NCBI GenBank assembly: GCA_963750475.1
Contig: CAVVQQ010000003.1
Span: 162,523 to 226,522, forward strand
Direction of reading: 5' to 3'
Length of the DNA: 64,000 nucleotides
DNA from: an uncultured Acidobacteriota bacterium
Lineage (GTDB): Bacteria; Acidobacteriota; Vicinamibacteria; Vicinamibacterales; 2-12-FULL-66-21
The notes beneath the pieces were generated by a model. It had not been told where the DNA came from. It made no database searches and saw nothing but the letters and a program-made list of their open reading frames with translations. The position numbers were made by a program, and so were the translations under genes. Within the stretch, counting starts at the first letter, position 1, and each line of letters starts with the position of its first letter. This document shows, piece after piece, positions 1 to 64,000 of the stretch.

Positions 1-151
1 GAGGCGACCGCCATCTATCTCGCCAAGCTGCTCAAGCCGCTCGGCGTGCGCGTGACCCGCATCGCGATGGGCGTGCCGGTCGGCAGCGACCTCGAGTACG
101 CCGACGAGGTCACGATGCACAAGCGCCATGGAAGGCCGCCGCGAGCTCTGA
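1..151 (+). CDS. recR: RecR, C-terminal part (partial; 1-nt indel near 124)
   Basis: [39 protein letters not shown], then AMEGRREL* in a shifted frame (TGA ends at 151). Confidence 0.93.
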
Positions 152-181
152 GCGTCAGGCCCGGGTTCACCTTCCCAGTCG

Positions 182-1228
182 CTAGCCGTTCAACTCCGGG
201 TCCTCGAGGACGCGCCGGGCCGACAGCCCCTGGCGGACGAGCAACGCCGTGCCGACCAGCGACCACAGCCCCATGCGCGCCTTGCGGACGATCGAGATCG
301 TCACGCCAGGTGCGGCCCCGAGCCCCAGCAGCCGCGTTGCCAGCGCCGTCCCCACTTCGCCGACGCCAATCTGGAACGGCACGAACTTGAAGGCGACCGT
401 GATGAAGCGGTCGGCGGCCTCGACGATGAAGGCGGTGAGGAGCGTCGGCGGGGAGCGGCAGGATCAGCCACAGCGTCACGTATTTCTCGAGCACGCCCAG
501 GGCATGGAAGCCGAGCTCGAGCAGGATGAGCGGGACGAGCGCATCCCTGCGCCGTGACGCGAACGTGAAGACCTGGCGCTCGATGGCGCGGAGCTTGTCG
601 GCTCGTGATTCGCAGGGCGGCAGGCGACCGCGAGGCCATCCGCGACCGCGACAGCCGGCCGATGATCTGGGGACGCCGCCACAGCAGCCACGCGACCACC
701 GCGAAAGCCAGGGTGATGAGCGCGACCGTCGCCTCGCTGAGCTGGCGGAATGCCGCCGGCAGGACGACTCCGCCGCGCGTGCCGGCGACGAGCAGCGCCA
801 CCGCCCCGGCGGCGATCATCGCCGCGACCGACAGCGTGTAGAACACATTCTCGATTGCCAGCGCGGTCAGCGCCGGGGCGACCGGCACGGCGCGGCGGAC
901 GCACGCGATCTTGGCCGGCTCGCTGACGATCGGGCCGAGCGGAGTGACGTTGCCGAGGGCATCGCCGCAGACGACGGCGTTGAAGGCGATGGCGAAGGGC
1001 AGGCGGTGCGGCGGCTCGACGCAGACCCGCCAGGCGGCGGCGCGCACCATGAAGCGCAGCCCGCCGAGGATGAGGATCCAGACCAGGTTCCAGCCGATCT
1101 GGCCGGAAGCCGGTCCAGATTTCCCCCGGGCCGACGCGCCAGACCAGCCAGGCGAAGAGCGCCGAGCCGCCCACCGCCGTGAGAAGTCCAAGCGTGGACG
1201 TTCGGCGTCGGGGCGCGGTCGGGGGCAC
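182..1228 (-). CDS. Lysylphosphatidylglycerol synthase-like/flippase-domain membrane protein (frameshifted)
   Basis: Hydrophobic segments spread over several frames: [62 protein letters not shown]. Confidence 0.65.
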
Positions 1229-1252
1229 GCCGCCATCATATAATCGCGGGCG

Positions 1253-1848
1253 ATGCTCCCGGCTTCTTTCCAGACACCAGCGGCGGTGATCCTCGTGGCC
1301 GGCGGGCTGATGTCCTGTTTCGCGGGCTACCGCCTGTTCCGCTTCGTGCTGGCGTTCTTCGGATTCGTGCTCGGCGCGCTCGCGGCGAGCTCGGCCATGG
1401 GAGCGGATCAGACGCTGTGGATGATCGGGGCGGCGCTCATCGGCGGCGTCATCGGGGCGCTGATTCTCGTCGTCGCGTATTTCGCCGGGGTGGCGCTGAT
1501 TGGCGCCGGGATTGGCGCCGGGCTGGCGATGGCGATCTGGGCGGCGCTCGGCCGCGAGCCCGGCATCGTCCCGGTCCTGGTGCTGGCGATTGCCGGGGCG
1601 CTGGCGGCGCTGGCGCTGCAGCGCTATGTCATCATCTTGGTACGGCGTTTGGCGGCGCGCAGACGGCGCTGGTCGGCGGCGCGGCGCTCCTCGGCAGCCG
1701 GGCGGCGGAGGCGGCCACGCGCGGCGTGTATCGGGTGTATCCCCTGGATCCGCTGCCGGGGACCCGCTGGGATGTCGCGGCGTGGCTGGTGCTCGGCACG
1801 TTCGGCGTGATCGTGCAGATGGCGGTCACGGCGCGGGGCAGGAAATAG
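1253..1848 (+). CDS. DUF4203/TM7S3-like multi-pass membrane protein (frameshift ~1640)
   Basis: CFAGYRLFRFVLAFFGFVLG motif; continues in ORF 1417..1848 as GTAFGGAQTALVG...VIVQM. Confidence 0.65.
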
Positions 1849-1881
1849 CGGTTGGATGTTTTGCAGATTGGAGACAGCTGA

Positions 1882-2322
1882 ATGGCGACGTTTTCGCGGA
1901 CGGTGACGGTGGACTGGGCGGGATCGATCATGGAGGGGAAGGGGCAGGCCAAGGCGGGGAGCGGGGCGTTCACGCTGCCGGTGACGTTCCCGGCGCGCAT
2001 CGGCGAGCCGGCGGGGCACACCAGCCCCGAGGAGCTGATGGCGGCGTCGCACGCGGCGTGCTACGCGATGGCGCTCAACGCGACGCTCGGCAAGAAGGGG
2101 GCGAGCGCGGCCCGGACGGTCGTGACCGCGACGGTCTCGGCCGACAAGGGCGAGTCCGGCATCAAGCTGACCTCCTCGAAGCTGAAGGTGGTCGCCGAGG
2201 GGCTGCAGGGGATCGAGAAGGGGCAGTTCGACGAGGTCGCCAAGGCGGCCGAAGCGGCGTGCCCGATTTCGAACGCGCTGCGCGGCACGCTGCAGATCGA
2301 CGTCGAAACCGAGGTCAAGTAA
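1882..2322 (+). CDS. osmC: OsmC family peroxiredoxin
   Basis: TSPEELMAASHAACYAMAL and ACPISNAL two-cysteine motifs. Confidence 0.92.
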   Translation: MATFSRTVTVDWAGSIMEGKGQAKAGSGAFTLPVTFPARIGEPAGHTSPEELMAASHAACYAMALNATLGKKGASAARTVVTATVSADKGESGIKLTSSKLKVVAEGLQGIEKGQFDEVAKAAEAACPISNALRGTLQIDVETEVK

Positions 2323-2416
2323 GCCGTCGGGGCGGGCGCAGGATGCCGATCTTGCGCCCTTCCCGGCGTATCCGTTACACTTGGGGTTCTTCCAAGGGCG
2401 GTTCTGCGCTCACTGT

Positions 2417-2608
<192 letters not shown>

Positions 2609-2625
2609 CCTCAACAGGTTACGTG

Positions 2626-2654
2626 TTGACAACGTGTATACAACGCGCTACAGT
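2626..2654 (+). promoter_or_regulatory. Sigma70-type promoter of the TA/defence operon, with probable antitoxin operator
   Basis: TTGACA (2626-2631), 17 nt, TACAGT (2649-2654); TGTATACA palindrome in the spacer. Confidence 0.7.
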
Positions 2655-2699
2655 TGGACATCGACGTCTAGACATGGGCGTCGCCTAGGGGAGCAAACC

Positions 2700-2984
2700 A
2701 TGGCAGCCACTTCAACCGCCGCGCGGACACGAACCATCAACATCCGCATCGAGGAAGAGCGACGCACGCTCATCGATCGAGCCGCTGAAGCTGCCGGGAA
2801 GGACCGTACGCAGTTCGTTCTGGACGCAGCAACCCGTGAAGCGACAACTGTACTTCTCGACCAGCGGTATTTTCAGCTGGACACGGATGCGTTCGCGAAG
2901 TTCAACGCTGCCCTGGATGCGTCTCCCGCCGAGAACACGCGCCTGCGGGCACTTCTCTCCAGAAAAGCACCCTGGGAGCGATGA
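2700..2984 (+). CDS. DUF1778 family RHH antitoxin (TacA/AtaR-like)
   Basis: INIRIEEERRTLIDRAAEAAGKDRTQFVLDAA...FNAALD...LLSRKAPWE; GGGGAG RBS; ATGA overlap with the GNAT gene. Confidence 0.92.
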   Translation: MAATSTAARTRTINIRIEEERRTLIDRAAEAAGKDRTQFVLDAATREATTVLLDQRYFQLDTDAFAKFNAALDASPAENTRLRALLSRKAPWER

Positions 2985-3499
2985 GTGCGGAAGGATTCAG
3001 CGCTCCAAAGCACCTGACAGCCGAGCACGACGTCAGCGCTTTCGACTCCGGTACGCCTGAACTCGACAACTGGCTGAAACGCCGAGCGTTCGCGAATGAG
3101 GCGCTGGGCACCTCACGGACCTACGTTGTGACGGCTGGGGGACGTGTGGTCGCCTTCTATGCGCTGGCGAACGGCGCAGTGGCTCACAAGGACGTATCCG
3201 CCAAAACGAGGCGCAACATGCCGGACCCAATTCCGGTGATGGTGCTGGCGCGTTTGGCCGTCGATTCTGCCTACCAGAAACAGGGTCTTGGTTCCGCGCT
3301 TCTCAAAGACGCGCTACTCCGCACCATCGCTGTCGCTGAAATTGCTGGCATTCGCGCGGTGCTGCTGCATGCGATGTCAGACGACGCGAAGCGTTTCTAT
3401 GTGCGTGCCGGATTCCACGAGTGTCCGGTCGATCCGATGATGATGATGATCACACTCGCAGAGGTTGAGAAAAACCTCAGCCCGCCCGCCGCGAGCTGA
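2981..3499 (+). CDS. GNAT acetyltransferase toxin (TacT/AtaT-like)
   Basis: HDVSAFDSGTPELDNWL, RRNMPDPIPVMVLARLAVD, QKQGLGSALL acetyl-CoA motif, AKRFY. Confidence 0.92.
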   Translation: MSAEGFSAPKHLTAEHDVSAFDSGTPELDNWLKRRAFANEALGTSRTYVVTAGGRVVAFYALANGAVAHKDVSAKTRRNMPDPIPVMVLARLAVDSAYQKQGLGSALLKDALLRTIAVAEIAGIRAVLLHAMSDDAKRFYVRAGFHECPVDPMMMMITLAEVEKNLSPPAAS

Positions 3500-4577
3500 C
3501 CATGCCCGCAAGCTGCGCTGCTTCGTCGCGATGGCGTTTGGTCACAAAGACAGCGATGCCATTTTCAGTGCTTTGAGAAAGACTCTCGGCCCTCTTGGAG
3601 TCAATGCACAGCGCGTCGATCGCATAGAGCACAACGACAACATCGACACCAGAATAATCTCGGAGATCGAGGCTGCCGACTTGGTCAAAGCCGATCTCAC
3701 TTACGCGCAGCCGTCCGTCTACTTCGAGGCGGGCTACGCTCAGCGGGCGATACCGGTCATCTTCACGGCCAGAAGTGATCACTTCAGGGAACGCGACGAC
3801 GACCCGAACGGCAACCGCCATGTCCATTTCGACCTCAAGATGCGCAACATCATCGCGTGGTCATCGCCGAACGACAGCGCATTCTTGGGACGATTGACGC
3901 GACGTGTTACGAAGGTGATCGCCCCGCTCGTGCGGAGCAGGGTCGCGAGTCAAGCCGCTAAGGAACGCCGCTCAGCGTTCGAACGGCTTTCCACCGTCGA
4001 TAAAGGCGGGGCGCTGTTTGATACAGCTTGGTCTCACTTCAAGCGGGCGCGGTACAGGGAACTCGATCTTCGCAGCAGGCAGGGTGAGAACCTTTCGACC
4101 CGAGCATTCTCGATCCATTCATCGATGCGCCACGGTGCGTTTGTTGCGACGAAGCGAGTCGGCCGAAGATTCAAGTTCGTTTTTTGTCAAACCGTGTTGG
4201 CTGTGCCGCCGAATCTGCGCCACACATATTATCCGTGGCTTGCATTCCCACCGTCCCATGGCGATGGGTTTAATTTCTTCAACGACAAGCCCGAGGAGAT
4301 CGACGAGGACGTTCTTGTGCTCTCGCTCGGCTCTGGTGGCATGAAGCGTTTGCAGAAACAGCTACCTTCCGCGAGGCCTGGATCATTCGAAAACACGCTC
4401 ACGTACAACACCGAAACAGATTTCTCGACCTACAAGCGAAAGACCCCCAGCATTACCAGGCACATCACCTACCACGTTTTCGAATCGGCCGACCGGCTTA
4501 TGCGATTGTCCGAGATTCTCGCGGAGCGTTTCCCGTATCGCGGAACGTCCAAAAAACAGCTGACCGGTAACGCTTAG
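3465..4577 (+). CDS. Nucleoside 2-deoxyribosyltransferase/TIR-like N-domain plus unknown C-domain (true start probably ~3502)
   Basis: CFVAMAF...RVDRIEHNDNIDTRIISEIEAADLVKADLTYAQPSVYFEAGYA...HFDL. Confidence 0.7.
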   Translation: MRKTSARPPRADHARKLRCFVAMAFGHKDSDAIFSALRKTLGPLGVNAQRVDRIEHNDNIDTRIISEIEAADLVKADLTYAQPSVYFEAGYAQRAIPVIFTARSDHFRERDDDPNGNRHVHFDLKMRNIIAWSSPNDSAFLGRLTRRVTKVIAPLVRSRVASQAAKERRSAFERLSTVDKGGALFDTAWSHFKRARYRELDLRSRQGENLSTRAFSIHSSMRHGAFVATKRVGRRFKFVFCQTVLAVPPNLRHTYYPWLAFPPSHGDGFNFFNDKPEEIDEDVLVLSLGSGGMKRLQKQLPSARPGSFENTLTYNTETDFSTYKRKTPSITRHITYHVFESADRLMRLSEILAERFPYRGTSKKQLTGNA

Positions 4578-4593
4578 AGTTTGGTCCCTGCCG

Positions 4594-6339
4594 ATGCATC
4601 TCGACACGCTCAAGATTCAGCGGTTTCGTTCGTGTGCCGATGTGACGGTCCAGTTCCGCAAGGACATGACAGTCCTCGTGGGAGAAAACAATGGCGGCAA
4701 GTCGAATATCGTCGACGCGATCCGCCTGCTGACGCTTCCCCTGAGCGGACGGCGTGAACGTTACGCCGAGGACGAAGACCTGCGTCGTGGAAGCCCCGAC
4801 CCGTCCTTCACGATCGAAGGCGCATTCCGTGGTCTAAGCGACACGCTCAAGGGCCTGTTGATCAGCGCGGTGCCTGATCCGACTACCGACTTGGCGACCT
4901 GGGGGCTCCGGTATCAATGCGGAAGCGTCAAAGTGCGCGGCCGGGTATCGCTGTGGGCAGGTCGCTTCGATACGGCGGAGCCAGAGCGCGGCGCAACCGA
5001 TCTCGTCCGACACGTTTTCTTGCCCCCGCTGCGCGACGCCCGCCAGGCGCTCGGTTCGGGCGCGCCGACTCGAATTGCGGCACTTTTGAAGAACTTCCTG
5101 CTTGAAGGAGAGGAAGCGGGATTTCTTGCGCATGTCAGACGCGCGCCAGCGCAGCACCGCGTCGTCACGGACGTCAATGCGCAAATCAGCGACGCGCTTC
5201 GCGATCTCACGCAAGGCGTTCGCACCCAAGCCACATCCCTCGACTTCACCACCGAGGCGCTGAGCGACGTCGCCCGTGACCTTCGTTTCAAGTTCGGAGA
5301 CGCCGGCATCCCGCTCGAAGACATTGTTTCGTCCGGCCTGGGCTACGCCAATCTTCTTTACATCGCAACCGTCATCGTCGAGCTTGCGAAAGCACGGGAC
5401 GCGGACCTGACGTTGTTCCTCGTCGAAGAGCCGGAGGCGCATCTGCACCCGCAGCTTCAGATGCTCATGCTCGATTTTCTGTTGCTGCAGGCGAATAAGT
5501 CCGCCGAGCGCGCCCCGGTCGCAGGGAAACCCGAAGGCCGGATTCAGATCGTTGTGACGACACACTCTCCGAACCTGACCGCATGGGTCGGTCCTGAGCA
5601 CATTGTGGTCGTTCGCAGCGCACGCGAGCGGCAGGACGGCGTGATGTCCCGTCGCACTGTCGCCATCCCGATCGACAGCTTGGGCATGTCGGATGCGTCG
5701 CTGAAGAAGGTCAGCCGCTATGTCGATGTCACACGTTCGGCGTTGCTGTTTGGCGATCGGGCGCTGCTTGTCGAAGGCATCGCCGAAGCGCTGCTTCTGC
5801 CGGCGATCGCCAAGCTGCATGTCCTGCAAAACGATGCCGCCGGGCTCCAACGATTTCGCGGCGCGGTCTTGGTCGCGATCGACGGGGTCGACTTTTCGCC
5901 CTATGTGGAAGTTCTACTGCGTACTACAAACGGGGCGAGCGTGGCCGATCGGGTTGTCGTGATGACCGACCGCGATCCGCAGCTCGCAGACCGCGCCGTC
6001 GCGCTTTATGCGCTCGCTGACGGCTTCGGCACGAGAGAAAAGCTTGCTGTGTTCACGAACGACGTGACACTCGAGCATTCGCTTTACGCGGCGGGCAACG
6101 CCGACGTGCTTCGGGAGGTATTTCTTGAGCTGCATCCGCGGTCGGCACAGCGATGGGACAACGAGGTCGCGGCTCGTCCCGAAAACGACCGTGCCGCAGG
6201 ATTCGTTGGTCTGATGAAGGCAATGGACGTACGAAAAGGCGACTTCGCGCAGAGTCTTGCCGAACGAATCGTCGCGGGGCGTGCGTTTGTCGTGCCGGAC
6301 TATATCCGTCAAGCCATCGCCCGGATCAGCGAAGCATGA
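4594..6339 (+). CDS. gajA: OLD-family ATPase-TOPRIM nuclease (Gabija GajA-like)
   Basis: Walker A GENNGGKS, LVEEPEAHLHP, TTHSP, TOPRIM LLVEGIAE and TDRD, KGDFAQ. Confidence 0.88.
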   Translation: MHLDTLKIQRFRSCADVTVQFRKDMTVLVGENNGGKSNIVDAIRLLTLPLSGRRERYAEDEDLRRGSPDPSFTIEGAFRGLSDTLKGLLISAVPDPTTDLATWGLRYQCGSVKVRGRVSLWAGRFDTAEPERGATDLVRHVFLPPLRDARQALGSGAPTRIAALLKNFLLEGEEAGFLAHVRRAPAQHRVVTDVNAQISDALRDLTQGVRTQATSLDFTTEALSDVARDLRFKFGDAGIPLEDIVSSGLGYANLLYIATVIVELAKARDADLTLFLVEEPEAHLHPQLQMLMLDFLLLQANKSAERAPVAGKPEGRIQIVVTTHSPNLTAWVGPEHIVVVRSARERQDGVMSRRTVAIPIDSLGMSDASLKKVSRYVDVTRSALLFGDRALLVEGIAEALLLPAIAKLHVLQNDAAGLQRFRGAVLVAIDGVDFSPYVEVLLRTTNGASVADRVVVMTDRDPQLADRAVALYALADGFGTREKLAVFTNDVTLEHSLYAAGNADVLREVFLELHPRSAQRWDNEVAARPENDRAAGFVGLMKAMDVRKGDFAQSLAERIVAGRAFVVPDYIRQAIARISEA

Positions 6340-8099
6340 ATCTCACGCAAGAGCAGCGCGCCGTCGCAGGTCATCCCCGGGGTGCGTTTGTCGAAGCGTG
6401 CCCAGGCGCCGGCAAGACGAGAGCTATCGTGGCGCGTGTTGCGCGCATCGCGCCGACGCTCGGACCCAGCCGCGGCGTTGCGGTGCTGTCGTTCACGAAT
6501 TCCGCGATTGACGAATTCGCGCAGCGTTGCCGTGAGAACGCGCTGGATGTGATTCTGCGTTTCCCGCACTTTGTCAGCACGTTCGACGGATTTCTGCGGC
6601 ACTTCCTGTTTGCGCCTGGCGGCGTAGCCGGTGTCAACGTCAAGCCCGTCGTGGTCGACAGTTGGGACACGCTCGGTATCGATGTCCGATTGGGCGGCCA
6701 GCTCGCATTCCCCGGCGAAGCACCAAGTCTCGACCTCTTCAACGCCGCGGACAACCGGATCGACCCTGCTGGAATCGGAGTGCAGGCGTTGCGCGACCAT
6801 GTCACGCGCAATCGGCTCGCGTATGAGCGCGCGGCGGCTGGTCGACGCGCTGCGCTGCGTAGACGCGGGTATTTCAGCGCTGCCGATGTGCGGGTGGAAG
6901 TGGTGCAGCGGTTCCGCCGCAACGATTGGTCGGATGCGGTGGGTCGCGCACTGTCGGCACGCTTCGCCGAAGTGATTGTGGACGAAGGTCAAGACTGCAA
7001 TCCGCTTGACTGCGACATTCTGACCTGGCTTCGGAATGCAGGCGTGCCTGTGACTGTCGTTGCCGACCCGGACCAGGCGATTTACGGTTTTCGCCACGAC
7101 ACGCCCGCTGACCTTCGTTTGGTGTCAGATGCCTATGCGCCGGCCGACCGTCTCTCGTTAACCGGAAACTTTCGGAGCGGTCCGGCGATCTGCGCCGTGG
7201 CAGCGACGCTGCGCCGGCGCACTGACCCCGATGTGTCGTTGGAGGACGCGGCGCATTTTGCAGAGCCCGTGCGCGTTGTGGCTTATCCGGGACGCACGGC
7301 AACCGGCGGCATCGGTGCATTCTTCGTCGCGCAGTTGCGCGCGGCTGGAATCGCGCCGGCTGACAGCGTCGTGCTCGCGCACGCAAGGCGCAATGCGCTT
7401 CGCGTTTGCGGATCGGGTGCCGAGGAGGATGTGGGGATTTCGAAGGTCGCGCGTCTTGCCGCCGCCATCGGCGTACTGTGGGCGTCCTCGACCTCCTCGC
7501 GCGGCCGCGAACGCGCCCTCCGCGTCGGTGAACGCATGGTTCTCGAACTCATGGGCGCGATTGCGGATGGTGAGGACCCGGTCGCGGCCGCGGAGCGCCG
7601 CAACATTGACCGTCGCTGGTTGCGCCGCAGTGCACTGGCGTTGCTCACCGGATTGCCACGATCGTGTGCGAACACCGACGCGGCCCGAACGGCTTGGGTA
7701 GAGGCACTTCATGGCAGAGTGCGAACTCTGGGACTGACCTATGCTGCTGGCATCACGGAGAGGCGCTACTTTCAGACTCGCGCCGGGGCGACCTGGCACC
7801 GTTGTCTCGCGGATGCGGATCCCGAGGCGCTAACCGCTGCGACGGTTCACGAGGCGAAAGGGCGACAGTATGACGCCGTGTGCCTTGTCATCCCCTCGGA
7901 CGGCCAAGGTTTCACGCGCACTGAACAGCTCGTCCAAGCCTGGGAAAATCGCGTCGACGATGAGGCAAAGCGCGTCGTCTACGTTGGCCTGACACGAGCG
8001 AGGCGCCTGGCGGTTCTGGCCGTACCGGAGGCTGTGCGCGACCGGGTGACCCGAATCCTCGATGCTGCGAACGCGAACTATCAGGCGCACGCGGTCTGA
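6336..8099 (+). CDS. gajB: UvrD-like helicase (Gabija GajB-like)
   Basis: ACPGAGKT, VIVDEGQD, DPDQAIYGFR, TVHEAKG, YVGLTRAR; ATGA overlap with the upstream nuclease. Confidence 0.86.
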   Translation: MNLTQEQRAVAGHPRGAFVEACPGAGKTRAIVARVARIAPTLGPSRGVAVLSFTNSAIDEFAQRCRENALDVILRFPHFVSTFDGFLRHFLFAPGGVAGVNVKPVVVDSWDTLGIDVRLGGQLAFPGEAPSLDLFNAADNRIDPAGIGVQALRDHVTRNRLAYERAAAGRRAALRRRGYFSAADVRVEVVQRFRRNDWSDAVGRALSARFAEVIVDEGQDCNPLDCDILTWLRNAGVPVTVVADPDQAIYGFRHDTPADLRLVSDAYAPADRLSLTGNFRSGPAICAVAATLRRRTDPDVSLEDAAHFAEPVRVVAYPGRTATGGIGAFFVAQLRAAGIAPADSVVLAHARRNALRVCGSGAEEDVGISKVARLAAAIGVLWASSTSSRGRERALRVGERMVLELMGAIADGEDPVAAAERRNIDRRWLRRSALALLTGLPRSCANTDAARTAWVEALHGRVRTLGLTYAAGITERRYFQTRAGATWHRCLADADPEALTAATVHEAKGRQYDAVCLVIPSDGQGFTRTEQLVQAWENRVDDEAKRVVYVGLTRARRLAVLAVPEAVRDRVTRILDAANANYQAHAV

Positions 8100-8326
8100 A
8101 CCGTTTACAGTCCCGCAACGCGAATCGGCGCTGCTGCGCGGTTACTCTAGGATGTGACTCGCTAAGCCCGGAAAGCGGCGGAGATCTTCCCACCGCCGGG
8201 TCAGCTTGACAGAGTTCGGCTGCATTTCGCGGACGATAATCCTCGCCGGCCGGCCGCTCGCGCGTACCGACTCGGCCGTGCAGTCCTCCCGCCACCTCAC
8301 GACACCGCCATCGTATCGACCCAAGA

Positions 8327-8528
8327 GGCGAAATAGTGGCGAAACGCTCGCGATTTACGCCGCTTCTCGAATCAACCAGTTGCGGAAATCGTCCAGTGCG
8401 GCGAGCCAGCTCCGTAAGCTCAACCGAATCAACTGCTTGCAAGATACCGATAGTCGGCAGATTTCCAAGTCGCATTCCTTCATACATTTGAGACGCGGAG
8501 GGCCGCACTGGACGTTCTCCGCAACTGG
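8327..8528. repeat. Junction repeat copy 1 (complete, attP-like)
   Basis: GGCGAAATAGTGGCGAAA; IR-L CCAGTTGCGGAAATCGTCCAGTGCGGC 8376-8402; GAGCCA 8403-8408; IR-R GCCGCACTGGACGTTCTCCGCAACTGG 8502-8528. Confidence 0.95.
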
Positions 8529-8787
8529 CTGAGCGCTCTTCCGCTTGGTGCGAGCCTCCTGCATTCGCCCATCGATGAATCCCCCATGTCGCGTGCACCA
8601 TCAGACAGTGGAACGCTCATCGTTCCTCCTCACTGCTTGGCGCCATCCGTGATTGTTGTTGCTTGGTGTCGTCGTTTGAGTGATCGAGTGTGTGGCTCGT
8701 GCCTTCCGGATTCAGCACACCTGTCGACATACCTTGACCTTCGATGTATCGAGCGAGTAGGGTGACATCTAGAAGGTTGAGGTACCA

Positions 8788-9126
8788 ATGCCCTCTCGAC
8801 GTTTCCCCATTCCGCAAGGCACGCTGGACATGCTGATTCTGCAGATCCTCTCCCTCGAACCCGCCCACGGGTATGGGATCGCGCAGCGCGTGGGCCAGAT
8901 CTCCCGCTCGATGGTCCAGATCAATCAGGGCTCGCTTTATCCCGCCCTTCATCGCCTGGAGCAGAAACGCTGGCTCCGCGCCGAGTGGAAACCGTCCGAA
9001 ACCGGCCGGGACGCCAAGTTCTACGCGCTGACTTCTTCTGGACGCCGTCAGCTCACCCTCGAGAAGGAGAGCTGGGCGCGCCTGTCCGTTGCCGTCGACC
9101 TGATCTGTGGCGAGGGCAGCCGATGA
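8788..9126 (+). CDS. PadR family transcriptional regulator (acidobacterial type)
   Basis: QGTLDMLILQIL, HGYGIAQR, QGSLYPALHRLE, KFYALT. Confidence 0.93.
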   Translation: MPSRRFPIPQGTLDMLILQILSLEPAHGYGIAQRVGQISRSMVQINQGSLYPALHRLEQKRWLRAEWKPSETGRDAKFYALTSSGRRQLTLEKESWARLSVAVDLICGEGSR

Positions 9127-11832
9127 CACCTTTGTTCAACTGGTTTCGCCGACGGTCCCTCGAGCGCGATCTCGACCGTGAGCTCCAATATCACGTCGAA
9201 CGCCGCGTGGCCGATCTCACCGCCACCGGTATCACCAAGGCCGAGGCGCGCCGCTTAGTCGCCGTCGAACTTGGCCTCGACAAGGTGCGCGAGGAGGTTC
9301 GCGATGTGTGGCTCAGTCGCTGGTTTCGCGATTTCCTCTACGATCTCCGCTTCTCCGTCCGGGCATTCTTCCGCAGCCCTGGCTTCACCGCGGCCACCTT
9401 GCTCTCGCTCTCACTCGGAATTGGCGCGACGACGGCCATCTATTCACTCGTCGACCAGCTGATCCTCCACGCACTCCCAATCCGCGAGCCCGAGCGCCTC
9501 GTCCTCGTCGACTGGGAAGGCGAACATGTGACCGGCGGCTTTGGTTCCTTCAACCTGATGTCGTACCCGTTCTGCCGAGACGCCCAGCATCAGACCGGTG
9601 TCTTCGACGGCGTCGTCTGCCGCGCCCAGGTCGGTTCCGTGAATTTCTCGGCCGGCAGCGATCCACGACCGATCACCGCCGAACTCGTCTCCGGCAGCTA
9701 TTTCCCGGTCCTCGGCATCGAGCCCGCGCTCGGCCGCGTCCTCGAACCGGACGATGATGGCGCCCCCGGTGCTGGGCAAGTCGTCGTGCTCTCCTACGGC
9801 TTCTGGCAGGCGCAGTTCGGAGGCGCTGTTGATGTCGTCGGCCGGAAGGTCTCGATCAACAACCACCCGATGACGATCGTGGGCGTGGCGCCCGCACGCT
9901 TCCGGGGCGTGGATGTAGGTGCCGTGCCAGCCCTCTGGATGCCCGCGTCCATGTACGCACAGGCTATCCCTGGCGTCGAAGATGTCTTCGACCGTCCGAC
10001 TCGCTGGATGCAGATCCTCGGCCGGCTCCGTCCCGGACTCACCGCTGCGCAGGCGCAAGCCGGCCTTCAGCCCTGGTTCAAGACATGGCTGGAGGAGAAC
10101 GCGCGCCGCCCCGGCTTTCCCGTCATCACCGCCGAGCGGCACCGACGCTATCTCGCGTCAATACTGAGTCTCACCCCCGCACCGCAAGGCTTTTCACCTT
10201 TGCGGCGCAGCCTGTCGCAACCGCTCTGGATGCTCTTCGCCGCGACGATCCTTCTGCTCGGCCTCGCCTGCCTGAATGTCGCCGGTCTCTTCCTCGCCCG
10301 CGGCTCCGCACGGGGCCGAGAGATTGCGACTCGCCTCGCCCTGGGTGCGTCGCGCGGCCGCGTTGGCCGCCAGCTCCTCGCCGAGAGCGTGCTGCTTGCG
10401 GTCGTCGGCGGTGCGCTCGGCGTCGCCCTTGCGCCGCTCGCGATGCGCGTCCTTTTGAGCTTTCTCCCGTACGACGTCACCGAGAACGCCCTCAGCGCCG
10501 GCATCAACCTGCGACTCCTCGTCTTCGCGTGTCTGGCGAGCCTCGTCGCCGGCCTGGCCAGCGGGCTCGCGCCCGCCCTCCATGCTGGTCGCGACAGCCT
10601 GGCCACTGCGCTCCGTGAGCGCGGAGGTACGCAGTCCGGCGGCATTCGCCTCCGCAAATGCATCGTCACCTTGCAGGTGGCGTTGTCCCTGATTCTCGTG
10701 GTGGCTGCCGCTCTGTTCCTACGCTCCCTGTCCGGTCTGATCGCCAAAGGCCCCGGATTCGACACCGCCAGCCTGGTATCGTTCGGCCTTGCCCCACACA
10801 AGAACGGGCATACGCCAGCGGACTCCAGCCGCCTCGTCCGCCGCATCGATGCCGAGGTCCGCGCCTTACCGAACGTCAGTTCCTCGGCCGTCGTGCGCTA
10901 CGCTTTTCTCACGGGCGGGAGCTGGGACAACCCATTCACCATCCAGGCCGACCGCCGCATCGTGACCGATCGAGACGTCCACGAGAACGCGGTCAGCCCC
11001 GGTTTCTTCTCCACACTCGGCATCCACCTCGTCGCCGGCCGCAACTTCGACGAGCGCGACTCCTTGCCTCCGGGCGAGTCCGGCCGCCGCCGCTCCGCCA
11101 TCGTAAACGAGGCGTTTGTCCGCCGAGTACCTTCCGGGCGTCGCTCCCATCGGCGTGCGAATTGGGGAGGGCTCCGGCCCCGACGTTCAGCCGGAAACCT
11201 TCATCGTCGGCGTCGTGACGGACTTCGTCTATCGCAACCTCCGCGATCACTCCGAGCAGATTCTCTTTCCGATCTTCGAGGGCCACGACGAGTTCGACAC
11301 CGCCTTCTACGTCAAGGTTCGCGGCACGCCCGAGCAGGCCTTCCAGTCCATTCGCAACGTCGTCCTTGCTGCCGACCCACAATTGCCGCTCCTGAGCTTC
11401 CGGACCCTCGACAATCAGGTCAACCGCTCGCTCACGACCGAACGCATGCTGGCGGCGGTCTCCGGCGGGTTCGGCGCGCTTGCACTCTTGCTGTCGTTGA
11501 TCGGTCTCTACGGTGTAATGTCGTTCGTCGTCACCCGCCGCACACGTGAGATCGGCCTCCGCCTAGCTCTTGGGTCCACCGTCGGCTCGGCGGTCCGGCT
11601 CATTCTTTACGATGCCGTCACTATGATCGCGGTCGGCGTCGCCATTGCACTCCCGTGCATCGTCGCGCTCGGCCGAGTCCTCCAGTCCCAGTTGTTCGGC
11701 CTCACGGCGACCGACCCCCAGACTGTCGCCGCCGCCACTCTGCTCCTCACCGCCGGCGCGCTCGTGGCGGCGTTCATCCCCGCCTGGCGGGCTTCGAAGG
11801 TGAATCCCACGGACGCACTTCGGCTGGAATAA
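9123..11832 (+). CDS. ADOP-type duplicated MacB/FtsX-like ABC permease (frameshift ~11120)
   Basis: DLDRELQYH, RSPGFT, LGIGATTAIYS, REIATRLALGA; second half RTREIGLRLALG...PAWRASKVNPTDALRLE. Confidence 0.9.
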
Positions 11833-11838
11833 AACGCC

Positions 11839-12595
11839 CAAGCGAGCGCGCATCAAGACTGAGGCCGTGCTCATCAAACACTCTGAGCACAGCAGGGCTT
11901 CGAAGGCCTCGTTGTTCGGGCCTCGCTCACGTAGGCCGTCGCCTCACTGGGTTCTTCACGAGCGAGTCGGCCAGGCGTACTTTGATGAACGCCTGCCGGG
12001 CCGACGGGCTTCTTGATCGAATCTCACGCAGCAGGTCCACGGGAAGTCGACATTGCCGCGTTGAACCGCCGCCCAGGGCTGACGGCCTTGGCAAGATCCA
12101 CATGACCGACAACAGGTGAACGCCGGCGTCGTGCATGGCGTCAAGTTGGGCGGCCGGGAGTGCCCTAGTCTTGAAGGTACGCTGCCTTTCTTCATCCCGT
12201 CTTCGCCTGAGGGAGATGATCCGGATGCGATCGCCCCCTATGGTGATGAACGCCGACCACATCACCTGCCGGTTCGCCCCATGACCGGGGTCCGAGGTTC
12301 ATCGAGCGAGCGGGCCTGGATCTCAAGCCGGTCGGGTCGCTCCACAAGCCTGAGCGCCGAGGAGGTCGATGTGGTGCTTCTTGAGATTGGCTGCGCTGGG
12401 CGACATTCGAACAGCTGTGAGGTTCCGTCATTGAGCTGCGTTCATTCGTGAAGGAGGGCCGGTTGGGCGTGTGAAGCACGCCGATGAGTGGACGTGGAGA
12501 CGCGCCTCGGGAGTGATGGTTCGCAGAGTCCGGATCGGTGCAGGAAGGCGAAATAGTGGCGAAACGCTCGCGATTTACGCCGCTTCTCGAATCAA
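11839..12595 (-). pseudogene. Decayed BrnT/BrnA-type TA module, duplicate of 32348-33201
   Basis: Co-linear with the 32-kb copy; fragments WSAFITIGGDRIRIISLRR and LPAAQLDAMHDAG; brnT 5' end and promoter deleted, many indels. Confidence 0.85.
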
Positions 12596-12744
12596 CCAGT
12601 TGCGGAAATGGTCCAGTGCGGCGAGCCATACCGTAAGAGCAATAAATCAACTACTTGCACGGCCCGTATTTTTCCGCTCTCCTAAGTCTCACTCCCTCAG
12701 ACATTTGTGACGCACAGGCCGCACTGGACGATGTCCGCAACTGG
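12547..12744. repeat. Junction repeat copy 2 (complete)
   Basis: Left part nearly identical to copy 1; GAGCCA 12623-12628; AATCAACTACTTG 12645-12657; right arm 12717-12744. Confidence 0.95.
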
Positions 12745-12903
12745 CTGGACAGCTAACCGCCGGCGCCCAGAAGTTCAGTCGAAAGCGAGTGACGTCGAGA
12801 GTTAGTGATGCGAGCACTGGGGAGATCTCGTATGACGGGTCGTCGCGCTCGCCATCACTCACACGTCCCACGCATGTCGACACCGACTGCGCGGCCTGGC
12901 CGT

Positions 12904-12947
12904 GGCCTCGATAACACGTCCAGAACGAGCACATCGACTAGTCCAGT
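12904..12947 (-). promoter_or_regulatory. Putative MocR-type operator, copy A
   Basis: 29/44 ungapped identity (hand count) to 15544-15587; CTGG direct repeats; just upstream of the mocR-like gene. Confidence 0.55.
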
Positions 12948-12973
12948 CGTTCCAAATTGAAGTACAACATGGC

Positions 12974-14444
12974 ATGGCCCGTTGGGAGGTGACATTCGCG
13001 CTCGAGCGGCGACGTGGCGTGCCGCTGTTTCAGCAAATCGCACGTGCGGTGACGAAAGACATCCGACGTCGTCGCTTGCGGCCAGGTGATCGGTTGCCCG
13101 GTCACTCGAACGCTGGCGCGCACACTCGGCGTACAGCGGCTGACCGTAGTTGCCGCCTTCGACGAGCTCGTCGCGGAAGGCTGGATCGTCAACCAGCCCG
13201 CGCGCGGCGCCTTCGTCTCGACCGATCTGCCAGATCCGCCGCCGAGGCGAATGACAGCCTGGGAGCTCCCCGGTGCCATGGCTGAACGGACCAGCTTCGA
13301 GTTGCTCCCTGCACCGAGAGCCGAACGCCCGTACGAGATACCGCGCGGCAGCTTACTGTTCGCGCCGAGCCGGCCGGACGTGCGTCTCGCGCCGGGCATC
13401 GTGATTGGCCGCGCACTGCGACGTGCGATGGGCCACAAGTCTGGCGCGCTCCTCGCCTACGGACCGAGCGAGGGTCATCCCCGTCTTCGTCAGGCCGTGT
13501 CGACGATGCTGGCGTCAACCCGAGGCCTGGCGGCTGGCCCGGAGAACGTTTGTATTACGCGCGGCAGCCAGATGGCACTGGCGCTGTTGTCAAAGACCTT
13601 TCTTCGTCCCGACGACATCGTCGTGGTCGAAGCACTGGGGTATCGATCTGCGTGGGAGGTATTTCGGCAGGTTGGCGCGAAGGTGATCGGCGTGCCCGTT
13701 GACAACGATGGAATCGATATAGACGGTTTGGAACGTGTCATTACTCAACAGCGTGTGCGAGCTGTTTACGTCACACCGCATCACCAATATCCGACCACCG
13801 TGACCATGTCGGCCGGACGACGGCTGAGGCTCATGGAGCTCGCGCGTGCCCACCGATTTGCGATTATCGAGGATGACTACGACCATGAATTTCACTATGA
13901 CGGGCGGCCGGTGTTACCCCTCGCGAGCGCCGACCGGTTCGGCCTGGTGATCTACGTGGGGACGTTCTCCAAGGTGCTTGCCCCTGCGTTGCGGTTGGGG
14001 TACGTCGTCGCGCCAGTTCCACTTATTGAGCGCATTGCGGCCCACCGATCGTTGATCGACATGCAGGGGGACCAGGTGCTCGAGTACGCGATCGCGGAAC
14101 TACTCGAGGAAGGCGAAATTCAACGACACATTCGCCGTGTCAGACGCGAGTACCACGCGCGCCGGGATACATTGGTGGCAGCGCTTCGCGACCAGCTTGG
14201 TGCGCGCGTCTCGTTCGATGTCCCGGCCGGCGGCATCGCACTCTGGCTGAAGGCCGCGAAAGGCTTTGATGTGGAGCACTGGGCTGCTCGTGCACAGGAT
14301 CGCGGCGCTATGATGGTGACCGGGGCCGCCTTTAGTCTGGATGGCAGGCCTCAACCATTCGTGCGTCTCGGATTCGCGGCGCTGAACCGACAAGAACTCG
14401 ACGAAGGCGTGCGACGGCTGGCCGCGAGCGCTCGCGGCAAGTGA
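12974..14444 (+). CDS. MocR/GabR family GntR-aminotransferase regulator (frameshift ~13100)
   Basis: PLFQQIARAV...LRPGDRLP/TRTLARTLGV HTH; YVTPHHQYPT, IIEDDYDHEFHY, GTFSKVLAPALRLGY. Confidence 0.92.
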
Positions 14445-14531
14445 ACGACCGGCCTTCGAAATTCCGGTCGAGGAGAATTCGCGCGGCAAATAACGGAACC
14501 ATGCGACCGTCGCGGCTTTGGGAGAACGAGA

Positions 14532-14849
14532 TCATTGCGGCGGCCCGTGTGTTGCGGCGACATCGAAGTGCGCGGCGCGATCGTCCCAGCGGCTCAAGTA
14601 GCGGCGGCGCTCTTCCGGTACGACCGCCGCCTCGCAATCTGCGCCGGCAATCGCGCGGACGTCATCGAGGGAATCCCAGAGCAGGATGGTAATGAACTCG
14701 ACTTCCGCGCCTGCATCATGCCGCAGCAGATAGCTTCCGCGGTAACCCTTCTTCCGGCTCACGCCAGGCAGCAGTTCCGGCTTCAGCATCGCTTCATAGG
14801 CCTCCGCGTTCGCCGGGGTCGTCCACCCATGCCAGACTCTCGCAACCAT
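14532..14849 (-). CDS. Antibiotic biosynthesis monooxygenase-like protein
   Basis: MVARVWHGWT...GYRGSYLLR...EFITILLWDSLD. Confidence 0.8.
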   Translation of the reverse strand: MVARVWHGWTTPANAEAYEAMLKPELLPGVSRKKGYRGSYLLRHDAGAEVEFITILLWDSLDDVRAIAGADCEAAVVPEERRRYLSRWDDRAAHFDVAATHGPPQ

Positions 14850-14926
14850 AGTCGCCTTTCTCGACCGCTCACATCCCTCGAGAACGTTGGCGCGACGTGG
14901 AATGTGTCGTTCGACTTGCTTGTGAT

Positions 14927-15472
14927 CTACAACGCAAGGTAACGCTCATGCACGACTCGTGTGTGGTGAATCGCGTGTCCCGCTGCCACATGGGCCAGAG
15001 CCCGAACCGAGAACGGGTGGCCACTTGCTATACCACGGCGCAGCCAGGCTTCTGACGGCAGACTCTTGAAGAATGCGACGGTTGCGCTTCGGACGATATG
15101 AAAATGCTCTACGTCCGTCGACCACGGGCGCTCGGAGGCGCGCGCCGCGTTGGCGGCGACTTCCTGATCGAAGCTCGGGAGCGCCGCGTCGAAGCCGCGC
15201 GCGAACCACCAGGCGCGGAAGACGAAGAGGCGTTCGGCGTCGATGACGTGCGAGAGGGTATCAGCAATGCTCCATTTGCCTGGCTGATAGGTCCTCTTCG
15301 ACTGGCGCACCGTGATCCCGCCGAAGAAGGTCACGAGCGAGTCGCATTGAGCCGCGAGTATGTCGCAGATGTTTCCGGCCGGGACGAGCCTGATGTAATT
15401 GAAGTAGTAGTCCGCTGCTTCGGATCGGTCCGGCCGGGTCACAAGGATATTGGCCAGCTCGGTGTCGTTCAT
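14927..15472 (-). CDS. DinB family protein
   Basis: YQPGKWSIADTLSHVIDAERLF, LPSFDQ, AGHAIHH. Confidence 0.85.
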   Translation of the reverse strand: MNDTELANILVTRPDRSEAADYYFNYIRLVPAGNICDILAAQCDSLVTFFGGITVRQSKRTYQPGKWSIADTLSHVIDAERLFVFRAWWFARGFDAALPSFDQEVAANAARASERPWSTDVEHFHIVRSATVAFFKSLPSEAWLRRGIASGHPFSVRALAHVAAGHAIHHTRVVHERYLAL

Positions 15473-15543
15473 ACGCGCTCCGAGGGTACTGCGGCCCATG
15501 CCATCGATGAAGTGCCAGTTTTCAGACGAACACTAGGCCGGCA

Positions 15544-15587
15544 ACTGGCCTACTCTAGTTCACCATTCTGGATCTGTGCTCACGGCC
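15544..15587 (+). promoter_or_regulatory. Putative MocR-type operator, copy B
   Basis: ACTGGCCTA...TTCTGGATCTGT...GGCC upstream of the 15659 operon; matches copy A. Confidence 0.55.
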
Positions 15588-15658
15588 GGTTTCGATGGAC
15601 GATCCAGAGGTTGGCGGTTCGAAGCCAAGAACGACATCAACAAGCAGACGGCAGCTAT

Positions 15659-16318
15659 ATGACACGCACACGGATACACAACCTGTTCATCTCGCTGGAC
15701 GGTTTCGGCACCGGTGAGGGCCAGAGCGCGGACGCGCCCATGGGTCACGCCGGCAGACGGCTGGCGGAATGGATGTTCGCCACCCGATTCGGTGCCGCGA
15801 TGCTGGGGCGCCCTGGTGGCAGCGCCGGCGCCGATGACGCGTTTGCCCAGCAGTCGGGGCCCGGTATCGGCGCCGAGATCATGGGTGCAAATAAGTTCGG
15901 TCCGCCCGGGTGGCAGGACGACGCCGGCTGGAAGGGCTGGTGGGGCCCCAAGCCGCCCTTCCACACGCCGACGTTCGTGCTCACTCATCGGCCGCGGCCC
16001 TCGATCGGGATGGAGGGCGGGACCACCTTCCATTTCATCGACGCCTCACCGGTCGAGGCGCTTGACGTCGCCCAAAAGGCAGCAGGCGGGAAGGACGTCC
16101 GGATCGGCGGAGGGCCGACGGTTGCGCGCGACTTCATCGCCGCGGGCCTCGTCGACCACATCCACCTGGTCCAGGTGCCGATCGTGCTCGGCCGCGGCGT
16201 GCGACTGTGGGACGGCCTCGAAGCGCTCGAGGCGAACTACGCCATCGAGGCGGTCTCGACGCCTTCCGGCGTCACGCACCTCACCTTCACGCGGATGGCC
16301 CGGCCAACCCAGCCATAG
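15659..16318 (+). CDS. Dihydrofolate reductase/RibD C-terminal family protein
   Basis: ISLDGFG, GAEIMGANKFG, WKGWWGPKPPFHTPTFVLTH, DVRIGGG. Confidence 0.9.
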   Translation: MTRTRIHNLFISLDGFGTGEGQSADAPMGHAGRRLAEWMFATRFGAAMLGRPGGSAGADDAFAQQSGPGIGAEIMGANKFGPPGWQDDAGWKGWWGPKPPFHTPTFVLTHRPRPSIGMEGGTTFHFIDASPVEALDVAQKAAGGKDVRIGGGPTVARDFIAAGLVDHIHLVQVPIVLGRGVRLWDGLEALEANYAIEAVSTPSGVTHLTFTRMARPTQP

Positions 16319-16344
16319 TCCTTGACCAGAGGCCTTCCTCCACG

Positions 16345-17016
16345 ATGATTCCGACCATGCGCAGCAAGCTCCGCCGCCTCCCCGAGCGCGGTACGCACGA
16401 ATGGACCGCCGTCACAGACATCCTGGATGCGGCGTTCCTCGCCTTTGTCGGGTTCGCGGTCGAGCATCAGCCATTTGTCATCCCCACGCTCTACGGACGG
16501 CAGGGCGAAACCCTCTATCTTCACGGGTCCGCGGCAAGCCGGATGATGCGAGAGCTCTCCGCCGGCGTGCCCACGTGCGTGACGGTTGCACTGGTGGACG
16601 GAATCGTCCTGGCGCGCTCGGCGTTTCACCATTCGATGAACTATCGATCGGTCGCCGCATTCGGGACGGCGAAGAAAATTGAGGACGCCGGCCAGAAGAG
16701 AGCCGCACTGAAGGTGATCTCCGATCACGTGGTGGCGGGGCGCTGGCAGGACGTACGACTGCCGACCGATCAAGAGCTGAAAGCGACGACGGTGCTCGAA
16801 TTCGTGGTCGAAGAGGCTTCGGCGAAAGTCCGAACCGGCCCGCCGAGCGACGACGAAGCCGACTACGGGCTGCCGGTGTGGGCAGGGGTGCTGCCGCTTG
16901 CATTGCACTCGTCCGCGCCGCAGGCTGATGGCCGTTTGCGAGCGCACATTCCCGAACCCGCCTATTTGGCCGATTACGACAGGCGTTTCCGCAGCGCAGA
17001 CGGGAGTGACGAATGA
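16345..17016 (+). CDS. Pyridoxamine 5'-phosphate oxidase-like flavin-binding protein
   Basis: LYLHGSAASRM, DGIVLARSAFHHSMNYRS, VWAGVLP. Confidence 0.88.
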   Translation: MIPTMRSKLRRLPERGTHEWTAVTDILDAAFLAFVGFAVEHQPFVIPTLYGRQGETLYLHGSAASRMMRELSAGVPTCVTVALVDGIVLARSAFHHSMNYRSVAAFGTAKKIEDAGQKRAALKVISDHVVAGRWQDVRLPTDQELKATTVLEFVVEEASAKVRTGPPSDDEADYGLPVWAGVLPLALHSSAPQADGRLRAHIPEPAYLADYDRRFRSADGSDE

Positions 17017-17790
17017 AGTGGCTGCTGCTCCTCATACTCTGGTTAACCGTTCCAGTGTCTCCACAGCAACATGCGTTCGAGGTCATCGAACTGCGGCGAT
17101 ACACGATCAAGCCGGGACAACGAGAGCACTTCGCGCGGTACTTCGAGACGTACTTCCCGGAAGCCTTCCAGCAGTTGGGTGCCCTGGCCGTAGGACAGTT
17201 CTTCGAGCGTGACAAGAAAGACCACTTCCTGTGGCTGCGCGGGTTCCATGACATGGATGAACGGGCGAGGGCGAATGCGAGCTTCTACTACGGACCGCTG
17301 TGGAAGGAGCACCGGTCGACACTGAACGCGCTGATTGACGACAGCGACAACGTCCTGCTGCTTCGTCCCGTCAGCGCGGAGCGGCCGGTGACGGTTCTGC
17401 CGGCGGTCGACCCGGTCGAGGACCCGGACGGTGCGCGTGGAATAGCCGTCGCGATGATTTACCCGGTGCAGGCAGGCCGTGCGGAGGAGTTCGCGCGGGA
17501 CGCCGACCCCACGTTCGCGCAGTTTCGGGCTGCGGGTGTACGCAGAAGCCGGATTGTTGTGCACCCTCGATGCCGCCAACAATTTTCCTCAGTTGCCGAT
17601 CAGAACCGACGGCCCCTTCGTGGTGTGGATCGGAGTCATGCCGGACGAACCGGCGCTCACGCGAACTTTCCTGCCCCTGGACGAAAGCAGTCGAGCACGC
17701 CTGGTGCAATCGCCGCTACTCAACGGGCCGATCGAGCGGGTGGTCCTTACGCCGACGAAGCGCTCGAGGCTGCGCTGGATACCACAATGA
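17013..17790 (+). CDS. NIPSNAP family protein (frameshift ~17545)
   Basis: VIELRRYTIKPGQRE, FYYGPLWKEHR, DSDNVLLLRP; C-terminus NNFPQLPIR...LTPTKRSRLR in ORF 17479..17790. Confidence 0.78.
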
Positions 17791-18566
17791 ACAACTTTGA
17801 AGGCAAGCGGGCTCGCTTTCGCGCGCTGCATGAACACGGGTGCTTTGTCATCCCAAATCCATGGGACGTGGGCAGCGCGAAGCACCTCGAGCGACTGGGT
17901 TTCGCAGCCCTGGCGACCACCAGTTCGGGGGCCGCATGGGCGCGTGGACGGGAAGACGGGCAGCTGTCATGCCAGGAAATGCTCGCGCACTTGCGCGAAA
18001 TCTGCGCCGCCACGCTTCTGCCGGTGAACGCCGACTTCGAAGCGGGCTACGCCGCCGACGTGGAGGAACTGTGGAGATACGTCGCTGCCGCGGTCGACAC
18101 CGGTATCGCCGGTCTGTCGATCGAGGACTTCAGCCACGGCGTGCGATACGAAATTGGCGAAGCTGCTGAGCGTGTGAGGGGAGCGAAAGAGGCGATCCGC
18201 TCGACGGGCGCCGACGTGCTACTGGTTGCTCGCGCCGAAGGGTTCATCCGCGGCAACCCGGACCTGGATGACACCATTGCCCGGCTGCAAGCGTATAGCC
18301 GCGCGGGCGCGGATTGCCTTTACGCGCCCGGCGTTAGGGAGCTTTCCGCGATCGATCAGATCGTGAAAGCCGTGGCGCCGAAACCGCTCAACGTGCTGAT
18401 GCTCGGGTCCGCGTTCACCGTCGCGGACCTGGCCGACAGGGGCGTTCGGCGTGTCAGTGTGGGCGGCGCGCTCGCCGCTGCTGCGTGGGCGGCCTTCAGA
18501 GACACGGCGGCGACGTTGCGCAACCACGGAACCATGCCGCCGAGACCCGCGGGAGGCCTGTCGTGA
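17787..18566 (+). CDS. Isocitrate lyase/PEP mutase family protein
   Basis: IPNPWDVGSA, LATTSSG, PVNADFEAGY, GADCLYAPG, RRVSVGG. Confidence 0.9.
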   Translation: MNNFEGKRARFRALHEHGCFVIPNPWDVGSAKHLERLGFAALATTSSGAAWARGREDGQLSCQEMLAHLREICAATLLPVNADFEAGYAADVEELWRYVAAAVDTGIAGLSIEDFSHGVRYEIGEAAERVRGAKEAIRSTGADVLLVARAEGFIRGNPDLDDTIARLQAYSRAGADCLYAPGVRELSAIDQIVKAVAPKPLNVLMLGSAFTVADLADRGVRRVSVGGALAAAAWAAFRDTAATLRNHGTMPPRPAGGLS

Positions 18567-19327
18567 TGCGAGGCAGGCACCTGTACGGCGCTGCGTCGAT
18601 CGTGCTCGCGATGATCGGGTTTGCGACCGCAGGTTTTGCCACCAACTGGCATCCGGTTCCCGACGGCATTCCGTACCGTCGCCTGCTGGCGTACGCCGCG
18701 GCCGCGCTGATGTTCGCCTCAGGCGCCGGGCTGCAATGGCGAAAGACCACGCGCGCCGCCCTGCTGCTTTCCGCAGCGGTCTACACCCCGTTTGCGTGGC
18801 TCTGGCTAAGACGGGTGATCGGCTTTCCGCAATTGTCCGGGACGTGGTCGGGATTCGCCGAACAACTCGCTCCGGTGATCGCCGCATTGTTCTCCTACGT
18901 CCGCGTCGCTCCGACGAATGCGCGATGGCTGCCGAAAGCGGAGACGGCGTGTCGCGGCCTGTTTGGACTGTGCGTGGTCGGACTGGGGCTGGCACACTTC
19001 TTCGCGCTGGCGCTCACCGCCAGGCTGGTACCAAAGTGGATTCCGCCAGGGCAGCGTTTCTGGGCGGCGGCAACCGGGGTCGCGATGGTTCTTGCCGGCG
19101 TATCCATCGCCGTTGACGTGCAGTCGGCTCGCGCGGCGAAACTGCTGACCGTGCTGCTCGCGCTGTTCGGGATATTCGTGTGGGTACCGAGGGTGTTCTT
19201 CAATGCTCGCCAACCGATGGCGTGGGGCGGCCTCGCGATCACGATGCTGGTTGGCGGCGCAGCGTCGATGGTCGCCGACGGCTTGCATCGGGGAAGGCCG
19301 GCGGCGCACGGCACAGTGAAGCCTTAG
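18566..19327 (+). CDS. DoxX-like membrane protein
   Basis: Multi-TM; GLAHFF, LVPKWIPPGQRFWAAATG. Confidence 0.65.
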   Translation: MRGRHLYGAASIVLAMIGFATAGFATNWHPVPDGIPYRRLLAYAAAALMFASGAGLQWRKTTRAALLLSAAVYTPFAWLWLRRVIGFPQLSGTWSGFAEQLAPVIAALFSYVRVAPTNARWLPKAETACRGLFGLCVVGLGLAHFFALALTARLVPKWIPPGQRFWAAATGVAMVLAGVSIAVDVQSARAAKLLTVLLALFGIFVWVPRVFFNARQPMAWGGLAITMLVGGAASMVADGLHRGRPAAHGTVKP

Positions 19328-19355
19328 ATGCCTGGCGCGCAAATCAGGAGCAGCA

Positions 19356-20027
19356 GTGTACAAGCTGATAGTCATTCAATTCATCACGCTTGACGGCGTC
19401 ACGCAGGATCCCGACGGGGCTGAACGTACGCGCACCGGGGGCTGGGCATTTCGATCGGGTCCGAAGGCGGTCGCCGGCGACAAGTTCAAATTGGGCGAGC
19501 TGATGGACACCGGAACCATGATGCTCGGCCGCCGAACGTGGGAAAAGTTCTCCGGCCTCTGGCCTGCGCGCAGTGATGACTTCTCGATCAAGATGAATCG
19601 CATGCGCAAGCTTGTCCTGTCCGGGTCGCTGGACCGGGCGGACGGCTGGCAGAATTCGCAGTTGCTGCGCGGCGATTCGGTCACGGAAGTGAAGAAGCGC
19701 AAAGCCGACGGTCACCTGATCGTCGCCGGCAGCTGCAGTCTCGTTGAAAAGCTGATCGAGGCGGACCTTGTCGACGAGTACCGCCTGCTGATATTCCCAA
19801 TCGTGGTTGGCGAAGGGCGGCGTCTCTTTCCAGAGGGCACCCTTCCGATTGACCTGCGCCTGGTCGATGTCGAACGAAGCGGCGAAGCGGTGCTCGTCAC
19901 TTATCATCGCGCTCCTAACCCGCCTGTCGGTGATGCGGAAGGACTCGCGGCACTGACCTCGAACTCGTCGATGACGAGCCACGAGCAGTCGCACCACCCG
20001 CAATCGAGCCGAAGAAGTCGACGATGA
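19356..20027 (+). CDS. Dihydrofolate reductase/RibD C-terminal family protein
   Basis: QFITLDGVTQDP, LGRRTWE, LVDEYRLLIFPIVVGEGRRLF. Confidence 0.88.
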   Translation: MYKLIVIQFITLDGVTQDPDGAERTRTGGWAFRSGPKAVAGDKFKLGELMDTGTMMLGRRTWEKFSGLWPARSDDFSIKMNRMRKLVLSGSLDRADGWQNSQLLRGDSVTEVKKRKADGHLIVAGSCSLVEKLIEADLVDEYRLLIFPIVVGEGRRLFPEGTLPIDLRLVDVERSGEAVLVTYHRAPNPPVGDAEGLAALTSNSSMTSHEQSHHPQSSRRSRR

Positions 20028-20904
20028 CAGGCGCAACGGCCGGAGCCGACAGGTTGTGATCCTGCCCTTCCAGGTAGACCTGCCGCGCGTTTGGCAGTTT
20101 GCCGGCGACCATCGCGACGGCCTCTCTCAATGTGGCAGGACTCTTCGCTCCGCCCATGACCAGCGTCGGCACCACCATCTCAACGCCGGGCTTTTGCAAG
20201 ACCGACCAATTGTCCAGCAGCGCGAGATCGTATTCAAGCGTATGTGCGACGGACTTGTTCTTCGTCCACGATTTACGCATGACGATCGGCATCACCGTGA
20301 CAAAAGCGGCGGGTGCCTCATAGATGTTCGTCATGAAGAACCGGACCGCGCCGGCGCGATCGCCCCGGGACACAAGCTCGTTGAGATGTTGTCTCTGTGA
20401 CAGATACGACCGCGGACGACCGTTGTCCGCGATGAACGGCGGCTCGTACAACACAAGTCCGGAAAACCTGACGCCCGCCTCGACTGCCTGGAGGGCGAGG
20501 GCGCCACCCGACGAGATGCCGACCGCGAACGCGGAGCCGTGTGCCTCCTTCACCAGGGACCGGAGGTCCTCCACCTCACGCTCGGTGCCGTGGTGCGCCG
20601 AATCGCTGCTCGCGCCGCGGCCGCGCCGATCGTAGGTGAATACCGTGAAATGCTCGGCGAGAACCGACGCAAGCTGCGCCGCGGGACCGTTGTCGCGATA
20701 GCAGAACGCGCCGTCCACGATGATCAACGCCGGCCCAGTTCCGAGCGTTGTGTAGGCGATCTCGGTTCCGTCCGCCGACCTTACTGTTCCATTCATACCG
20801 ATCTCCCGTAACGGGTGTTGCCCGAAAGTGAGAACGAGGCTCGCGGCGAGCACGCACACGACCACGATGCACGCGCCGATCCCCGTTCGACGCCGCGACG
20901 TCAT
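19915..20904 (-). CDS. Alpha/beta hydrolase
   Basis: SADGTEIAY, YDRRGRGAS, GISSGG nucleophile elbow, GQDH. Confidence 0.88.
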   Translation of the reverse strand: MTSRRRTGIGACIVVVCVLAASLVLTFGQHPLREIGMNGTVRSADGTEIAYTTLGTGPALIIVDGAFCYRDNGPAAQLASVLAEHFTVFTYDRRGRGASSDSAHHGTEREVEDLRSLVKEAHGSAFAVGISSGGALALQAVEAGVRFSGLVLYEPPFIADNGRPRSYLSQRQHLNELVSRGDRAGAVRFFMTNIYEAPAAFVTVMPIVMRKSWTKNKSVAHTLEYDLALLDNWSVLQKPGVEMVVPTLVMGGAKSPATLREAVAMVAGKLPNARQVYLEGQDHNLSAPAVAPVIVDFFGSIAGGATARGSSSTSSRSVPRVLPHHRQAG

Positions 20905-21440
20905 CGCTGCTCCTGGTCCGCATCGCCCGATATGGTGTCCATCCCTGCGGCGAGGTACTCAGACAGGTTGTCGAGCGTTTGCATCGTTCCGAGATCGACG
21001 CGCATCTGGAGCAAGGCATCGCAATCCGCCTTTGATTGGCAGGTGATCGTCAGCGTCAATGTTGTCTGCCCTTCGTGCTCGCTGAAGACCAGCGTTCCGA
21101 CGGACTCGGCGCCCGAGGGCGCGACTCGGGTGGTGAATACGAGCCGTCGAGGCGGCTCGATCTCACGGTAGACGCCATCGAATGGGTGGACGGCTCCGTC
21201 CGGCCCGCTGTTCACGAAGCGGAACGCGCCGTTACGTCGCAAGTCGATTTCGCACACTGCGAGCGGTCTTCGGTTGGGATCCCACCACCGGGTGACGTGC
21301 TCAGGCTTCGTCCACGCGTCGAAGACAACCTCCCGAGGCGCGTCGAACACTCGCGTTATGACGATGTCGCGATCGGACGGCATGGCGACTGTCGCGCGAT
21401 TGATTCCGACCGCTCTCCTACCGTCGTTTCGTGCGTCCAC
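20901..21440 (-). CDS. SRPBCC/AHSA1 domain protein
   Basis: IVITRVFDAPREVVFDAWTKPEHVTRWW, YREIEPPRRLVFT. Confidence 0.9.
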   Translation of the reverse strand: MDARNDGRRAVGINRATVAMPSDRDIVITRVFDAPREVVFDAWTKPEHVTRWWDPNRRPLAVCEIDLRRNGAFRFVNSGPDGAVHPFDGVYREIEPPRRLVFTTRVAPSGAESVGTLVFSEHEGQTTLTLTITCQSKADCDALLQMRVDLGTMQTLDNLSEYLAAGMDTISGDADQEQR

Positions 21441-21786
21441 GGCCTTTCTCCTTTTTCGGCAGCTCGCTCAGGTAATCATCCAGGCTGGCGAACTTCTCTT
21501 CCCAGAGGCGCCGATACGATTCCAGCCAGTCGTCGATGCTCTTGAGTGGTGCGGCGACGAGCCGGCGGGGACGCCGCTGGGCATCGCGCCGGCGCGCAAT
21601 CAGGCCGGCGCGCTCGAGCACCTTGAGATGCTTGGAGATGGTCGGCTGGCTGAGCGCGAATGGCTTCGTGAGCTCGGACACATCCGCCTCGCCGGACGCC
21701 AAGCGAGCGAGAATGGCGCGTCTGGTGGGATCCGCCAGCGCCGCGAGGGCCGCGCTGAGTCGATCCGCAGCGGTGTTAATCGCCAT
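21418..21786 (-). CDS. ArsR/SmtB family regulator
   Basis: ALADPTRRAILARL, SQPTISKHLKVLERAGLI. Confidence 0.92.
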   Translation of the reverse strand: MAINTAADRLSAALAALADPTRRAILARLASGEADVSELTKPFALSQPTISKHLKVLERAGLIARRRDAQRRPRRLVAAPLKSIDDWLESYRRLWEEKFASLDDYLSELPKKEKGRGRTKRR

Positions 21787-21832
21787 ATGGCTATATTCGC
21801 AAATGGAAATGTATGTGTCAAGCGGCGAATTA

Positions 21833-22130
21833 ATGAAAGTTCGCTGCACCATGGCAATGCTGCAGTGTCTCGATCGGCCGCACCGCCTGGCGTACATCGT
21901 TGGCGAGATCCTCGACGTCTCGGGACCGGAGGCCGCGGAGATCCTGCAAATCACGTTTGACGCGTTTCGCAAGCAGTTGCAGCGCGCACGCGCAGAGGTG
22001 GTGGCGTTCACGCGCGCACATTGCGGGCTGGTGTCCGACGAGGCGGCGTGCGCATGTCACCGCCGCGTCAAAGCGGCCCGCGCTGCCGGGCGGGCTGATG
22101 AATCGCGTCTCGATTTTGCAAATCACGGGT
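21833..22130 (+). pseudogene. C-terminal fragment of an ECF sigma factor (region 4 plus Cys-rich tail)
   Basis: CTMAMLQCLDRPHRLAYIVGEILDVSGPEAAEIL...FRKQLQRAR...HCGLV...CACHRRV; region 2 absent. Confidence 0.7.
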
Positions 22131-22192
22131 CTCACGCGGGCGAGAGCGATCCTGGCGGGACAACGGATCCCTCAGGGTTCCCATGCCACTTC

Positions 22193-22392
22193 GGCGAAAT
22201 AGTGGCGAAGCGCTACCGATTTACGCCGCTTCTCGAATCAACCAGTTGCGGAAATCGTCCAGTACCGGCGAGCCACATCCATAACTCCAGTAGAAACAAC
22301 CGCTTACGTGGCGAGTTGTTTCCCGGTCTCCTCAGTGCCATTCCCACAGTCGTTCGTGAAGGGGCAGGCCGCACTGGACGATCCGCAACTGG
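22193..22392. repeat. Junction repeat copy 3 (complete, more diverged)
   Basis: IR-L 22242-22269; GAGCCA 22270-22275; AAACAACCGCTTA 22294-22306; right arm 22367-22392. Confidence 0.93.
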
Positions 22393-22542
22393 GTCCGATT
22401 AACCGAGCATCAGCATGCTTTCGAGCGCGTCGAACATTCCGCGCTCGTCATCAATTTCGGAATGCGAAGCGGTGAGTGCCCGCTACGTCTCGCAGCACTC
22501 GCCGATAGCCCGGAACTCAACATCGGTCTTCCTGTCGGAACG

Positions 22543-23403
22543 TTATCGTGTGCCCGTGAACCCACGCTTGGCCAAGGCGTCCCGTAGCGCGGCTAAGCTG
22601 TGTTCACAGGTGCCGGTGGCTTTTCCCTTCCGGTTCAGGGCTAGCGCGAGGGAACGCACGTTGGTGTTCCGCCGCGACAGGGCCATGATCTGAGCGTTCA
22701 GGACAACGAACCTGTCCAGGGCGGCGGTGGCTGCGGCGATCCGTGGTCGGGACGCGGGCTGCACGAGTGGCGCGAGCGTCTCCAACGCGGCCCGCGCAGC
22801 AGTCTCCGAGGTCGCCATCCCCTTCTCCATGCGCGTCATCACCGCATCGTCGGCTTCGGCGATGTGAGGTGCCTGCAGCACTTGCATTTCGCGCACGTTC
22901 GCCACCGCCGCGGCGACGAGCGCCTTCACCCGCCATGTGTCTTTCGCTGCGTCTGCGGGCGCGATGGATTCAAGAGAATCCCGGAACGCATCAGCAGCCT
23001 CCTGAGCAGGACCAAAAGAGAGTCGCTGCGCCTTCAAGTTCGTGTTTTCGACCGCGAGGTCGAGGATGCGGCGGTCCAGTTCGCGATACTCTGCGAACTG
23101 GCCGACGAACTCCTGCAATAGGCGGGCTTCATCAGAGAACTTGAGGCCTTGCAGAATCGGTCCCAACGCGTCGATGCTCTTCTGGGCCGCCAGCTTCGCC
23201 TGCTCTGCTTCGCGCGCGAACGCAACAGACGCTTCGTCGGTGTCGGCCATCACGGCTCGGTTTGACGTGTCGGCGGCCTTGGTGAATTGCACGAGAAGGT
23301 CTGCGGACAGCCGGCGCGCCTCCGACACCTGCTTCAATGCGCTGTCTACATCGCACCCGGCGGTCGCACCAACGAGCACCATCGTGAAGGCAATCGAGCG
23401 CAT
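22543..23403 (-). CDS. Four-helix-bundle (MCP ligand-binding-like) probable lipoprotein
   Basis: Hydrophobic N-terminus ending TAGC; two helical halves ending LAVENTN and LSRRNTN; no signalling domain. Confidence 0.6.
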   Translation of the reverse strand: MRSIAFTMVLVGATAGCDVDSALKQVSEARRLSADLLVQFTKAADTSNRAVMADTDEASVAFAREAEQAKLAAQKSIDALGPILQGLKFSDEARLLQEFVGQFAEYRELDRRILDLAVENTNLKAQRLSFGPAQEAADAFRDSLESIAPADAAKDTWRVKALVAAAVANVREMQVLQAPHIAEADDAVMTRMEKGMATSETAARAALETLAPLVQPASRPRIAAATAALDRFVVLNAQIMALSRRNTNVRSLALALNRKGKATGTCEHSLAALRDALAKRGFTGTR

Positions 23404-23478
23404 GGTTCCTCTGGCATGTGCCGAGGAAATGAGTCGAATCGGCGAGCCCGATGGCAACCGGAGCTTCACAACCGCACC

Positions 23479-24630
23479 TCACAAATACGAGTCAGTCAAC
23501 GGCACGACTTGGACAGCTGCATCCGGAACCGCACCGAGGAACCTGTCGAGCGTCGATCCACGCCAGAGCAGTTCCCACCGAGATCGCGCACTCTGTCCAA
23601 AAATGACGTGGGTCACCCCTTCGCGCTGGGCGAACGCGATCAGGCCATCAGCCGGTCGATCAGCTCGAACCCGAACGACCGTTGCCCCCAGACTTTCCGC
23701 GAGACGCGTATTCTGCTGTAGCGCATCTGAATCATGTGGGTTGATCCGATTCGGCTGTTCTCGTGGCGTTTCCACATACACGGCGTACCACCTCGACCCC
23801 AGCCGGCCAGCAATGCGGGCACCGGTCCTGATCACGCGCGGAGCCAGCGCATTTGAGCTCATGCAGACCATGACGCGCTCCGGAATCAGCGCGGGTTCCA
23901 AACCTTCTCGAGCTCGATAGCTCGCAGCCTTTTCGCCGACCTCGTCGGCGACGGCGCGCAGCGCCAGTTCGCGCAGCGTCGACAGATTCCCTTTGCGAAA
24001 GAAATTCGACAGCGCCTGCTCGACCTTCTCCGGCCGGTAGATCTTTCCTTCCCGCAGCCTGTTGCGCAGTTCCTCGACAGTGACGTCGACGTTGATCACT
24101 TCGTCGGCACGGTCAAGAAACGTGTCGGGAACCGTTTCTCGCACCCGCACCCCGGCTGTCCTGGCGACCGCATCGTTGAGAGTTTCGAGGTGCTGGATGT
24201 TCACCGCCGTCATCACATGAATGCCGGCATCCAGGATCTCGAGCACGTCTTCGTACCGCTTCGCACGCCGACTGCCAGGCACGTTCGTGTGCGCCAGTTC
24301 ATCGACGACACAGACTTGTGGCCTGCGGCGGACGATGGCGTCGACGTCCATCTCCTCCATCGTGACGCCGCGATATTCGACCTGTCGCCGAGGAATGATC
24401 TCGAGGTCCTTCAGTTGCGCTTCGGTATCACGACGCCGATAGGTCTCGACGTACCCGATGGCCACGTCCAGGCCGCGCGCTCGGAGCGCATGCGCCTCCT
24501 GCAACATTTCGTACGTCTTGCCCACGCCGGGTGCGGCGCCGACATAGATGCGCAAACGAGCCCGATCCTGCTCCTTGATGCGCGCTAACAGCGCGTCTGC
24601 CGTGGGTCGTTGTTCGGGCATTCTCGCCAT
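23479..24630 (-). CDS. kdpD: KdpD N-terminal sensor + USP domain (stand-alone)
   Basis: GAAPGVGKTYEML, VDELAHTN, NIQHLETLND, FFRKGNL; no TM or kinase domain. Confidence 0.92.
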   Translation of the reverse strand: MARMPEQRPTADALLARIKEQDRARLRIYVGAAPGVGKTYEMLQEAHALRARGLDVAIGYVETYRRRDTEAQLKDLEIIPRRQVEYRGVTMEEMDVDAIVRRRPQVCVVDELAHTNVPGSRRAKRYEDVLEILDAGIHVMTAVNIQHLETLNDAVARTAGVRVRETVPDTFLDRADEVINVDVTVEELRNRLREGKIYRPEKVEQALSNFFRKGNLSTLRELALRAVADEVGEKAASYRAREGLEPALIPERVMVCMSSNALAPRVIRTGARIAGRLGSRWYAVYVETPREQPNRINPHDSDALQQNTRLAESLGATVVRVRADRPADGLIAFAQREGVTHVIFGQSARSRWELLWRGSTLDRFLGAVPDAAVQVVPLTDSYL

Positions 24631-24648
24631 CCGCCACCCGGTTACTGC

Positions 24649-26691
24649 TCAGGCGAGACCGACCGCTGCCAGCACCATGTCGATCACCTTGATGGCGACA
24701 AACGGCAGCACAATCCCACCCAGACCATAGATCAGCATGTTTCGACGCAAGATCGCCGCAGCGCCGAGCGGCCTGTACGCGATCCCTTTCAATGCCAGCG
24801 GAATCAGCCCGATGATGATGACGGCATTGAAGATCACCGCCGAAAGAATGGCCGACTCTGGCGTCGCCAGTCGCATCACATTCAGTACGGCGAGCTGCGG
24901 AAACGCCAGGATGAACATCGCCGGGATGATGGCAAAGTACTTCGCCACGTCATTCGCAATCGAGAACGTCGTCAGGGCGCCGCGGGTCATGAGCAGCTGT
25001 TTGCCGATCTCTACGATCTCGATGAGCTTCGTTGGATTCGAGTCGAGATCGACCATGTTGCCCGCTTCTTTCGCGGCGGTCGTCCCGGTGTTCATCGCGA
25101 CGCCGACGTCAGCCTGTGCGAGTGCCGGGGCGTCGTTCGTACCGTCTCCGGTCATCGCCACGAGCTTCCCCTCGGCCTGTTCGCGCTTGATCAGCGTCAT
25201 CTTGTCTTCGGGTGTCGCCTGAGCGAGAAAGTCGTCCACCCCCGCTTCCTTGGCAATCGAGGCGGCCGTCAGCGGGTTGTCACCGGTGATCATCACCGTC
25301 TTGATGCCCATCGCTCGCAGGTGTGCGAACCGCTGCGGCATCCCTCCTTTCACGATGTCCCTGAGATTGACCACACCAAGAGGACGCAGCCGCTCGGCCA
25401 CAACGAGTGGCGTGCCGCCCGCGCGCGCGATCCGTTCGACGATTGTCTGCAGTTCCGGTGAGACGGTGCCGCCATTCGCCTTGACGTATGTGGCGACTGA
25501 GTCCGCGGCGCCCTTGCGGATCTCACGACCATCGAGGTCGATGCCCGACATTCGCGTTTGCGCGGTGAAGGCGACGAAGACGGCGTCCTTGTCCGACAAT
25601 TCACGTCCTCGGATGTGATACTTCTCCTTTGCCAGCACGACGATCGAACGGCCTTCAGGCGTTTCGTCGGCCAGGGAAGCCAGCTGCGCTGCGTCGGCAA
25701 GTTCGCCTTCGGTTACACCAGAGACCGGCACGAACTCGGTCGCCTGCCTGTTGCCGAGCGTAATCGTGCCTGTCTTGTCGAGCAGGAGGGTGTTCACATC
25801 GCCGGCCGCCTCGACGGCGCGTCCAGACATTGCCAGCACGTTGTGTTGGACTAGTCGATCCATGCCGGCGATGCCGATCGCTGAGATCAACGCGCCGATG
25901 GTCGTCGGAATCAGGCACACCAATAGCGCGATCAGAACGGGAATCGGGATCGCTGTTCCCGCATAGAGCGCGAACGGCTGCAGCGTCACGACGACCAGCA
26001 GGAACACCAGCGTGAGCACCGTCAGGAGGATGTTCAGCGCAATTTCGTTGGGGGCCTTCTGACGCTCGGCGCCCTCGACCAAGGCGATCATGCGATCCAA
26101 GAAGCTGTGCCCTGGATCCGATGTCACGCGAATCTTGATCCAGTCCGAGATGACACGTGTGCCGCCCGTTACGGCCGATCGGTCGCCACCGGATTCGCGG
26201 ATGACCGGCGCTGATTCGCCCGTGATCGCCGATTCGTCCACCGAGGCGACGCCTTCGACGATCTCGCCGTCGGCCGGGATGAATTCACCCGCATGCACCA
26301 TGACGACATCGTTCTTCCGGAGGCCCGCCGCGGGGACCTTGTCCATGCCGTTGGCGCCGGTGAGGCGGTTCGCGACCGTCTCGGTCCGCGTCCTTCTTAG
26401 CGTATCTGCCTGCGCCTTTCCGCGGCCTTCCGCCATCGCCTCGGCGAAGTTGGCGAACAGGACCGTAAACCAGAGCCAGAAGGCGACCTGTCCCGTGAAG
26501 AGCGGACGCCCAACGTCCGACGTCAGTTCCTGGATGAAGATGATCGTCGTGAGGAGGCTGCCCACCTCGACGATGAGCATCACGGGATTCTTGACCTGAA
26601 TCCGCGGATCGAGTTTCCGGAGCGAATCGACAACCGCCTGGCGAACGATCCCAGGATCCCAAATCGAGACGGTGCGTGCGCGTTCAGACAT
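24649..26691 (-). CDS. kdpB: K+-transporting ATPase subunit B
   Basis: [28 protein letters not shown]. Confidence 0.98.
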
Positions 26692-26706
26692 GTGAGTTAT
26701 TCCCAA

Positions 26707-27300
26707 TTAGCGCCCCACGGCCGTCTTTCGCGGCCCGAGCGTCTCGTCGAGGGCGACGTTTAGTTCCAGGACGTTGATGCGCGCCCTGCCCAGAAACCCG
26801 AACGTTGGTTGCTCTGTGTGAGCCTGAATGAGATCACGCACGCGGCCGACCGATACGCCGCGGGCCGATGCGACCCGACTAGCCTGCACCGCCGCGGCGG
26901 CCGGAGGAATGTCCGGATCCAGGCCGCCCCCGCTGGCCGTCACCATCTCGGACGGCACTTGGGCGGCCGTCACGCCGTCCTGCTTCGTGATGACATCGAG
27001 GCGTTCCTGCACCGCCTTCAGATGGTCAGGGTTCGACGGCCCGTAGTTCGTGCCGCCAGTGGACGCCGCGTTGTAGTCCACGCCTGACGGGCGGGGCTGG
27101 AAGTATTCCGGCCGCGTGAATTTCTGCGCGATCAGCCGAGACCCGACGATGGTGCCGTCAGGCCGACGAATGAGGCTCCCTTCAGCCTGTGTGGGAAACG
27201 CCACGCGACCGATCGCCCAGAGGAAGACGTGGTATCCGCCCCCGATGAGCACCATCGTGACGATCGTGAACAGAATGGCTTGCTTGACTTCTTTGACCAT
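26707..27300 (-). CDS. kdpC: K+-transporting ATPase subunit C
   Basis: GSRLIAQKF, YFQPRPS, VTASGGGLDPDI, INVLELNVALD. Confidence 0.97.
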   Translation of the reverse strand: MVKEVKQAILFTIVTMVLIGGGYHVFLWAIGRVAFPTQAEGSLIRRPDGTIVGSRLIAQKFTRPEYFQPRPSGVDYNAASTGGTNYGPSNPDHLKAVQERLDVITKQDGVTAAQVPSEMVTASGGGLDPDIPPAAAAVQASRVASARGVSVGRVRDLIQAHTEQPTFGFLGRARINVLELNVALDETLGPRKTAVGR

Positions 27301-27311
27301 GATGCGCGCCC

Positions 27312-29021
27312 TTACCGCAGTGCCAGATGCTCGGCGATGGGGCCGAGCACGGCGACCGGCATGAACATGAGCAGGCCGAGAATGACGATCACGGCCCACA
27401 AGGTGAATCCAAACGTGCCGCTGTCAGCGCGCAGCGAGCCCGCGGTCTCGGGTGTTGCCGGCTTGGCGGCCAGCGCACCCGCCAGCGCCAGCGGCGCGAT
27501 GATCGGGATGTAACGGGAAAGCAGCATCACCACGCCGGTGCCGATATTCCAGAAAGGCGTGTTGTCGCCGAGTCCCTCGAAACCGGACCCGTTGTTGGCC
27601 GCCGCCGACGAGAACTCGTAGAGCATTTCCGAAAAGCCGTGCGCTCCGGGGTTCTTCAACCACGCGAGCGCCGAGGCCGGGTCTGCCGTCGTCGCCCAGA
27701 CATAGCAAGCGACGGCCGTGCCAACGAGAATCGCCAGCGGGTGCCAGAGCAACGCGAGGCTCGCGAGCTTCACCTCCTTGGCCTCAACCTTCTTGCCGAG
27801 GAACTCCGGAGTTCGGCCGATCATCATGCCGGCGATAAAGACGGCGACGATCACGAAGATGAGCATGTTGATGAAGCCGACGCCGACCCCGCCGAAGATG
27901 TTGTTGAGCCACATGCCGACGAGCGGCATCAATCCACCGAGCGGCGTCAGGGAGTCGTGCATGGCGTTGACGGAGCCATTAGATGTGACGGTTGTCGTGA
28001 CCGCCCACAGTGCGGACAGCCCAGCGCCGAAACGAATTTCTTTGCCCTCCATGGACCCCGTGGATTGATCGACGCCCATGGTCGAGATCGCGGCGTTACC
28101 ATGTGCTTCCTGCGCGACGCCAAAGACCACCATCGGGAGGTAGATCGCGAGCATCGTGGCGAAGATGACGACCGCCAAGCGTCGCCGGCTCACCGTGTAT
28201 CCGAGCGTCCAGACCATCGCCATCGGAATGATGCTGATGGACCAGGTCTCGACGAAGTTGGCGAGCGGCGTCGGATTCTCGTACGGGTGGGTCGAATTCG
28301 GTCCGAAATATCCTCCACCGTTCGTGCCCAGCTGCTTGATCGCGACTTCTGGTGCCACGACGCCACGGGCAATGATCTGTTCCTGACCTTCCACCGTGGT
28401 GGCCTTGACCGCTCCTTCGAATGTCATCGGCGTGCCCTGCCAAATCAGGATCGTGCCGACGAGCAGCGCGAGCGGAAGGAATACCCGGATCGTGGCTCGG
28501 GTGACGTCGACGTAGAAGTTCCCGAGGTGCGTCAGGCGATTGCCGGCCAGACCACGAATGGTCGCGATGCAGGCTGCCACGCCGGTCGCCGCGGTCACGA
28601 ACTGCAGGAAGGTAATGACGAACACCTGCGAGAGGTACGACAGGCCGGTCTCGCCGCTGTAGTGCTGCAGGTTCGTATTCGTGGTGAAACTCGAGATCGT
28701 GTTGAACGAGAGCGTCGGCTCCATGTTCGCGATGGCGTCAGGATTGAGCGGCAAGACCTTCTGAAGCGAGACGATCGCGAACGTCACCAGCCACATGGCG
28801 ATATTCGAGATCAACAGCGACACCGAGTAGCGCTTCCAATCCTGCTGTTGGGTGGGATCGACACCAGTCAAGCGCAGCACGAGTCCCTCGAGCGGAACGA
28901 AGACTGGATCCATTGCTGTCCGCCGCCCTGAAAACACGTGGAACATGTACTGCCCGAGCAGCAGGCTCGTGGCGATCGTGAACAGAATAGTGAAGCCGAC
29001 GGCGAAGTATTCCGTGCCCAT
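27312..29021 (-). CDS. kdpA: K+-transporting ATPase subunit A
   Basis: SFTTNTNLQHYSGE, KQLGTNGGG, SNGSVNAMHDS, NNGSGFEGL. Confidence 0.98.
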   Translation of the reverse strand: MGTEYFAVGFTILFTIATSLLLGQYMFHVFSGRRTAMDPVFVPLEGLVLRLTGVDPTQQQDWKRYSVSLLISNIAMWLVTFAIVSLQKVLPLNPDAIANMEPTLSFNTISSFTTNTNLQHYSGETGLSYLSQVFVITFLQFVTAATGVAACIATIRGLAGNRLTHLGNFYVDVTRATIRVFLPLALLVGTILIWQGTPMTFEGAVKATTVEGQEQIIARGVVAPEVAIKQLGTNGGGYFGPNSTHPYENPTPLANFVETWSISIIPMAMVWTLGYTVSRRRLAVVIFATMLAIYLPMVVFGVAQEAHGNAAISTMGVDQSTGSMEGKEIRFGAGLSALWAVTTTVTSNGSVNAMHDSLTPLGGLMPLVGMWLNNIFGGVGVGFINMLIFVIVAVFIAGMMIGRTPEFLGKKVEAKEVKLASLALLWHPLAILVGTAVACYVWATTADPASALAWLKNPGAHGFSEMLYEFSSAAANNGSGFEGLGDNTPFWNIGTGVVMLLSRYIPIIAPLALAGALAAKPATPETAGSLRADSGTFGFTLWAVIVILGLLMFMPVAVLGPIAEHLALR

Positions 29022-29029
29022 GGGATGCC

Positions 29030-29110
29030 TCAGAACTGCTCTGGGCGCAGCATCGCGTAGACGAGGTACACGAAGGCGGCGACGCTCAGGAGCAACGACA
29101 CAATAGTCAT
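29030..29110 (-). CDS. kdpF: KdpF (26 aa)
   Basis: MTIVSLLLSVAAFVYLVYAMLRPEQF*, hand-translated; typical YL..A.LRPE.F tail, directly before kdpA. Confidence 0.92.
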   Translation of the reverse strand: MTIVSLLLSVAAFVYLVYAMLRPEQF

Positions 29111-29118
29111 GGTGTCGC

Positions 29119-29202
29119 CTACACCCGATCACACAGCGTGACGAAGCCGAGCATCGCTGCGAACGTGGCCAGTCCGAGGACAATCATTTCCAGGAGTAAC
29201 AC
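29119..29202 (-). CDS. 27-aa hydrophobic peptide upstream of kdpF
   Basis: AGGAGG RBS, GTG start, MLLLEMIVLGLATFAAMLGFVTLCDRV*. Confidence 0.7.
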   Translation of the reverse strand: MLLLEMIVLGLATFAAMLGFVTLCDRV

Positions 29203-29630
29203 GTCAGACCTCCTATCAGGCGCCTTGCTTGTTGCCGAACCACCACACTCCGCCGATAAGCGGATTGGCCGATGTGATGGGGTATACGGAGTCGAGTCCT
29301 CTCTGAACGGATGTCATGAATCTCTGTCGCTGACGAGAACGAACCGCAGTTGCTTCGCAGTCGTGAGCGCGCATCTGGTCCCCTCCACCGTCGTCGCGAG
29401 AACGTGAACTGAGAGGCGGTCAGCCGGTGTGGGTGCTGCTCGGCCGTTCATGTACACAGCATAAGAAGGGCCGCCTGAGGTTGGGCCAAGGAGTGCCTGA
29501 AAAGTCCCTGAAGTTGGCGCGACGGGAAGTATCCCGCAGTGCTTTGGGCACTGGCGAGCGGCGAGCCAGTGGGTCGTGGATCGGGGATGGAGAGTCCTGC
29601 AGGTCGCGCAGGTTCCCGCCGCTGACTAGA

Positions 29631-30341
29631 TCAGGTCGGACTCCCCGAGTCGCCCGTCGCGAACCGGTAGCCGACCCAGGGTTCGCTCATCAGGTACTGC
29701 GGGTTAGCCGGATCCGGTTCGATCTTCTTTCGAAGTTGGGCCACCAGTGTCCACAAATGCTCGGTCTGTTCCACGGCGTTCGGACCCCAAATCGCTTTCA
29801 GGATCGAGCGATGCGTCAGCACGCGGTCATGATTGTGCGCCAGCAGCGAGAGGAGCTCGAATTCCTTGGGCGTCAACCGGATCTCTGTCCCGTGCCGAAG
29901 CACCCGCCGCCGGTCGTAGTCGATCGTCAGATCGCCGGCGCGGAACTGGCCACTCTCGGGGTCCTCTTCAGAAGCAACGCGGCGCAGCGCCACGCGGATG
30001 CGCGCGAGCAGTTCTTCCGGGCCGAATGGCTTGGTCACGTAGTCGTCCGCGCCGAGATCGAGCGCATTCACCTTGTCCGTCTCCGCACCTCGTGCGGAAA
30101 GGACGACAATTGGCACCTTGGAAGCAGCGCGGATGCGCCGGCAGAGCTCTGTCCCTTCCAGATCCGGGAGGCCTAAGTCGAGCACGACGAGGTCCGGCGT
30201 CTGGTCGGCGAACATCTTGAGCGCCTCCGCGCCAGTACCCACGATGTCGACGTCAAACCCGCGTGAGCGCAGGAGTGGACCCACAGCGCGCTGGATAGCG
30301 GTCTCATCGTCGACGAGCAGAATGCGGGATCGTCGTGTCAT
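29631..30341 (-). CDS. kdpE: KdpE response regulator
   Basis: ILLVDDE, LDLGLPD, GADDYVTKPF, LTPKEFELL, EPWVGYRF. Confidence 0.92.
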   Translation of the reverse strand: MTRRSRILLVDDETAIQRAVGPLLRSRGFDVDIVGTGAEALKMFADQTPDLVVLDLGLPDLEGTELCRRIRAASKVPIVVLSARGAETDKVNALDLGADDYVTKPFGPEELLARIRVALRRVASEEDPESGQFRAGDLTIDYDRRRVLRHGTEIRLTPKEFELLSLLAHNHDRVLTHRSILKAIWGPNAVEQTEHLWTLVAQLRKKIEPDPANPQYLMSEPWVGYRFATGDSGSPT

Positions 30342-31855
30342 GTGATGGGAGACGTGGCGGGTTCCCTCACCGTTGCCGAAACGACGATGGTGAACTGTGC
30401 GCCGCCGTCCGGACAATTCTCCGCCCACAGCCGGCCCTGTTCCGCCGCCAGCAGGCCCCGCGCGATCCAGAGTCCCATACCGGTACCCGACGCGCGCGCC
30501 TTTGCTGCATCACCTCGGTAGAACCGCTCGAAGAGGTGCGGCAGGTCGGCCGGCGCGATGCCGGCGCCGTGGTCCCGAACCTCAATCACCAGACCTTCAT
30601 TCGTGAGACGCGCGTGAATGTCAATCGTCGAACCCACCGGCGCATACTGCGCCGCATTCTCCAACAGGTGCGCCAGGGCAGTCGCCGTCAGGCGCGGATC
30701 GAGCTGAACCGGCACGTCCGGGTCAACGTCCACGCTGACTTTGTGTTGGTGCAATGTCTGTTGCATCTGGCCGCGGGCCGCGGCGACGATTTCTGACGGA
30801 TGGGTCCATCGAGATTCAGCCGCGATCCCTCCCGCATCGATACGCGCCATCTCGAGGATGTTCTCAAACAACCGCGTCAGGCGCTCGACCTCCGCGAGGA
30901 TCAGGTTGCTCTGGTCCCTCCGCTCGTCCGCAGTCAACGCCGCCGCCTGGATATTGGCTGCCGCGACACGAATGGCGGTGAGCGGCGTGCGCAGATCGTG
31001 TCCAACGGATGCGAGCAGCGCCGTCTTGAGCTCCTCGCTCTGACGCGTCAGTTCTCCCGTCTTGCGCTCCTCAAGAAACTGCGCGCGCTCGATCGCGATC
31101 GCGACGACGCCCCCGAGCGCGTCGAGTGTGCCGGCCTCGATCGGGCGCCCCGTCGCCGCCAGAAGACCAATCGGCTTCGTGCCAGCCCGGAGGGGCACCA
31201 GTCGAATCACACTTCCGTCGACCGTCATGGTCTTGTGGCCGGCGTAGGTCCGTTTGTAGGCGTCGAACTCGAGCGTGGTTTGCGCGGCGGCGAAGGCGCT
31301 GGCCAGTTGCCGCGTATCCAGTCGAATCGTCTTCGATCCCGCTTCGAACATGTCCCAATCGCCCGATCGCGGCAAAGCAATGGCAACGAACTCCAGGTCG
31401 AATCGACGGGCGATCGATCGCGCCAAGATCGAGATCGCCTCACGGCTATCGGTCATCACCAGCACATCACGGCTCAAGTCGAAGAGCCGCGCGAGTTCGT
31501 CGCGTCGCCCGACGGCTTCGGACGTCCGCGCACGAGCCACCGCGGACAGGTTGCTGGCGACAAGACTCACGGCCAGGAACGCAAACAGAGCCACCCAGTT
31601 CTGCGGGTCGGCGATCGACCAGGTGCCCACCGGCGGTAAGAAGAAGAAGTTGAAAGAGAGCATGGCGACGACTGATGTCACGACCGCGATCCAGAGGCGC
31701 GAGGTGGCCGCGAGGACGAGGACGACCATCAGAAACGACGTCGAGACGATGGCAGCGTTCGACACGTGCAGCCAACGGACGTCCGTGAGCGTCACGATCG
31801 CGACTGCACCGAGGCCGGCGGCGAGCCGTAATGCGTCTGATGGACCACGAGCCAT
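30338..31855 (-). CDS. kdpD: KdpD membrane/histidine kinase half (DUF4118-HisKA-HATPase)
   Basis: FNFFFLPPVGTWSIADPQNWVAL, GHDLRTPLT, LLENAAQY, GTGMGL. Confidence 0.92.
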   Translation of the reverse strand: MARGPSDALRLAAGLGAVAIVTLTDVRWLHVSNAAIVSTSFLMVVLVLAATSRLWIAVVTSVVAMLSFNFFFLPPVGTWSIADPQNWVALFAFLAVSLVASNLSAVARARTSEAVGRRDELARLFDLSRDVLVMTDSREAISILARSIARRFDLEFVAIALPRSGDWDMFEAGSKTIRLDTRQLASAFAAAQTTLEFDAYKRTYAGHKTMTVDGSVIRLVPLRAGTKPIGLLAATGRPIEAGTLDALGGVVAIAIERAQFLEERKTGELTRQSEELKTALLASVGHDLRTPLTAIRVAAANIQAAALTADERRDQSNLILAEVERLTRLFENILEMARIDAGGIAAESRWTHPSEIVAAARGQMQQTLHQHKVSVDVDPDVPVQLDPRLTATALAHLLENAAQYAPVGSTIDIHARLTNEGLVIEVRDHGAGIAPADLPHLFERFYRGDAAKARASGTGMGLWIARGLLAAEQGRLWAENCPDGGAQFTIVVSATVREPATSPIT

Positions 31856-32091
31856 GAAGCGACATGATAGCCGAGCGTCCGTTCGTCACAGGTGGCCGCC
31901 GGAGACGTTCAAATGCGTGGCGGCGCGGCCTGCTTTTCCCGACCGGGACTGGTTCTCCATTCACATGTTGGAACACATCCGCGATGAGAGCCGCCGGCGG
32001 TTAGCCGCTGATCAAGGCAGGGCTCGGCGAGACGGTCGATAGTGTTCGCGGCCGCGCTGCTACGAAGTCACCGGCGCCGCACGGCAGGTTG

Positions 32092-32203
32092 GGCGAAATA
32101 GTGGCGAAACATCAGCAATTCACGCCGCTTCTCGAATCAACCAGTTGCGGAAATCGCCCAGTGCGGCGAGCCGCATCCTAAACAGCTCAAAATACACGGG
32201 TTA
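32092..32203. repeat. Junction repeat copy 4 (left half intact, right half degenerate)
   Basis: GGCGAAATAGTGGCGAAA; IR-L 32141-32167; core GAGCCG 32168-32173; no clear right arm. Confidence 0.9.
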
Positions 32204-32454
32204 CGGATCGGTCCAAGCCGAGTATCGAACTTCCACAGGCTAAGTGCTGGATTGTACGGTCGTCTCAACTTGTACAGGGGTCTATGAAGCGCTGGCTACT
32301 GGCCCGCGCTGCTCGGGCTCATGTGACAGATCGATCGCTGGCACAGGCAAGCGAGGGCGCATCAAGACTGAGGCCGTGGTCCTCAAAACACTCTGAGCAG
32401 AGCAGGGCTTCGAAGGGCTCGCCGTTCGGGGCCTCGCTCATGTGGGCCGTCGGC

Positions 32455-32715
32455 TCACTGGTTCTTCACGAGGGAGTCGGCCAGGCGGACCTTGATGAAC
32501 GCCTGCCTAGTCACGCCGAGTCGACGGGCTTCTTGATCGATCTCACGCAGCAGGTCCACCGGGAAGTCGACATTGACGCGTTGAACCGCCCGGCCAGGGC
32601 GGATGGCCTTGCCGAGATCGACATGAGCCGACAGGTCAATGCCGGCGTCGTGCATGGCGTCGAGTTCGGCGGCCGGGAGGGCCCTAGTCTTGGAGGTACG
32701 CTGCTTTTTCTTCAT
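32455..32715 (-). CDS. brnA: BrnA/CopG-like antitoxin
   Basis: AAELDAMHDAGIDL...RVNVDFPVDLLREIDQEARRLGVTRQAFIKVRLAD. Confidence 0.85.
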   Translation of the reverse strand: MKKKQRTSKTRALPAAELDAMHDAGIDLSAHVDLGKAIRPGRAVQRVNVDFPVDLLREIDQEARRLGVTRQAFIKVRLADSLVKNQ

Positions 32716-32945
32716 CGGGTGCTCGCCCGACGGAAATGATCCGGACGCGGCCGCCCCGCATGGTAATGAACGCCGACCACACGGCGTCGCCGATTCGCCC
32801 AATGACCTGGGTCCGAGGTTCGTCGAGCGAGCGGCCGGGATCTCAAGCCGGCCGGCGTCGCTCCACAGCGCCTGAGCGCCGATGAAGTCGATGCCGTGCT
32901 TCTCGAGATTGGCCGCCGACTTCGCCTGTCGAACTCGAAGTCCAT
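32684..32945 (-). pseudogene. brnT: BrnT family ribonuclease toxin (frameshifted)
   Basis: MDFEFD/KSAANLEKHGIDFIGAQALWSD/EPRTQVIGRIGDAVWSAFITMRGGRVRIISV across frames. Confidence 0.82.
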
Positions 32946-33151
32946 CAAGTATAGAAAGTATACCAAAACAGGTCAGCTACGGTGCGGGTCAAGGCGGACG
33001 CCTGGCGACATCCGAACAGTTCTAAGGTTCCGTCACCGTCGTGCGTTCATTCATGAGGGGCGGTCGGTTGGGCGTGCCGAGCACGCCAATGAGCGGAGAT
33101 GGAGACGGCCCCTTAGGAGGATGGCTCGCAGAGTCCGGATCGGTGCAGGAA

Positions 33152-33201
33152 GGCGAAATAGCGGCGAAACGCTCGCGACTTACGCCGCTTCTCGAATCAA
33201 C
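33152..33201. repeat. Junction repeat copy 5 (truncated after GAATCAAC)
   Basis: GGCGAAATAGCGGCGAAACGCTCGCGACTTACGCCGCTTCTCGAATCAAC, then the stop codon of the next gene. Confidence 0.9.
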
Positions 33202-33202
33202 T

Positions 33203-34390
33203 TTACCGATAGTTCTGCAGTTCGATGCCGCTGCTCATTTGGGCTCCGAACAGCAGCCGAATGAGCCCAAATCGGTTCGCGACATTGATGGATGCGTTTC
33301 GCAGCCAGAGCCCGTAAGCACTCCTGGGCACGAAGCTCGCAGCAAAACCGCGCGCCCCCTTCTGCTTGCGCTCCACATAGGGCCGCAGGCGCTGTTCATA
33401 CATCTCGAATGCGGACGCGTGGTGTCCCTGCGCGACATCCAATTCTCCAGCGAGCGTGTAAGCTTCCGCCATGGCCATCGCTGACCCTTCGCCGGCGAGC
33501 AGGCTCGGACAAGCGCACGCGTCGCCGATCAGAGCGACGCGGCCCTTGGTCCAACTCGGCATCACGATCTGACTGACCCGATCGAAATAGAGATCGGTGC
33601 TGGCCTGAAGCGCGTGGAGCATCTCTTCGGTTTCCCAGCCACCGCCAGAGTAGAGGCGTATCAGGATCTCTTTCTGACGCGAGGAATCGTGGATCGGAGC
33701 TGCGTGGGGATCGGGGTCGGCGAACACCAGCATGAAGACCGTCGAGTCCTCGTCGACGGTGATCCGCCAAATCTGCCGGCCGGGTTCGCCGTAAGTCACG
33801 TATGCGTCCGGGTCACGGAACCGGTAGCCTTGGGCAGTGAACGCCGCAACGTAGTATCCGAGGAAGCGTTCGAATCGCGCGTCTTCACCAAAGCAGAGCC
33901 GGCGCACGGCGGAGTGGAGGCCGTCGGCACCGATGACCAGATCGAAAGTCTGAGGCTCACCTTCGCGAAACTTCACGTCTACGCCGCGCGGGCTGTCTTC
34001 GAGGCCGGTCACGCTGTTCCCGAACCGTACTTCGACTCGGTCCTTGACCGCTTCGTAGAGAGTAGAAGCCAGCGCCGAACGCGGCAGGCTCATGCCCCGG
34101 CCCTTTATGAGCTCTTGCACCGCTCCCTGGTTGAAGCCGCTGATCCGCCGGCCGCCGCGATCGACGATTCGGAATTCCTGAACGTTGAGGTCATGCCGGC
34201 GGAGTTCGTCCAGCACGCCCATCTTCTCGGCGACGTCGTAGCCGAGGCCCCAAAAGTCGATGACGTAGCCGCCGGATCGCGGTTCGGGCGCCTGTTCCAC
34301 CAAGGTCACCGCATATCCGTACCTGTCGAGCCACCAGGCGAGGCAAGAGCCTGCCACCCCGGCTCCTGACACGAGAACTGTCCCAGACAT
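33203..34390 (-). CDS. FAD-dependent monooxygenase/oxidoreductase
   Basis: VSGAGVAG, IGADGLHSAVR, LIGDACACPSLLAGEG. Confidence 0.9.
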   Translation of the reverse strand: MSGTVLVSGAGVAGSCLAWWLDRYGYAVTLVEQAPEPRSGGYVIDFWGLGYDVAEKMGVLDELRRHDLNVQEFRIVDRGGRRISGFNQGAVQELIKGRGMSLPRSALASTLYEAVKDRVEVRFGNSVTGLEDSPRGVDVKFREGEPQTFDLVIGADGLHSAVRRLCFGEDARFERFLGYYVAAFTAQGYRFRDPDAYVTYGEPGRQIWRITVDEDSTVFMLVFADPDPHAAPIHDSSRQKEILIRLYSGGGWETEEMLHALQASTDLYFDRVSQIVMPSWTKGRVALIGDACACPSLLAGEGSAMAMAEAYTLAGELDVAQGHHASAFEMYEQRLRPYVERKQKGARGFAASFVPRSAYGLWLRNASINVANRFGLIRLLFGAQMSSGIELQNYR

Positions 34391-34589
34391 GGCACATTCT
34401 CCTATGGACCGTCGGTCTGATTTGGTGATTGCTCAGGGTCCCGGGCTGTCGTCGGTGCCCTGTGGAACTCCACGACGCCCGGTCGCCCGGTGGAGTCCGG
34501 GAACGTGGTGAAAATTCGATAAAGCCTCTTCGTTAGACAAATGAAGCGGCCATCGCGCAACTCTTCGTGAGTTCTGGCGGGAGACGAAC

Positions 34590-34773
34590 GTTTCACCGCC
34601 TCATGAAGGCCGCGGGAAATGAATGTGTGCTCGTGCCCTTCGCGGGAAAGGACCACGGCGTGTTCAGCGGGACGTGTTTTCGTCCGACGCGCGATGAAGT
34701 TGACTATGGTCTGACGATGAAGCGTTCAGTCGAATTGCCGACTGCCCGCGCCTGCCCGGCCCCAACGAAATGA
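34590..34773 (+). pseudogene. C-terminal fragment of an esterase/alpha-beta hydrolase
   Basis: FHRLMKAAGNECVLVPFAGKDHGVF; no N-terminal part. Confidence 0.5.
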
Positions 34774-34792
34774 TGCCGGCACCGACGAACGA

Positions 34793-35787
34793 ATGATCAT
34801 GAAACAAATCCTCAGTCTCCTTTCGGCCCTGCTGCTCGTGCCAGTCGTGGCATTGAATGCCGCGGAAAACGCCAGGCCGGTGGTGCCCGCCGGCAAGGTG
34901 GCGTTGACCGAAGAGAACGGTGGTCTGCCAGCCGACACCGGAGTGTTCGCGACCAATTTGTTCACCACGCAGGCGATCGACTACATGCGAGCCCGCCAGG
35001 AAAAGCACGAACCGTTCTTGGCCTACCTCCCGTACAACATCGCGCATGGCCCCCACGACATGCCGCCGGACGCGCGACCAGGCATCAACGCACGCACGGC
35101 GACGGTCGAAAATATGGACAAGAATATCGGGCGACTCCTGGCGTTCCTGGAAACGTCCGGTCTGGCGGAAAACACGCTGCTGGTGTTCATCCTCGGGGAC
35201 AACGGCGAGGCCAATTCCATGCTGCGGGCGGCAAGGCCACTGGATACGAGGGCGGTCACCGGGTGCCGTGTTTCGTCCGCTGGCCGGCCGGTGGTTATGC
35301 GGGCACGACCGCGACCGCTCGCGAGATGCCGCGCCTGGTCAGTGAAATTGATTTACAGTCGCTCCAAGCCGCCTATGAAGACTGGTTGCGCGACGTCAGT
35401 GTGAATGCGGCGGACTACAACGCAGTGGCCTTCGCACAGGCGGGCGATTACTCTTTCGATCTGCGCCGCTGGCCGCGGGAGATCGCCGGTCAAACCACGG
35501 TCACCTCGCAACTGCGCACCCCGATCAAGAGCACCAGCGGAGATCGTCCCACCCTCGGAAAAGCGCTGCCCGTTCGCACCGCGCGAATTCGCATCTGGCA
35601 CGGCGAGAAAACCTACGCCGACGAGCGACAGGACGTGAAACCCGATTCATCCGGCGCGGTGTTTGCCGCGCGCCTGCCCGCCGGTCCGGCGATGGTGCAG
35701 ACCTGGTTCTATGATGAGGCCGGCAAAGAGCTGTGCGGAGCCCATTACGATTATGTCAGCGCCGGAAAACCAGCCACCAGCCGGTGA
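34793..35787 (+). pseudogene. Internally deleted arylsulfatase remnant
   Basis: Signal peptide joined to TNLFTTQAIDYM..PFLAYLPYNIAHGP..ENMDKNIGRLL..GDNG, then PCFVRWP and the C-terminus; catalytic CxPxR region missing. Confidence 0.72.
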
Positions 35788-35850
35788 GCCGTGCTCAACT
35801 GAGAATGGGCGATGATGTCGGCGACCGAGGACCATCGTGGAGGACTTCGC

Positions 35851-36546
35851 ATGAAGATTGGATCGTTCAGCCCAACGATGGTGGTGGCGATGCTGTGCGG
35901 CGCCGTGGGCCTGGCGACTGCCCTTGACGCTGCTCCGCAGGCGCCTGTGAAGCGCGAGAACATCGAGTGGGTCGACGTCTGGATCTCGCATGGAAAGGAC
36001 GGTGCCCTTCCGCGTGTGCTCCTCATTGGCGACTCGATCACGCGTGCCTACTATCCGAAAGTGGAGGAGGCGCTGGCCGGCCGCGCCTATGTCGGCCGGC
36101 TCGCGACCTCGAAGAGCCTCGGCGACCTCAGTCTGCTCGACGAGGTGGCGATGGTCCTGAAACAGTACCGCTTCGACATCATCCACTTCAATAACGGCAT
36201 GCACGGCTGGGACTACACCGAGGAGGAATATTCACGGGCGTTTCCCGCCTGGCTGGCCACCATTCGTGCAGGTGCGCCGAACGCGAAGCTGATCTGGGCG
36301 TCGACGACGCCCGTCCGGGAAGGGAAAGACCTGACGCTCGCGCCGAGGACTGAGCGCGTCCGAGCGCGGAATCAGACGGGCCTCCAGAACGCGCGGCGTG
36401 AAGGCATTCGTGTCGACGACCTCTTCGCCCTCGTCATTGATCATCCTGAGTACTCGGCCAGCGACGGCGTGCATGCGAGTCCAGCGGGCATCGCCGCCCA
36501 GGCCGCGCAGGTCGCGGCGTCGGTTGCCGCCCTGCTGCCGGACTGA
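35851..36546 (+). CDS. SGNH/GDSL hydrolase, secreted
   Basis: LIGDSI, HFNNGMHG, DGVH. Confidence 0.88.
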   Translation: MKIGSFSPTMVVAMLCGAVGLATALDAAPQAPVKRENIEWVDVWISHGKDGALPRVLLIGDSITRAYYPKVEEALAGRAYVGRLATSKSLGDLSLLDEVAMVLKQYRFDIIHFNNGMHGWDYTEEEYSRAFPAWLATIRAGAPNAKLIWASTTPVREGKDLTLAPRTERVRARNQTGLQNARREGIRVDDLFALVIDHPEYSASDGVHASPAGIAAQAAQVAASVAALLPD

Positions 36547-36642
36547 CGCGAATCATCTGTCGTCAACCTGCATGCGCGGACTCCCACTGGTGTGACAATC
36601 ACGATCCAGGAATTCCATGCAGCAACCGTCAAGGAGACGCCC

Positions 36643-37288
36643 GTGTCCAAGCTTCGCGTGAACGCCTTTACCGTGTCGGCCGACGGCTTCGGCGCCGGCC
36701 CCGACCAGGGGCGTGACCAACCGCTCGGCCGCGGCGGCGAACAACTGCACCAGTGGTTCCTTCCAACCCGCACCTTCCAGCGGGACGTCCTGAGGCGAGA
36801 CGGCGGGACGACCGGCATCGACAACGACTTCGCGGTACGCTCGTTCGAGAATCTCGGCGCCTGGATCATGGGCCGCAACATGTTCGGACCGGTGCGCGGA
36901 CCCTGGCCGGACCATGAGTGGAAGGGCTGGTGGGGCGCCAATCCACCGTACCACGTGCCGGTCTTCGTCCTGACCCACCATGCGCGCCCGCCGCTGGAGA
37001 TGGAGGGCGGCACCGTCTTCCATTTCGTCACCGAGGGGATCGAGGCGGCGCTGGAGCCAGGCGCGGGCGGCCGCTCAGGGGAAGGATGTGCGAATCGGCG
37101 GCGGAGCAGCCACCATCCGCCAGTATCTGCGGGCCGGGCTGCTCGACGAGATACACCTCGCCATCTCGCCGGTCCTGCTCGGCCAAGGCGAGCCGCTGCT
37201 CGAAGGCATCGACCTTCCCGCGCTCGGCTACAGAGTGAAGGAGCACGTCTTTACCGAGGCGGCGATGCACTTGGTGGTCGGACGGTAG
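36643..37288 (+). CDS. Dihydrofolate reductase/RibD C-terminal family protein (frameshift ~37060)
   Basis: IMGRNMFGP, WKGWWGANPPYHVPVFVLTHH, then DVRIGGGAATIRQYL. Confidence 0.88.
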
Positions 37289-37416
37289 GCTCCGAAGCCA
37301 GGTCTAGGATCGAGATTGCGCATCGTCGTCGCGGCGGGCGCGGCGCCACATTGCCTCGACAACACGACAAGGCCGGGGAGTGTTCCTGAAAATGTTACAG
37401 CGATCTCCGGTAGTGG

Positions 37417-38682
37417 TCAGTCTGCTTGTGCCCTCGCGAGCACGAGCGCACTGTCACGGCGGGTGTCGACCAGCCTGATGCCGACGCCGTTCGGCTTCGT
37501 CAATGCGGTCGTGTGGAACGCCGTCACACCGGCTCGAAGCAGCTTGCCTGGTTTACGACTGGCTGGACCAACAACGCCCTCGATTGTCGTCGGCCACTCG
37601 CCGTCGTTGTCGATGGCACGTCGCTGCAGGCGCTCGAGCAGTCGCCAGGTCCAGGTGTGCGAGTCGGTAACTGTGGGAACTTCTCTTCCCGTTCGGCGCT
37701 GCAGGAAGTCTATCCCCTCGGCGCTGAGCGCGACATCCGCATGCGTAGCCTCCGCGAGCATCCATGCAAGAGCGATGTCCGAGGTCGAGTCGTTGTCGTT
37801 GCCACCGCCGACATCGGAATGGCAACCGGAGAACCAGACCTCATTGATCACCTGATTCGCCAACGCTTCTTTCGTGTCGCCGTCGAGCCTGGCCGCGGCG
37901 AAGTTGTTCGACCCAGGAGCGACATCGAGTCCCTGGTCATGATCGAGCCATCCCCAAGTGGTCGCATCGAACCACCCGCGGTGCTCGTCGGCCGCCATCG
38001 CGTGACATACCGTCCGGACAATGGGGTTATGCCGGAGATGCGGGAGCATCACGGGATGCAACCCGCCATAGGACTTGACGGTGTCCCAGAGGCCGAGGAA
38101 ATGAACCGGGCAGTGGCGCGGCTGCGCCTCGCGCCAGAACGCCTCCACCCTCGTCGTCTCGGCCTTCATCGGCTCGTAGAGTCGCCAGGCAGCATCAAAA
38201 ACTCCGCGCGCGTCGGACAGTCCGCAGCGGTAGATCAAGCCGGCTAGAGCCCGAACTGTAAACGCTCCTCGGCTAAAGCCGAACAAGAACACTCGGTCGG
38301 TCTCCTCCCGGTATCGCGCGGCCAGCCACTCGTACATCTGCTGGACGTTCTCGATCAGGCCGGCACCGTTCGCGAGGCCGCGAATCAGGTTCCACTTCGT
38401 CACGGGAGGAAACCAGGATTGATGAGGGCCCGGCAGCACCTGGAGGTTCTTCAGTGTGGGCTCGCTGGCCGCTCGGCGCTTCAGATCTTCCCAGCTCTTC
38501 GCGTCGGTGCCGATGCCCTGGTCGTAGACGACGACCTGGCGTTCCGAGTCGTCCAGTGCAAGCAAGTCGACAATGCGAGCGGCGTTCGACGCGCGGCCGG
38601 CGTATGCGTTGCCTGTGCCGTCGGCACAGATGACTACATTTCGGCACGTTGTTCCCTGGCACGTCACTCGGGGTATCGCCAT
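37417..38682 (-). CDS. DUF2235 (Tle1-like) alpha/beta hydrolase
   Basis: CADGTGN, YDQGIGT, FGFSRGAFTVR, GLWDTV, EVWFSGCHSDVGGG. Confidence 0.9.
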   Translation of the reverse strand: MAIPRVTCQGTTCRNVVICADGTGNAYAGRASNAARIVDLLALDDSERQVVVYDQGIGTDAKSWEDLKRRAASEPTLKNLQVLPGPHQSWFPPVTKWNLIRGLANGAGLIENVQQMYEWLAARYREETDRVFLFGFSRGAFTVRALAGLIYRCGLSDARGVFDAAWRLYEPMKAETTRVEAFWREAQPRHCPVHFLGLWDTVKSYGGLHPVMLPHLRHNPIVRTVCHAMAADEHRGWFDATTWGWLDHDQGLDVAPGSNNFAAARLDGDTKEALANQVINEVWFSGCHSDVGGGNDNDSTSDIALAWMLAEATHADVALSAEGIDFLQRRTGREVPTVTDSHTWTWRLLERLQRRAIDNDGEWPTTIEGVVGPASRKPGKLLRAGVTAFHTTALTKPNGVGIRLVDTRRDSALVLARAQAD

Positions 38683-38737
38683 GGTGTCGAACTCCGTGGG
38701 CTCGCCTGGCCCTGCCGTTGCAACGAAAGGCGCCTCG

Positions 38738-39769
38738 TTACTTGGCCTTCAAGTACTGCTCCGGGACACTGGCTCCCCAGGTCTTCAGCTGGCGCGCCCA
38801 GGTGCCGAGGTTGTCCTTCGTGACTCGTACCACCTCCATCGGCGGGATGATCGTCGGCACGTCCTGTTTGAGCTGCACCTTGTCGACGATGCGCTGGACC
38901 GAGACGTAGCCCCAGTTGTAAGTCGGCAATGCGAGCAGCACCGGGGCCAGTCCGCTTTCGACGAAGGCGAGTTGCGCCGGCAGCGCATTGACGGCGACGA
39001 CCTTGACCTTCTGCGGATCGAGCTCCTTCATCAGCCGCGGCGTGAAGAGCGCCCACCCGCCGATCATCGCCCACCCCTGGATCTGCGGGTTGGCCGTTTG
39101 GGCGCTGATCACCTCGTCGGCCGCGTCGCGTGCGGTTTCCAAATGGTTGAACGTACCGACGAGCTTGATGCCCGGAGTCAGCGCGGCTTCTTTCTTGACG
39201 CCGTCGACGCGCTTGCGCAGGTTCGGCGCGTCCGCGTTTCCCCCCAGGATCGCGACGGACCCCTTCTTGTGCAGCTGGGCGGCGAGTTCGCGCATCACCG
39301 TTCGCCCGAGCTGCTCATCGTCCACACCGTAGAACGCGAAGCGCTTCGACTCGGGCGCGTCGCTGTCGAAGGTCATCACCGGCACGCCTTGATCGACGGC
39401 GTTGTTGATTGCAGCGGTCACCTTGTCAGCGTCGGAACAGGAAATCAGGATGGCGCTGGCGCGGTCCCTGACGGCCTGGGCGATGGCCACCGCCTGAATT
39501 TGTGCGTCCTCGTGGTCCGGCGTCATCCAGACGATCTGGATCGGCACACCGTGCTTCTCGGCGAGCTCCCGCGCCGCCGTTTCAGCCCCCTTGCGGGCCG
39601 ACACGAAGACCGGGTTGGTGGTGTTCTTCGCGATCATCGCGATCGTCAGGCCCTGGGCGCGCGCTGGCGCAGAGGTGCTCGCCGGCGCGCTCGACTGCTC
39701 GCCCCCGCAGCCGCCCACCCAGCCGGCCATCAGCATCACGATCAGCGCCGCCGTCAATCTCGTCTTCAT
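38738..39769 (-). CDS. RbsB-like sugar ABC substrate-binding lipoprotein (orphan)
   Basis: Lipobox VGGC, NPVFVSARKGAE, VPVMTFDSDAPES. Confidence 0.87.
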   Translation of the reverse strand: MKTRLTAALIVMLMAGWVGGCGGEQSSAPASTSAPARAQGLTIAMIAKNTTNPVFVSARKGAETAARELAEKHGVPIQIVWMTPDHEDAQIQAVAIAQAVRDRASAILISCSDADKVTAAINNAVDQGVPVMTFDSDAPESKRFAFYGVDDEQLGRTVMRELAAQLHKKGSVAILGGNADAPNLRKRVDGVKKEAALTPGIKLVGTFNHLETARDAADEVISAQTANPQIQGWAMIGGWALFTPRLMKELDPQKVKVVAVNALPAQLAFVESGLAPVLLALPTYNWGYVSVQRIVDKVQLKQDVPTIIPPMEVVRVTKDNLGTWARQLKTWGASVPEQYLKAK

Positions 39770-40136
39770 GTTGCCTCCCGTGAACCGCAGTTTCCGCTGT
39801 TATAGCCCTCTTCGGCCCGTCCGGCTGAGATATTGTGCGGCTCCGCCCTCGTGGTCTTCCTGTAGGCGAGATGGTCCGATACAGGCGGGCGCACGGGGCG
39901 TCCTCGGAGCCCTCTATCGGGCGCTCGACCGTGCGATGACGGGAACTCCTTGAACCCAGGGTTCACACTGGCGTGGCGAAACGTGTCGGCGTCGGAGCGG
40001 AAAGGCATCGTCCCATCTCACCCCCTGGGTGAGCTGGGTTAGGTGTCCGATCCCCGCAGCTTGACACTTGCCTTCTTCGTTTCTTCGCTGGATGATGGCC
40101 GGAATGCGCGAGATCGCGTTCGGCTCGAGTGACATC

Positions 40137-40385
40137 TCACAGTCGATACCGCTGCATCGCCCCGACGCCGCCAACATCAGCCAGCAGAGCCGAATCTTCG
40201 ATGAAGGAGATGCGCGCGCCTGTGGTTCGCGCCAGTCGCACGACCTGTTCCGAGAGGGGCGCGCCGTCGCTGTGAGGCCCGGCCGCACCTTCGAGAACCG
40301 ATGTGTCAGCATCGGTGTCGTCGCTCACCGCGTCCGGGGAGGCGCTGACGATCAGCGTGTCGACCTGCGCGAGCGTGAGCGCCGC
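40137..40385 (-). pseudogene. C-terminal fragment of a baeRF/eRF1-domain-3-like protein
   Basis: ALTLAQVDTLIVS...QVVRLARTTGARISFIEDSALLADVGGVGAMQRYRL*. Confidence 0.6.
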
Positions 40386-40437
40386 GATTTGCGGCCTGCG
40401 CCGCCACGACGGCCAGCTGGATAAGCGGCGGCGCGCG

Positions 40438-40755
40438 CTACTGGTTATCGCGCAGCCGGCCGAGCGTGCTCTCGATGGACCGCTTCAGCTTGTCGGCGGC
40501 GCCGTCCATGGCTTGCTCCACGGTCGCCGCCTGATGAGTTACGGCGATCGGTTGGCGGCCTTCGAGGCGGGCCTCCATCATGCACCGTTTGTCTTCGACG
40601 CCGAACCCGGGTCCGTTCTCGTCGCTCAGATGAATCTCCACCCTCGTGATCTGATCGCTGAACCGCGCCAGCGCGGCTTCGACGATGGCCTTCGCCCGCG
40701 CGGCCAGGCCCTCGCTGCCTGTGATGTTGGAGTCGGTGTTCGTCTGTATCTGCAT
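40438..40755 (-). CDS. HPF/RaiA family ribosome-associated protein
   Basis: MQIQTNTD, RFSDQITRVEIHLSDENG, DKRCMMEARLEGRQPIAVTH. Confidence 0.88.
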   Translation of the reverse strand: MQIQTNTDSNITGSEGLAARAKAIVEAALARFSDQITRVEIHLSDENGPGFGVEDKRCMMEARLEGRQPIAVTHQAATVEQAMDGAADKLKRSIESTLGRLRDNQ

Positions 40756-41219
40756 CTGCTCCTCTGGTGTGGCGTCCGGATCTACTGTGGATCGCTTCGA
40801 CGGAGACGGTCTTTCCAATAGTGGACATCCGCCTGCCGTCGGTGATGCTCACACCGATCCCGCCGAACTGACTTCCGGCTCGCTCCTAGAGAGCGAACAT
40901 CTCACTGCTGACCGTGGTCGCGCGGGAGCGACTATCGTGCGGTCGGTGGTCGCGATGACGTGGTTTGTCGGCGAGGGATCTGTCGGATTCGCAGGTCCGC
41001 TTTTCCGTCGCGCGTTCCCCCCGCCTCACGCTCTTGCTTCGGTGGGGACTTGCCGGCGCCCCCTTCGTTCTCCCACCTGGTAATCGATTTGGAACATTCT
41101 GGACCAGACGGTGGTTTCTTCATGTTTCAGTCTCGGCTGATGTCCGGGGGGCCGTTGTGCAATTGTGAACAGCGGCCCGCGGGCCGTTCCCGGCACGATC
41201 CACGAGGAGCCAGCTGTCC

Positions 41220-42302
41220 ATGAACCCGACTCGACAACTGCACGACCTCGGTCAGAGCCTCTGGCTGGACAACATCACGCGCGAGTTGCTCGATAATGGC
41301 ACCCTGGGCCGCTACATCGAGGAGCTGTCGATCACCGGCCTGACCTCGAACCCGACCATCTTCGACGGCGCGATCGGCGGCGGCCCGGCGTATGACGCCG
41401 GCATCCGCGAGAAGGCGCGAGCGGGGCAATCCGGCGAACGCCTGTTCATCGAATTGGCGCTGGAGGATCTTCGCCGTGCCGCGGATCTGTTCCGCCCGGT
41501 GTTCGAGGCCAGCCATCACCTCGATGGCTGGGTCTCGATGGAAGTCTCGCCGCTGCTGGCCGGTGATACCGCCGGCAGCATTGCCGCCGCGCGGCAGATT
41601 CACCAGCAAGCCGATCGGCCGAACCTGTTCGTGAAGATTCCGGGAACGCCGGAAGGGATTCCGGCGATCGAGGAATCGATCGCCGCCGGCGTGCCGATCA
41701 ACGTCACGCTGCTGTTCTCGCGCGAGCAGTATCTCGCCGCCGCCGAGGCCTACCTGCGCGGCATCGAGCGCCGCCTCGCCGCCGGGCGTGACCCGCGGGT
41801 GGGCTCGGTCGCTTCGCTGTTCATCAGCCGCTGGGACGTGGCGGTCAAGGACACCGTGCCCGCGGAGCTGCGCAACAGGCTCGGCATCGCGATCGGTGGG
41901 CGTACCTACCGCGCCTATCGCGAGCTGCTGGCGTCGCCGCGCTGGCGCGCGCTTGCCGACGCGGGCGCCCAGCCGCAACGTCTGCTCTGGGCGAGCACCG
42001 GCACCAAGGATCCCGACGCGTCCGACACGCTGTATGTCGCAGCGCTGGCCGCGCCGGACACCATCGACACCCTTCCGGAGAAGACTCTGCATGCCTTTGC
42101 CGACCACGGGGCGCTCGAGGGACCGATGGCCGTCGACGGCGGAGATGCCGAGGCCATGCTGACGCGGTTCGCGCAGGCCGGGGTCGACATCCAGGCGCTC
42201 GCGCAGCAGCTACAGCGCGAGGGCGCGCAGTCTTTCGTCAAGTCCTGGCAACAGCTGCTGCAGCGTATCGAGGACAAGAGCGCCGCGCTGGCGGACCGCT
42301 GA
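41220..42302 (+). CDS. tal: Transaldolase
   Basis: GQSLWLDNI, GLTSNPTIF, FVKIPGT, NVTLLFS, RLLWASTGTK. Confidence 0.96.
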   Translation: MNPTRQLHDLGQSLWLDNITRELLDNGTLGRYIEELSITGLTSNPTIFDGAIGGGPAYDAGIREKARAGQSGERLFIELALEDLRRAADLFRPVFEASHHLDGWVSMEVSPLLAGDTAGSIAAARQIHQQADRPNLFVKIPGTPEGIPAIEESIAAGVPINVTLLFSREQYLAAAEAYLRGIERRLAAGRDPRVGSVASLFISRWDVAVKDTVPAELRNRLGIAIGGRTYRAYRELLASPRWRALADAGAQPQRLLWASTGTKDPDASDTLYVAALAAPDTIDTLPEKTLHAFADHGALEGPMAVDGGDAEAMLTRFAQAGVDIQALAQQLQREGAQSFVKSWQQLLQRIEDKSAALADR

Positions 42303-42439
42303 CCGCCAAGGTCCGCCCGCAGGCCCCCGGCGCATCAGGGGCCGACAGGCGCGAGCCGAGCGGACGGCCAGTGACAATCGCGCCGCAGGGCCTGGGTGCG
42401 TGCCCGAGGTGCCTCGCCCCGCACGGACCGCCGCTCAGG

Positions 42440-42468
42440 TTGACGCGCAGATCGACGCCATCCATAAT
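42440..42468 (+). promoter_or_regulatory. Sigma70 promoter for a probably leaderless small gene
   Basis: TTGACG, 17 nt, CATAAT; ATG follows after a 6-nt gap. Confidence 0.65.
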
Positions 42469-42474
42469 CCCGCC

Positions 42475-42576
42475 ATGTTCAAACTTCTCGGCTCCTATGC
42501 CCTCGCAAAGCTGCTCGGCGGCGGGTTCCTGCTTGCGATCGTGATTTACTTCGTGCTCACCGCCCTTGGGCGCTGA
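42475..42576 (+). CDS. 33-aa single-TM small protein
   Basis: MFKLLGSYALAKLLGGGFLLAIVIYFVLTALGR*, hand-translated. Confidence 0.65.
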   Translation: MFKLLGSYALAKLLGGGFLLAIVIYFVLTALGR

Positions 42577-42617
42577 GCGCCACGCCGGATCCTGATGCGC
42601 GTCAGCAGGGCTCGCGG

Positions 42618-43650
42618 TCAGCGCCAGCCGAGTTCCGGAGCGACGTATTTGACGATGCTCTCGAGGACGTGGGCGTTGTAGTCCACGCCCAACTGGTTTG
42701 GGATCGTGAGGAGCAACGTATCGGCCGCCCTGACCGCCTCGTCGGCCGCCAGTTCCTTGACGAGCACGTCGGGTTCCGCGGCGTACCGAGCGGCCGAAAA
42801 TGGCCCGCGTGTTCGCGTCGATGTAGCCGACCTGATCCTGATCGCTGGCGTCGCGTCCGAAATACGCCCGGTCGCGGTCGTCGACGAGCGCGAAGATGCT
42901 GCGGCTGACAGACACGCGTGGCTCACGAGAGTGTCCGGCGTCCTTCCACGCTTGACGATAGGCGTCAATCTGCTTGCGCTGCTGGACGTGCAGCGGCTCG
43001 CCAGTCTCGTCATTCTTGAGCGTCGAACTCTGAAGATTCATGCCCAGTGTCGCGGCCCACTTGGCCGTCGCGTTGGAACTCGCGCCCCACCAGATCCGCT
43101 CACGCAATCCTTCTGAATAGGGCTCGAGGCGCAGCCGCCCCGGCGGATTGGGAAACATCGGCCGCGGGTTGGGTTCCGCGAAGCCCCCGCCGTTCAGTCG
43201 TTCGAGGAACACCTCCGCGTGGCGGCGCGCCATGTCGGCCGCCGTCTCGCCGTCTCGCGGCGCATAGCCGAAATGCCGCCAGCCGTCGATCACCTGTTCC
43301 GGTGAGCCGCGGCTGATGCCCAGTTGCAGACGTCCACCGGCGATGATGTCCGCGGCGCCAGCATCCTCGGCCATGTACATCGGGTTCTCGTAGCGCATGT
43401 CGATGACCGCCGTCCCGATTTCAATCTTCCGCGTCCGCGCGCCGACGGCGGCGAGGAGCGGGAACGGCGAGCCGAGCTGCCGGGCGAAGTGATGCACGCG
43501 AAAGTAGGCGCCGTCCAGACCGAGAGCCTCGGCGGCGACTGCCAATTCAATCGACTGCAAAAGGGCGTCGGACGCGGTGCGCACTTCCGAATAGGGCGCC
43601 GGCGTCCAGTGGCCGAAAGACAGAAATCCGATCCTCTTCACGCCAGGCAC
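42618..43650 (-). CDS. LLM class flavin-dependent oxidoreductase (frameshift ~42785)
   Basis: KRIGFLSFGHW, YFRVHHFARQ, IEIGTAVIDMRYENP; C-terminus LLLTIPNQLGVDYN. Confidence 0.92.
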
Positions 43651-43768
43651 CTCGGAGCCGCTCGAATCAAGAACACTGGTGATTTACCCCATCGACCCTT
43701 ACTACTCTCCTCGGATCAGGAGCCGATGATCAAGCAGGGTCATCGAAGGCGTATCGTAGACTGGGAAT

Positions 43769-44239
43769 ATGCAGATGCGCCAGGGCGTCGTACCGCCGAC
43801 CGAAGTGGATGACGCCGCAAGCGGATCGGCTGACCGCGCCGAGAAGCGGCCCAGCCGTCCATTCGGCCTGTGGATCCTGACGCTCGCCCTGCTGGGCAGT
43901 CCGCTGATTCACGCCGGGGCGCTGCTGCTCCGCACGCGCTGGCTCAATTTCGGCAGTCTCAGGCTGTGGGACGGACTCGTATATTTCCTCATCGCGCCCT
44001 TCGTCGGCGTGCTGATGCTGAGACGGCACGAGCGCGCCCGCTTCTCGGTCTATGTGTTCCTGTCGTGCGAGGTTCTTCGAGCGTTTCGGATCGACTCGCC
44101 CGTTCTCGGCCTGCTCGCCGTCGGCTTCCTGGTTTACCTGCAGCTGCCCGCATCGCGGAGGTTCCACCCGTCGGTCGATCCACGACGAGTGCTCGCGCGA
44201 TTGCGTGTCCGGCGTAAGGACCGCGCCGGCGCGGTGTAA
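43769..44239 (+). CDS. Hypothetical membrane protein
   Basis: Three to four hydrophobic segments; fills the intergenic gap. Confidence 0.5.
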   Translation: MQMRQGVVPPTEVDDAASGSADRAEKRPSRPFGLWILTLALLGSPLIHAGALLLRTRWLNFGSLRLWDGLVYFLIAPFVGVLMLRRHERARFSVYVFLSCEVLRAFRIDSPVLGLLAVGFLVYLQLPASRRFHPSVDPRRVLARLRVRRKDRAGAV

Positions 44240-44311
44240 GGGGCGGGATCGCCAGATGCACGAGGTCGTAAGGAAGCGCCAGCCGACACTCCTGACAACC
44301 GAGCGCTGCAA

Positions 44312-45208
44312 CTATGGGGCAAAGTCAGCACGCTCCATGACCACGTGCGGCGGCTCGCCGGCGACCGCGCCCACCGACGCCAGGATGATGGCGCCGATCG
44401 CGGTCCACTGCGTGATGGTCAGCCCCTCGTGGAGCAGCACAACACCGGCGATCGCCGCAATCGCCGGTTCAAAACTCATCAGCGTGCCGAAGACCTTGGT
44501 CGAGAGCCTCCGCAGCGCGATCATTTCCAGCGTATAGGGGAGGGCGCTGGAGAAGATCGCCACGCCCACGCCGAACGGCAGGATGGACGGATCGAAGAGC
44601 CTCGCGCCGGCGTCGGCGACGCCGACGGGCACGGTCAGGAGCGCAGCGACCATCAGGCCCCAGGTCGACGCGCTGGGGCCCTGCGCCCGTCCGGCCTTCT
44701 GGCCGAAGACGATGTACAGCGCCCAGCCGACGCCGGCCGCGAGCGCGTAGAGAACGCCGATCGGGTCCAGCGCGGCACCGCTCCGCGTCATCGGCAGCAG
44801 CAGTGCCAATCCGACCGCCGCGAGTCCCACCCACAGGTAATCGAGCCGTCGTCGCGATGCCATCACGGCGACCGCCAGCGGGCCGACGAACTCGATGGCC
44901 ACGGCGATGCCGAGTGGAAGGCGGCCCAGCGCCAGATAGAACACCGAGTTCATCGCGCCGAGCGAGACGCCGTAGGCCAGCAGCACCGGCCACGCCGATC
45001 GCGACGGCATCGATCGCCACGGACGCTGCAGGACGACGAGGAGCAGCGCCGAAAGGCCGAGGCGCAGCGCCGTCGTCCCTGGCGCACCGATCTCCGGGAT
45101 CAGCTGCTTGGCGAAGGTCGCGCCGATCTGGAACGAGACCATCGCAATCGTGGCACTGAGCACGGCCGCGCCGGTTGGCGGGATCATTCGCTGAAGATCG
45201 TAGACCAT
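44312..45208 (-). CDS. rhtA: EamA/RhtA-like exporter
   Basis: SFQIGATFAK, RLPLGIAVAIEFVGPL, SSALPYTLEMIALRRL, LMSFEPA. Confidence 0.88.
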   Translation of the reverse strand: MVYDLQRMIPPTGAAVLSATIAMVSFQIGATFAKQLIPEIGAPGTTALRLGLSALLLVVLQRPWRSMPSRSAWPVLLAYGVSLGAMNSVFYLALGRLPLGIAVAIEFVGPLAVAVMASRRRLDYLWVGLAAVGLALLLPMTRSGAALDPIGVLYALAAGVGWALYIVFGQKAGRAQGPSASTWGLMVAALLTVPVGVADAGARLFDPSILPFGVGVAIFSSALPYTLEMIALRRLSTKVFGTLMSFEPAIAAIAGVVLLHEGLTITQWTAIGAIILASVGAVAGEPPHVVMERADFAP

Positions 45209-45310
45209 CCTCGGTTTGCGGCATCGTTCCGGGCGGCATCGAACCGGACCTCTCCCATTTCTGCGTCGAAGGGATCGCCGGTGCGGGGCCGAGCCGTCGA
45301 CCGTTGTGGA

Positions 45311-45493
45311 CTAACGCATCATCATGCCGCCGCCCATGTGGCCGGTGAGCCAGAGGACCAGGAGAATCAACAGGACAAGACCGAGCAGGCCGCCGCCGTA
45401 GTGTGGGGTGCCCCATCCGGCCCCACGGCCGTAGCAGTACCCACCGCCGCCACCGAAGAGGAGCACCAGGACGACAATCAGGACGACAAGCAT
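45311..45493 (-). CDS. DUF3309-like small membrane protein
   Basis: MLVVLIVVLVLLFGGGGGY...GGGLLGLVLLILLVLWLTG; GGAGAGG RBS. Confidence 0.75.
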   Translation of the reverse strand: MLVVLIVVLVLLFGGGGGYCYGRGAGWGTPHYGGGLLGLVLLILLVLWLTGHMGGGMMMR

Positions 45494-45681
45494 GACAAAC
45501 CTCTCTCCACGACGGGCATGACGCACCCCTGTTCGTCCAGGATCAGGGACGGCCTCGGTTCGCGCGCCATGTACCCAACTCAGCATGCGCCAGTCGAAGA
45601 CGAGCGTCTGTGCATTCGAGAACACACCGCTGCCGTTACCTCCGCGTCGCTCGGTGCGGGTGTAAGGACTGGGAATCCGGC

Positions 45682-47412
45682 CTAGAGCGACGCCGTGGCC
45701 AGGTCGCGCGCCGCGTCCTCGCCCACCAGCGAGAAGCGCGAATGGAGTCTCCTGCGCCCGCGCCAGCGCCGCCTGGACGTGGGGCACGATGTTGTCGGCG
45801 CCGACATGATGGATGAGTTCGGCCTGATGGAGGAACTGCGCGGGCTGGTGGCGCGCGCCACACAGGATCAGCGTGCGGCCGGATTTCTTCAGGCGATCAC
45901 TCAGCGTCTCCAGCGCATGCAGACCGGACGCGTCGATCGCCGTCATATTCCGCAACCGCAGGATGACGATGGGCGCAAACGCCGAGAGGTCGGCCGTCGC
46001 GTCCGCGAGCTTGTCGGTCATCCCGAACAGAAACGGGCCGTGGATGCGCAGGATCGTGACATACGGGGGGACGTGCTTGTCCTGCAGGACGTGGGCGCGG
46101 CCGTCTTCGATGTATTCCGGCGTGACGGTCGCGATGCTGGTCGTGTCCGTGACCCGGTAGATATACAGCAGCGCGGCCAGGGCCATGCCCACTTCCACGG
46201 CGATCGTCAGATCGGCCATGACGGTCAGCGCGAAGGTGATCATCCAGACCGACTTGTCGGCCCAGTCGAGACGCCAGATCCCGGCAATCTCCCGCCACTC
46301 GCCCATGTTGTAGGCGACGACGAAGAGCACGGCCGCGAGGGTCGCCAGCGGCACATACGTGGCGAGGGGCGCCAGCAGAAGGACGATGGCCAGCAGCGTC
46401 GCGGCATGAACCAGACCAGCGACCGGCGAGCGGGCGCCCGAGCGGAAGTTCGTCGCCGTGCGGGCAATCGCGCCGGTAACGGGGATGCCGCCGACGAGCG
46501 GCGCGAGGATGTTGGCCACGCCCTGGCGCCATGAGCTCGGCGTTCGAATTGTGCCGATCGCCGGTCATCGAGTCGGCGACGACCGCCGAGAGCAGACTCT
46601 CGACCGCGGCCAGCAGCGCCACCGTCATCGCCGCCGGCAGCAGCGGCAGGATCAGATCGACACGGAACGCGGGAATGTGGATCGGCGGCAGCCCGCCGGG
46701 AATCGCCCCGAACTTGGAGCCGATGGTCTCCACCGGCAGCTGAAAAGCGACGACCGCGACCGTGCCGGCGACGAGTGCGACGATGGAGCCGGGCACGCGC
46801 GGCAGCCACCGCGGCACCAGCAGGACCAGCGCCAGCGAGCCGACGCCCAGCGCCAGCGCCGCGGGATGAAACGTGTTGCATCGACGCGACGAACAGTGTC
46901 ATGCGCGCGAAGAACTCGCTCGGCGGGTTACCGACGCCGAGGCCAAAGAAGTCCTTGATCTGGGTGGAGGCGATCAGCAAGGCGATGCCGTTGGTGAAGC
47001 CGAGGACGACCGGCCTCGGGATGAACTTGATCGCCTGGCCGAGGCCGGTGACCGCCAGGAACAGCAGCATGACGCCCGCCATCATCGTGACCATCAGCAG
47101 GCCGGACAGGCCGTGCGCGGCGATGATGCCCGCGACGATCACGACGAATGCGCCGGTCGGTCCGCCGATTTGAATGCGCGAGCCGCCGAGGAAGGACACC
47201 ACGAAGCCGCCGACGATCGCCGTGTAGATGCCTGCCTGTGGGGTCACGCCCGAGGCGATCCCGAACGCCATCGCCAGCGGCAGCGCGACGACGCCGACCG
47301 TCAGGCCAGCGATCACATCGGCGAGCAGCGTCCGGCGGTCATAGGCGGCGAGGTCCTGAAACAGCTTTGGCTGCCAGGTTCGCCACGGAATGCGACTGAA
47401 GAGTGCGCTCAT
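45682..47412 (-). CDS. SulP family anion transporter with STAS domain (several frameshifts)
   Basis: ADVIAGLTVGVVALPLAMAFGIASG, QIGGPTGAF, ESLLSAVVAD, TGAIARTATN, RIHGPFLFG. Confidence 0.92.
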
Positions 47413-47745
47413 CCGGCCGTCGGTCGACTCATTTTCGCCGAGCAGGGTCAAGGTGTCGTTGAGGTGAGCGGAGACGTACTGCTTCAGCAGGTCGAGCACC
47501 TGAATGAGGACGGGATCGCGCAGCGCGTAGTAGACCTGGTTCCCTGCCTTGCGGCTGGCGACGACGTGTTTCGCCCGCAGGACAGCCAGGTGTTGCGAGA
47601 GGTTGGACTGCTCGCCGCCCAGCCTGGTGAGGAGGGCCCCGGCGGTGAGCTCGCCGTCGCGCAAGGCCTCGACGATCGCGATTCGTGTCGGGTGGGCCAA
47701 GGCCTGAAAGATTTGGGCCTTGAAGGTTCGGAGCGCGGTCTGCAC
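47409..47745 (-). CDS. ArsR/SmtB family regulator
   Basis: FQALAHPTRIAIVEAL, NLSQHLAVLR; removing one A from GAAAATG restores a TGA overlapping the SulP ATG. Confidence 0.88.
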
Positions 47746-47747
47746 GG

Positions 47748-47778
47748 TATTAGTATATTACAATATTAGAATATACGC
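47748..47778. promoter_or_regulatory. AT-rich dyad between divergent arsR-sulP and P-type ATPase genes (probable ArsR operator)
   Basis: TATATTACAATATTAGAATATA imperfect palindrome in a GC-rich background. Confidence 0.55.
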
Positions 47779-47780
47779 TT

Positions 47781-49681
47781 ATGCTGAAAGACAGGTCGCA
47801 GCTCGTCGACGATGCCGGGCGGACACCGGTGCGTCCCTGGCTCCGCAAGACCACGGTCATCGCGACGCTCGCCGTCGCGGCGATCCTTGCGCACCTTGTG
47901 CTTCGCTTCGGCGTTCGCGCCAGTCCGGCCACTTCCCGGATTCCGTTGCTGGTCACGCTCGCGATCGGCGGCGTGCCGCTTCTCTACGACCTGCTGCGGA
48001 AGCTCCTGAAGCGGGAATTCGGATCGGATCTGCTCGGCGGTATTTCGATCGTCACGTCGGTCCTGCTGGGTGAGTACCTCGCCGGCTCGATCATCGTGCT
48101 GATGCTCGCGGGCGGTGAGGCGCTGGAGAGCTACGCGTTCCGCAGCGCCTCCTCGGTGCTGGCCGCGCTGGCCAAGCGGATGCCGTCGGTGGCCCACCGG
48201 AAACGGGACGCGGCGATCGTGGACGTCGCGCTGCAGGACGTCGCCGTCGGCGACACCCTCGTGATCTACCCGCACGATATCTGCCCGGTGGACGGCGTCG
48301 TGATCGACGGCCACGGCGTGATGGACGAATCCTACCTGACGGGCGAGCCGTTCCAGATCACCAAGACCCGCGGCTCGACGGTGCTGTCGGGCGCGATCAA
48401 CGGCGAGTCCGCCCTGACGATCCGCACGCACCGCAACGCGCCGCCGACTCGCGCTACGCGAAGATCATGAACGTGATGCGCGAGTCCGAATCCAGCCGGC
48501 CGACGCTGCGCCGGCTCGGGGATCGCCTCGGCGCCATCTACACGCCGGTCGCGCTGACGGTCGCCGGCGCTGGCGTGGGTCATGACCGGAGATGCCGTTC
48601 GCTTCCTCGCCGTCCTGGTCATCGCCACGCCCTGCCCGCTCCTCATCGCCATCCCGATCGCGATCATCGGCTCCATTTCGCTGTGCGCCCGCCGGGCGAT
48701 CATCGTCAAGAGTCCGGTCGTGCTCGAGCAGATCGCCGAGTGCCGCACGGCGATTTTCGACAAGACCGGGACGCTCACCTACGGCGAGCCGAAGCTGACC
48801 GAACAACTGATCGCCCCGGGCTTCGCCCAGCCGGACGTGCTGACGCTCGTCGCGAGTCTGGAGCGCTACTCGAAACATCCGCTGGCGCGCGCCATTCTGG
48901 CGGCAGCGACGAAGGCCGGCATCCAGATTCCGGAAGCCACCGAGGTGAGCGAACCGCCCGGCCAGGGGCTGCGCGGCACGGTTGCGGGCCATCAGGTGCA
49001 GGTCACGAGCCGCAACAAGCTGCTCGCCGCAGCACATTCCCGGCGCCGATCAGCTCCCGCCGCTCGCCGGCGGACTCGAATGCGTGGTGGTGATTGACGA
49101 GCGCTACGCGGCAGCCTTGCGCTTTCGTGATGCGCCGCGCGCGGAGAGTCTCTCGTTCGTGAAGCATCTGGGCCCCAAGCACCAGTTCCACGAAGGTCAT
49201 GATCGTGTCCGGAGATCGCGAGTCGGAGGTGCGCTACCTCGCCGAGCAGGTCGGCATCACGGAGATTCACGCGCAGAAGAGTCCCGAAGAAAAGCTCGCC
49301 ATCGTCCGCGCGGAAACCGCCGCGGCCAAGACGCTCTACGTGGGGGACGGCATCAATGACGCCCCGGCGATGATGGCCGCCACGGTCGGCATGGCGATCG
49401 GACAGAACAGCGACGTGACCGCGGAAGCGGCCGGCGTCGTGGTCATGGACAACTCCCTCGAGAAGGTCGACGAGTTCATGCACATCAGCCGCCGGATGCG
49501 ATCCATCGCCCTCCAGAGCGCGGTCGGCGGCATGGCGCTGAGCGTCATCGGCATGGCCTTCGCCGCCACCGGTCACCTGAGCCCGGTGGGCGGCGCCATC
49601 GCGCAGGAAGTCATCGATGTGCTGGCGGTGCTCAATGCCCTGCGGGCCGCCTTCCCGCCGCGCGTGATTCATGATCTCTGA
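47781..49681 (+). CDS. Heavy-metal P1B-type ATPase, P1B-5-like (frameshifted)
   Basis: [56 protein letters not shown]. Confidence 0.9.
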
Positions 49682-50574
49682 CCACGCGGCGGCCCGGCCA
49701 GCGCCTCGAAGCCGGCGACGACGTCGAACAGTTCCTCGTCGATGCCGCTCTGACGCAGCTGCTGGAACGTCCCGTTGAGATGCTCGAGCAGCTCGTCGAT
49801 GTTCTTGTCGGCGCGCTGCATCGCCGCGAGGCGGCTGGCATTCTCGCTGGCGAGGGATTCGGCGCACGCCCGGAAGATTGAGACGAACAGATATTCGCGG
49901 ATGAAGGCCCGCAAGGTCGCAGTGCCGCCGCCCATCACCTCCGGCACGCTTCTGGTCGGCCAGGGGCGTTCGGCCAGCTCGCGCCCCCAGTGTTCGTCGA
50001 GCGGCAGCAGTCGCTGACCGACGGGCGCGTAGACCGCGCCGGAGGTCGGGCGGTTGTAGAAGAGATGGAGTCCGGTGACTTCCCGGCGGCTGAGGCGCGG
50101 TTCGCTCTGCACCAGAATCTGCCCAACCAGCGGGCTGATGGCGGTGACGGAGCTCGGCACCGCAAAGAGACCGACCAGCGGCAGGCCGGCGTCAGCCAGG
50201 CGCGCATACACGCGCTCACCGACGGCCCACACCTGGGCCTTCCCGGGCAGTGCCGCGAGCGTCGTGATCGCATGATCGGCGACGACGTCATTGAACTGGC
50301 CGACCAGGCCCTGGTCGGAACCGAACACGACCGCGCCAACCGCAGCGGCGTCGCGCTCGCCTCGTTGTGGCACCAGCAGGGCGCCGGGCTCGCTTTCCCG
50401 GAGGCACGCGCTCAGCCCCAACTCCACGGTCCGGTAGTAGTCGGCCAAGGCGCGCACCGAGGTCTCATACTGTCCGATACTCGAGGCGGCCAACGCCTTC
50501 ATCGTCCGGACCACGGATTGGAGATCGCCGGCGCTGTTGATCTGCCGGCGCAAGCTCGCCGTGGTGTCGCTCAT
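49669..50574 (-). CDS. atpG: N-ATPase gamma subunit
   Basis: [37 protein letters not shown]. Confidence 0.95.
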
Positions 50575-52121
50575 GACCTCTCCCGGTCCGGCGCGGGCTG
50601 GAAACGAGCGAGCGCCTCTCGGGCGATATCGACAATCGTGTTCCGATCGTCGCCATTCAGTTCTGCGGCGGTCTCGAATCGCCCGCACACCGCCGCGGGA
50701 ATGTTCGCCGCCGCCTCCTGTACCGCGCGCTCGGCATCCGTCATCTGGTCGAGCGGCACCTGGTCGAAGAGTTCAGCGGTCAGCGCCAGCAAGACGGCGA
50801 TCTGCGCCGGGACAGACACCGGGGCGAATTCCGACTGCTTGAGACAGGCGCGAATGCGTCGGCCGTGCTCGATGATCTTGCGGGTGTCGGCGTCGAGGCG
50901 GGCGCCGAACCTGGCAAATGTTTCGAGCTCCTCGAACTGCGCGTAGGCGAGCTTGAGGTCGCCCGCCACCGCGCGGTAAGCCGCCCGCTGCGCCTTGCCG
51001 CCGACCCGCGACACCGACATGCCGACGTCGACGGCGGGGAGCACGCCCAACTCGAACAGCGATGGCGAAACGTAGATCTGCCCGTCCGTGATCGAGATCA
51101 GGTTGGTCGGAATGTAGGCGGAAATGTTTTGCGCTTCGGTTTCGATGATCGGCAAGGCGGTGAGCGATCCGCCGCCGCGTTCCTTCCGCAGGTGAGTGGC
51201 GCGTTCGAGCAGGCGGGAATGGATATAGAAGATGTCGCCCGGGAAGGCCTCGCGCCCCGGTGGCCGGCGCAGCAGCAGGGACAGCTCCCGATAGGCGCGC
51301 GCGTGATGCGTGAGGTCGTCGTAGACGATTAGCACGTCGCGACCGGCCTCGACGAAATACTCCGCGATGCTGGTCGCGGCATACGGGGCGATGTAGGCGA
51401 GGCCCGGCGGGTCGTTGCCCTCGGTCACGACCACGACCGTGTACTCCATCGCGCCCTTTTCCCGCAGCCGCGCCACGGCCTTCGCGACCGACGCCGCGCG
51501 CTGGCCGATGGCGCAGTAGACGCACACCACACTCTGGCCGCGCTGGTTGAGGATGGTGTCGATGGCAATCGCGCTCTTGCCCGTCTGCCGGTCACCCAGA
51601 ATCAACTCGCGCTGGCCGCGGCCGATGGGAATCAGCGCATCGATGACCTTGACGCCGGTCTGGAGCGGCACGGTGACCGGCGCCCGGTCCATGATCGCCG
51701 CCGCCGGGCGTTCGATGGGCAGGCGCGCGGCGGAGGCCACCGCTCCCCGGCCATCGAGCGGCCGGCCGAGCGGGTCGATGACGCGACCCAGCAGTCCGTC
51801 GCCGACCGCCACGTCCATGACCCGGCCGGTGCGTTCGACTTCATCGCCGGCGTGCAGATGCCAGTAGTCGCCGAGCAGCACGACGCCGATGTCGTCCTCG
51901 TCGACGTTGAACGCGATGCCGGACACGCCGCCGGGAAACGTCACCAGCTCCTCGAAGCCGACACCGGGAAGGCCGCTGACATTGGCGATGCCGGTGGAGA
52001 CTCTGGTGATCGTGCCGACCTCGCGGGGCACGAGCCGCGGCACGAAGCTCTCGCGGGTCCGGCTGATGCTCCCGAACGCCCGGTCGAAGGCACGCTGCAG
52101 GCTGTCCGGTTCGGTGGTCAT
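50571..52121 (-). CDS. atpA: N-ATPase alpha subunit
   Basis: [41 protein letters not shown]. Confidence 0.97.
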
Positions 52122-52885
52122 CGGCTCTTCGGCACGGCCAGCAGCTCGCCGACGCTCTTGTCGAGCGACGCGAGGTAGTCGGCGATGCTCCACGCCAGCC
52201 TGTGCCCGCTGGTGGTGAGCTCGATCCCGCTGATCAGGTCAGGTGCGGTCTCGAACCGGACCTCGACGTCAGCGGAGAACGCCTCGTTGAGCGCGTTCTG
52301 GATCAGCAAGCGCTGCTCGACCGGCATGGCGAAGGCACTGCGCACGATGGCGGGAGCGGGCGCCGTCTTCAGGGCCGCCGCGAGGCCCTGCTTCGTCTCG
52401 CCGTCCATCTCCCGCAAGCGGCGGATGAAGACCGCGCTGATCCGCTCTTCCAGACTCGTCGTCGCGAGATCGGTGAGTGCCTGTCGCGCGATGGCAAATA
52501 CTTCCTGCTGGGTCCGGCGAGCAATGGCGTGATTGAGGCGCTCGGCGTCGTGCCTCAGCGCTTCCTGTCGTGTGGCGCTCACGGCGTCGGCCGCCTGCCG
52601 CGCGTCGTCGAGGAGCCGCAGCCGCTCGGCGTTCGCCTCGTCCGTCGCCTTGCTCAGGAGTGCGGCGCGCTGCCGGTCGAGCTCCTCGTTGTCGTGCCGG
52701 AACTGGTCGCGTTCTCTCCGGGCTTCGGCCTTCGTCGCGGCGGCGTCCGCGAGTTCGCCGGCGATCCGCTTCTCCCGCTGGTCGATGGCGTGCAGGATCG
52801 GCTGGTAGAGAAAGCGCTTCATCAACCACACCAGGATGACGAAGTTGAGCGCCTGCGCACCGACGGTGAACCAATCGATCAACAC
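52118..52885 (-). CDS. atpF: N-ATPase b subunit (b-delta-like fusion)
   Basis: [27 protein letters not shown]; coiled coil; C-terminal GIEL...LAWSIADYL. Confidence 0.93.
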
Positions 52886-52889
52886 CGGT

Positions 52890-53171
52890 TCACTTTCCAG
52901 TGGCCTGGGCGATCACGTGATTCCAGAACGGATTGGCAAAAATGAGAATCATCGAGACCACGAAGCAGTAGATGGCCGTGGACTCGATCATCGCCAGGCC
53001 GACAAACAGGGTCCGGGTGATGGTGGCGGAGGCGTCGGGCTGCTGGGCCAGCGCCGTCAGCGCCGTCGCGACCGACCGCCCCTCGCTGAGCGCCGGCGCC
53101 ATGCACCCGACGCCGGTCGTCAGACCGGCGATGATGATCGAGGCAACGGCAACGGAGGTCGTGTTATCCAT
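52890..53171 (-). CDS. atpE: N-ATPase c subunit
   Basis: PALSEGR, AQQPD, GLAMIESTAIY. Confidence 0.96.
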   Translation of the reverse strand: MDNTTSVAVASIIIAGLTTGVGCMAPALSEGRSVATALTALAQQPDASATITRTLFVGLAMIESTAIYCFVVSMILIFANPFWNHVIAQATGK

Positions 53172-53190
53172 AGGAGGTCCTTTGGTGAGG

Positions 53191-53886
53191 TCACGGGTGG
53201 GGCGCCGGTGCGGGCGCGGCAATGCGAGCGCGCGTGGCGGCCGCGATGTATACCGCGGCCAAAATGCTGAAAATGTAGGCCTGCACCATGCCGGTGAGCA
53301 GGCCGAGCACCGTCATGACGATTGGAAAGAGGAAGGGCGTGATGGTCAGCAGAATCCCGATGATCATCGCGCCGCTCATCATGTTGCCGAACAGGCGGAC
53401 GGCCAGCGCCAGCGTGCGCGACACTTCGCTGATGATGTTGAACGGCAGCATGATGAACGTCGGTGTCACGTAGGACCCGAGGTAGCCGGCCACGCCCTGG
53501 TCGGCGATGCCGAACATCGGCACCGCCACGAACACGCACAGCGCGAGGGCCGCAGTGGTCGAGAGTGAGCCAGTCGGCGGTTCATAGCCGGGAATGACGG
53601 TGCCGAGGCTGGCCGCGGCGACGAACAGGAAGAGCGTGCCCAGAAAGCCGAGATACTTCTCGGGGTGGGGCAGGCCGACCTCGGCGATTTGCTGCAAGAC
53701 CGTCGTGACGACGATTTCCAGCAGGTTCTGCCAGCGCGAACGTGTCAGGTCCGTGGAGAGCCGGCGCGTGATGAGTCGTGAGCCGACGGCCAGCGCGAGC
53801 ATCAGCCCCCACGTGAACACGATGGTGGCGTTGAGCTGGATGAACCCGTGTTGCCAGAAGACGATCTCATCGGGGCTAAGGCGCAT
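53191..53886 (-). CDS. atpB: N-ATPase a subunit
   Basis: PPTGSLSTT, SRTLALAVRLFGNMMSG, QAYIFSILA. Confidence 0.96.
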   Translation of the reverse strand: MRLSPDEIVFWQHGFIQLNATIVFTWGLMLALAVGSRLITRRLSTDLTRSRWQNLLEIVVTTVLQQIAEVGLPHPEKYLGFLGTLFLFVAAASLGTVIPGYEPPTGSLSTTAALALCVFVAVPMFGIADQGVAGYLGSYVTPTFIMLPFNIISEVSRTLALAVRLFGNMMSGAMIIGILLTITPFLFPIVMTVLGLLTGMVQAYIFSILAAVYIAAATRARIAAPAPAPHP

Positions 53887-54190
53887 GACGGGCCTCCCGC
53901 GCGGGGTGGGCGTGGTGTGCGCCCGCCGGCCGCGTCAGCCGCGTCACGATGAGGCGTGACATGACGAATCCCAGGAGACAGAGCAGCAGCCGCTCCCAGT
54001 GACCGCCCGAGACGACGTAGATGCCTGCCAGGGACAGGCTCATGCGCACCAGCAGGCTGACGAAGAACCACACCGCCGGCCGTTCGGACGCCACGCCCCT
54101 CTGCACCGTCCACCACAGGCCACCGAAGAACATCGCACCGAGCAGGATCCCCGCCGCCCACGCCAGCACCAGCGTCAACGTGTCATTCAT
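53876..54190 (-). CDS. atpR: N-ATPase AtpR subunit
   Basis: GAMFFGGLWWTV, SLLVRM; position in the operon. Confidence 0.87.
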   Translation of the reverse strand: MNDTLTLVLAWAAGILLGAMFFGGLWWTVQRGVASERPAVWFFVSLLVRMSLSLAGIYVVSGGHWERLLLCLLGFVMSRLIVTRLTRPAGAHHAHPAREARHAP

Positions 54191-54510
54191 GGTTCTCTCG
54201 CTGTTCATCCTGCATGGCCTGGTCTTCCTGGGCAACCCACTGCCACGCATTCCAACAGCCGATCGCGAGCCCGGCCACCAGCAGCGCCAGGGTCCACGAG
54301 TGCCTGGCTGGATGCTGTCTGTCCAGCCAGAGCCCGAGCGCCGCGCCGAGCAGCGTCGGCACCACCACCGACCAGCCGATCAGCCCCATCATGCCCAGGC
54401 CGAACCAGACCCCAGGCGCGGCGTGACGCCGCGCCCTGAGCTTGCGCGCCGCCTTCGCGCCGACCTCTTCGGCGAGCGTCGGCTGGTGCTTCGACGTGTT
54501 CGGAGAATCG

Positions 54511-54518
<8 letters not shown>
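54183..54518 (-). CDS. atpQ: N-ATPase AtpQ (AtpZ/AtpI-like)
   Basis: GLGMMGLIGWSVVVPTLLGAALGLWLD, GCWNAW. Confidence 0.87.
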
Positions 54519-56484
<1,966 letters not shown>

Positions 56485-56487
56485 GAT

Positions 56488-57678
56488 TCACGCGCTCCGA
56501 GTCGGCCCGGGCCCGAGGACGCGGGCCACAGATCTTGCGATCATGAGCTCCTCGTCCGTGTGAATGACCCGGACCGTGACCCGGCCGGCGTCCCGCGAAA
56601 TCAGCGGCGCATTCTTCGCATTGCGCCTCGGGTCGAGCTCGATGCCGAGGAAGCCGAGGCCGTCGCAGATCCGCGTCCGGATGAGCGGCGCGTTCTCGCC
56701 GATGCCGGCGGTGAAGACGAGCGTGTCGAGGCCGCCGAGCGCGGCGGCGAAGGCGCCGATCCACTTCTTTGCCTGATAGCAGAACAGGGCCACGGCGTCC
56801 CGCGCCCGCGGGTCGCCGCCCTTCGCCAGCAGGTCACGCAGGTCGGCGCTCGTGCCGGACACACCGAGCAGTCCGGACTCGTGGTTCACCATGTGCTGAA
56901 ACTGCGCCGCGGTCATGCCGTCGGCGCGCGCCAGATAGTAGACGAGGCCGGGATCCAGGTCGCCGGTGCGCGTGCTCATCACCAACCCGGCCGTGGGCGT
57001 GAAGCCCATGCTGGTGTCGATGCTCTTCCTGTTACGCACGGCCGCCAGACTGGCGCCGCTGCCGAGGTGGGCGAGGATCACGCACCCCTTGGCGGCCGCG
57101 GGATCGAGCCGGCCGAGCTCCTCCATCAAATAGGCGTAGGACAGACCGTGGAAACCGTAGCGTTCGACCCCCTTGCGCGCGTAGCGTCGCGGGATGGGCA
57201 GCAACTTGGCGACCCGCGGCAGGGTGCGGTGAAATGCGGTGTCGAAGCAGGCCACCTGGGGCAATCGCGGATGCCGCCGCCGGAACGCCTCGATCAGCGC
57301 GATCTCGAGCGGCAGGTGATCGGGGGCATACGCGGTGATGCGGTGCAGTTCCGCGAGCAGCTTCGGGGTGACCCGCTCCGGTTGGGAATGCGCCAGGCCG
57401 TGCACCACGCGGTGCCCGACCGCTTTGACCGCTGCGAAGATGGGCTGCGTCTCGAGCCACTCGAGCAGGAACGCCACCGCTGTGCGGTAATCGGCTGCGC
57501 CAAGGCGCCGGGCGGCCGTCGCCTGATCCGCCGGGTCGGTGACGATCAGCCTCGTGCCGCTGACCCCGATGCGATCGATCTTTCCGGCGAGCCGCCGCCG
57601 AGCGGCTTCATACACCGCGAACCGGATGCTCGACGACCCGCCATTGATCGTCAAGACGCAGGGCATGGGAGATGTCAT
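56488..57678 (-). CDS. ackA: Acetate/propionate kinase
   Basis: INGGSSS, GHRVVHG, FDTAFH, RYGFHGLS, HLGSGAS, SMGFTP, GIGEN. Confidence 0.96.
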   Translation of the reverse strand: MTSPMPCVLTINGGSSSIRFAVYEAARRRLAGKIDRIGVSGTRLIVTDPADQATAARRLGAADYRTAVAFLLEWLETQPIFAAVKAVGHRVVHGLAHSQPERVTPKLLAELHRITAYAPDHLPLEIALIEAFRRRHPRLPQVACFDTAFHRTLPRVAKLLPIPRRYARKGVERYGFHGLSYAYLMEELGRLDPAAAKGCVILAHLGSGASLAAVRNRKSIDTSMGFTPTAGLVMSTRTGDLDPGLVYYLARADGMTAAQFQHMVNHESGLLGVSGTSADLRDLLAKGGDPRARDAVALFCYQAKKWIGAFAAALGGLDTLVFTAGIGENAPLIRTRICDGLGFLGIELDPRRNAKNAPLISRDAGRVTVRVIHTDEELMIARSVARVLGPGPTRSA

Positions 57679-57747
57679 AGCGCTTCAGCATTACCTTACG
57701 CAGCTGGGCAATGGGAACGCTGTTCAGAATGGCACAGACGGCCGGCG

Positions 57748-58140
57748 CTAGCCCGAATCAGACCTGGACCCGCCCTTGATGTCTCGCAGGACCCGTCGCA
57801 TGTCCTCGACCACCTTCATACCGTCGAGCGTCGCCTGCAGTGACGCAGCGGTCGCCTCGACGGCATTCACGACCGCGCCGCGCGCCGCTTCGGCAGCGCC
57901 GCGGGCCTCCTCGGCCGCGATGCGCGCATGCTCCGCCGCTATCCGTGTTGCCTCGGCGGCCTCACGCAGCCGCTCTCGTTCCTGTCGCACGGTCTCGAGG
58001 GCCTGCCGGTGCCCGTCGCGGGTTTCACGGGCCTCCTCAGCCAGGCGCCGGCGCGTCTCCGCCTCCAGCAGCGAACGGTCGTCCGCCGAGTGGCTCGTTG
58101 GCTTGTCGCCCGGCGGCGTCGACAGTGGATCATCGGGCAT
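57748..58140 (-). CDS. Hypothetical Ala/Glu/Arg-rich coiled-coil protein
   Basis: AGGAG RBS; heptad AAE.AR. repeats. Confidence 0.55.
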   Translation of the reverse strand: MPDDPLSTPPGDKPTSHSADDRSLLEAETRRRLAEEARETRDGHRQALETVRQERERLREAAEATRIAAEHARIAAEEARGAAEAARGAVVNAVEATAASLQATLDGMKVVEDMRRVLRDIKGGSRSDSG

Positions 58141-58522
58141 GTGGGACTCCTCAGGAGCCTATCAACGACTGTGGGAGACGCCGTGTCCTCAAGTGAACAG
58201 CCTCGACGGCGCTGTGATCGTGGTGGTGACGGGATTGCCGCTCCCCACCCTTCCGGCCGGAGGCTGTATCCTCCATCTTCAGGCGTTCTGCCGCCACGAC
58301 GCTGTCTCTTTTCGCACATCGTTCAGATCGCCGGCAGGTGGTGTCGAGTGCCGTCGAGCTGCATCGGGTCACGCAGCGCCCGAGTTCCCCGTACCAGTGG
58401 GCGCGGTCACGCCGTCATTGACGTCCCGGCGGCGAGCGCCGGCGTGCCGCAAGCCGCGAATGGTAGAGTCGCTCTTGCAGACACACAGGCGGCGGTCGCC
58501 GCGAGCGAAGGGGACGGGACGG

Positions 58523-59449
58523 ATGAAAGTCGGCATTGTCGGAACCGGTTGGGTCGGCGCCAGCGTCGCGATGTCAACGCTGCACACCGGCATCGTGACC
58601 GAACTGATGCTATGCGATGTCAACCCGGCCCTCGCCGAAGGCGAAGCCCTGGATCTCGCCCATGGCGCGTCATTCTATCCACCGGCGCACGTCCGCTGCG
58701 CGCCGCTCGACGATCTCTGCACGGCCGATGCGGTGGTCGTCGCGGCGGGACGCGGTGGACGGCCGACCGAGAGCCGTCTCGATCTGCTGCGCGACAACGC
58801 CGCCATCGTTCGAGGCATCGCCGCGCGCCTGTCGGGATTCGGTGGTGTGCTCGTGATCGTGACGAATCCGGTGGATGTCATGACCCGGATTGCCGTCGAG
58901 GCGTCTGGCCTGCCACCCGAGCGGGTCGTTGGCACCGGCACGATGCTCGATACGGCGCGCCTGCGCCGCATCATCAGTGATCATCTCCGCCTCGACGCGC
59001 GCGCCGTCCACGCCCTGGTGATTGGCGAACACGGCGACTCCGAAGTGGTCCTCTGGTCGCAGGCCCGCGCCGGTGGCATGTCCTTGCGGAACTGGGCCGG
59101 CTGGGACGAGGGGCTCGAGGCGGCCGTGGCGGAACAGGTCCGGAAGGCGGCCTACGAGATCATCGCCAGGAAGGGCGCGACCAACCACGCGATCGGCCTG
59201 GTCACCGCCGACCTGCTTCGATCCGTGCTGCGCAACGAGCGGCGGGTCCTGACGGTCTCCCGCGTCCAGACCGGTACCTGGGGCGTCCACGACGTGGCCA
59301 TTTCCCTGCCCGCCGTGGTCGGACGCGACGGCGCCGCGATGGTCGTCGCGCCGGAGATCAGCGCCGACGAACGCGCCGCGTTTCAGCGCTCGGTATCCGT
59401 CCTCGCCGCGGCTGCGGCATCACTCTCGGCACCGTCTCGAAAACCCTGA
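58523..59449 (+). CDS. ldh: L-lactate/malate dehydrogenase family, LDH-like
   Basis: VGTGWVG, ESRLDLL, VTNPVD, GTMLDTARLR, GEHGDS, KGATNHAIG. Confidence 0.9.
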   Translation: MKVGIVGTGWVGASVAMSTLHTGIVTELMLCDVNPALAEGEALDLAHGASFYPPAHVRCAPLDDLCTADAVVVAAGRGGRPTESRLDLLRDNAAIVRGIAARLSGFGGVLVIVTNPVDVMTRIAVEASGLPPERVVGTGTMLDTARLRRIISDHLRLDARAVHALVIGEHGDSEVVLWSQARAGGMSLRNWAGWDEGLEAAVAEQVRKAAYEIIARKGATNHAIGLVTADLLRSVLRNERRVLTVSRVQTGTWGVHDVAISLPAVVGRDGAAMVVAPEISADERAAFQRSVSVLAAAAASLSAPSRKP

Positions 59450-59549
59450 CGCCGGCCATCCCGCCAGCGGAAGGCGTTGACCGGCTTGGCCGACAAATCG
59501 CCGAAGCCTCGCGAGGCCGGCGGCGCACTGGCCCTGTTCCGGGGCGGGG

Positions 59550-60377
59550 TCAGCGCTGGCAAGCCGGGCAGTAGAACGTCGAACGGCCGGCCTGCGCGAT
59601 CCGCCGGATGGTGCCGCCGCATCCGGGCGTCGGGCACGGCTCGCCGCCACGGTCGTAGACCCGGAAACGGCCGCCGTGGCCGCTACGGGCCTTCTGCGTG
59701 ATCGCCCGGCGCAGCACGCGCTTGACCGCCGCCGCCAGTCGGTTTGCCGCGGCGCGGGGCCGACCGGCCGGGGTCGCGATCGTCGACGCCCGCCGGCGCG
59801 GCGACAGGCGGGCGAGGTGCAGCGCCTCGCTCGCGTAGATATTGCCGATCCCGGCGGCGATACGCTGGTCGAGGAGCGCCACCTTGATTGAAACGCGCTT
59901 CCCGGCGCACGCCGCCGCCAGCGCCGCGGCGTCGAATGAGGACGACAGCGGCTCGGGCCCCATCACCGCCAGGGCACGATGCGACCCGAGTGCGGCGCCG
60001 CCGACGACGTCCATGACGCCAAACCGGCGCGGGTCGTTGAAGGTGACCGTGCGTCCGTTCGAGAGCGCGAACACGACGTGGTCGTGGGTGTCCGTCGCGG
60101 CCGCGCCGGTCGTTGTCGCGGCGGTGCGGTCGACCCGGAACGAGCCGGACATGCCGAGGTGCATCAGGAGCGCGTCACCGGAGTCCAGCGTCGCGACCAG
60201 GTACTTACCGCGGCGCTCGAGCGACCGGATGCGGCGGCGCTCGAGGCGGTGCGCGAAGTCGGGGGGAAACGGCCGGCGCAGACCGGCGCGGCGAAGCACG
60301 ACACGGTCGATTCTCGCCCCGCACATGACCGGCTCGAGCCGGCGCCGCACGGCTTCGACCTCGGGAAGTTCGGGCAT
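59550..60377 (-). CDS. mutM: Formamidopyrimidine-DNA glycosylase
   Basis: MPELPEVE, RRGKY, HLGMSG, GIGNIYASE, CPTPGC...CPACQ zinc finger. Confidence 0.97.
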   Translation of the reverse strand: MPELPEVEAVRRRLEPVMCGARIDRVVLRRAGLRRPFPPDFAHRLERRRIRSLERRGKYLVATLDSGDALLMHLGMSGSFRVDRTAATTTGAAATDTHDHVVFALSNGRTVTFNDPRRFGVMDVVGGAALGSHRALAVMGPEPLSSSFDAAALAAACAGKRVSIKVALLDQRIAAGIGNIYASEALHLARLSPRRRASTIATPAGRPRAAANRLAAAVKRVLRRAITQKARSGHGGRFRVYDRGGEPCPTPGCGGTIRRIAQAGRSTFYCPACQR

Positions 60378-60495
60378 CGTCCCATCATGGCACGCGGCCG
60401 GACAAACGTGCCGTGGCCGCGACGCCGTGTAAGCTTCGTCATATGGCGCGCGACGGCCGGCGCCCGCACGAGCGCGGCGAAGGAGCAAAGAGATC

Positions 60496-62085
60496 ATGAC
60501 CGCGAGCGACGGAGTGCTCCTTCTGCTGCTCGGCACACTGCTCGTGGTCGCCATCAGCCGGCGCCTTCGCACCCCGGCGCCCGTTGTCCTCTCGATCGCC
60601 GGCGTCGGCGTCGGTGTGGTCTGGCGGTTGCTGTCGCTGCCGGCCATCGCGTTCCCGCCGCATCTCGTCCTGCTGGTGTTCCTGCCGCCGCTGCTGCTGC
60701 GCGCCGCCTATGCGGTCCCGCTCGGCGCCTTTCGCGCCAACCTGCGCGCCATTCTGCTGCTCGCCGTCGGCCTCGTCCTGGTGACGATGGTGACATCGGC
60801 ATTCGCGGCGCACCTCGTCTTGCCGGCACTGCCATGGGCAGCGCTGCTGGTTCTGGGAGCGATTGTCGCGCCGCCGGACCCGGTCGCCGCCACCGCGATG
60901 GCGCAGCGGACCGGGCTCTCCGGCCGACTGGTGACGATCCTCGAAGGCGAGGGGCTGATCAACGATGCGATCGCGATTGTCGCTTACCAGCTGGCCATCG
61001 AGGCGGTGGTGGTCGGCGGCGTCACGCTGCCCGACATGCTGCTCGCCGTCGCGCGCGAATCCGCCGAAGGAGTGGCGGTCGGTCTGGCGCTCGGCTGGGT
61101 GTCGATCCAGGTCCGCCGCCGCCTGGACGATCCGGCGCTCGAGACGGGAATCTCGCTGCTGGCGCCGTTTGTGACCTACCAGCTCGCCGACCGGCTGGGT
61201 GGATCCGCGGTCCTGGCGGTCGTGACGCTCGGCCTCGTGCTGCGCCGTCACGACCTGCGGATTTCGGAGCCGGCGACCCGGCTCAACACCCGGGCCGTGT
61301 GGCAGGCGCTGGACTTTGCCGGCACGACGCTGGTCTTCATGCTGATCGGCATCCAGCTCGGCGCCGCCAGCGCCGCCACGATCACCTCGGGCATGGTGGT
61401 CGCCGGCGCAGCCGTCGCCGGAAGCGTGATCGCGCTGCGGCTGGGATGGATGCTCACGGTGCCGCATCTCACCCGCGTGCTGGGTGCGGCCGGCCGGCAC
61501 AGTGGCCCCGCGCCGTCCTGGCAGGAGCTCACCGTGCTCGGCTGGGCCGGCATCCGCGGCGTCGTCTCCCTGGCGCTGGCGCTGGCGCTGCCGTTGACGA
61601 CGGCGAGCGGCGCGCCGTTCCCGGGGCGGTCGGAAATCATCTTCCTTGCTTTTGCCGTCATCCTGGCCACCCTGATTGTGCAGGGGCTGACCCTGGTCCC
61701 GCTGACGCGGCTGCTCGGCGTCGGCGATCCGGAAGCGGAAGTCCGGGCCGAAGGGCGCGTCCGCGAGCGGGCGCGCCGCGCCGCCCAGGCCGTCCTGCGC
61801 CGCGTCGTCACCGCCGAGCGGCTGCCGGCAGAGACGTGCCGGCGGATCGCGGCGGCGGTCGACGGGGGAGAGGTCGGCATCGCAGCCGGCGGCGCCGCCG
61901 AGGCGCTCGGTGTGCTGGAGGACGTCATCATGGTGCAGCGTACCGTGGTCGCCCACGCGCGCAACCTGGCGCGGATCGGCGACGAGCTCGCGCTGCAGCT
62001 CGAGGCGGAGCTGGATCGCGACCTCGTCCGGCTGCGCGGGGAAGCCGCCAGTGCGGGCCGGATGGCGGTTGGGACGGGCGATTGA
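60496..62085 (+). CDS. CPA1 family Na+/H+ antiporter
   Basis: FLPPLL, APPDPVA, EGEGLINDA, GIRGVVSLALAL. Confidence 0.9.
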   Translation: MTASDGVLLLLLGTLLVVAISRRLRTPAPVVLSIAGVGVGVVWRLLSLPAIAFPPHLVLLVFLPPLLLRAAYAVPLGAFRANLRAILLLAVGLVLVTMVTSAFAAHLVLPALPWAALLVLGAIVAPPDPVAATAMAQRTGLSGRLVTILEGEGLINDAIAIVAYQLAIEAVVVGGVTLPDMLLAVARESAEGVAVGLALGWVSIQVRRRLDDPALETGISLLAPFVTYQLADRLGGSAVLAVVTLGLVLRRHDLRISEPATRLNTRAVWQALDFAGTTLVFMLIGIQLGAASAATITSGMVVAGAAVAGSVIALRLGWMLTVPHLTRVLGAAGRHSGPAPSWQELTVLGWAGIRGVVSLALALALPLTTASGAPFPGRSEIIFLAFAVILATLIVQGLTLVPLTRLLGVGDPEAEVRAEGRVRERARRAAQAVLRRVVTAERLPAETCRRIAAAVDGGEVGIAAGGAAEALGVLEDVIMVQRTVVAHARNLARIGDELALQLEAELDRDLVRLRGEAASAGRMAVGTGD

Positions 62086-62369
62086 CGGCGTCTTCACCTC
62101 ACGGATACGAACGCTCGTCCCCAATGTATTCCAGGCGCACCGGGCTCGACGGCTTCGGCGTGCATTCGGCGCCAAGGTCGACGCGCCTTGCGAGCTGAGT
62201 GGCGAGCGTCGCGTGGCGTGGTGGCGCCTCATTGTCGAAGTTCGAACCACGGCCGGGAAATTGCCTTCATGATGCTCGGCGCTGTCCGGCGCGCACCTTC
62301 CACGTAACCGTCCGCAACGGGGTGCTCCGCGCCTTTGCGGAGGGAAACCCGATCCGCTTCAGGAAATGA

Positions 62370-63500
62370 GTGAATATGATTTCGTCGCCTGTCATCCGGC
62401 GCCGTGCCGGCTTTATCGCCGCGACGGCGCTTTTTGTAATCGGCGTACCAGAACTGTCGTGGGCGCAGCAGGATTCCAATCCGATCATGGTCACGGTGGA
62501 TGCACCCCTGGCCTCGGCGACCGTGACGATACCCTTCCGGCTCAGCGGTTGGGCGCTCGACCGGCAGGCGGTGTCGGACGCAGGCATAGACGCGGTTCAG
62601 GTGTGGGCGGCGGCGGGTGGCGGAGCGCCACCGGCCTTTCTCGGGGCAGCGACCATTCAGGGCAGCCGCCCCGACGTGGCCGCCGCATTCGGTTCGCAAT
62701 ATGCGGCCTCGGGGTTCGACCTTCTTGTCACGAGCGGACTGCCGGTTGGGACCCACCAGATTCAGGTGTTCGCCAGGAGCGCGTCGACAAAGCAGTACGC
62801 GCCGGCGCTGTCGATCACGGTGACCGTGCGTGGCGTGTCCTTGAGCGACTTGACGTGCTCCGAAGGGCAGGTAGTGGCCTGGAATGGATCGATGTGGTTG
62901 TGTTCAGACCGTGCCGGCGATCAGGGCGTCGCGGGACCGGCCGGTCCGAGCGGCTCCGTGGGGCCGACCGGAGCAACCGGACCGACCGGACTGACGGGTG
63001 CCACCGGAGCCGCCGGGCCGACGGGCGCAGCCGGCCCGACGGGTGCCAGCGGCGCAACCGGCGCGACTGGCGCGACAGGGACGGTCGCTTCAGCGTTCGC
63101 GTATGTCTATCAGCAAATTACCCAGCAGACCGTCGGCGCATTCGCCGCCGTCCCGTGGGGGACCAATGGGCCGCTTTCCGGCATCACCCACACCGCCGGC
63201 TCATCGTCCATCGTCGTCCAGACCGCCGGCACCTACCTCGTGGACTGGAACGTGGGGGCCTCGAGTAATCCGGTGCACTTCTGCCTGACAAAGAACGGGA
63301 CGACACTTCCCGGCAGTTGTCTCTACGCCTACACCTCCGGCGGCGCTCAGCCGACGGCAGGCTTGAGCTTCATGGCCTCCCTCGCGGCCGGTGACTCACT
63401 GTCACTCGTCAGCCAGCTTCCCTACGCCATAACCATCAACGGTTCGTACAACGGCGCCCCGTCGATCAACTCCAGCGCCCGGCTCGTCCGGATTCAGTAG
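62370..63500 (+). CDS. Secreted collagen-like protein (Ig-like N-domain, Gly-X-Y stalk, BclA/C1q-like head)
   Basis: Signal peptide; SGWALD...RPDVAAAFG; 19 GXY triplets; beta-rich C-terminus with [10 protein letters not shown]. Confidence 0.8.
62916..63086 (+). repeat. Collagen Gly-X-Y coding repeat (19 triplets)
   Basis: [57 protein letters not shown]. Confidence 0.92.
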
Positions 63501-63613
63501 GAGCGCGAGTGGGTCCACCGCCGTCCCCGGATGCTGAGCCCGCCAGCGACCACGATGAGGCTCGATGAGCCGGGTGGCGGCATACAATGCCGGCACCGGA
63601 TGGCTGCGAATCG

Positions 63614-64000
63614 ATGACGGCTTCAGGCCCGACACGGCCGGCTTCAGCGAATCACGACGGAAGCGGCGTGGTCCAGTCCTTCGCAGGGCGTGGCGGGGCG
63701 CTCGCCGCCGGGCTGATTCTCGCCATGCTCGCCGCCGTCGCCGCCATCGAGCTGGCGATGGGCCGGGTGCCGATCTGCGCCTGCGGAACGATCCGCCTGT
63801 GGCAGGGTGTCGTCGCCAGCGCGGAGAACTCGCAGCAGCTCACCGACTGGTACACGTTCACGCACGTCCTCCACGGCATCGGCTTCTACGCCCTGCTGGC
63901 GTTCGCGGCGCCCGGGCGGCCGCTGCGGGACCGCCTCGTGATGGCGGTGGCAATCGAGGGCGCCTGGGAAGTGGTCGAGAACTCGCCGTTCATCATCGAC
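63614..64000 (+). CDS. DUF2585 (UPF0314) family membrane protein, partial
   Basis: [50 protein letters not shown], hand-translated. Confidence 0.88.

Follow-up and report, generated by a model that had tools for sequence, protein, structure and literature searches.

Cassette seams behind a tRNA-Asn gene in Vicinamibacterales carry the severed tail of a large serine recombinase

The window analysed here is a 64-kb stretch (64,000 nucleotides) from an uncultured bacterium of the Vicinamibacterales (Acidobacteriota), and it contains a tandem array of cassettes behind one tRNA-Asn(GTT) gene. This gene occupies 2417..2491 on the plus strand, as supported by ARAGORN, by the Rfam tRNA model (73 bits) and by alignment with the repeats; its 3' end supplies GAGCCA (2486-2491), the 6-nt core that the tRNA has in common with the recombinase tails described below. 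Directly behind it stands a module termed B' (2492..2609, plus strand) with an IHF-like box at 2510-2522 and an inverted 27-mer at 2583-2609. Cassette 1 (2610..8326; Pfam) comprises a TacA-like antitoxin with a GNAT protein, an unknown ORF of 370 aa, and an OLD/AAA_15 ATPase and UvrD-like helicase that form a Gabija-like pair. Cassette 2 (8529..12546; Pfam, repeats D6-D14) holds a PadR regulator, a MacB/FtsX-type permease whose frame is broken and a small gene pair at 11839-12400. Again by Pfam, cassette 3 (12745..22192) carries regulators and enzymes (MocR-like, DinB, RibD_C, PNP-oxidase-like, PEP mutase, hydrolase, AHSA1 and ArsR), and cassette 4 (22393..32091) carries kdpD/kdpABC with a two-component pair. 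The cassettes measure 4-10 kb and have several genes each.

The cassettes meet at a repeated unit of ~200 nt, with copies at 8327, 12547, 22193 and 32092 and a stub at 33151; the left 83 nt of the unit form a five-copy direct-repeat family at 8326, 12546, 22192, 32091 and 33151. No further copies were found elsewhere in the 5.2-Mb assembly. In the second seam (12547..12744), a tail coding sequence on the minus strand (12575-12628) includes the left inverted-repeat arm, IR-L (12596-12622), and the core (12623-12628), and is followed by B' (12629-12744) with its box at 12645 and the right arm, IR-R, at 12718-12744. The third seam (22193..22392) is decayed, with a 1-nt insertion in the tail before the core (22270-22275), one mismatch in the box at 22294 and a 2-nt deletion in IR-R (22368-22392). 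In the fourth (32092..32290), a tail with IR-L at 32141-32167 and a GAGCCG core at 32168-32173 is joined to a second flank type, B'', in which the 27-mer position is degenerate; B'' also occurs behind the tail of an LSR-bearing element in one relative (G084) and behind tRNA-Asn in another (G017). The stub (33151..33201) is a truncated remnant of the tail flank, retaining only bases beyond the stop codon, and abuts a FAD monooxygenase gene (33203-34390). Four tails of a large serine recombinase (LSR) thus survive in the window, and in each case the core links the tail to the start of the cassette that follows; the tRNA-Asn gene is itself joined to the left end of the first cassette, and every cassette in the window that begins with B' has an LSR tail as its partner end.

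The seam at 8327-8528 divides at its core. To the left, a stretch beyond the tail's stop codon (8327..8354) contains the direct repeat GGCGAAA-TAGT-GGCGAAA (8327-8344), followed on the minus strand by the severed 3' end of an LSR gene (8355..8408; 17 codons, WLAALDDFRNWLIREAA, plus stop). Inside this coding segment lie a left "IHF box" AATCAACCAGTTG (8370-8382), IR-L (8376-8402) and the core GAGCCA (8403-8408), which represents codons W-L on the minus strand. To the right is B' (8409..8528, plus strand), the left end of cassette 2, defined by alignment of 53 distinct copies; it presents a GTAAG word, the A/T-rich right IHF-like box AATCAACTGCTTG (8427-8439), ACTTGC/CAAGT words flanking a variable stretch, and IR-R (8502-8528), of which 25 of 27 bases are complementary to IR-L. 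The box sequence WATCARNNNNTTR occurs eight times in the 64-kb window, counting both strands, and seven of the eight lie within repeats (2510, 8370, 8427, 12590, 12645, 22236 and 32135). A sequence-only reading of this DNA had listed the direct repeat, the two boxes, both inverted-repeat arms and the core within 8327-8528, all of which we recovered, and had observed that the right-hand box recurs, as it does at 2510 and 12645 and, with one mismatch, at 22294. It had missed the tRNA-Asn gene immediately ahead of the copy at ~2510, with the core as its last six bases, the reading-frame end in the left arm, and the restriction of the GGCGAAA repeat to one lineage. Two ORFs overlapping the seam were rejected as genes: a minus-strand ORF of 229 aa (7912-8601), and one of 69 aa (8355-8564), in which conservation is confined to the last 17 codons.

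The left arm, read on the minus strand, encodes WL-AALDDFRNWLIREAA and a stop, and so represents the final 17 codons of an LSR gene. Among 131 distinct tail copies from Vicinamibacterales genomes, the six codons past the 27-mer have variabilities of 0.35-0.57 at third positions and 0.05-0.24 at positions 1 and 2, barring a Leu TTG/CTC switch. A stop stands at codon 18 in 96 of the 131 (TAA 62, TGA 27, TAG 7), the peptide LIREAA is present in 66, and the sequence upstream of W-L is unconserved (variability 0.43-0.73). The severed tail is a strongly conserved 15-residue peptide. In relatives the tail runs on into LSR C-terminal domains (L090, L056, L086 and protein P0033), and LSR remnants of varying length are found behind some tails (L061, L070, L056, L090). 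The left box corresponds to codons N-W-L-I; its variation follows codon degeneracy, and it fits the IHF consensus in 17/131 copies. IR-L and the left box, read earlier as features resembling a lambda-type attP, are LSR codons. The GGCGAAA repeat appears in its exact form in 11 of 126 distinct tail copies and is accordingly a feature of a sub-lineage. Two tails in this array are 99% alike, whereas the B' copies are only 72-79% alike.

Intact LSRs from relatives (498-515 aa; e.g. L209/L257, L262, L261) comprise Resolvase, Recombinase and Zn-ribbon domains and end in ...GDWL or ...NWL, after which the frame continues as an antisense reading of a tRNA, with the fusion point exactly at TGGCTC (GAGCCA on the opposite strand). 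Two of them run into tRNA-Asn (L262, L264) and five into tRNA-Gln (L257, L259, L260, L265, L269), and the LSR ORF crosses attL into the tRNA in L205, L209, L259, L260, L261 and L262. Among 74 database homologues, 47 have antisense-tRNA endings (36 tRNA-Asn, 11 tRNA-Gln-like), four end in the tail type and 23 are other or fragmentary. This fusion places attP inside the LSR gene, so that on integration the original gene ending, AALDDFRNWLIREAA-stop, comes to lie at the element's opposite end; in one relative (G172), tail and LSR lie 17 kb apart on one contig. GAGCCA at the 3' end of tRNA-Asn is the left half of attB, and 8327-8528 is attR-like, consisting of a recombinase tail, a tRNA-type core and the left end of the next cassette. 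It is not the attP of a live element but an attR-like seam in an array without a recombinase. Since the part left of the core derives from the truncated 3' end of an LSR gene, the unit was likely made by serine recombinases and not by a lambda-type integrase. No cognate LSR of the tail family was found in the assembly, which encodes two LSRs only, on another contig and at 30% identity. By markers the assembly is 57% complete, and present mobility would need a helper LSR beyond those seen in it.

The right half of the seam has a different character. B' is a conserved 120-nt cassette left end in which the 27-mer of the tail reappears in inverted orientation, about 97 nt from the core and with the spacing held at 95-103 nt. 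In 38 of 53 distinct copies the box matches the IHF consensus at a constant offset, with 28 different fillings of the N4 stretch and 0.07 expected after shuffling; it is kept far better than its flanks, as the sequence-only reading had anticipated. Different families of the order have kept the 27-mer and box, whereas identity over the remainder of B' has fallen to ~72-79%, and copies within one array are mutually diverged and closer to copies in other genomes. By eye, a GTTG word is seen at -21 to -25 in both tail and tRNA, and B' has CAAC between +22 and +25; no word of the GTTG/CAAC type is present on the LSR-body side. The B' box at +17 to +30 would be either an IHF site or the outer motif of the LSR right half-site. 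The B' box also mirrors the GTTG of the putative left half-site at equal distance from the core.

The distribution of B' is uneven. Of the 101 tails in a public scan, no more than 15-17 have B' behind them; among 66 type-B copies, 26 lie behind a tRNA with no IR-L at all. B' was not found in the intact LSR elements examined, and in five genomes (G172, G084, G326, G165, G274) these have no inverted 27-mer. We rejected B' as the universal native flank of tRNA-Asn, as it occurs at only 5 of 28 loci with a readable flank and the rest differ. The inverted 27-mer was rejected both as an operator upstream of the LSR gene and as an internal inverted att copy: allowing up to 8 mismatches, none was found around or inside the LSR-bearing elements of seven genomes (G051, G274, G165, G172, G215, G326, G084). 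Pairing of the right box with a downstream TAAGTnnTTGAT block is significant in only 11 of 59 copies; whole-box pairing was thus rejected as a general property of B' and is a subgroup feature.

In 49 of 101 related genomes, a tally that takes in G000 and the unpublished G022, the unit stands where cassettes meet behind a tRNA gene. Arrays adjoin tRNA-Asn in five more relatives (G014, G045, G001, G015, G031), sequences found behind tRNA-Asn in one genome recur behind tails in others, and the unit of B' and cargo takes different array positions in different genomes. For example, B' with the TacA/GNAT pair (2483-3503) is 89% identical to a segment of G014 (L054, 9624-8600), where it follows a recombinase tail; in the window it follows the tRNA. 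Contigs from four of four metagenome runs (four studies) span cassette 1 at ~2.6-8.4 kb with 2-3% other letters and diverge, with loose ends, exactly after 2491 and 8408. Cassette 2 (8.5-12.5 kb) was scarcely covered in these runs, which is not taken as a finding. In one X12 contig, the tail and core (8408) are joined to the B' of cassette 1 at 2581; the tail side is only 33 nt, and this joint therefore fits a circle or another array position alike. The recurrence of the unit at cassette boundaries behind tRNA genes supports the earlier view that these are recombination-site junctions under selection. Relatives' arrays also contain partial copies, 44-51 nt long, of the tRNA-Asn 3' end. Such copies are the usual mark of tyrosine-integrase islands, and their presence points to a second element class that targets the same tRNA.

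We consider it probable that 8327-8528 is a seam between recombinase-less cassettes stacked behind tRNA-Asn, with an LSR tail and a tRNA core, and that it was produced by LSRs and not by a lambda-type system. The lambda-type reading would make this segment an attP or attP-like junction of a tyrosine-integrase element, in which GAGCCA is the overlap, IHF occupies the two boxes, and the arm sites are provided by the GGCGAAA repeats together with the 27-mers, which have two CCAGT(T)GCGG words apiece. Lambda attP is itself a ~200-bp site with a core and an IHF box between the core and distal repeats at fixed spacing, and the likeness extends to the IHF-consensus box behind the core, the distal repeated words and the constant spacing. 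The right box with its free N4, the held 27-mer spacer, the genome's three HU/IHF-family genes and the partial tRNA-Asn copies of relatives all agree with it. However, no PF00589 gene is present among the ORFs of 1-42 kb; the 15 PF00589 matches of the genome are all elsewhere, the nearest ~167 kb past the window's end, and none was found near the arrays of five relatives (G014, G010, G043, G045, G001). One of the supposed arms is LSR coding sequence, in which the left box is not conserved as an IHF site; the GGCGAAA repeat is rare, tRNA identity is only 6 nt at the CCA end, and an LSR tail is the partner end of B'-led cassettes. What endures of the lambda-type proposal is that these are seams of site-specific recombination; its tyrosine-integrase frame does not, and as a whole we regard it as very improbable. 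Still less credible is that the 27-nt repeats act as a folded hairpin, whether an attC-like single-stranded site, a structured RNA or a bidirectional terminator. As single-stranded DNA the pair does fold better than all 200 shuffles (z = -4.9), the arm spacing is constant, and some B' copies contain an inner hairpin closed by ACTTRC/GYAAGT with upper stems that differ between copies. Yet the arms of 22 junctions show 45 one-arm deviations and no compensated change, which answers in the negative the covariation check that had been proposed along with the hairpin option. The F/V codon state of IR-L and IR-R is V-V in 5/5, a correlation that is not significant since V is the common state of IR-R. 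Furthermore, B' often stands behind a tRNA without any IR-L; RNAalifold on 49 aligned B' copies gave no shared structure on either strand beyond a trivial 3-4-bp stem in the 27-mer, and an Rfam search of 2300-34000 at E <= 1 matched only the tRNA. The inner hairpin has a mean z of -0.55 under DNA parameters, with 10 of 51 copies below -1.64 and weak folding in the window's three copies, and multi-gene cassettes of 4-10 kb are unlike those of integrons.

A more serious alternative, which we nonetheless hold to be rather unlikely, is that the seams are fossils without present function: the cassettes would be former complete LSR elements that have lost their recombinase, and B' no more than sequence that once lay downstream of tRNA-Asn and was spread with them through homologous recombination. 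The visible decay of seams 3 and 4 and of the stub at 33151, the lack of a cognate LSR in the assembly, the LSR remnants behind tails in relatives and the tRNA-Asn flanks of one genome seen behind tails in others are all consistent with this. Against it, the 27-mer and box of B' have been kept across families while the remainder drifted, B' copies within an array are nearer to those of other genomes than to each other, and the B'-cargo unit changes its array position. An opposite possibility, to which we assign a low probability, is that B' is a dedicated left end of recombinase-less cassettes that parasitise split-tail LSRs in trans, and that an inverted LSR half-site, 95-103 nt away from the crossover, and an IHF-type bend in between make the seams recombination-competent.

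Under the LSR origin that we favour, a free element would carry its attP within the LSR gene, and serine recombination would occur at the tip of the tRNA. The 27-mer beside the core is a candidate P-type half-site of the LSR; it appears to resemble the T-arm/acceptor end of tRNA-Asn, the presumed B half-site. The cassettes may be non-autonomous units of B' module, cargo and tail, which could be moved or stacked by an LSR acting in trans or by recombination between repeated seams. Against this account stand the lack of a cognate LSR in the assembly, the scarcity of B' behind tails and its absence from the intact LSR elements examined. Canonical serine-integrase rules, confined to attP x attB, do not by themselves give tail-core-B' seams headed by tRNA-core-B'. 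The very good match of the right box to the IHF consensus, a predicted site, also counts against it; a need for IHF is not known among serine integrases.

Several known systems share parts of this layout. The ICESt3/CIME elements of Streptococcus likewise place att-flanked cargo without a recombinase in tandem at one target gene, but these are tyrosine-recombinase systems with demonstrated mobility in cis with a neighbouring ICE, whereas the present array is known from sequence layout. Integron arrays and CALINs share promoter-poor units, imperfect inverted-repeat sites of 60-150 nt and a recombinase that is often not nearby; their attC sites fold as single strands for a tyrosine recombinase at about one gene per cassette, in contrast to the non-covarying arms and multi-gene cassettes seen here. 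In the myxophage Mx8 IntP/IntX system, attP lies inside the int gene and integration creates a new 3' gene end (PMC6070905). The attachment site is within integrase coding sequence in both cases, although Mx8 employs a phage tyrosine recombinase and the enzyme here is an LSR of small cargo islands, represented in the window by orphaned tails only. Among the systems compared, the closest precedent is the ssrA islands of Dehalococcoides, which lie in tandem downstream of a single tmRNA gene (McMurdie et al. 2011, PMC3146451) and for which the split-gene layout is already described. There DsiB, a serine recombinase of ~540 aa, is encoded beside attL on the reverse strand; the dsiB ORF and attP/attL overlap, the frame running on into the RNA gene in antisense, and those authors suggest that DsiB is perhaps fully functional only on the circle or when it lies behind an island from which it can take the 3' fragment (PMC3146451). 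Some ssrA islands lack an integration module and were called possible cis-mobilizable elements (PMC3146451). Tandem cassettes behind one t(m)RNA gene, an LSR reading into an antisense RNA and a missing integration module are common to both systems. They differ in host and target, the present system being one of Vicinamibacterales (Acidobacteriota) that uses the CCA end of tRNA-Asn, or of tRNA-Gln in a sister clade; in the identity block, 6 nt here and 20 nt there; in the strong conservation of the severed 15-residue peptide; and in the 120-nt left-end module with its IHF-like box and inverted 27-mer, which is not described in the excerpted text of PMC3146451.

These analyses replace a plausible but wrong lambda-type intasome frame with a testable serine-recombinase frame. 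They portray a soil acidobacterial order in which cassettes of several genes accumulate behind a single tRNA gene and meet at base-precise seams. In this window the cargo includes toxin-antitoxin pairs, a Gabija-like defence pair, a PadR-permease pair and a kdp operon. They also single out one piece, the conserved B' module of 120 nt, in which an IHF-consensus box is combined with a mirrored putative recombinase site at fixed spacing. With the attachment site in its own last codons, the LSR would bear one tail when free and another when integrated; this tail swap could be a built-in directionality switch, of practical interest for genome engineering with serine integrases. If B' does serve as a dedicated cassette end, it would be the first serine-integrase site with an accessory site and a host bending protein, and the tRNA-Asn locus of the Vicinamibacterales would be an integron-like platform, driven by serine recombinases, that stocks defence, toxin-antitoxin and transport modules.

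The seams between cassettes in this array are composed of the severed 3′ end (tail) of a large serine recombinase (LSR) gene, a tRNA-type core and the left end of the next unit, and the crossover point is the CCA end. Copies of the ~200-nt unit lie at 8327–8528, 12547–12744, 22193–22392 and 32092–~32290, with a 50-nt stub at 33151–33201, and a coordinate check of 8327–8528 and the other copies found every detail listed in the sequence-only reading in place. On alignment of these copies with the region around 2430, the "core" GAGCCA proved to be the last six bases of a tRNA-Asn(GTT) gene (2417–2491), directly behind which lies the ~120-nt right half of the unit (B′). The alignment gives the layout tRNA–core–B′–cassette 1–(left arm–core–B′)–cassette 2–(same)–cassette 3–(...)–cassette 4–(left arm–core–other flank). 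Pfam assigns a TacA/GNAT pair, an unknown ORF and an OLD-type ATPase with a UvrD helicase to cassette 1, PadR and a MacB/FtsX permease to cassette 2, a mixed metabolic set to cassette 3, and the kdp operon with its two-component system to cassette 4; the same search of ORFs tested in 1–42 kb returned no recombinase. In this window, from a Vicinamibacterales (Acidobacteriota) genome, the G+C content is 58–66% over 2–39 kb, against 65–74% in the remainder.

Several features of the cargo deserve mention. The OLD-family ATPase (AAA_15/AAA_21 + TOPRIM, 581 aa) adjoins the UvrD-like helicase (648-aa ORF) at 4594–8099 in what looks like a Gabija-type defence pair; with the TacA/GNAT pair (2586–3499) it makes up a cassette present in four metagenomes at 97–98% identity. 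The permease behind the PadR gene is spread over two frames (8985–11549 and 11116–11832), which may reflect sequencing error instead of decay. A small two-gene module, by eye a putative BrnT/BrnA-type toxin-antitoxin whose four ORFs lack a Pfam match, occurs in two copies (11839–12400 and 32348–32916; 83–94% identical), each just left of a recombinase tail. Beside the truncated seam, an FAD monooxygenase gene (33203–34480) is 96% identical to positions 2676–3953 of L100, from another Vicinamibacterales MAG, where a recombinase tail is ~130 nt away. The stretch of low G+C persists to ~39 kb; its part 36584–37290 matches cargo next to a seam of locus L113 at 94% identity, and the island probably extends past 33.2 kb with eroded seams. 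Within this stretch, beyond the recognisable array, a 421-aa ORF (37417–38682) has a T6SS Tle1-like phospholipase catalytic domain (E 1.9e-60).

The left arm of the unit encodes protein. In minus-strand translation, the core, the left arm of the 27-nt inverted repeat (IR-L, 8376–8402) and the left IHF-like box (8370–8382) give W-L-A-A-L-D-D-F-R-N-W-L-I-R-E-A-A-stop. Of 101 related genomes, 49 matched a 205-nt query for the unit, a tally that includes the window's own genome and the unpublished G022, from which no other result is drawn, and an exact-word scan of public genomes matched at least 133 stretches; most of the 80 matches listed are titled Acidobacteriota or Vicinamibacterales MAGs. 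From all loci collected we assembled 131 distinct tail copies with at most four mismatches in the 27-mer and at most one in TGGCTC. Invariance of the 27-mer is uninformative because copies were filtered on it; the six codons behind it played no part in copy selection. Their variability at codon positions 1/2/3 across the 131 copies is 0.49/0.05/0.49 for Leu (TTG vs CTC), 0.22/0.18/0.35 for Ile, 0.16/0.20/0.55 for Arg, 0.13/0.24/0.46 for Glu, and 0.17/0.16/0.57 and 0.18/0.21/0.35 for the two Ala codons, and this pattern is that of a translated gene. A stop falls at one fixed codon in 96 of 131 copies (TAA 62, TGA 27, TAG 7). The sequences that precede W-L are unrelated from copy to copy (variability 0.43–0.73) and have stops nearby, so that conservation starts exactly at the core. 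What had been read as a left IHF box is the codons N-W-L-I; only 17 of 131 copies fit WATCARNNNNTTR, the common synonymous spellings being GATCAAC and GATGAGC.

Longer gene remnants in relatives (L090, L056, L086) read ...SNSTFDRGSLSPTYIKPFD...GDWL-AALDDFRNWLIREAA. Searches with a remnant stretch and then with a full protein led to LSRs of 498–515 residues with Resolvase, Recombinase and zinc-ribbon domains. Every intact LSR ORF reads ...G(D/N)WL and then directly the reverse complement of a tRNA gene from TGGCTC: tRNA-Asn in L262 and L264 (likewise, as a partial copy, in L261, and also in the L205 remnant of an LSR), and tRNA-Gln in L257, L259, L260, L265 and L269. Endings of 74 database homologues comprise 36 antisense tRNA-Asn readings, 11 tRNA-Gln-like, 4 tail-type (among them protein P0033, ...GDWLTSLDDFRNWLIR...) and 23 other or fragmentary. 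In genome G172, a tRNA-Gln-fused LSR and its own tail share one contig, 17 kb apart. The fusions and the far-end tails together place the recombination site within the LSR 3′ end: when an element integrates at the CCA end of the tRNA, the last 15 residues of its LSR are replaced and the true tail remains at the element's other end. The left arms in the window are four orphaned LSR tails and one stub. The cognate LSR was not found in the assembly (scored 57% complete), whose only two LSRs show 30% identity and lie on another contig.

The tRNA-Gln-fused LSRs form sister clades of the family, with an antisense tRNA-Gln(CTG) fusion and the tail form ...RDDFRNWLFSAA; the L263 LSR lies next to tRNA-Asp/Val, and more distant homologues end ...YEFRNFL.... 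Tail forms seen across targets indicate that the tail motif outlives changes of target. The tRNA-Asn-type LSR of genome G084 (L206/L264, G084:C3:97666-100576) has an IS481-like transposase gene inserted ~10 nt from the core and is also frameshifted; the terminal tail of this 14-kb element is still joined to a second conserved flank type (B″).

The cassette units are modular, and B′ moves with its cargo. The stretch 2483–3503 (core, B′ and TacA/GNAT) has an 89% identical counterpart in genome G014 that stands behind a tail instead of the tRNA. Identity among the B′ copies of the array is 72–79%, below the 82–87% they share with copies from other genomes; between the tails at 8326 and 12546 it is 99%. 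Four metagenome runs, belonging to four studies (root, rhizosphere, soil, bioreactor), yielded contigs that span cassette 1 from ~2.6 to 8.4 kb and differ from it at 2–3% of letters. Loose ends of metagenome contigs fall exactly after 2491 and after 8408, the latter with eight different continuations in run X1. One contig of run X12 joins the tail-core (8408) to the cassette 1 B′ at 2581, a joint whose tail side spans just 33 nt and which fits a circle and another array position alike.

An alignment of 53 distinct B′ copies, spanning core to inverted 27-mer, shows conservation of a TAAG word, the A/T-rich CAATAAAATCAA, ACTTRC, TAAGTC, TCAG, TTGYG and the 27-mer; the ACTTRC–TAAGTC interval is variable and holds a hairpin with a differing upper stem in part of the copies. 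Among the matches listed of the public scan, B′ follows only 15–17 of 101 tails and LSR remnants follow 3; the flanks of the remaining tails are also seen directly behind tRNA-Asn in other genomes. B″ is one of these flanks, present in seam 4 of the window, in the attR of the G084 element and after the tRNA in genome G017. The inverted 27-mer lies 95–103 nt from IR-L in 22 of 22 seams, and its likeness to the tail stops exactly at its last base, the remaining tail not being copied. It was not found in the readable LSR-bearing elements (G172, G084, and stretches of G326, G165, G274 and G215).

The sequence-only reading likened 8327–8528 to a lambda-type attP. It was right about recombination seams and about the right box, and wrong about the recombinase family and the left box; the inverted repeat, for which it offered a hairpin as one option, is not a fold. 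The tyrosine-integrase domain PF00589 has 15 matches in the genome; all lie outside the window, the closest ~167 kb past its end, and none was found near the arrays of five relatives. The arrays of several relatives also hold partial copies of the tRNA-Asn 3′ 44–51 nt (for example G010:C3:1237737-1237787, G035:C6:102982-103031, G035:C6:118503-118552, and G081:C4), a footprint typical of another class of element, probably tyrosine-integrase islands, that uses the same tRNA gene. Against a folded pair of IR-L and IR-R (8502–8528), 22 seams with both arms, one locus being counted in both orientations, gave 45 one-arm deviations from consensus and no matching change in the other arm. Of 66 type-B copies, 26 stand directly behind tRNA-Asn without any IR-L, 22 behind a tail and 18 behind other sequence; Rfam and RNAalifold gave no structured RNA.

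The right box (8427–8439) is conserved beyond its flanks, fitting the IHF consensus in 38 of 53 copies, 17–19 nt after the core and with 28 different N4 fillings (shuffling gives 0.07), and the genome has three HU/IHF-family genes. By our inspection, GTTG stands 21–25 nt left of the core in tail and tRNA, and CAAC 22–25 nt right of it in B′; from these like distances, the box may instead be the outer word of the right half-site of the recombinase. The tail 27-mer, in our reading, resembles the T-arm/acceptor end of tRNA-Asn, with GTTGC, CCAG and GAGCCA in register with tRNA 3′ ends and the T-loop replaced, and it contains an internal direct repeat, CCAGT(T)GCGG; such likeness is expected if one enzyme binds both.

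We propose that a split-tail LSR integrates elements at tRNA-Asn, and that recombinase-less B′–cargo–tail units would arise and be stacked either by an LSR supplied in trans or by recombination of one seam with the next. We infer that the array no longer has a helper and that parts of it (seams 3 and 4, stub) have decayed. The main gap is that canonical attP × attB rules alone do not give a head-to-tail run of tail–core–B′ seams. Internal tail–core–LSR-remnant junctions in relatives (L061, L070, L056) would, speculatively, fit B′-led circles inserted between the tRNA and a resident LSR by an excision-type reaction.

McMurdie et al. (2011, PMC3146451) describe tandem islands behind the tmRNA gene of Dehalococcoides, where DsiB, a 540-aa serine recombinase next to attL, has an ORF overlapping attP/attL; they suggest that DsiB may be complete only on the circle, or when it lies downstream of an island providing the 3′ fragment. 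Some of those islands have no integration module and are termed possible cis-mobilizable elements. In phage Mx8, attP also lies inside int, but the precedent concerns a tyrosine recombinase (PMC6070905). A full-text search of open-access articles, main texts only, returned nothing on Acidobacterial arrays of this kind or on the B′ module. The interest of the system lies in the tail-swap design of the LSR, together with the B′ module.
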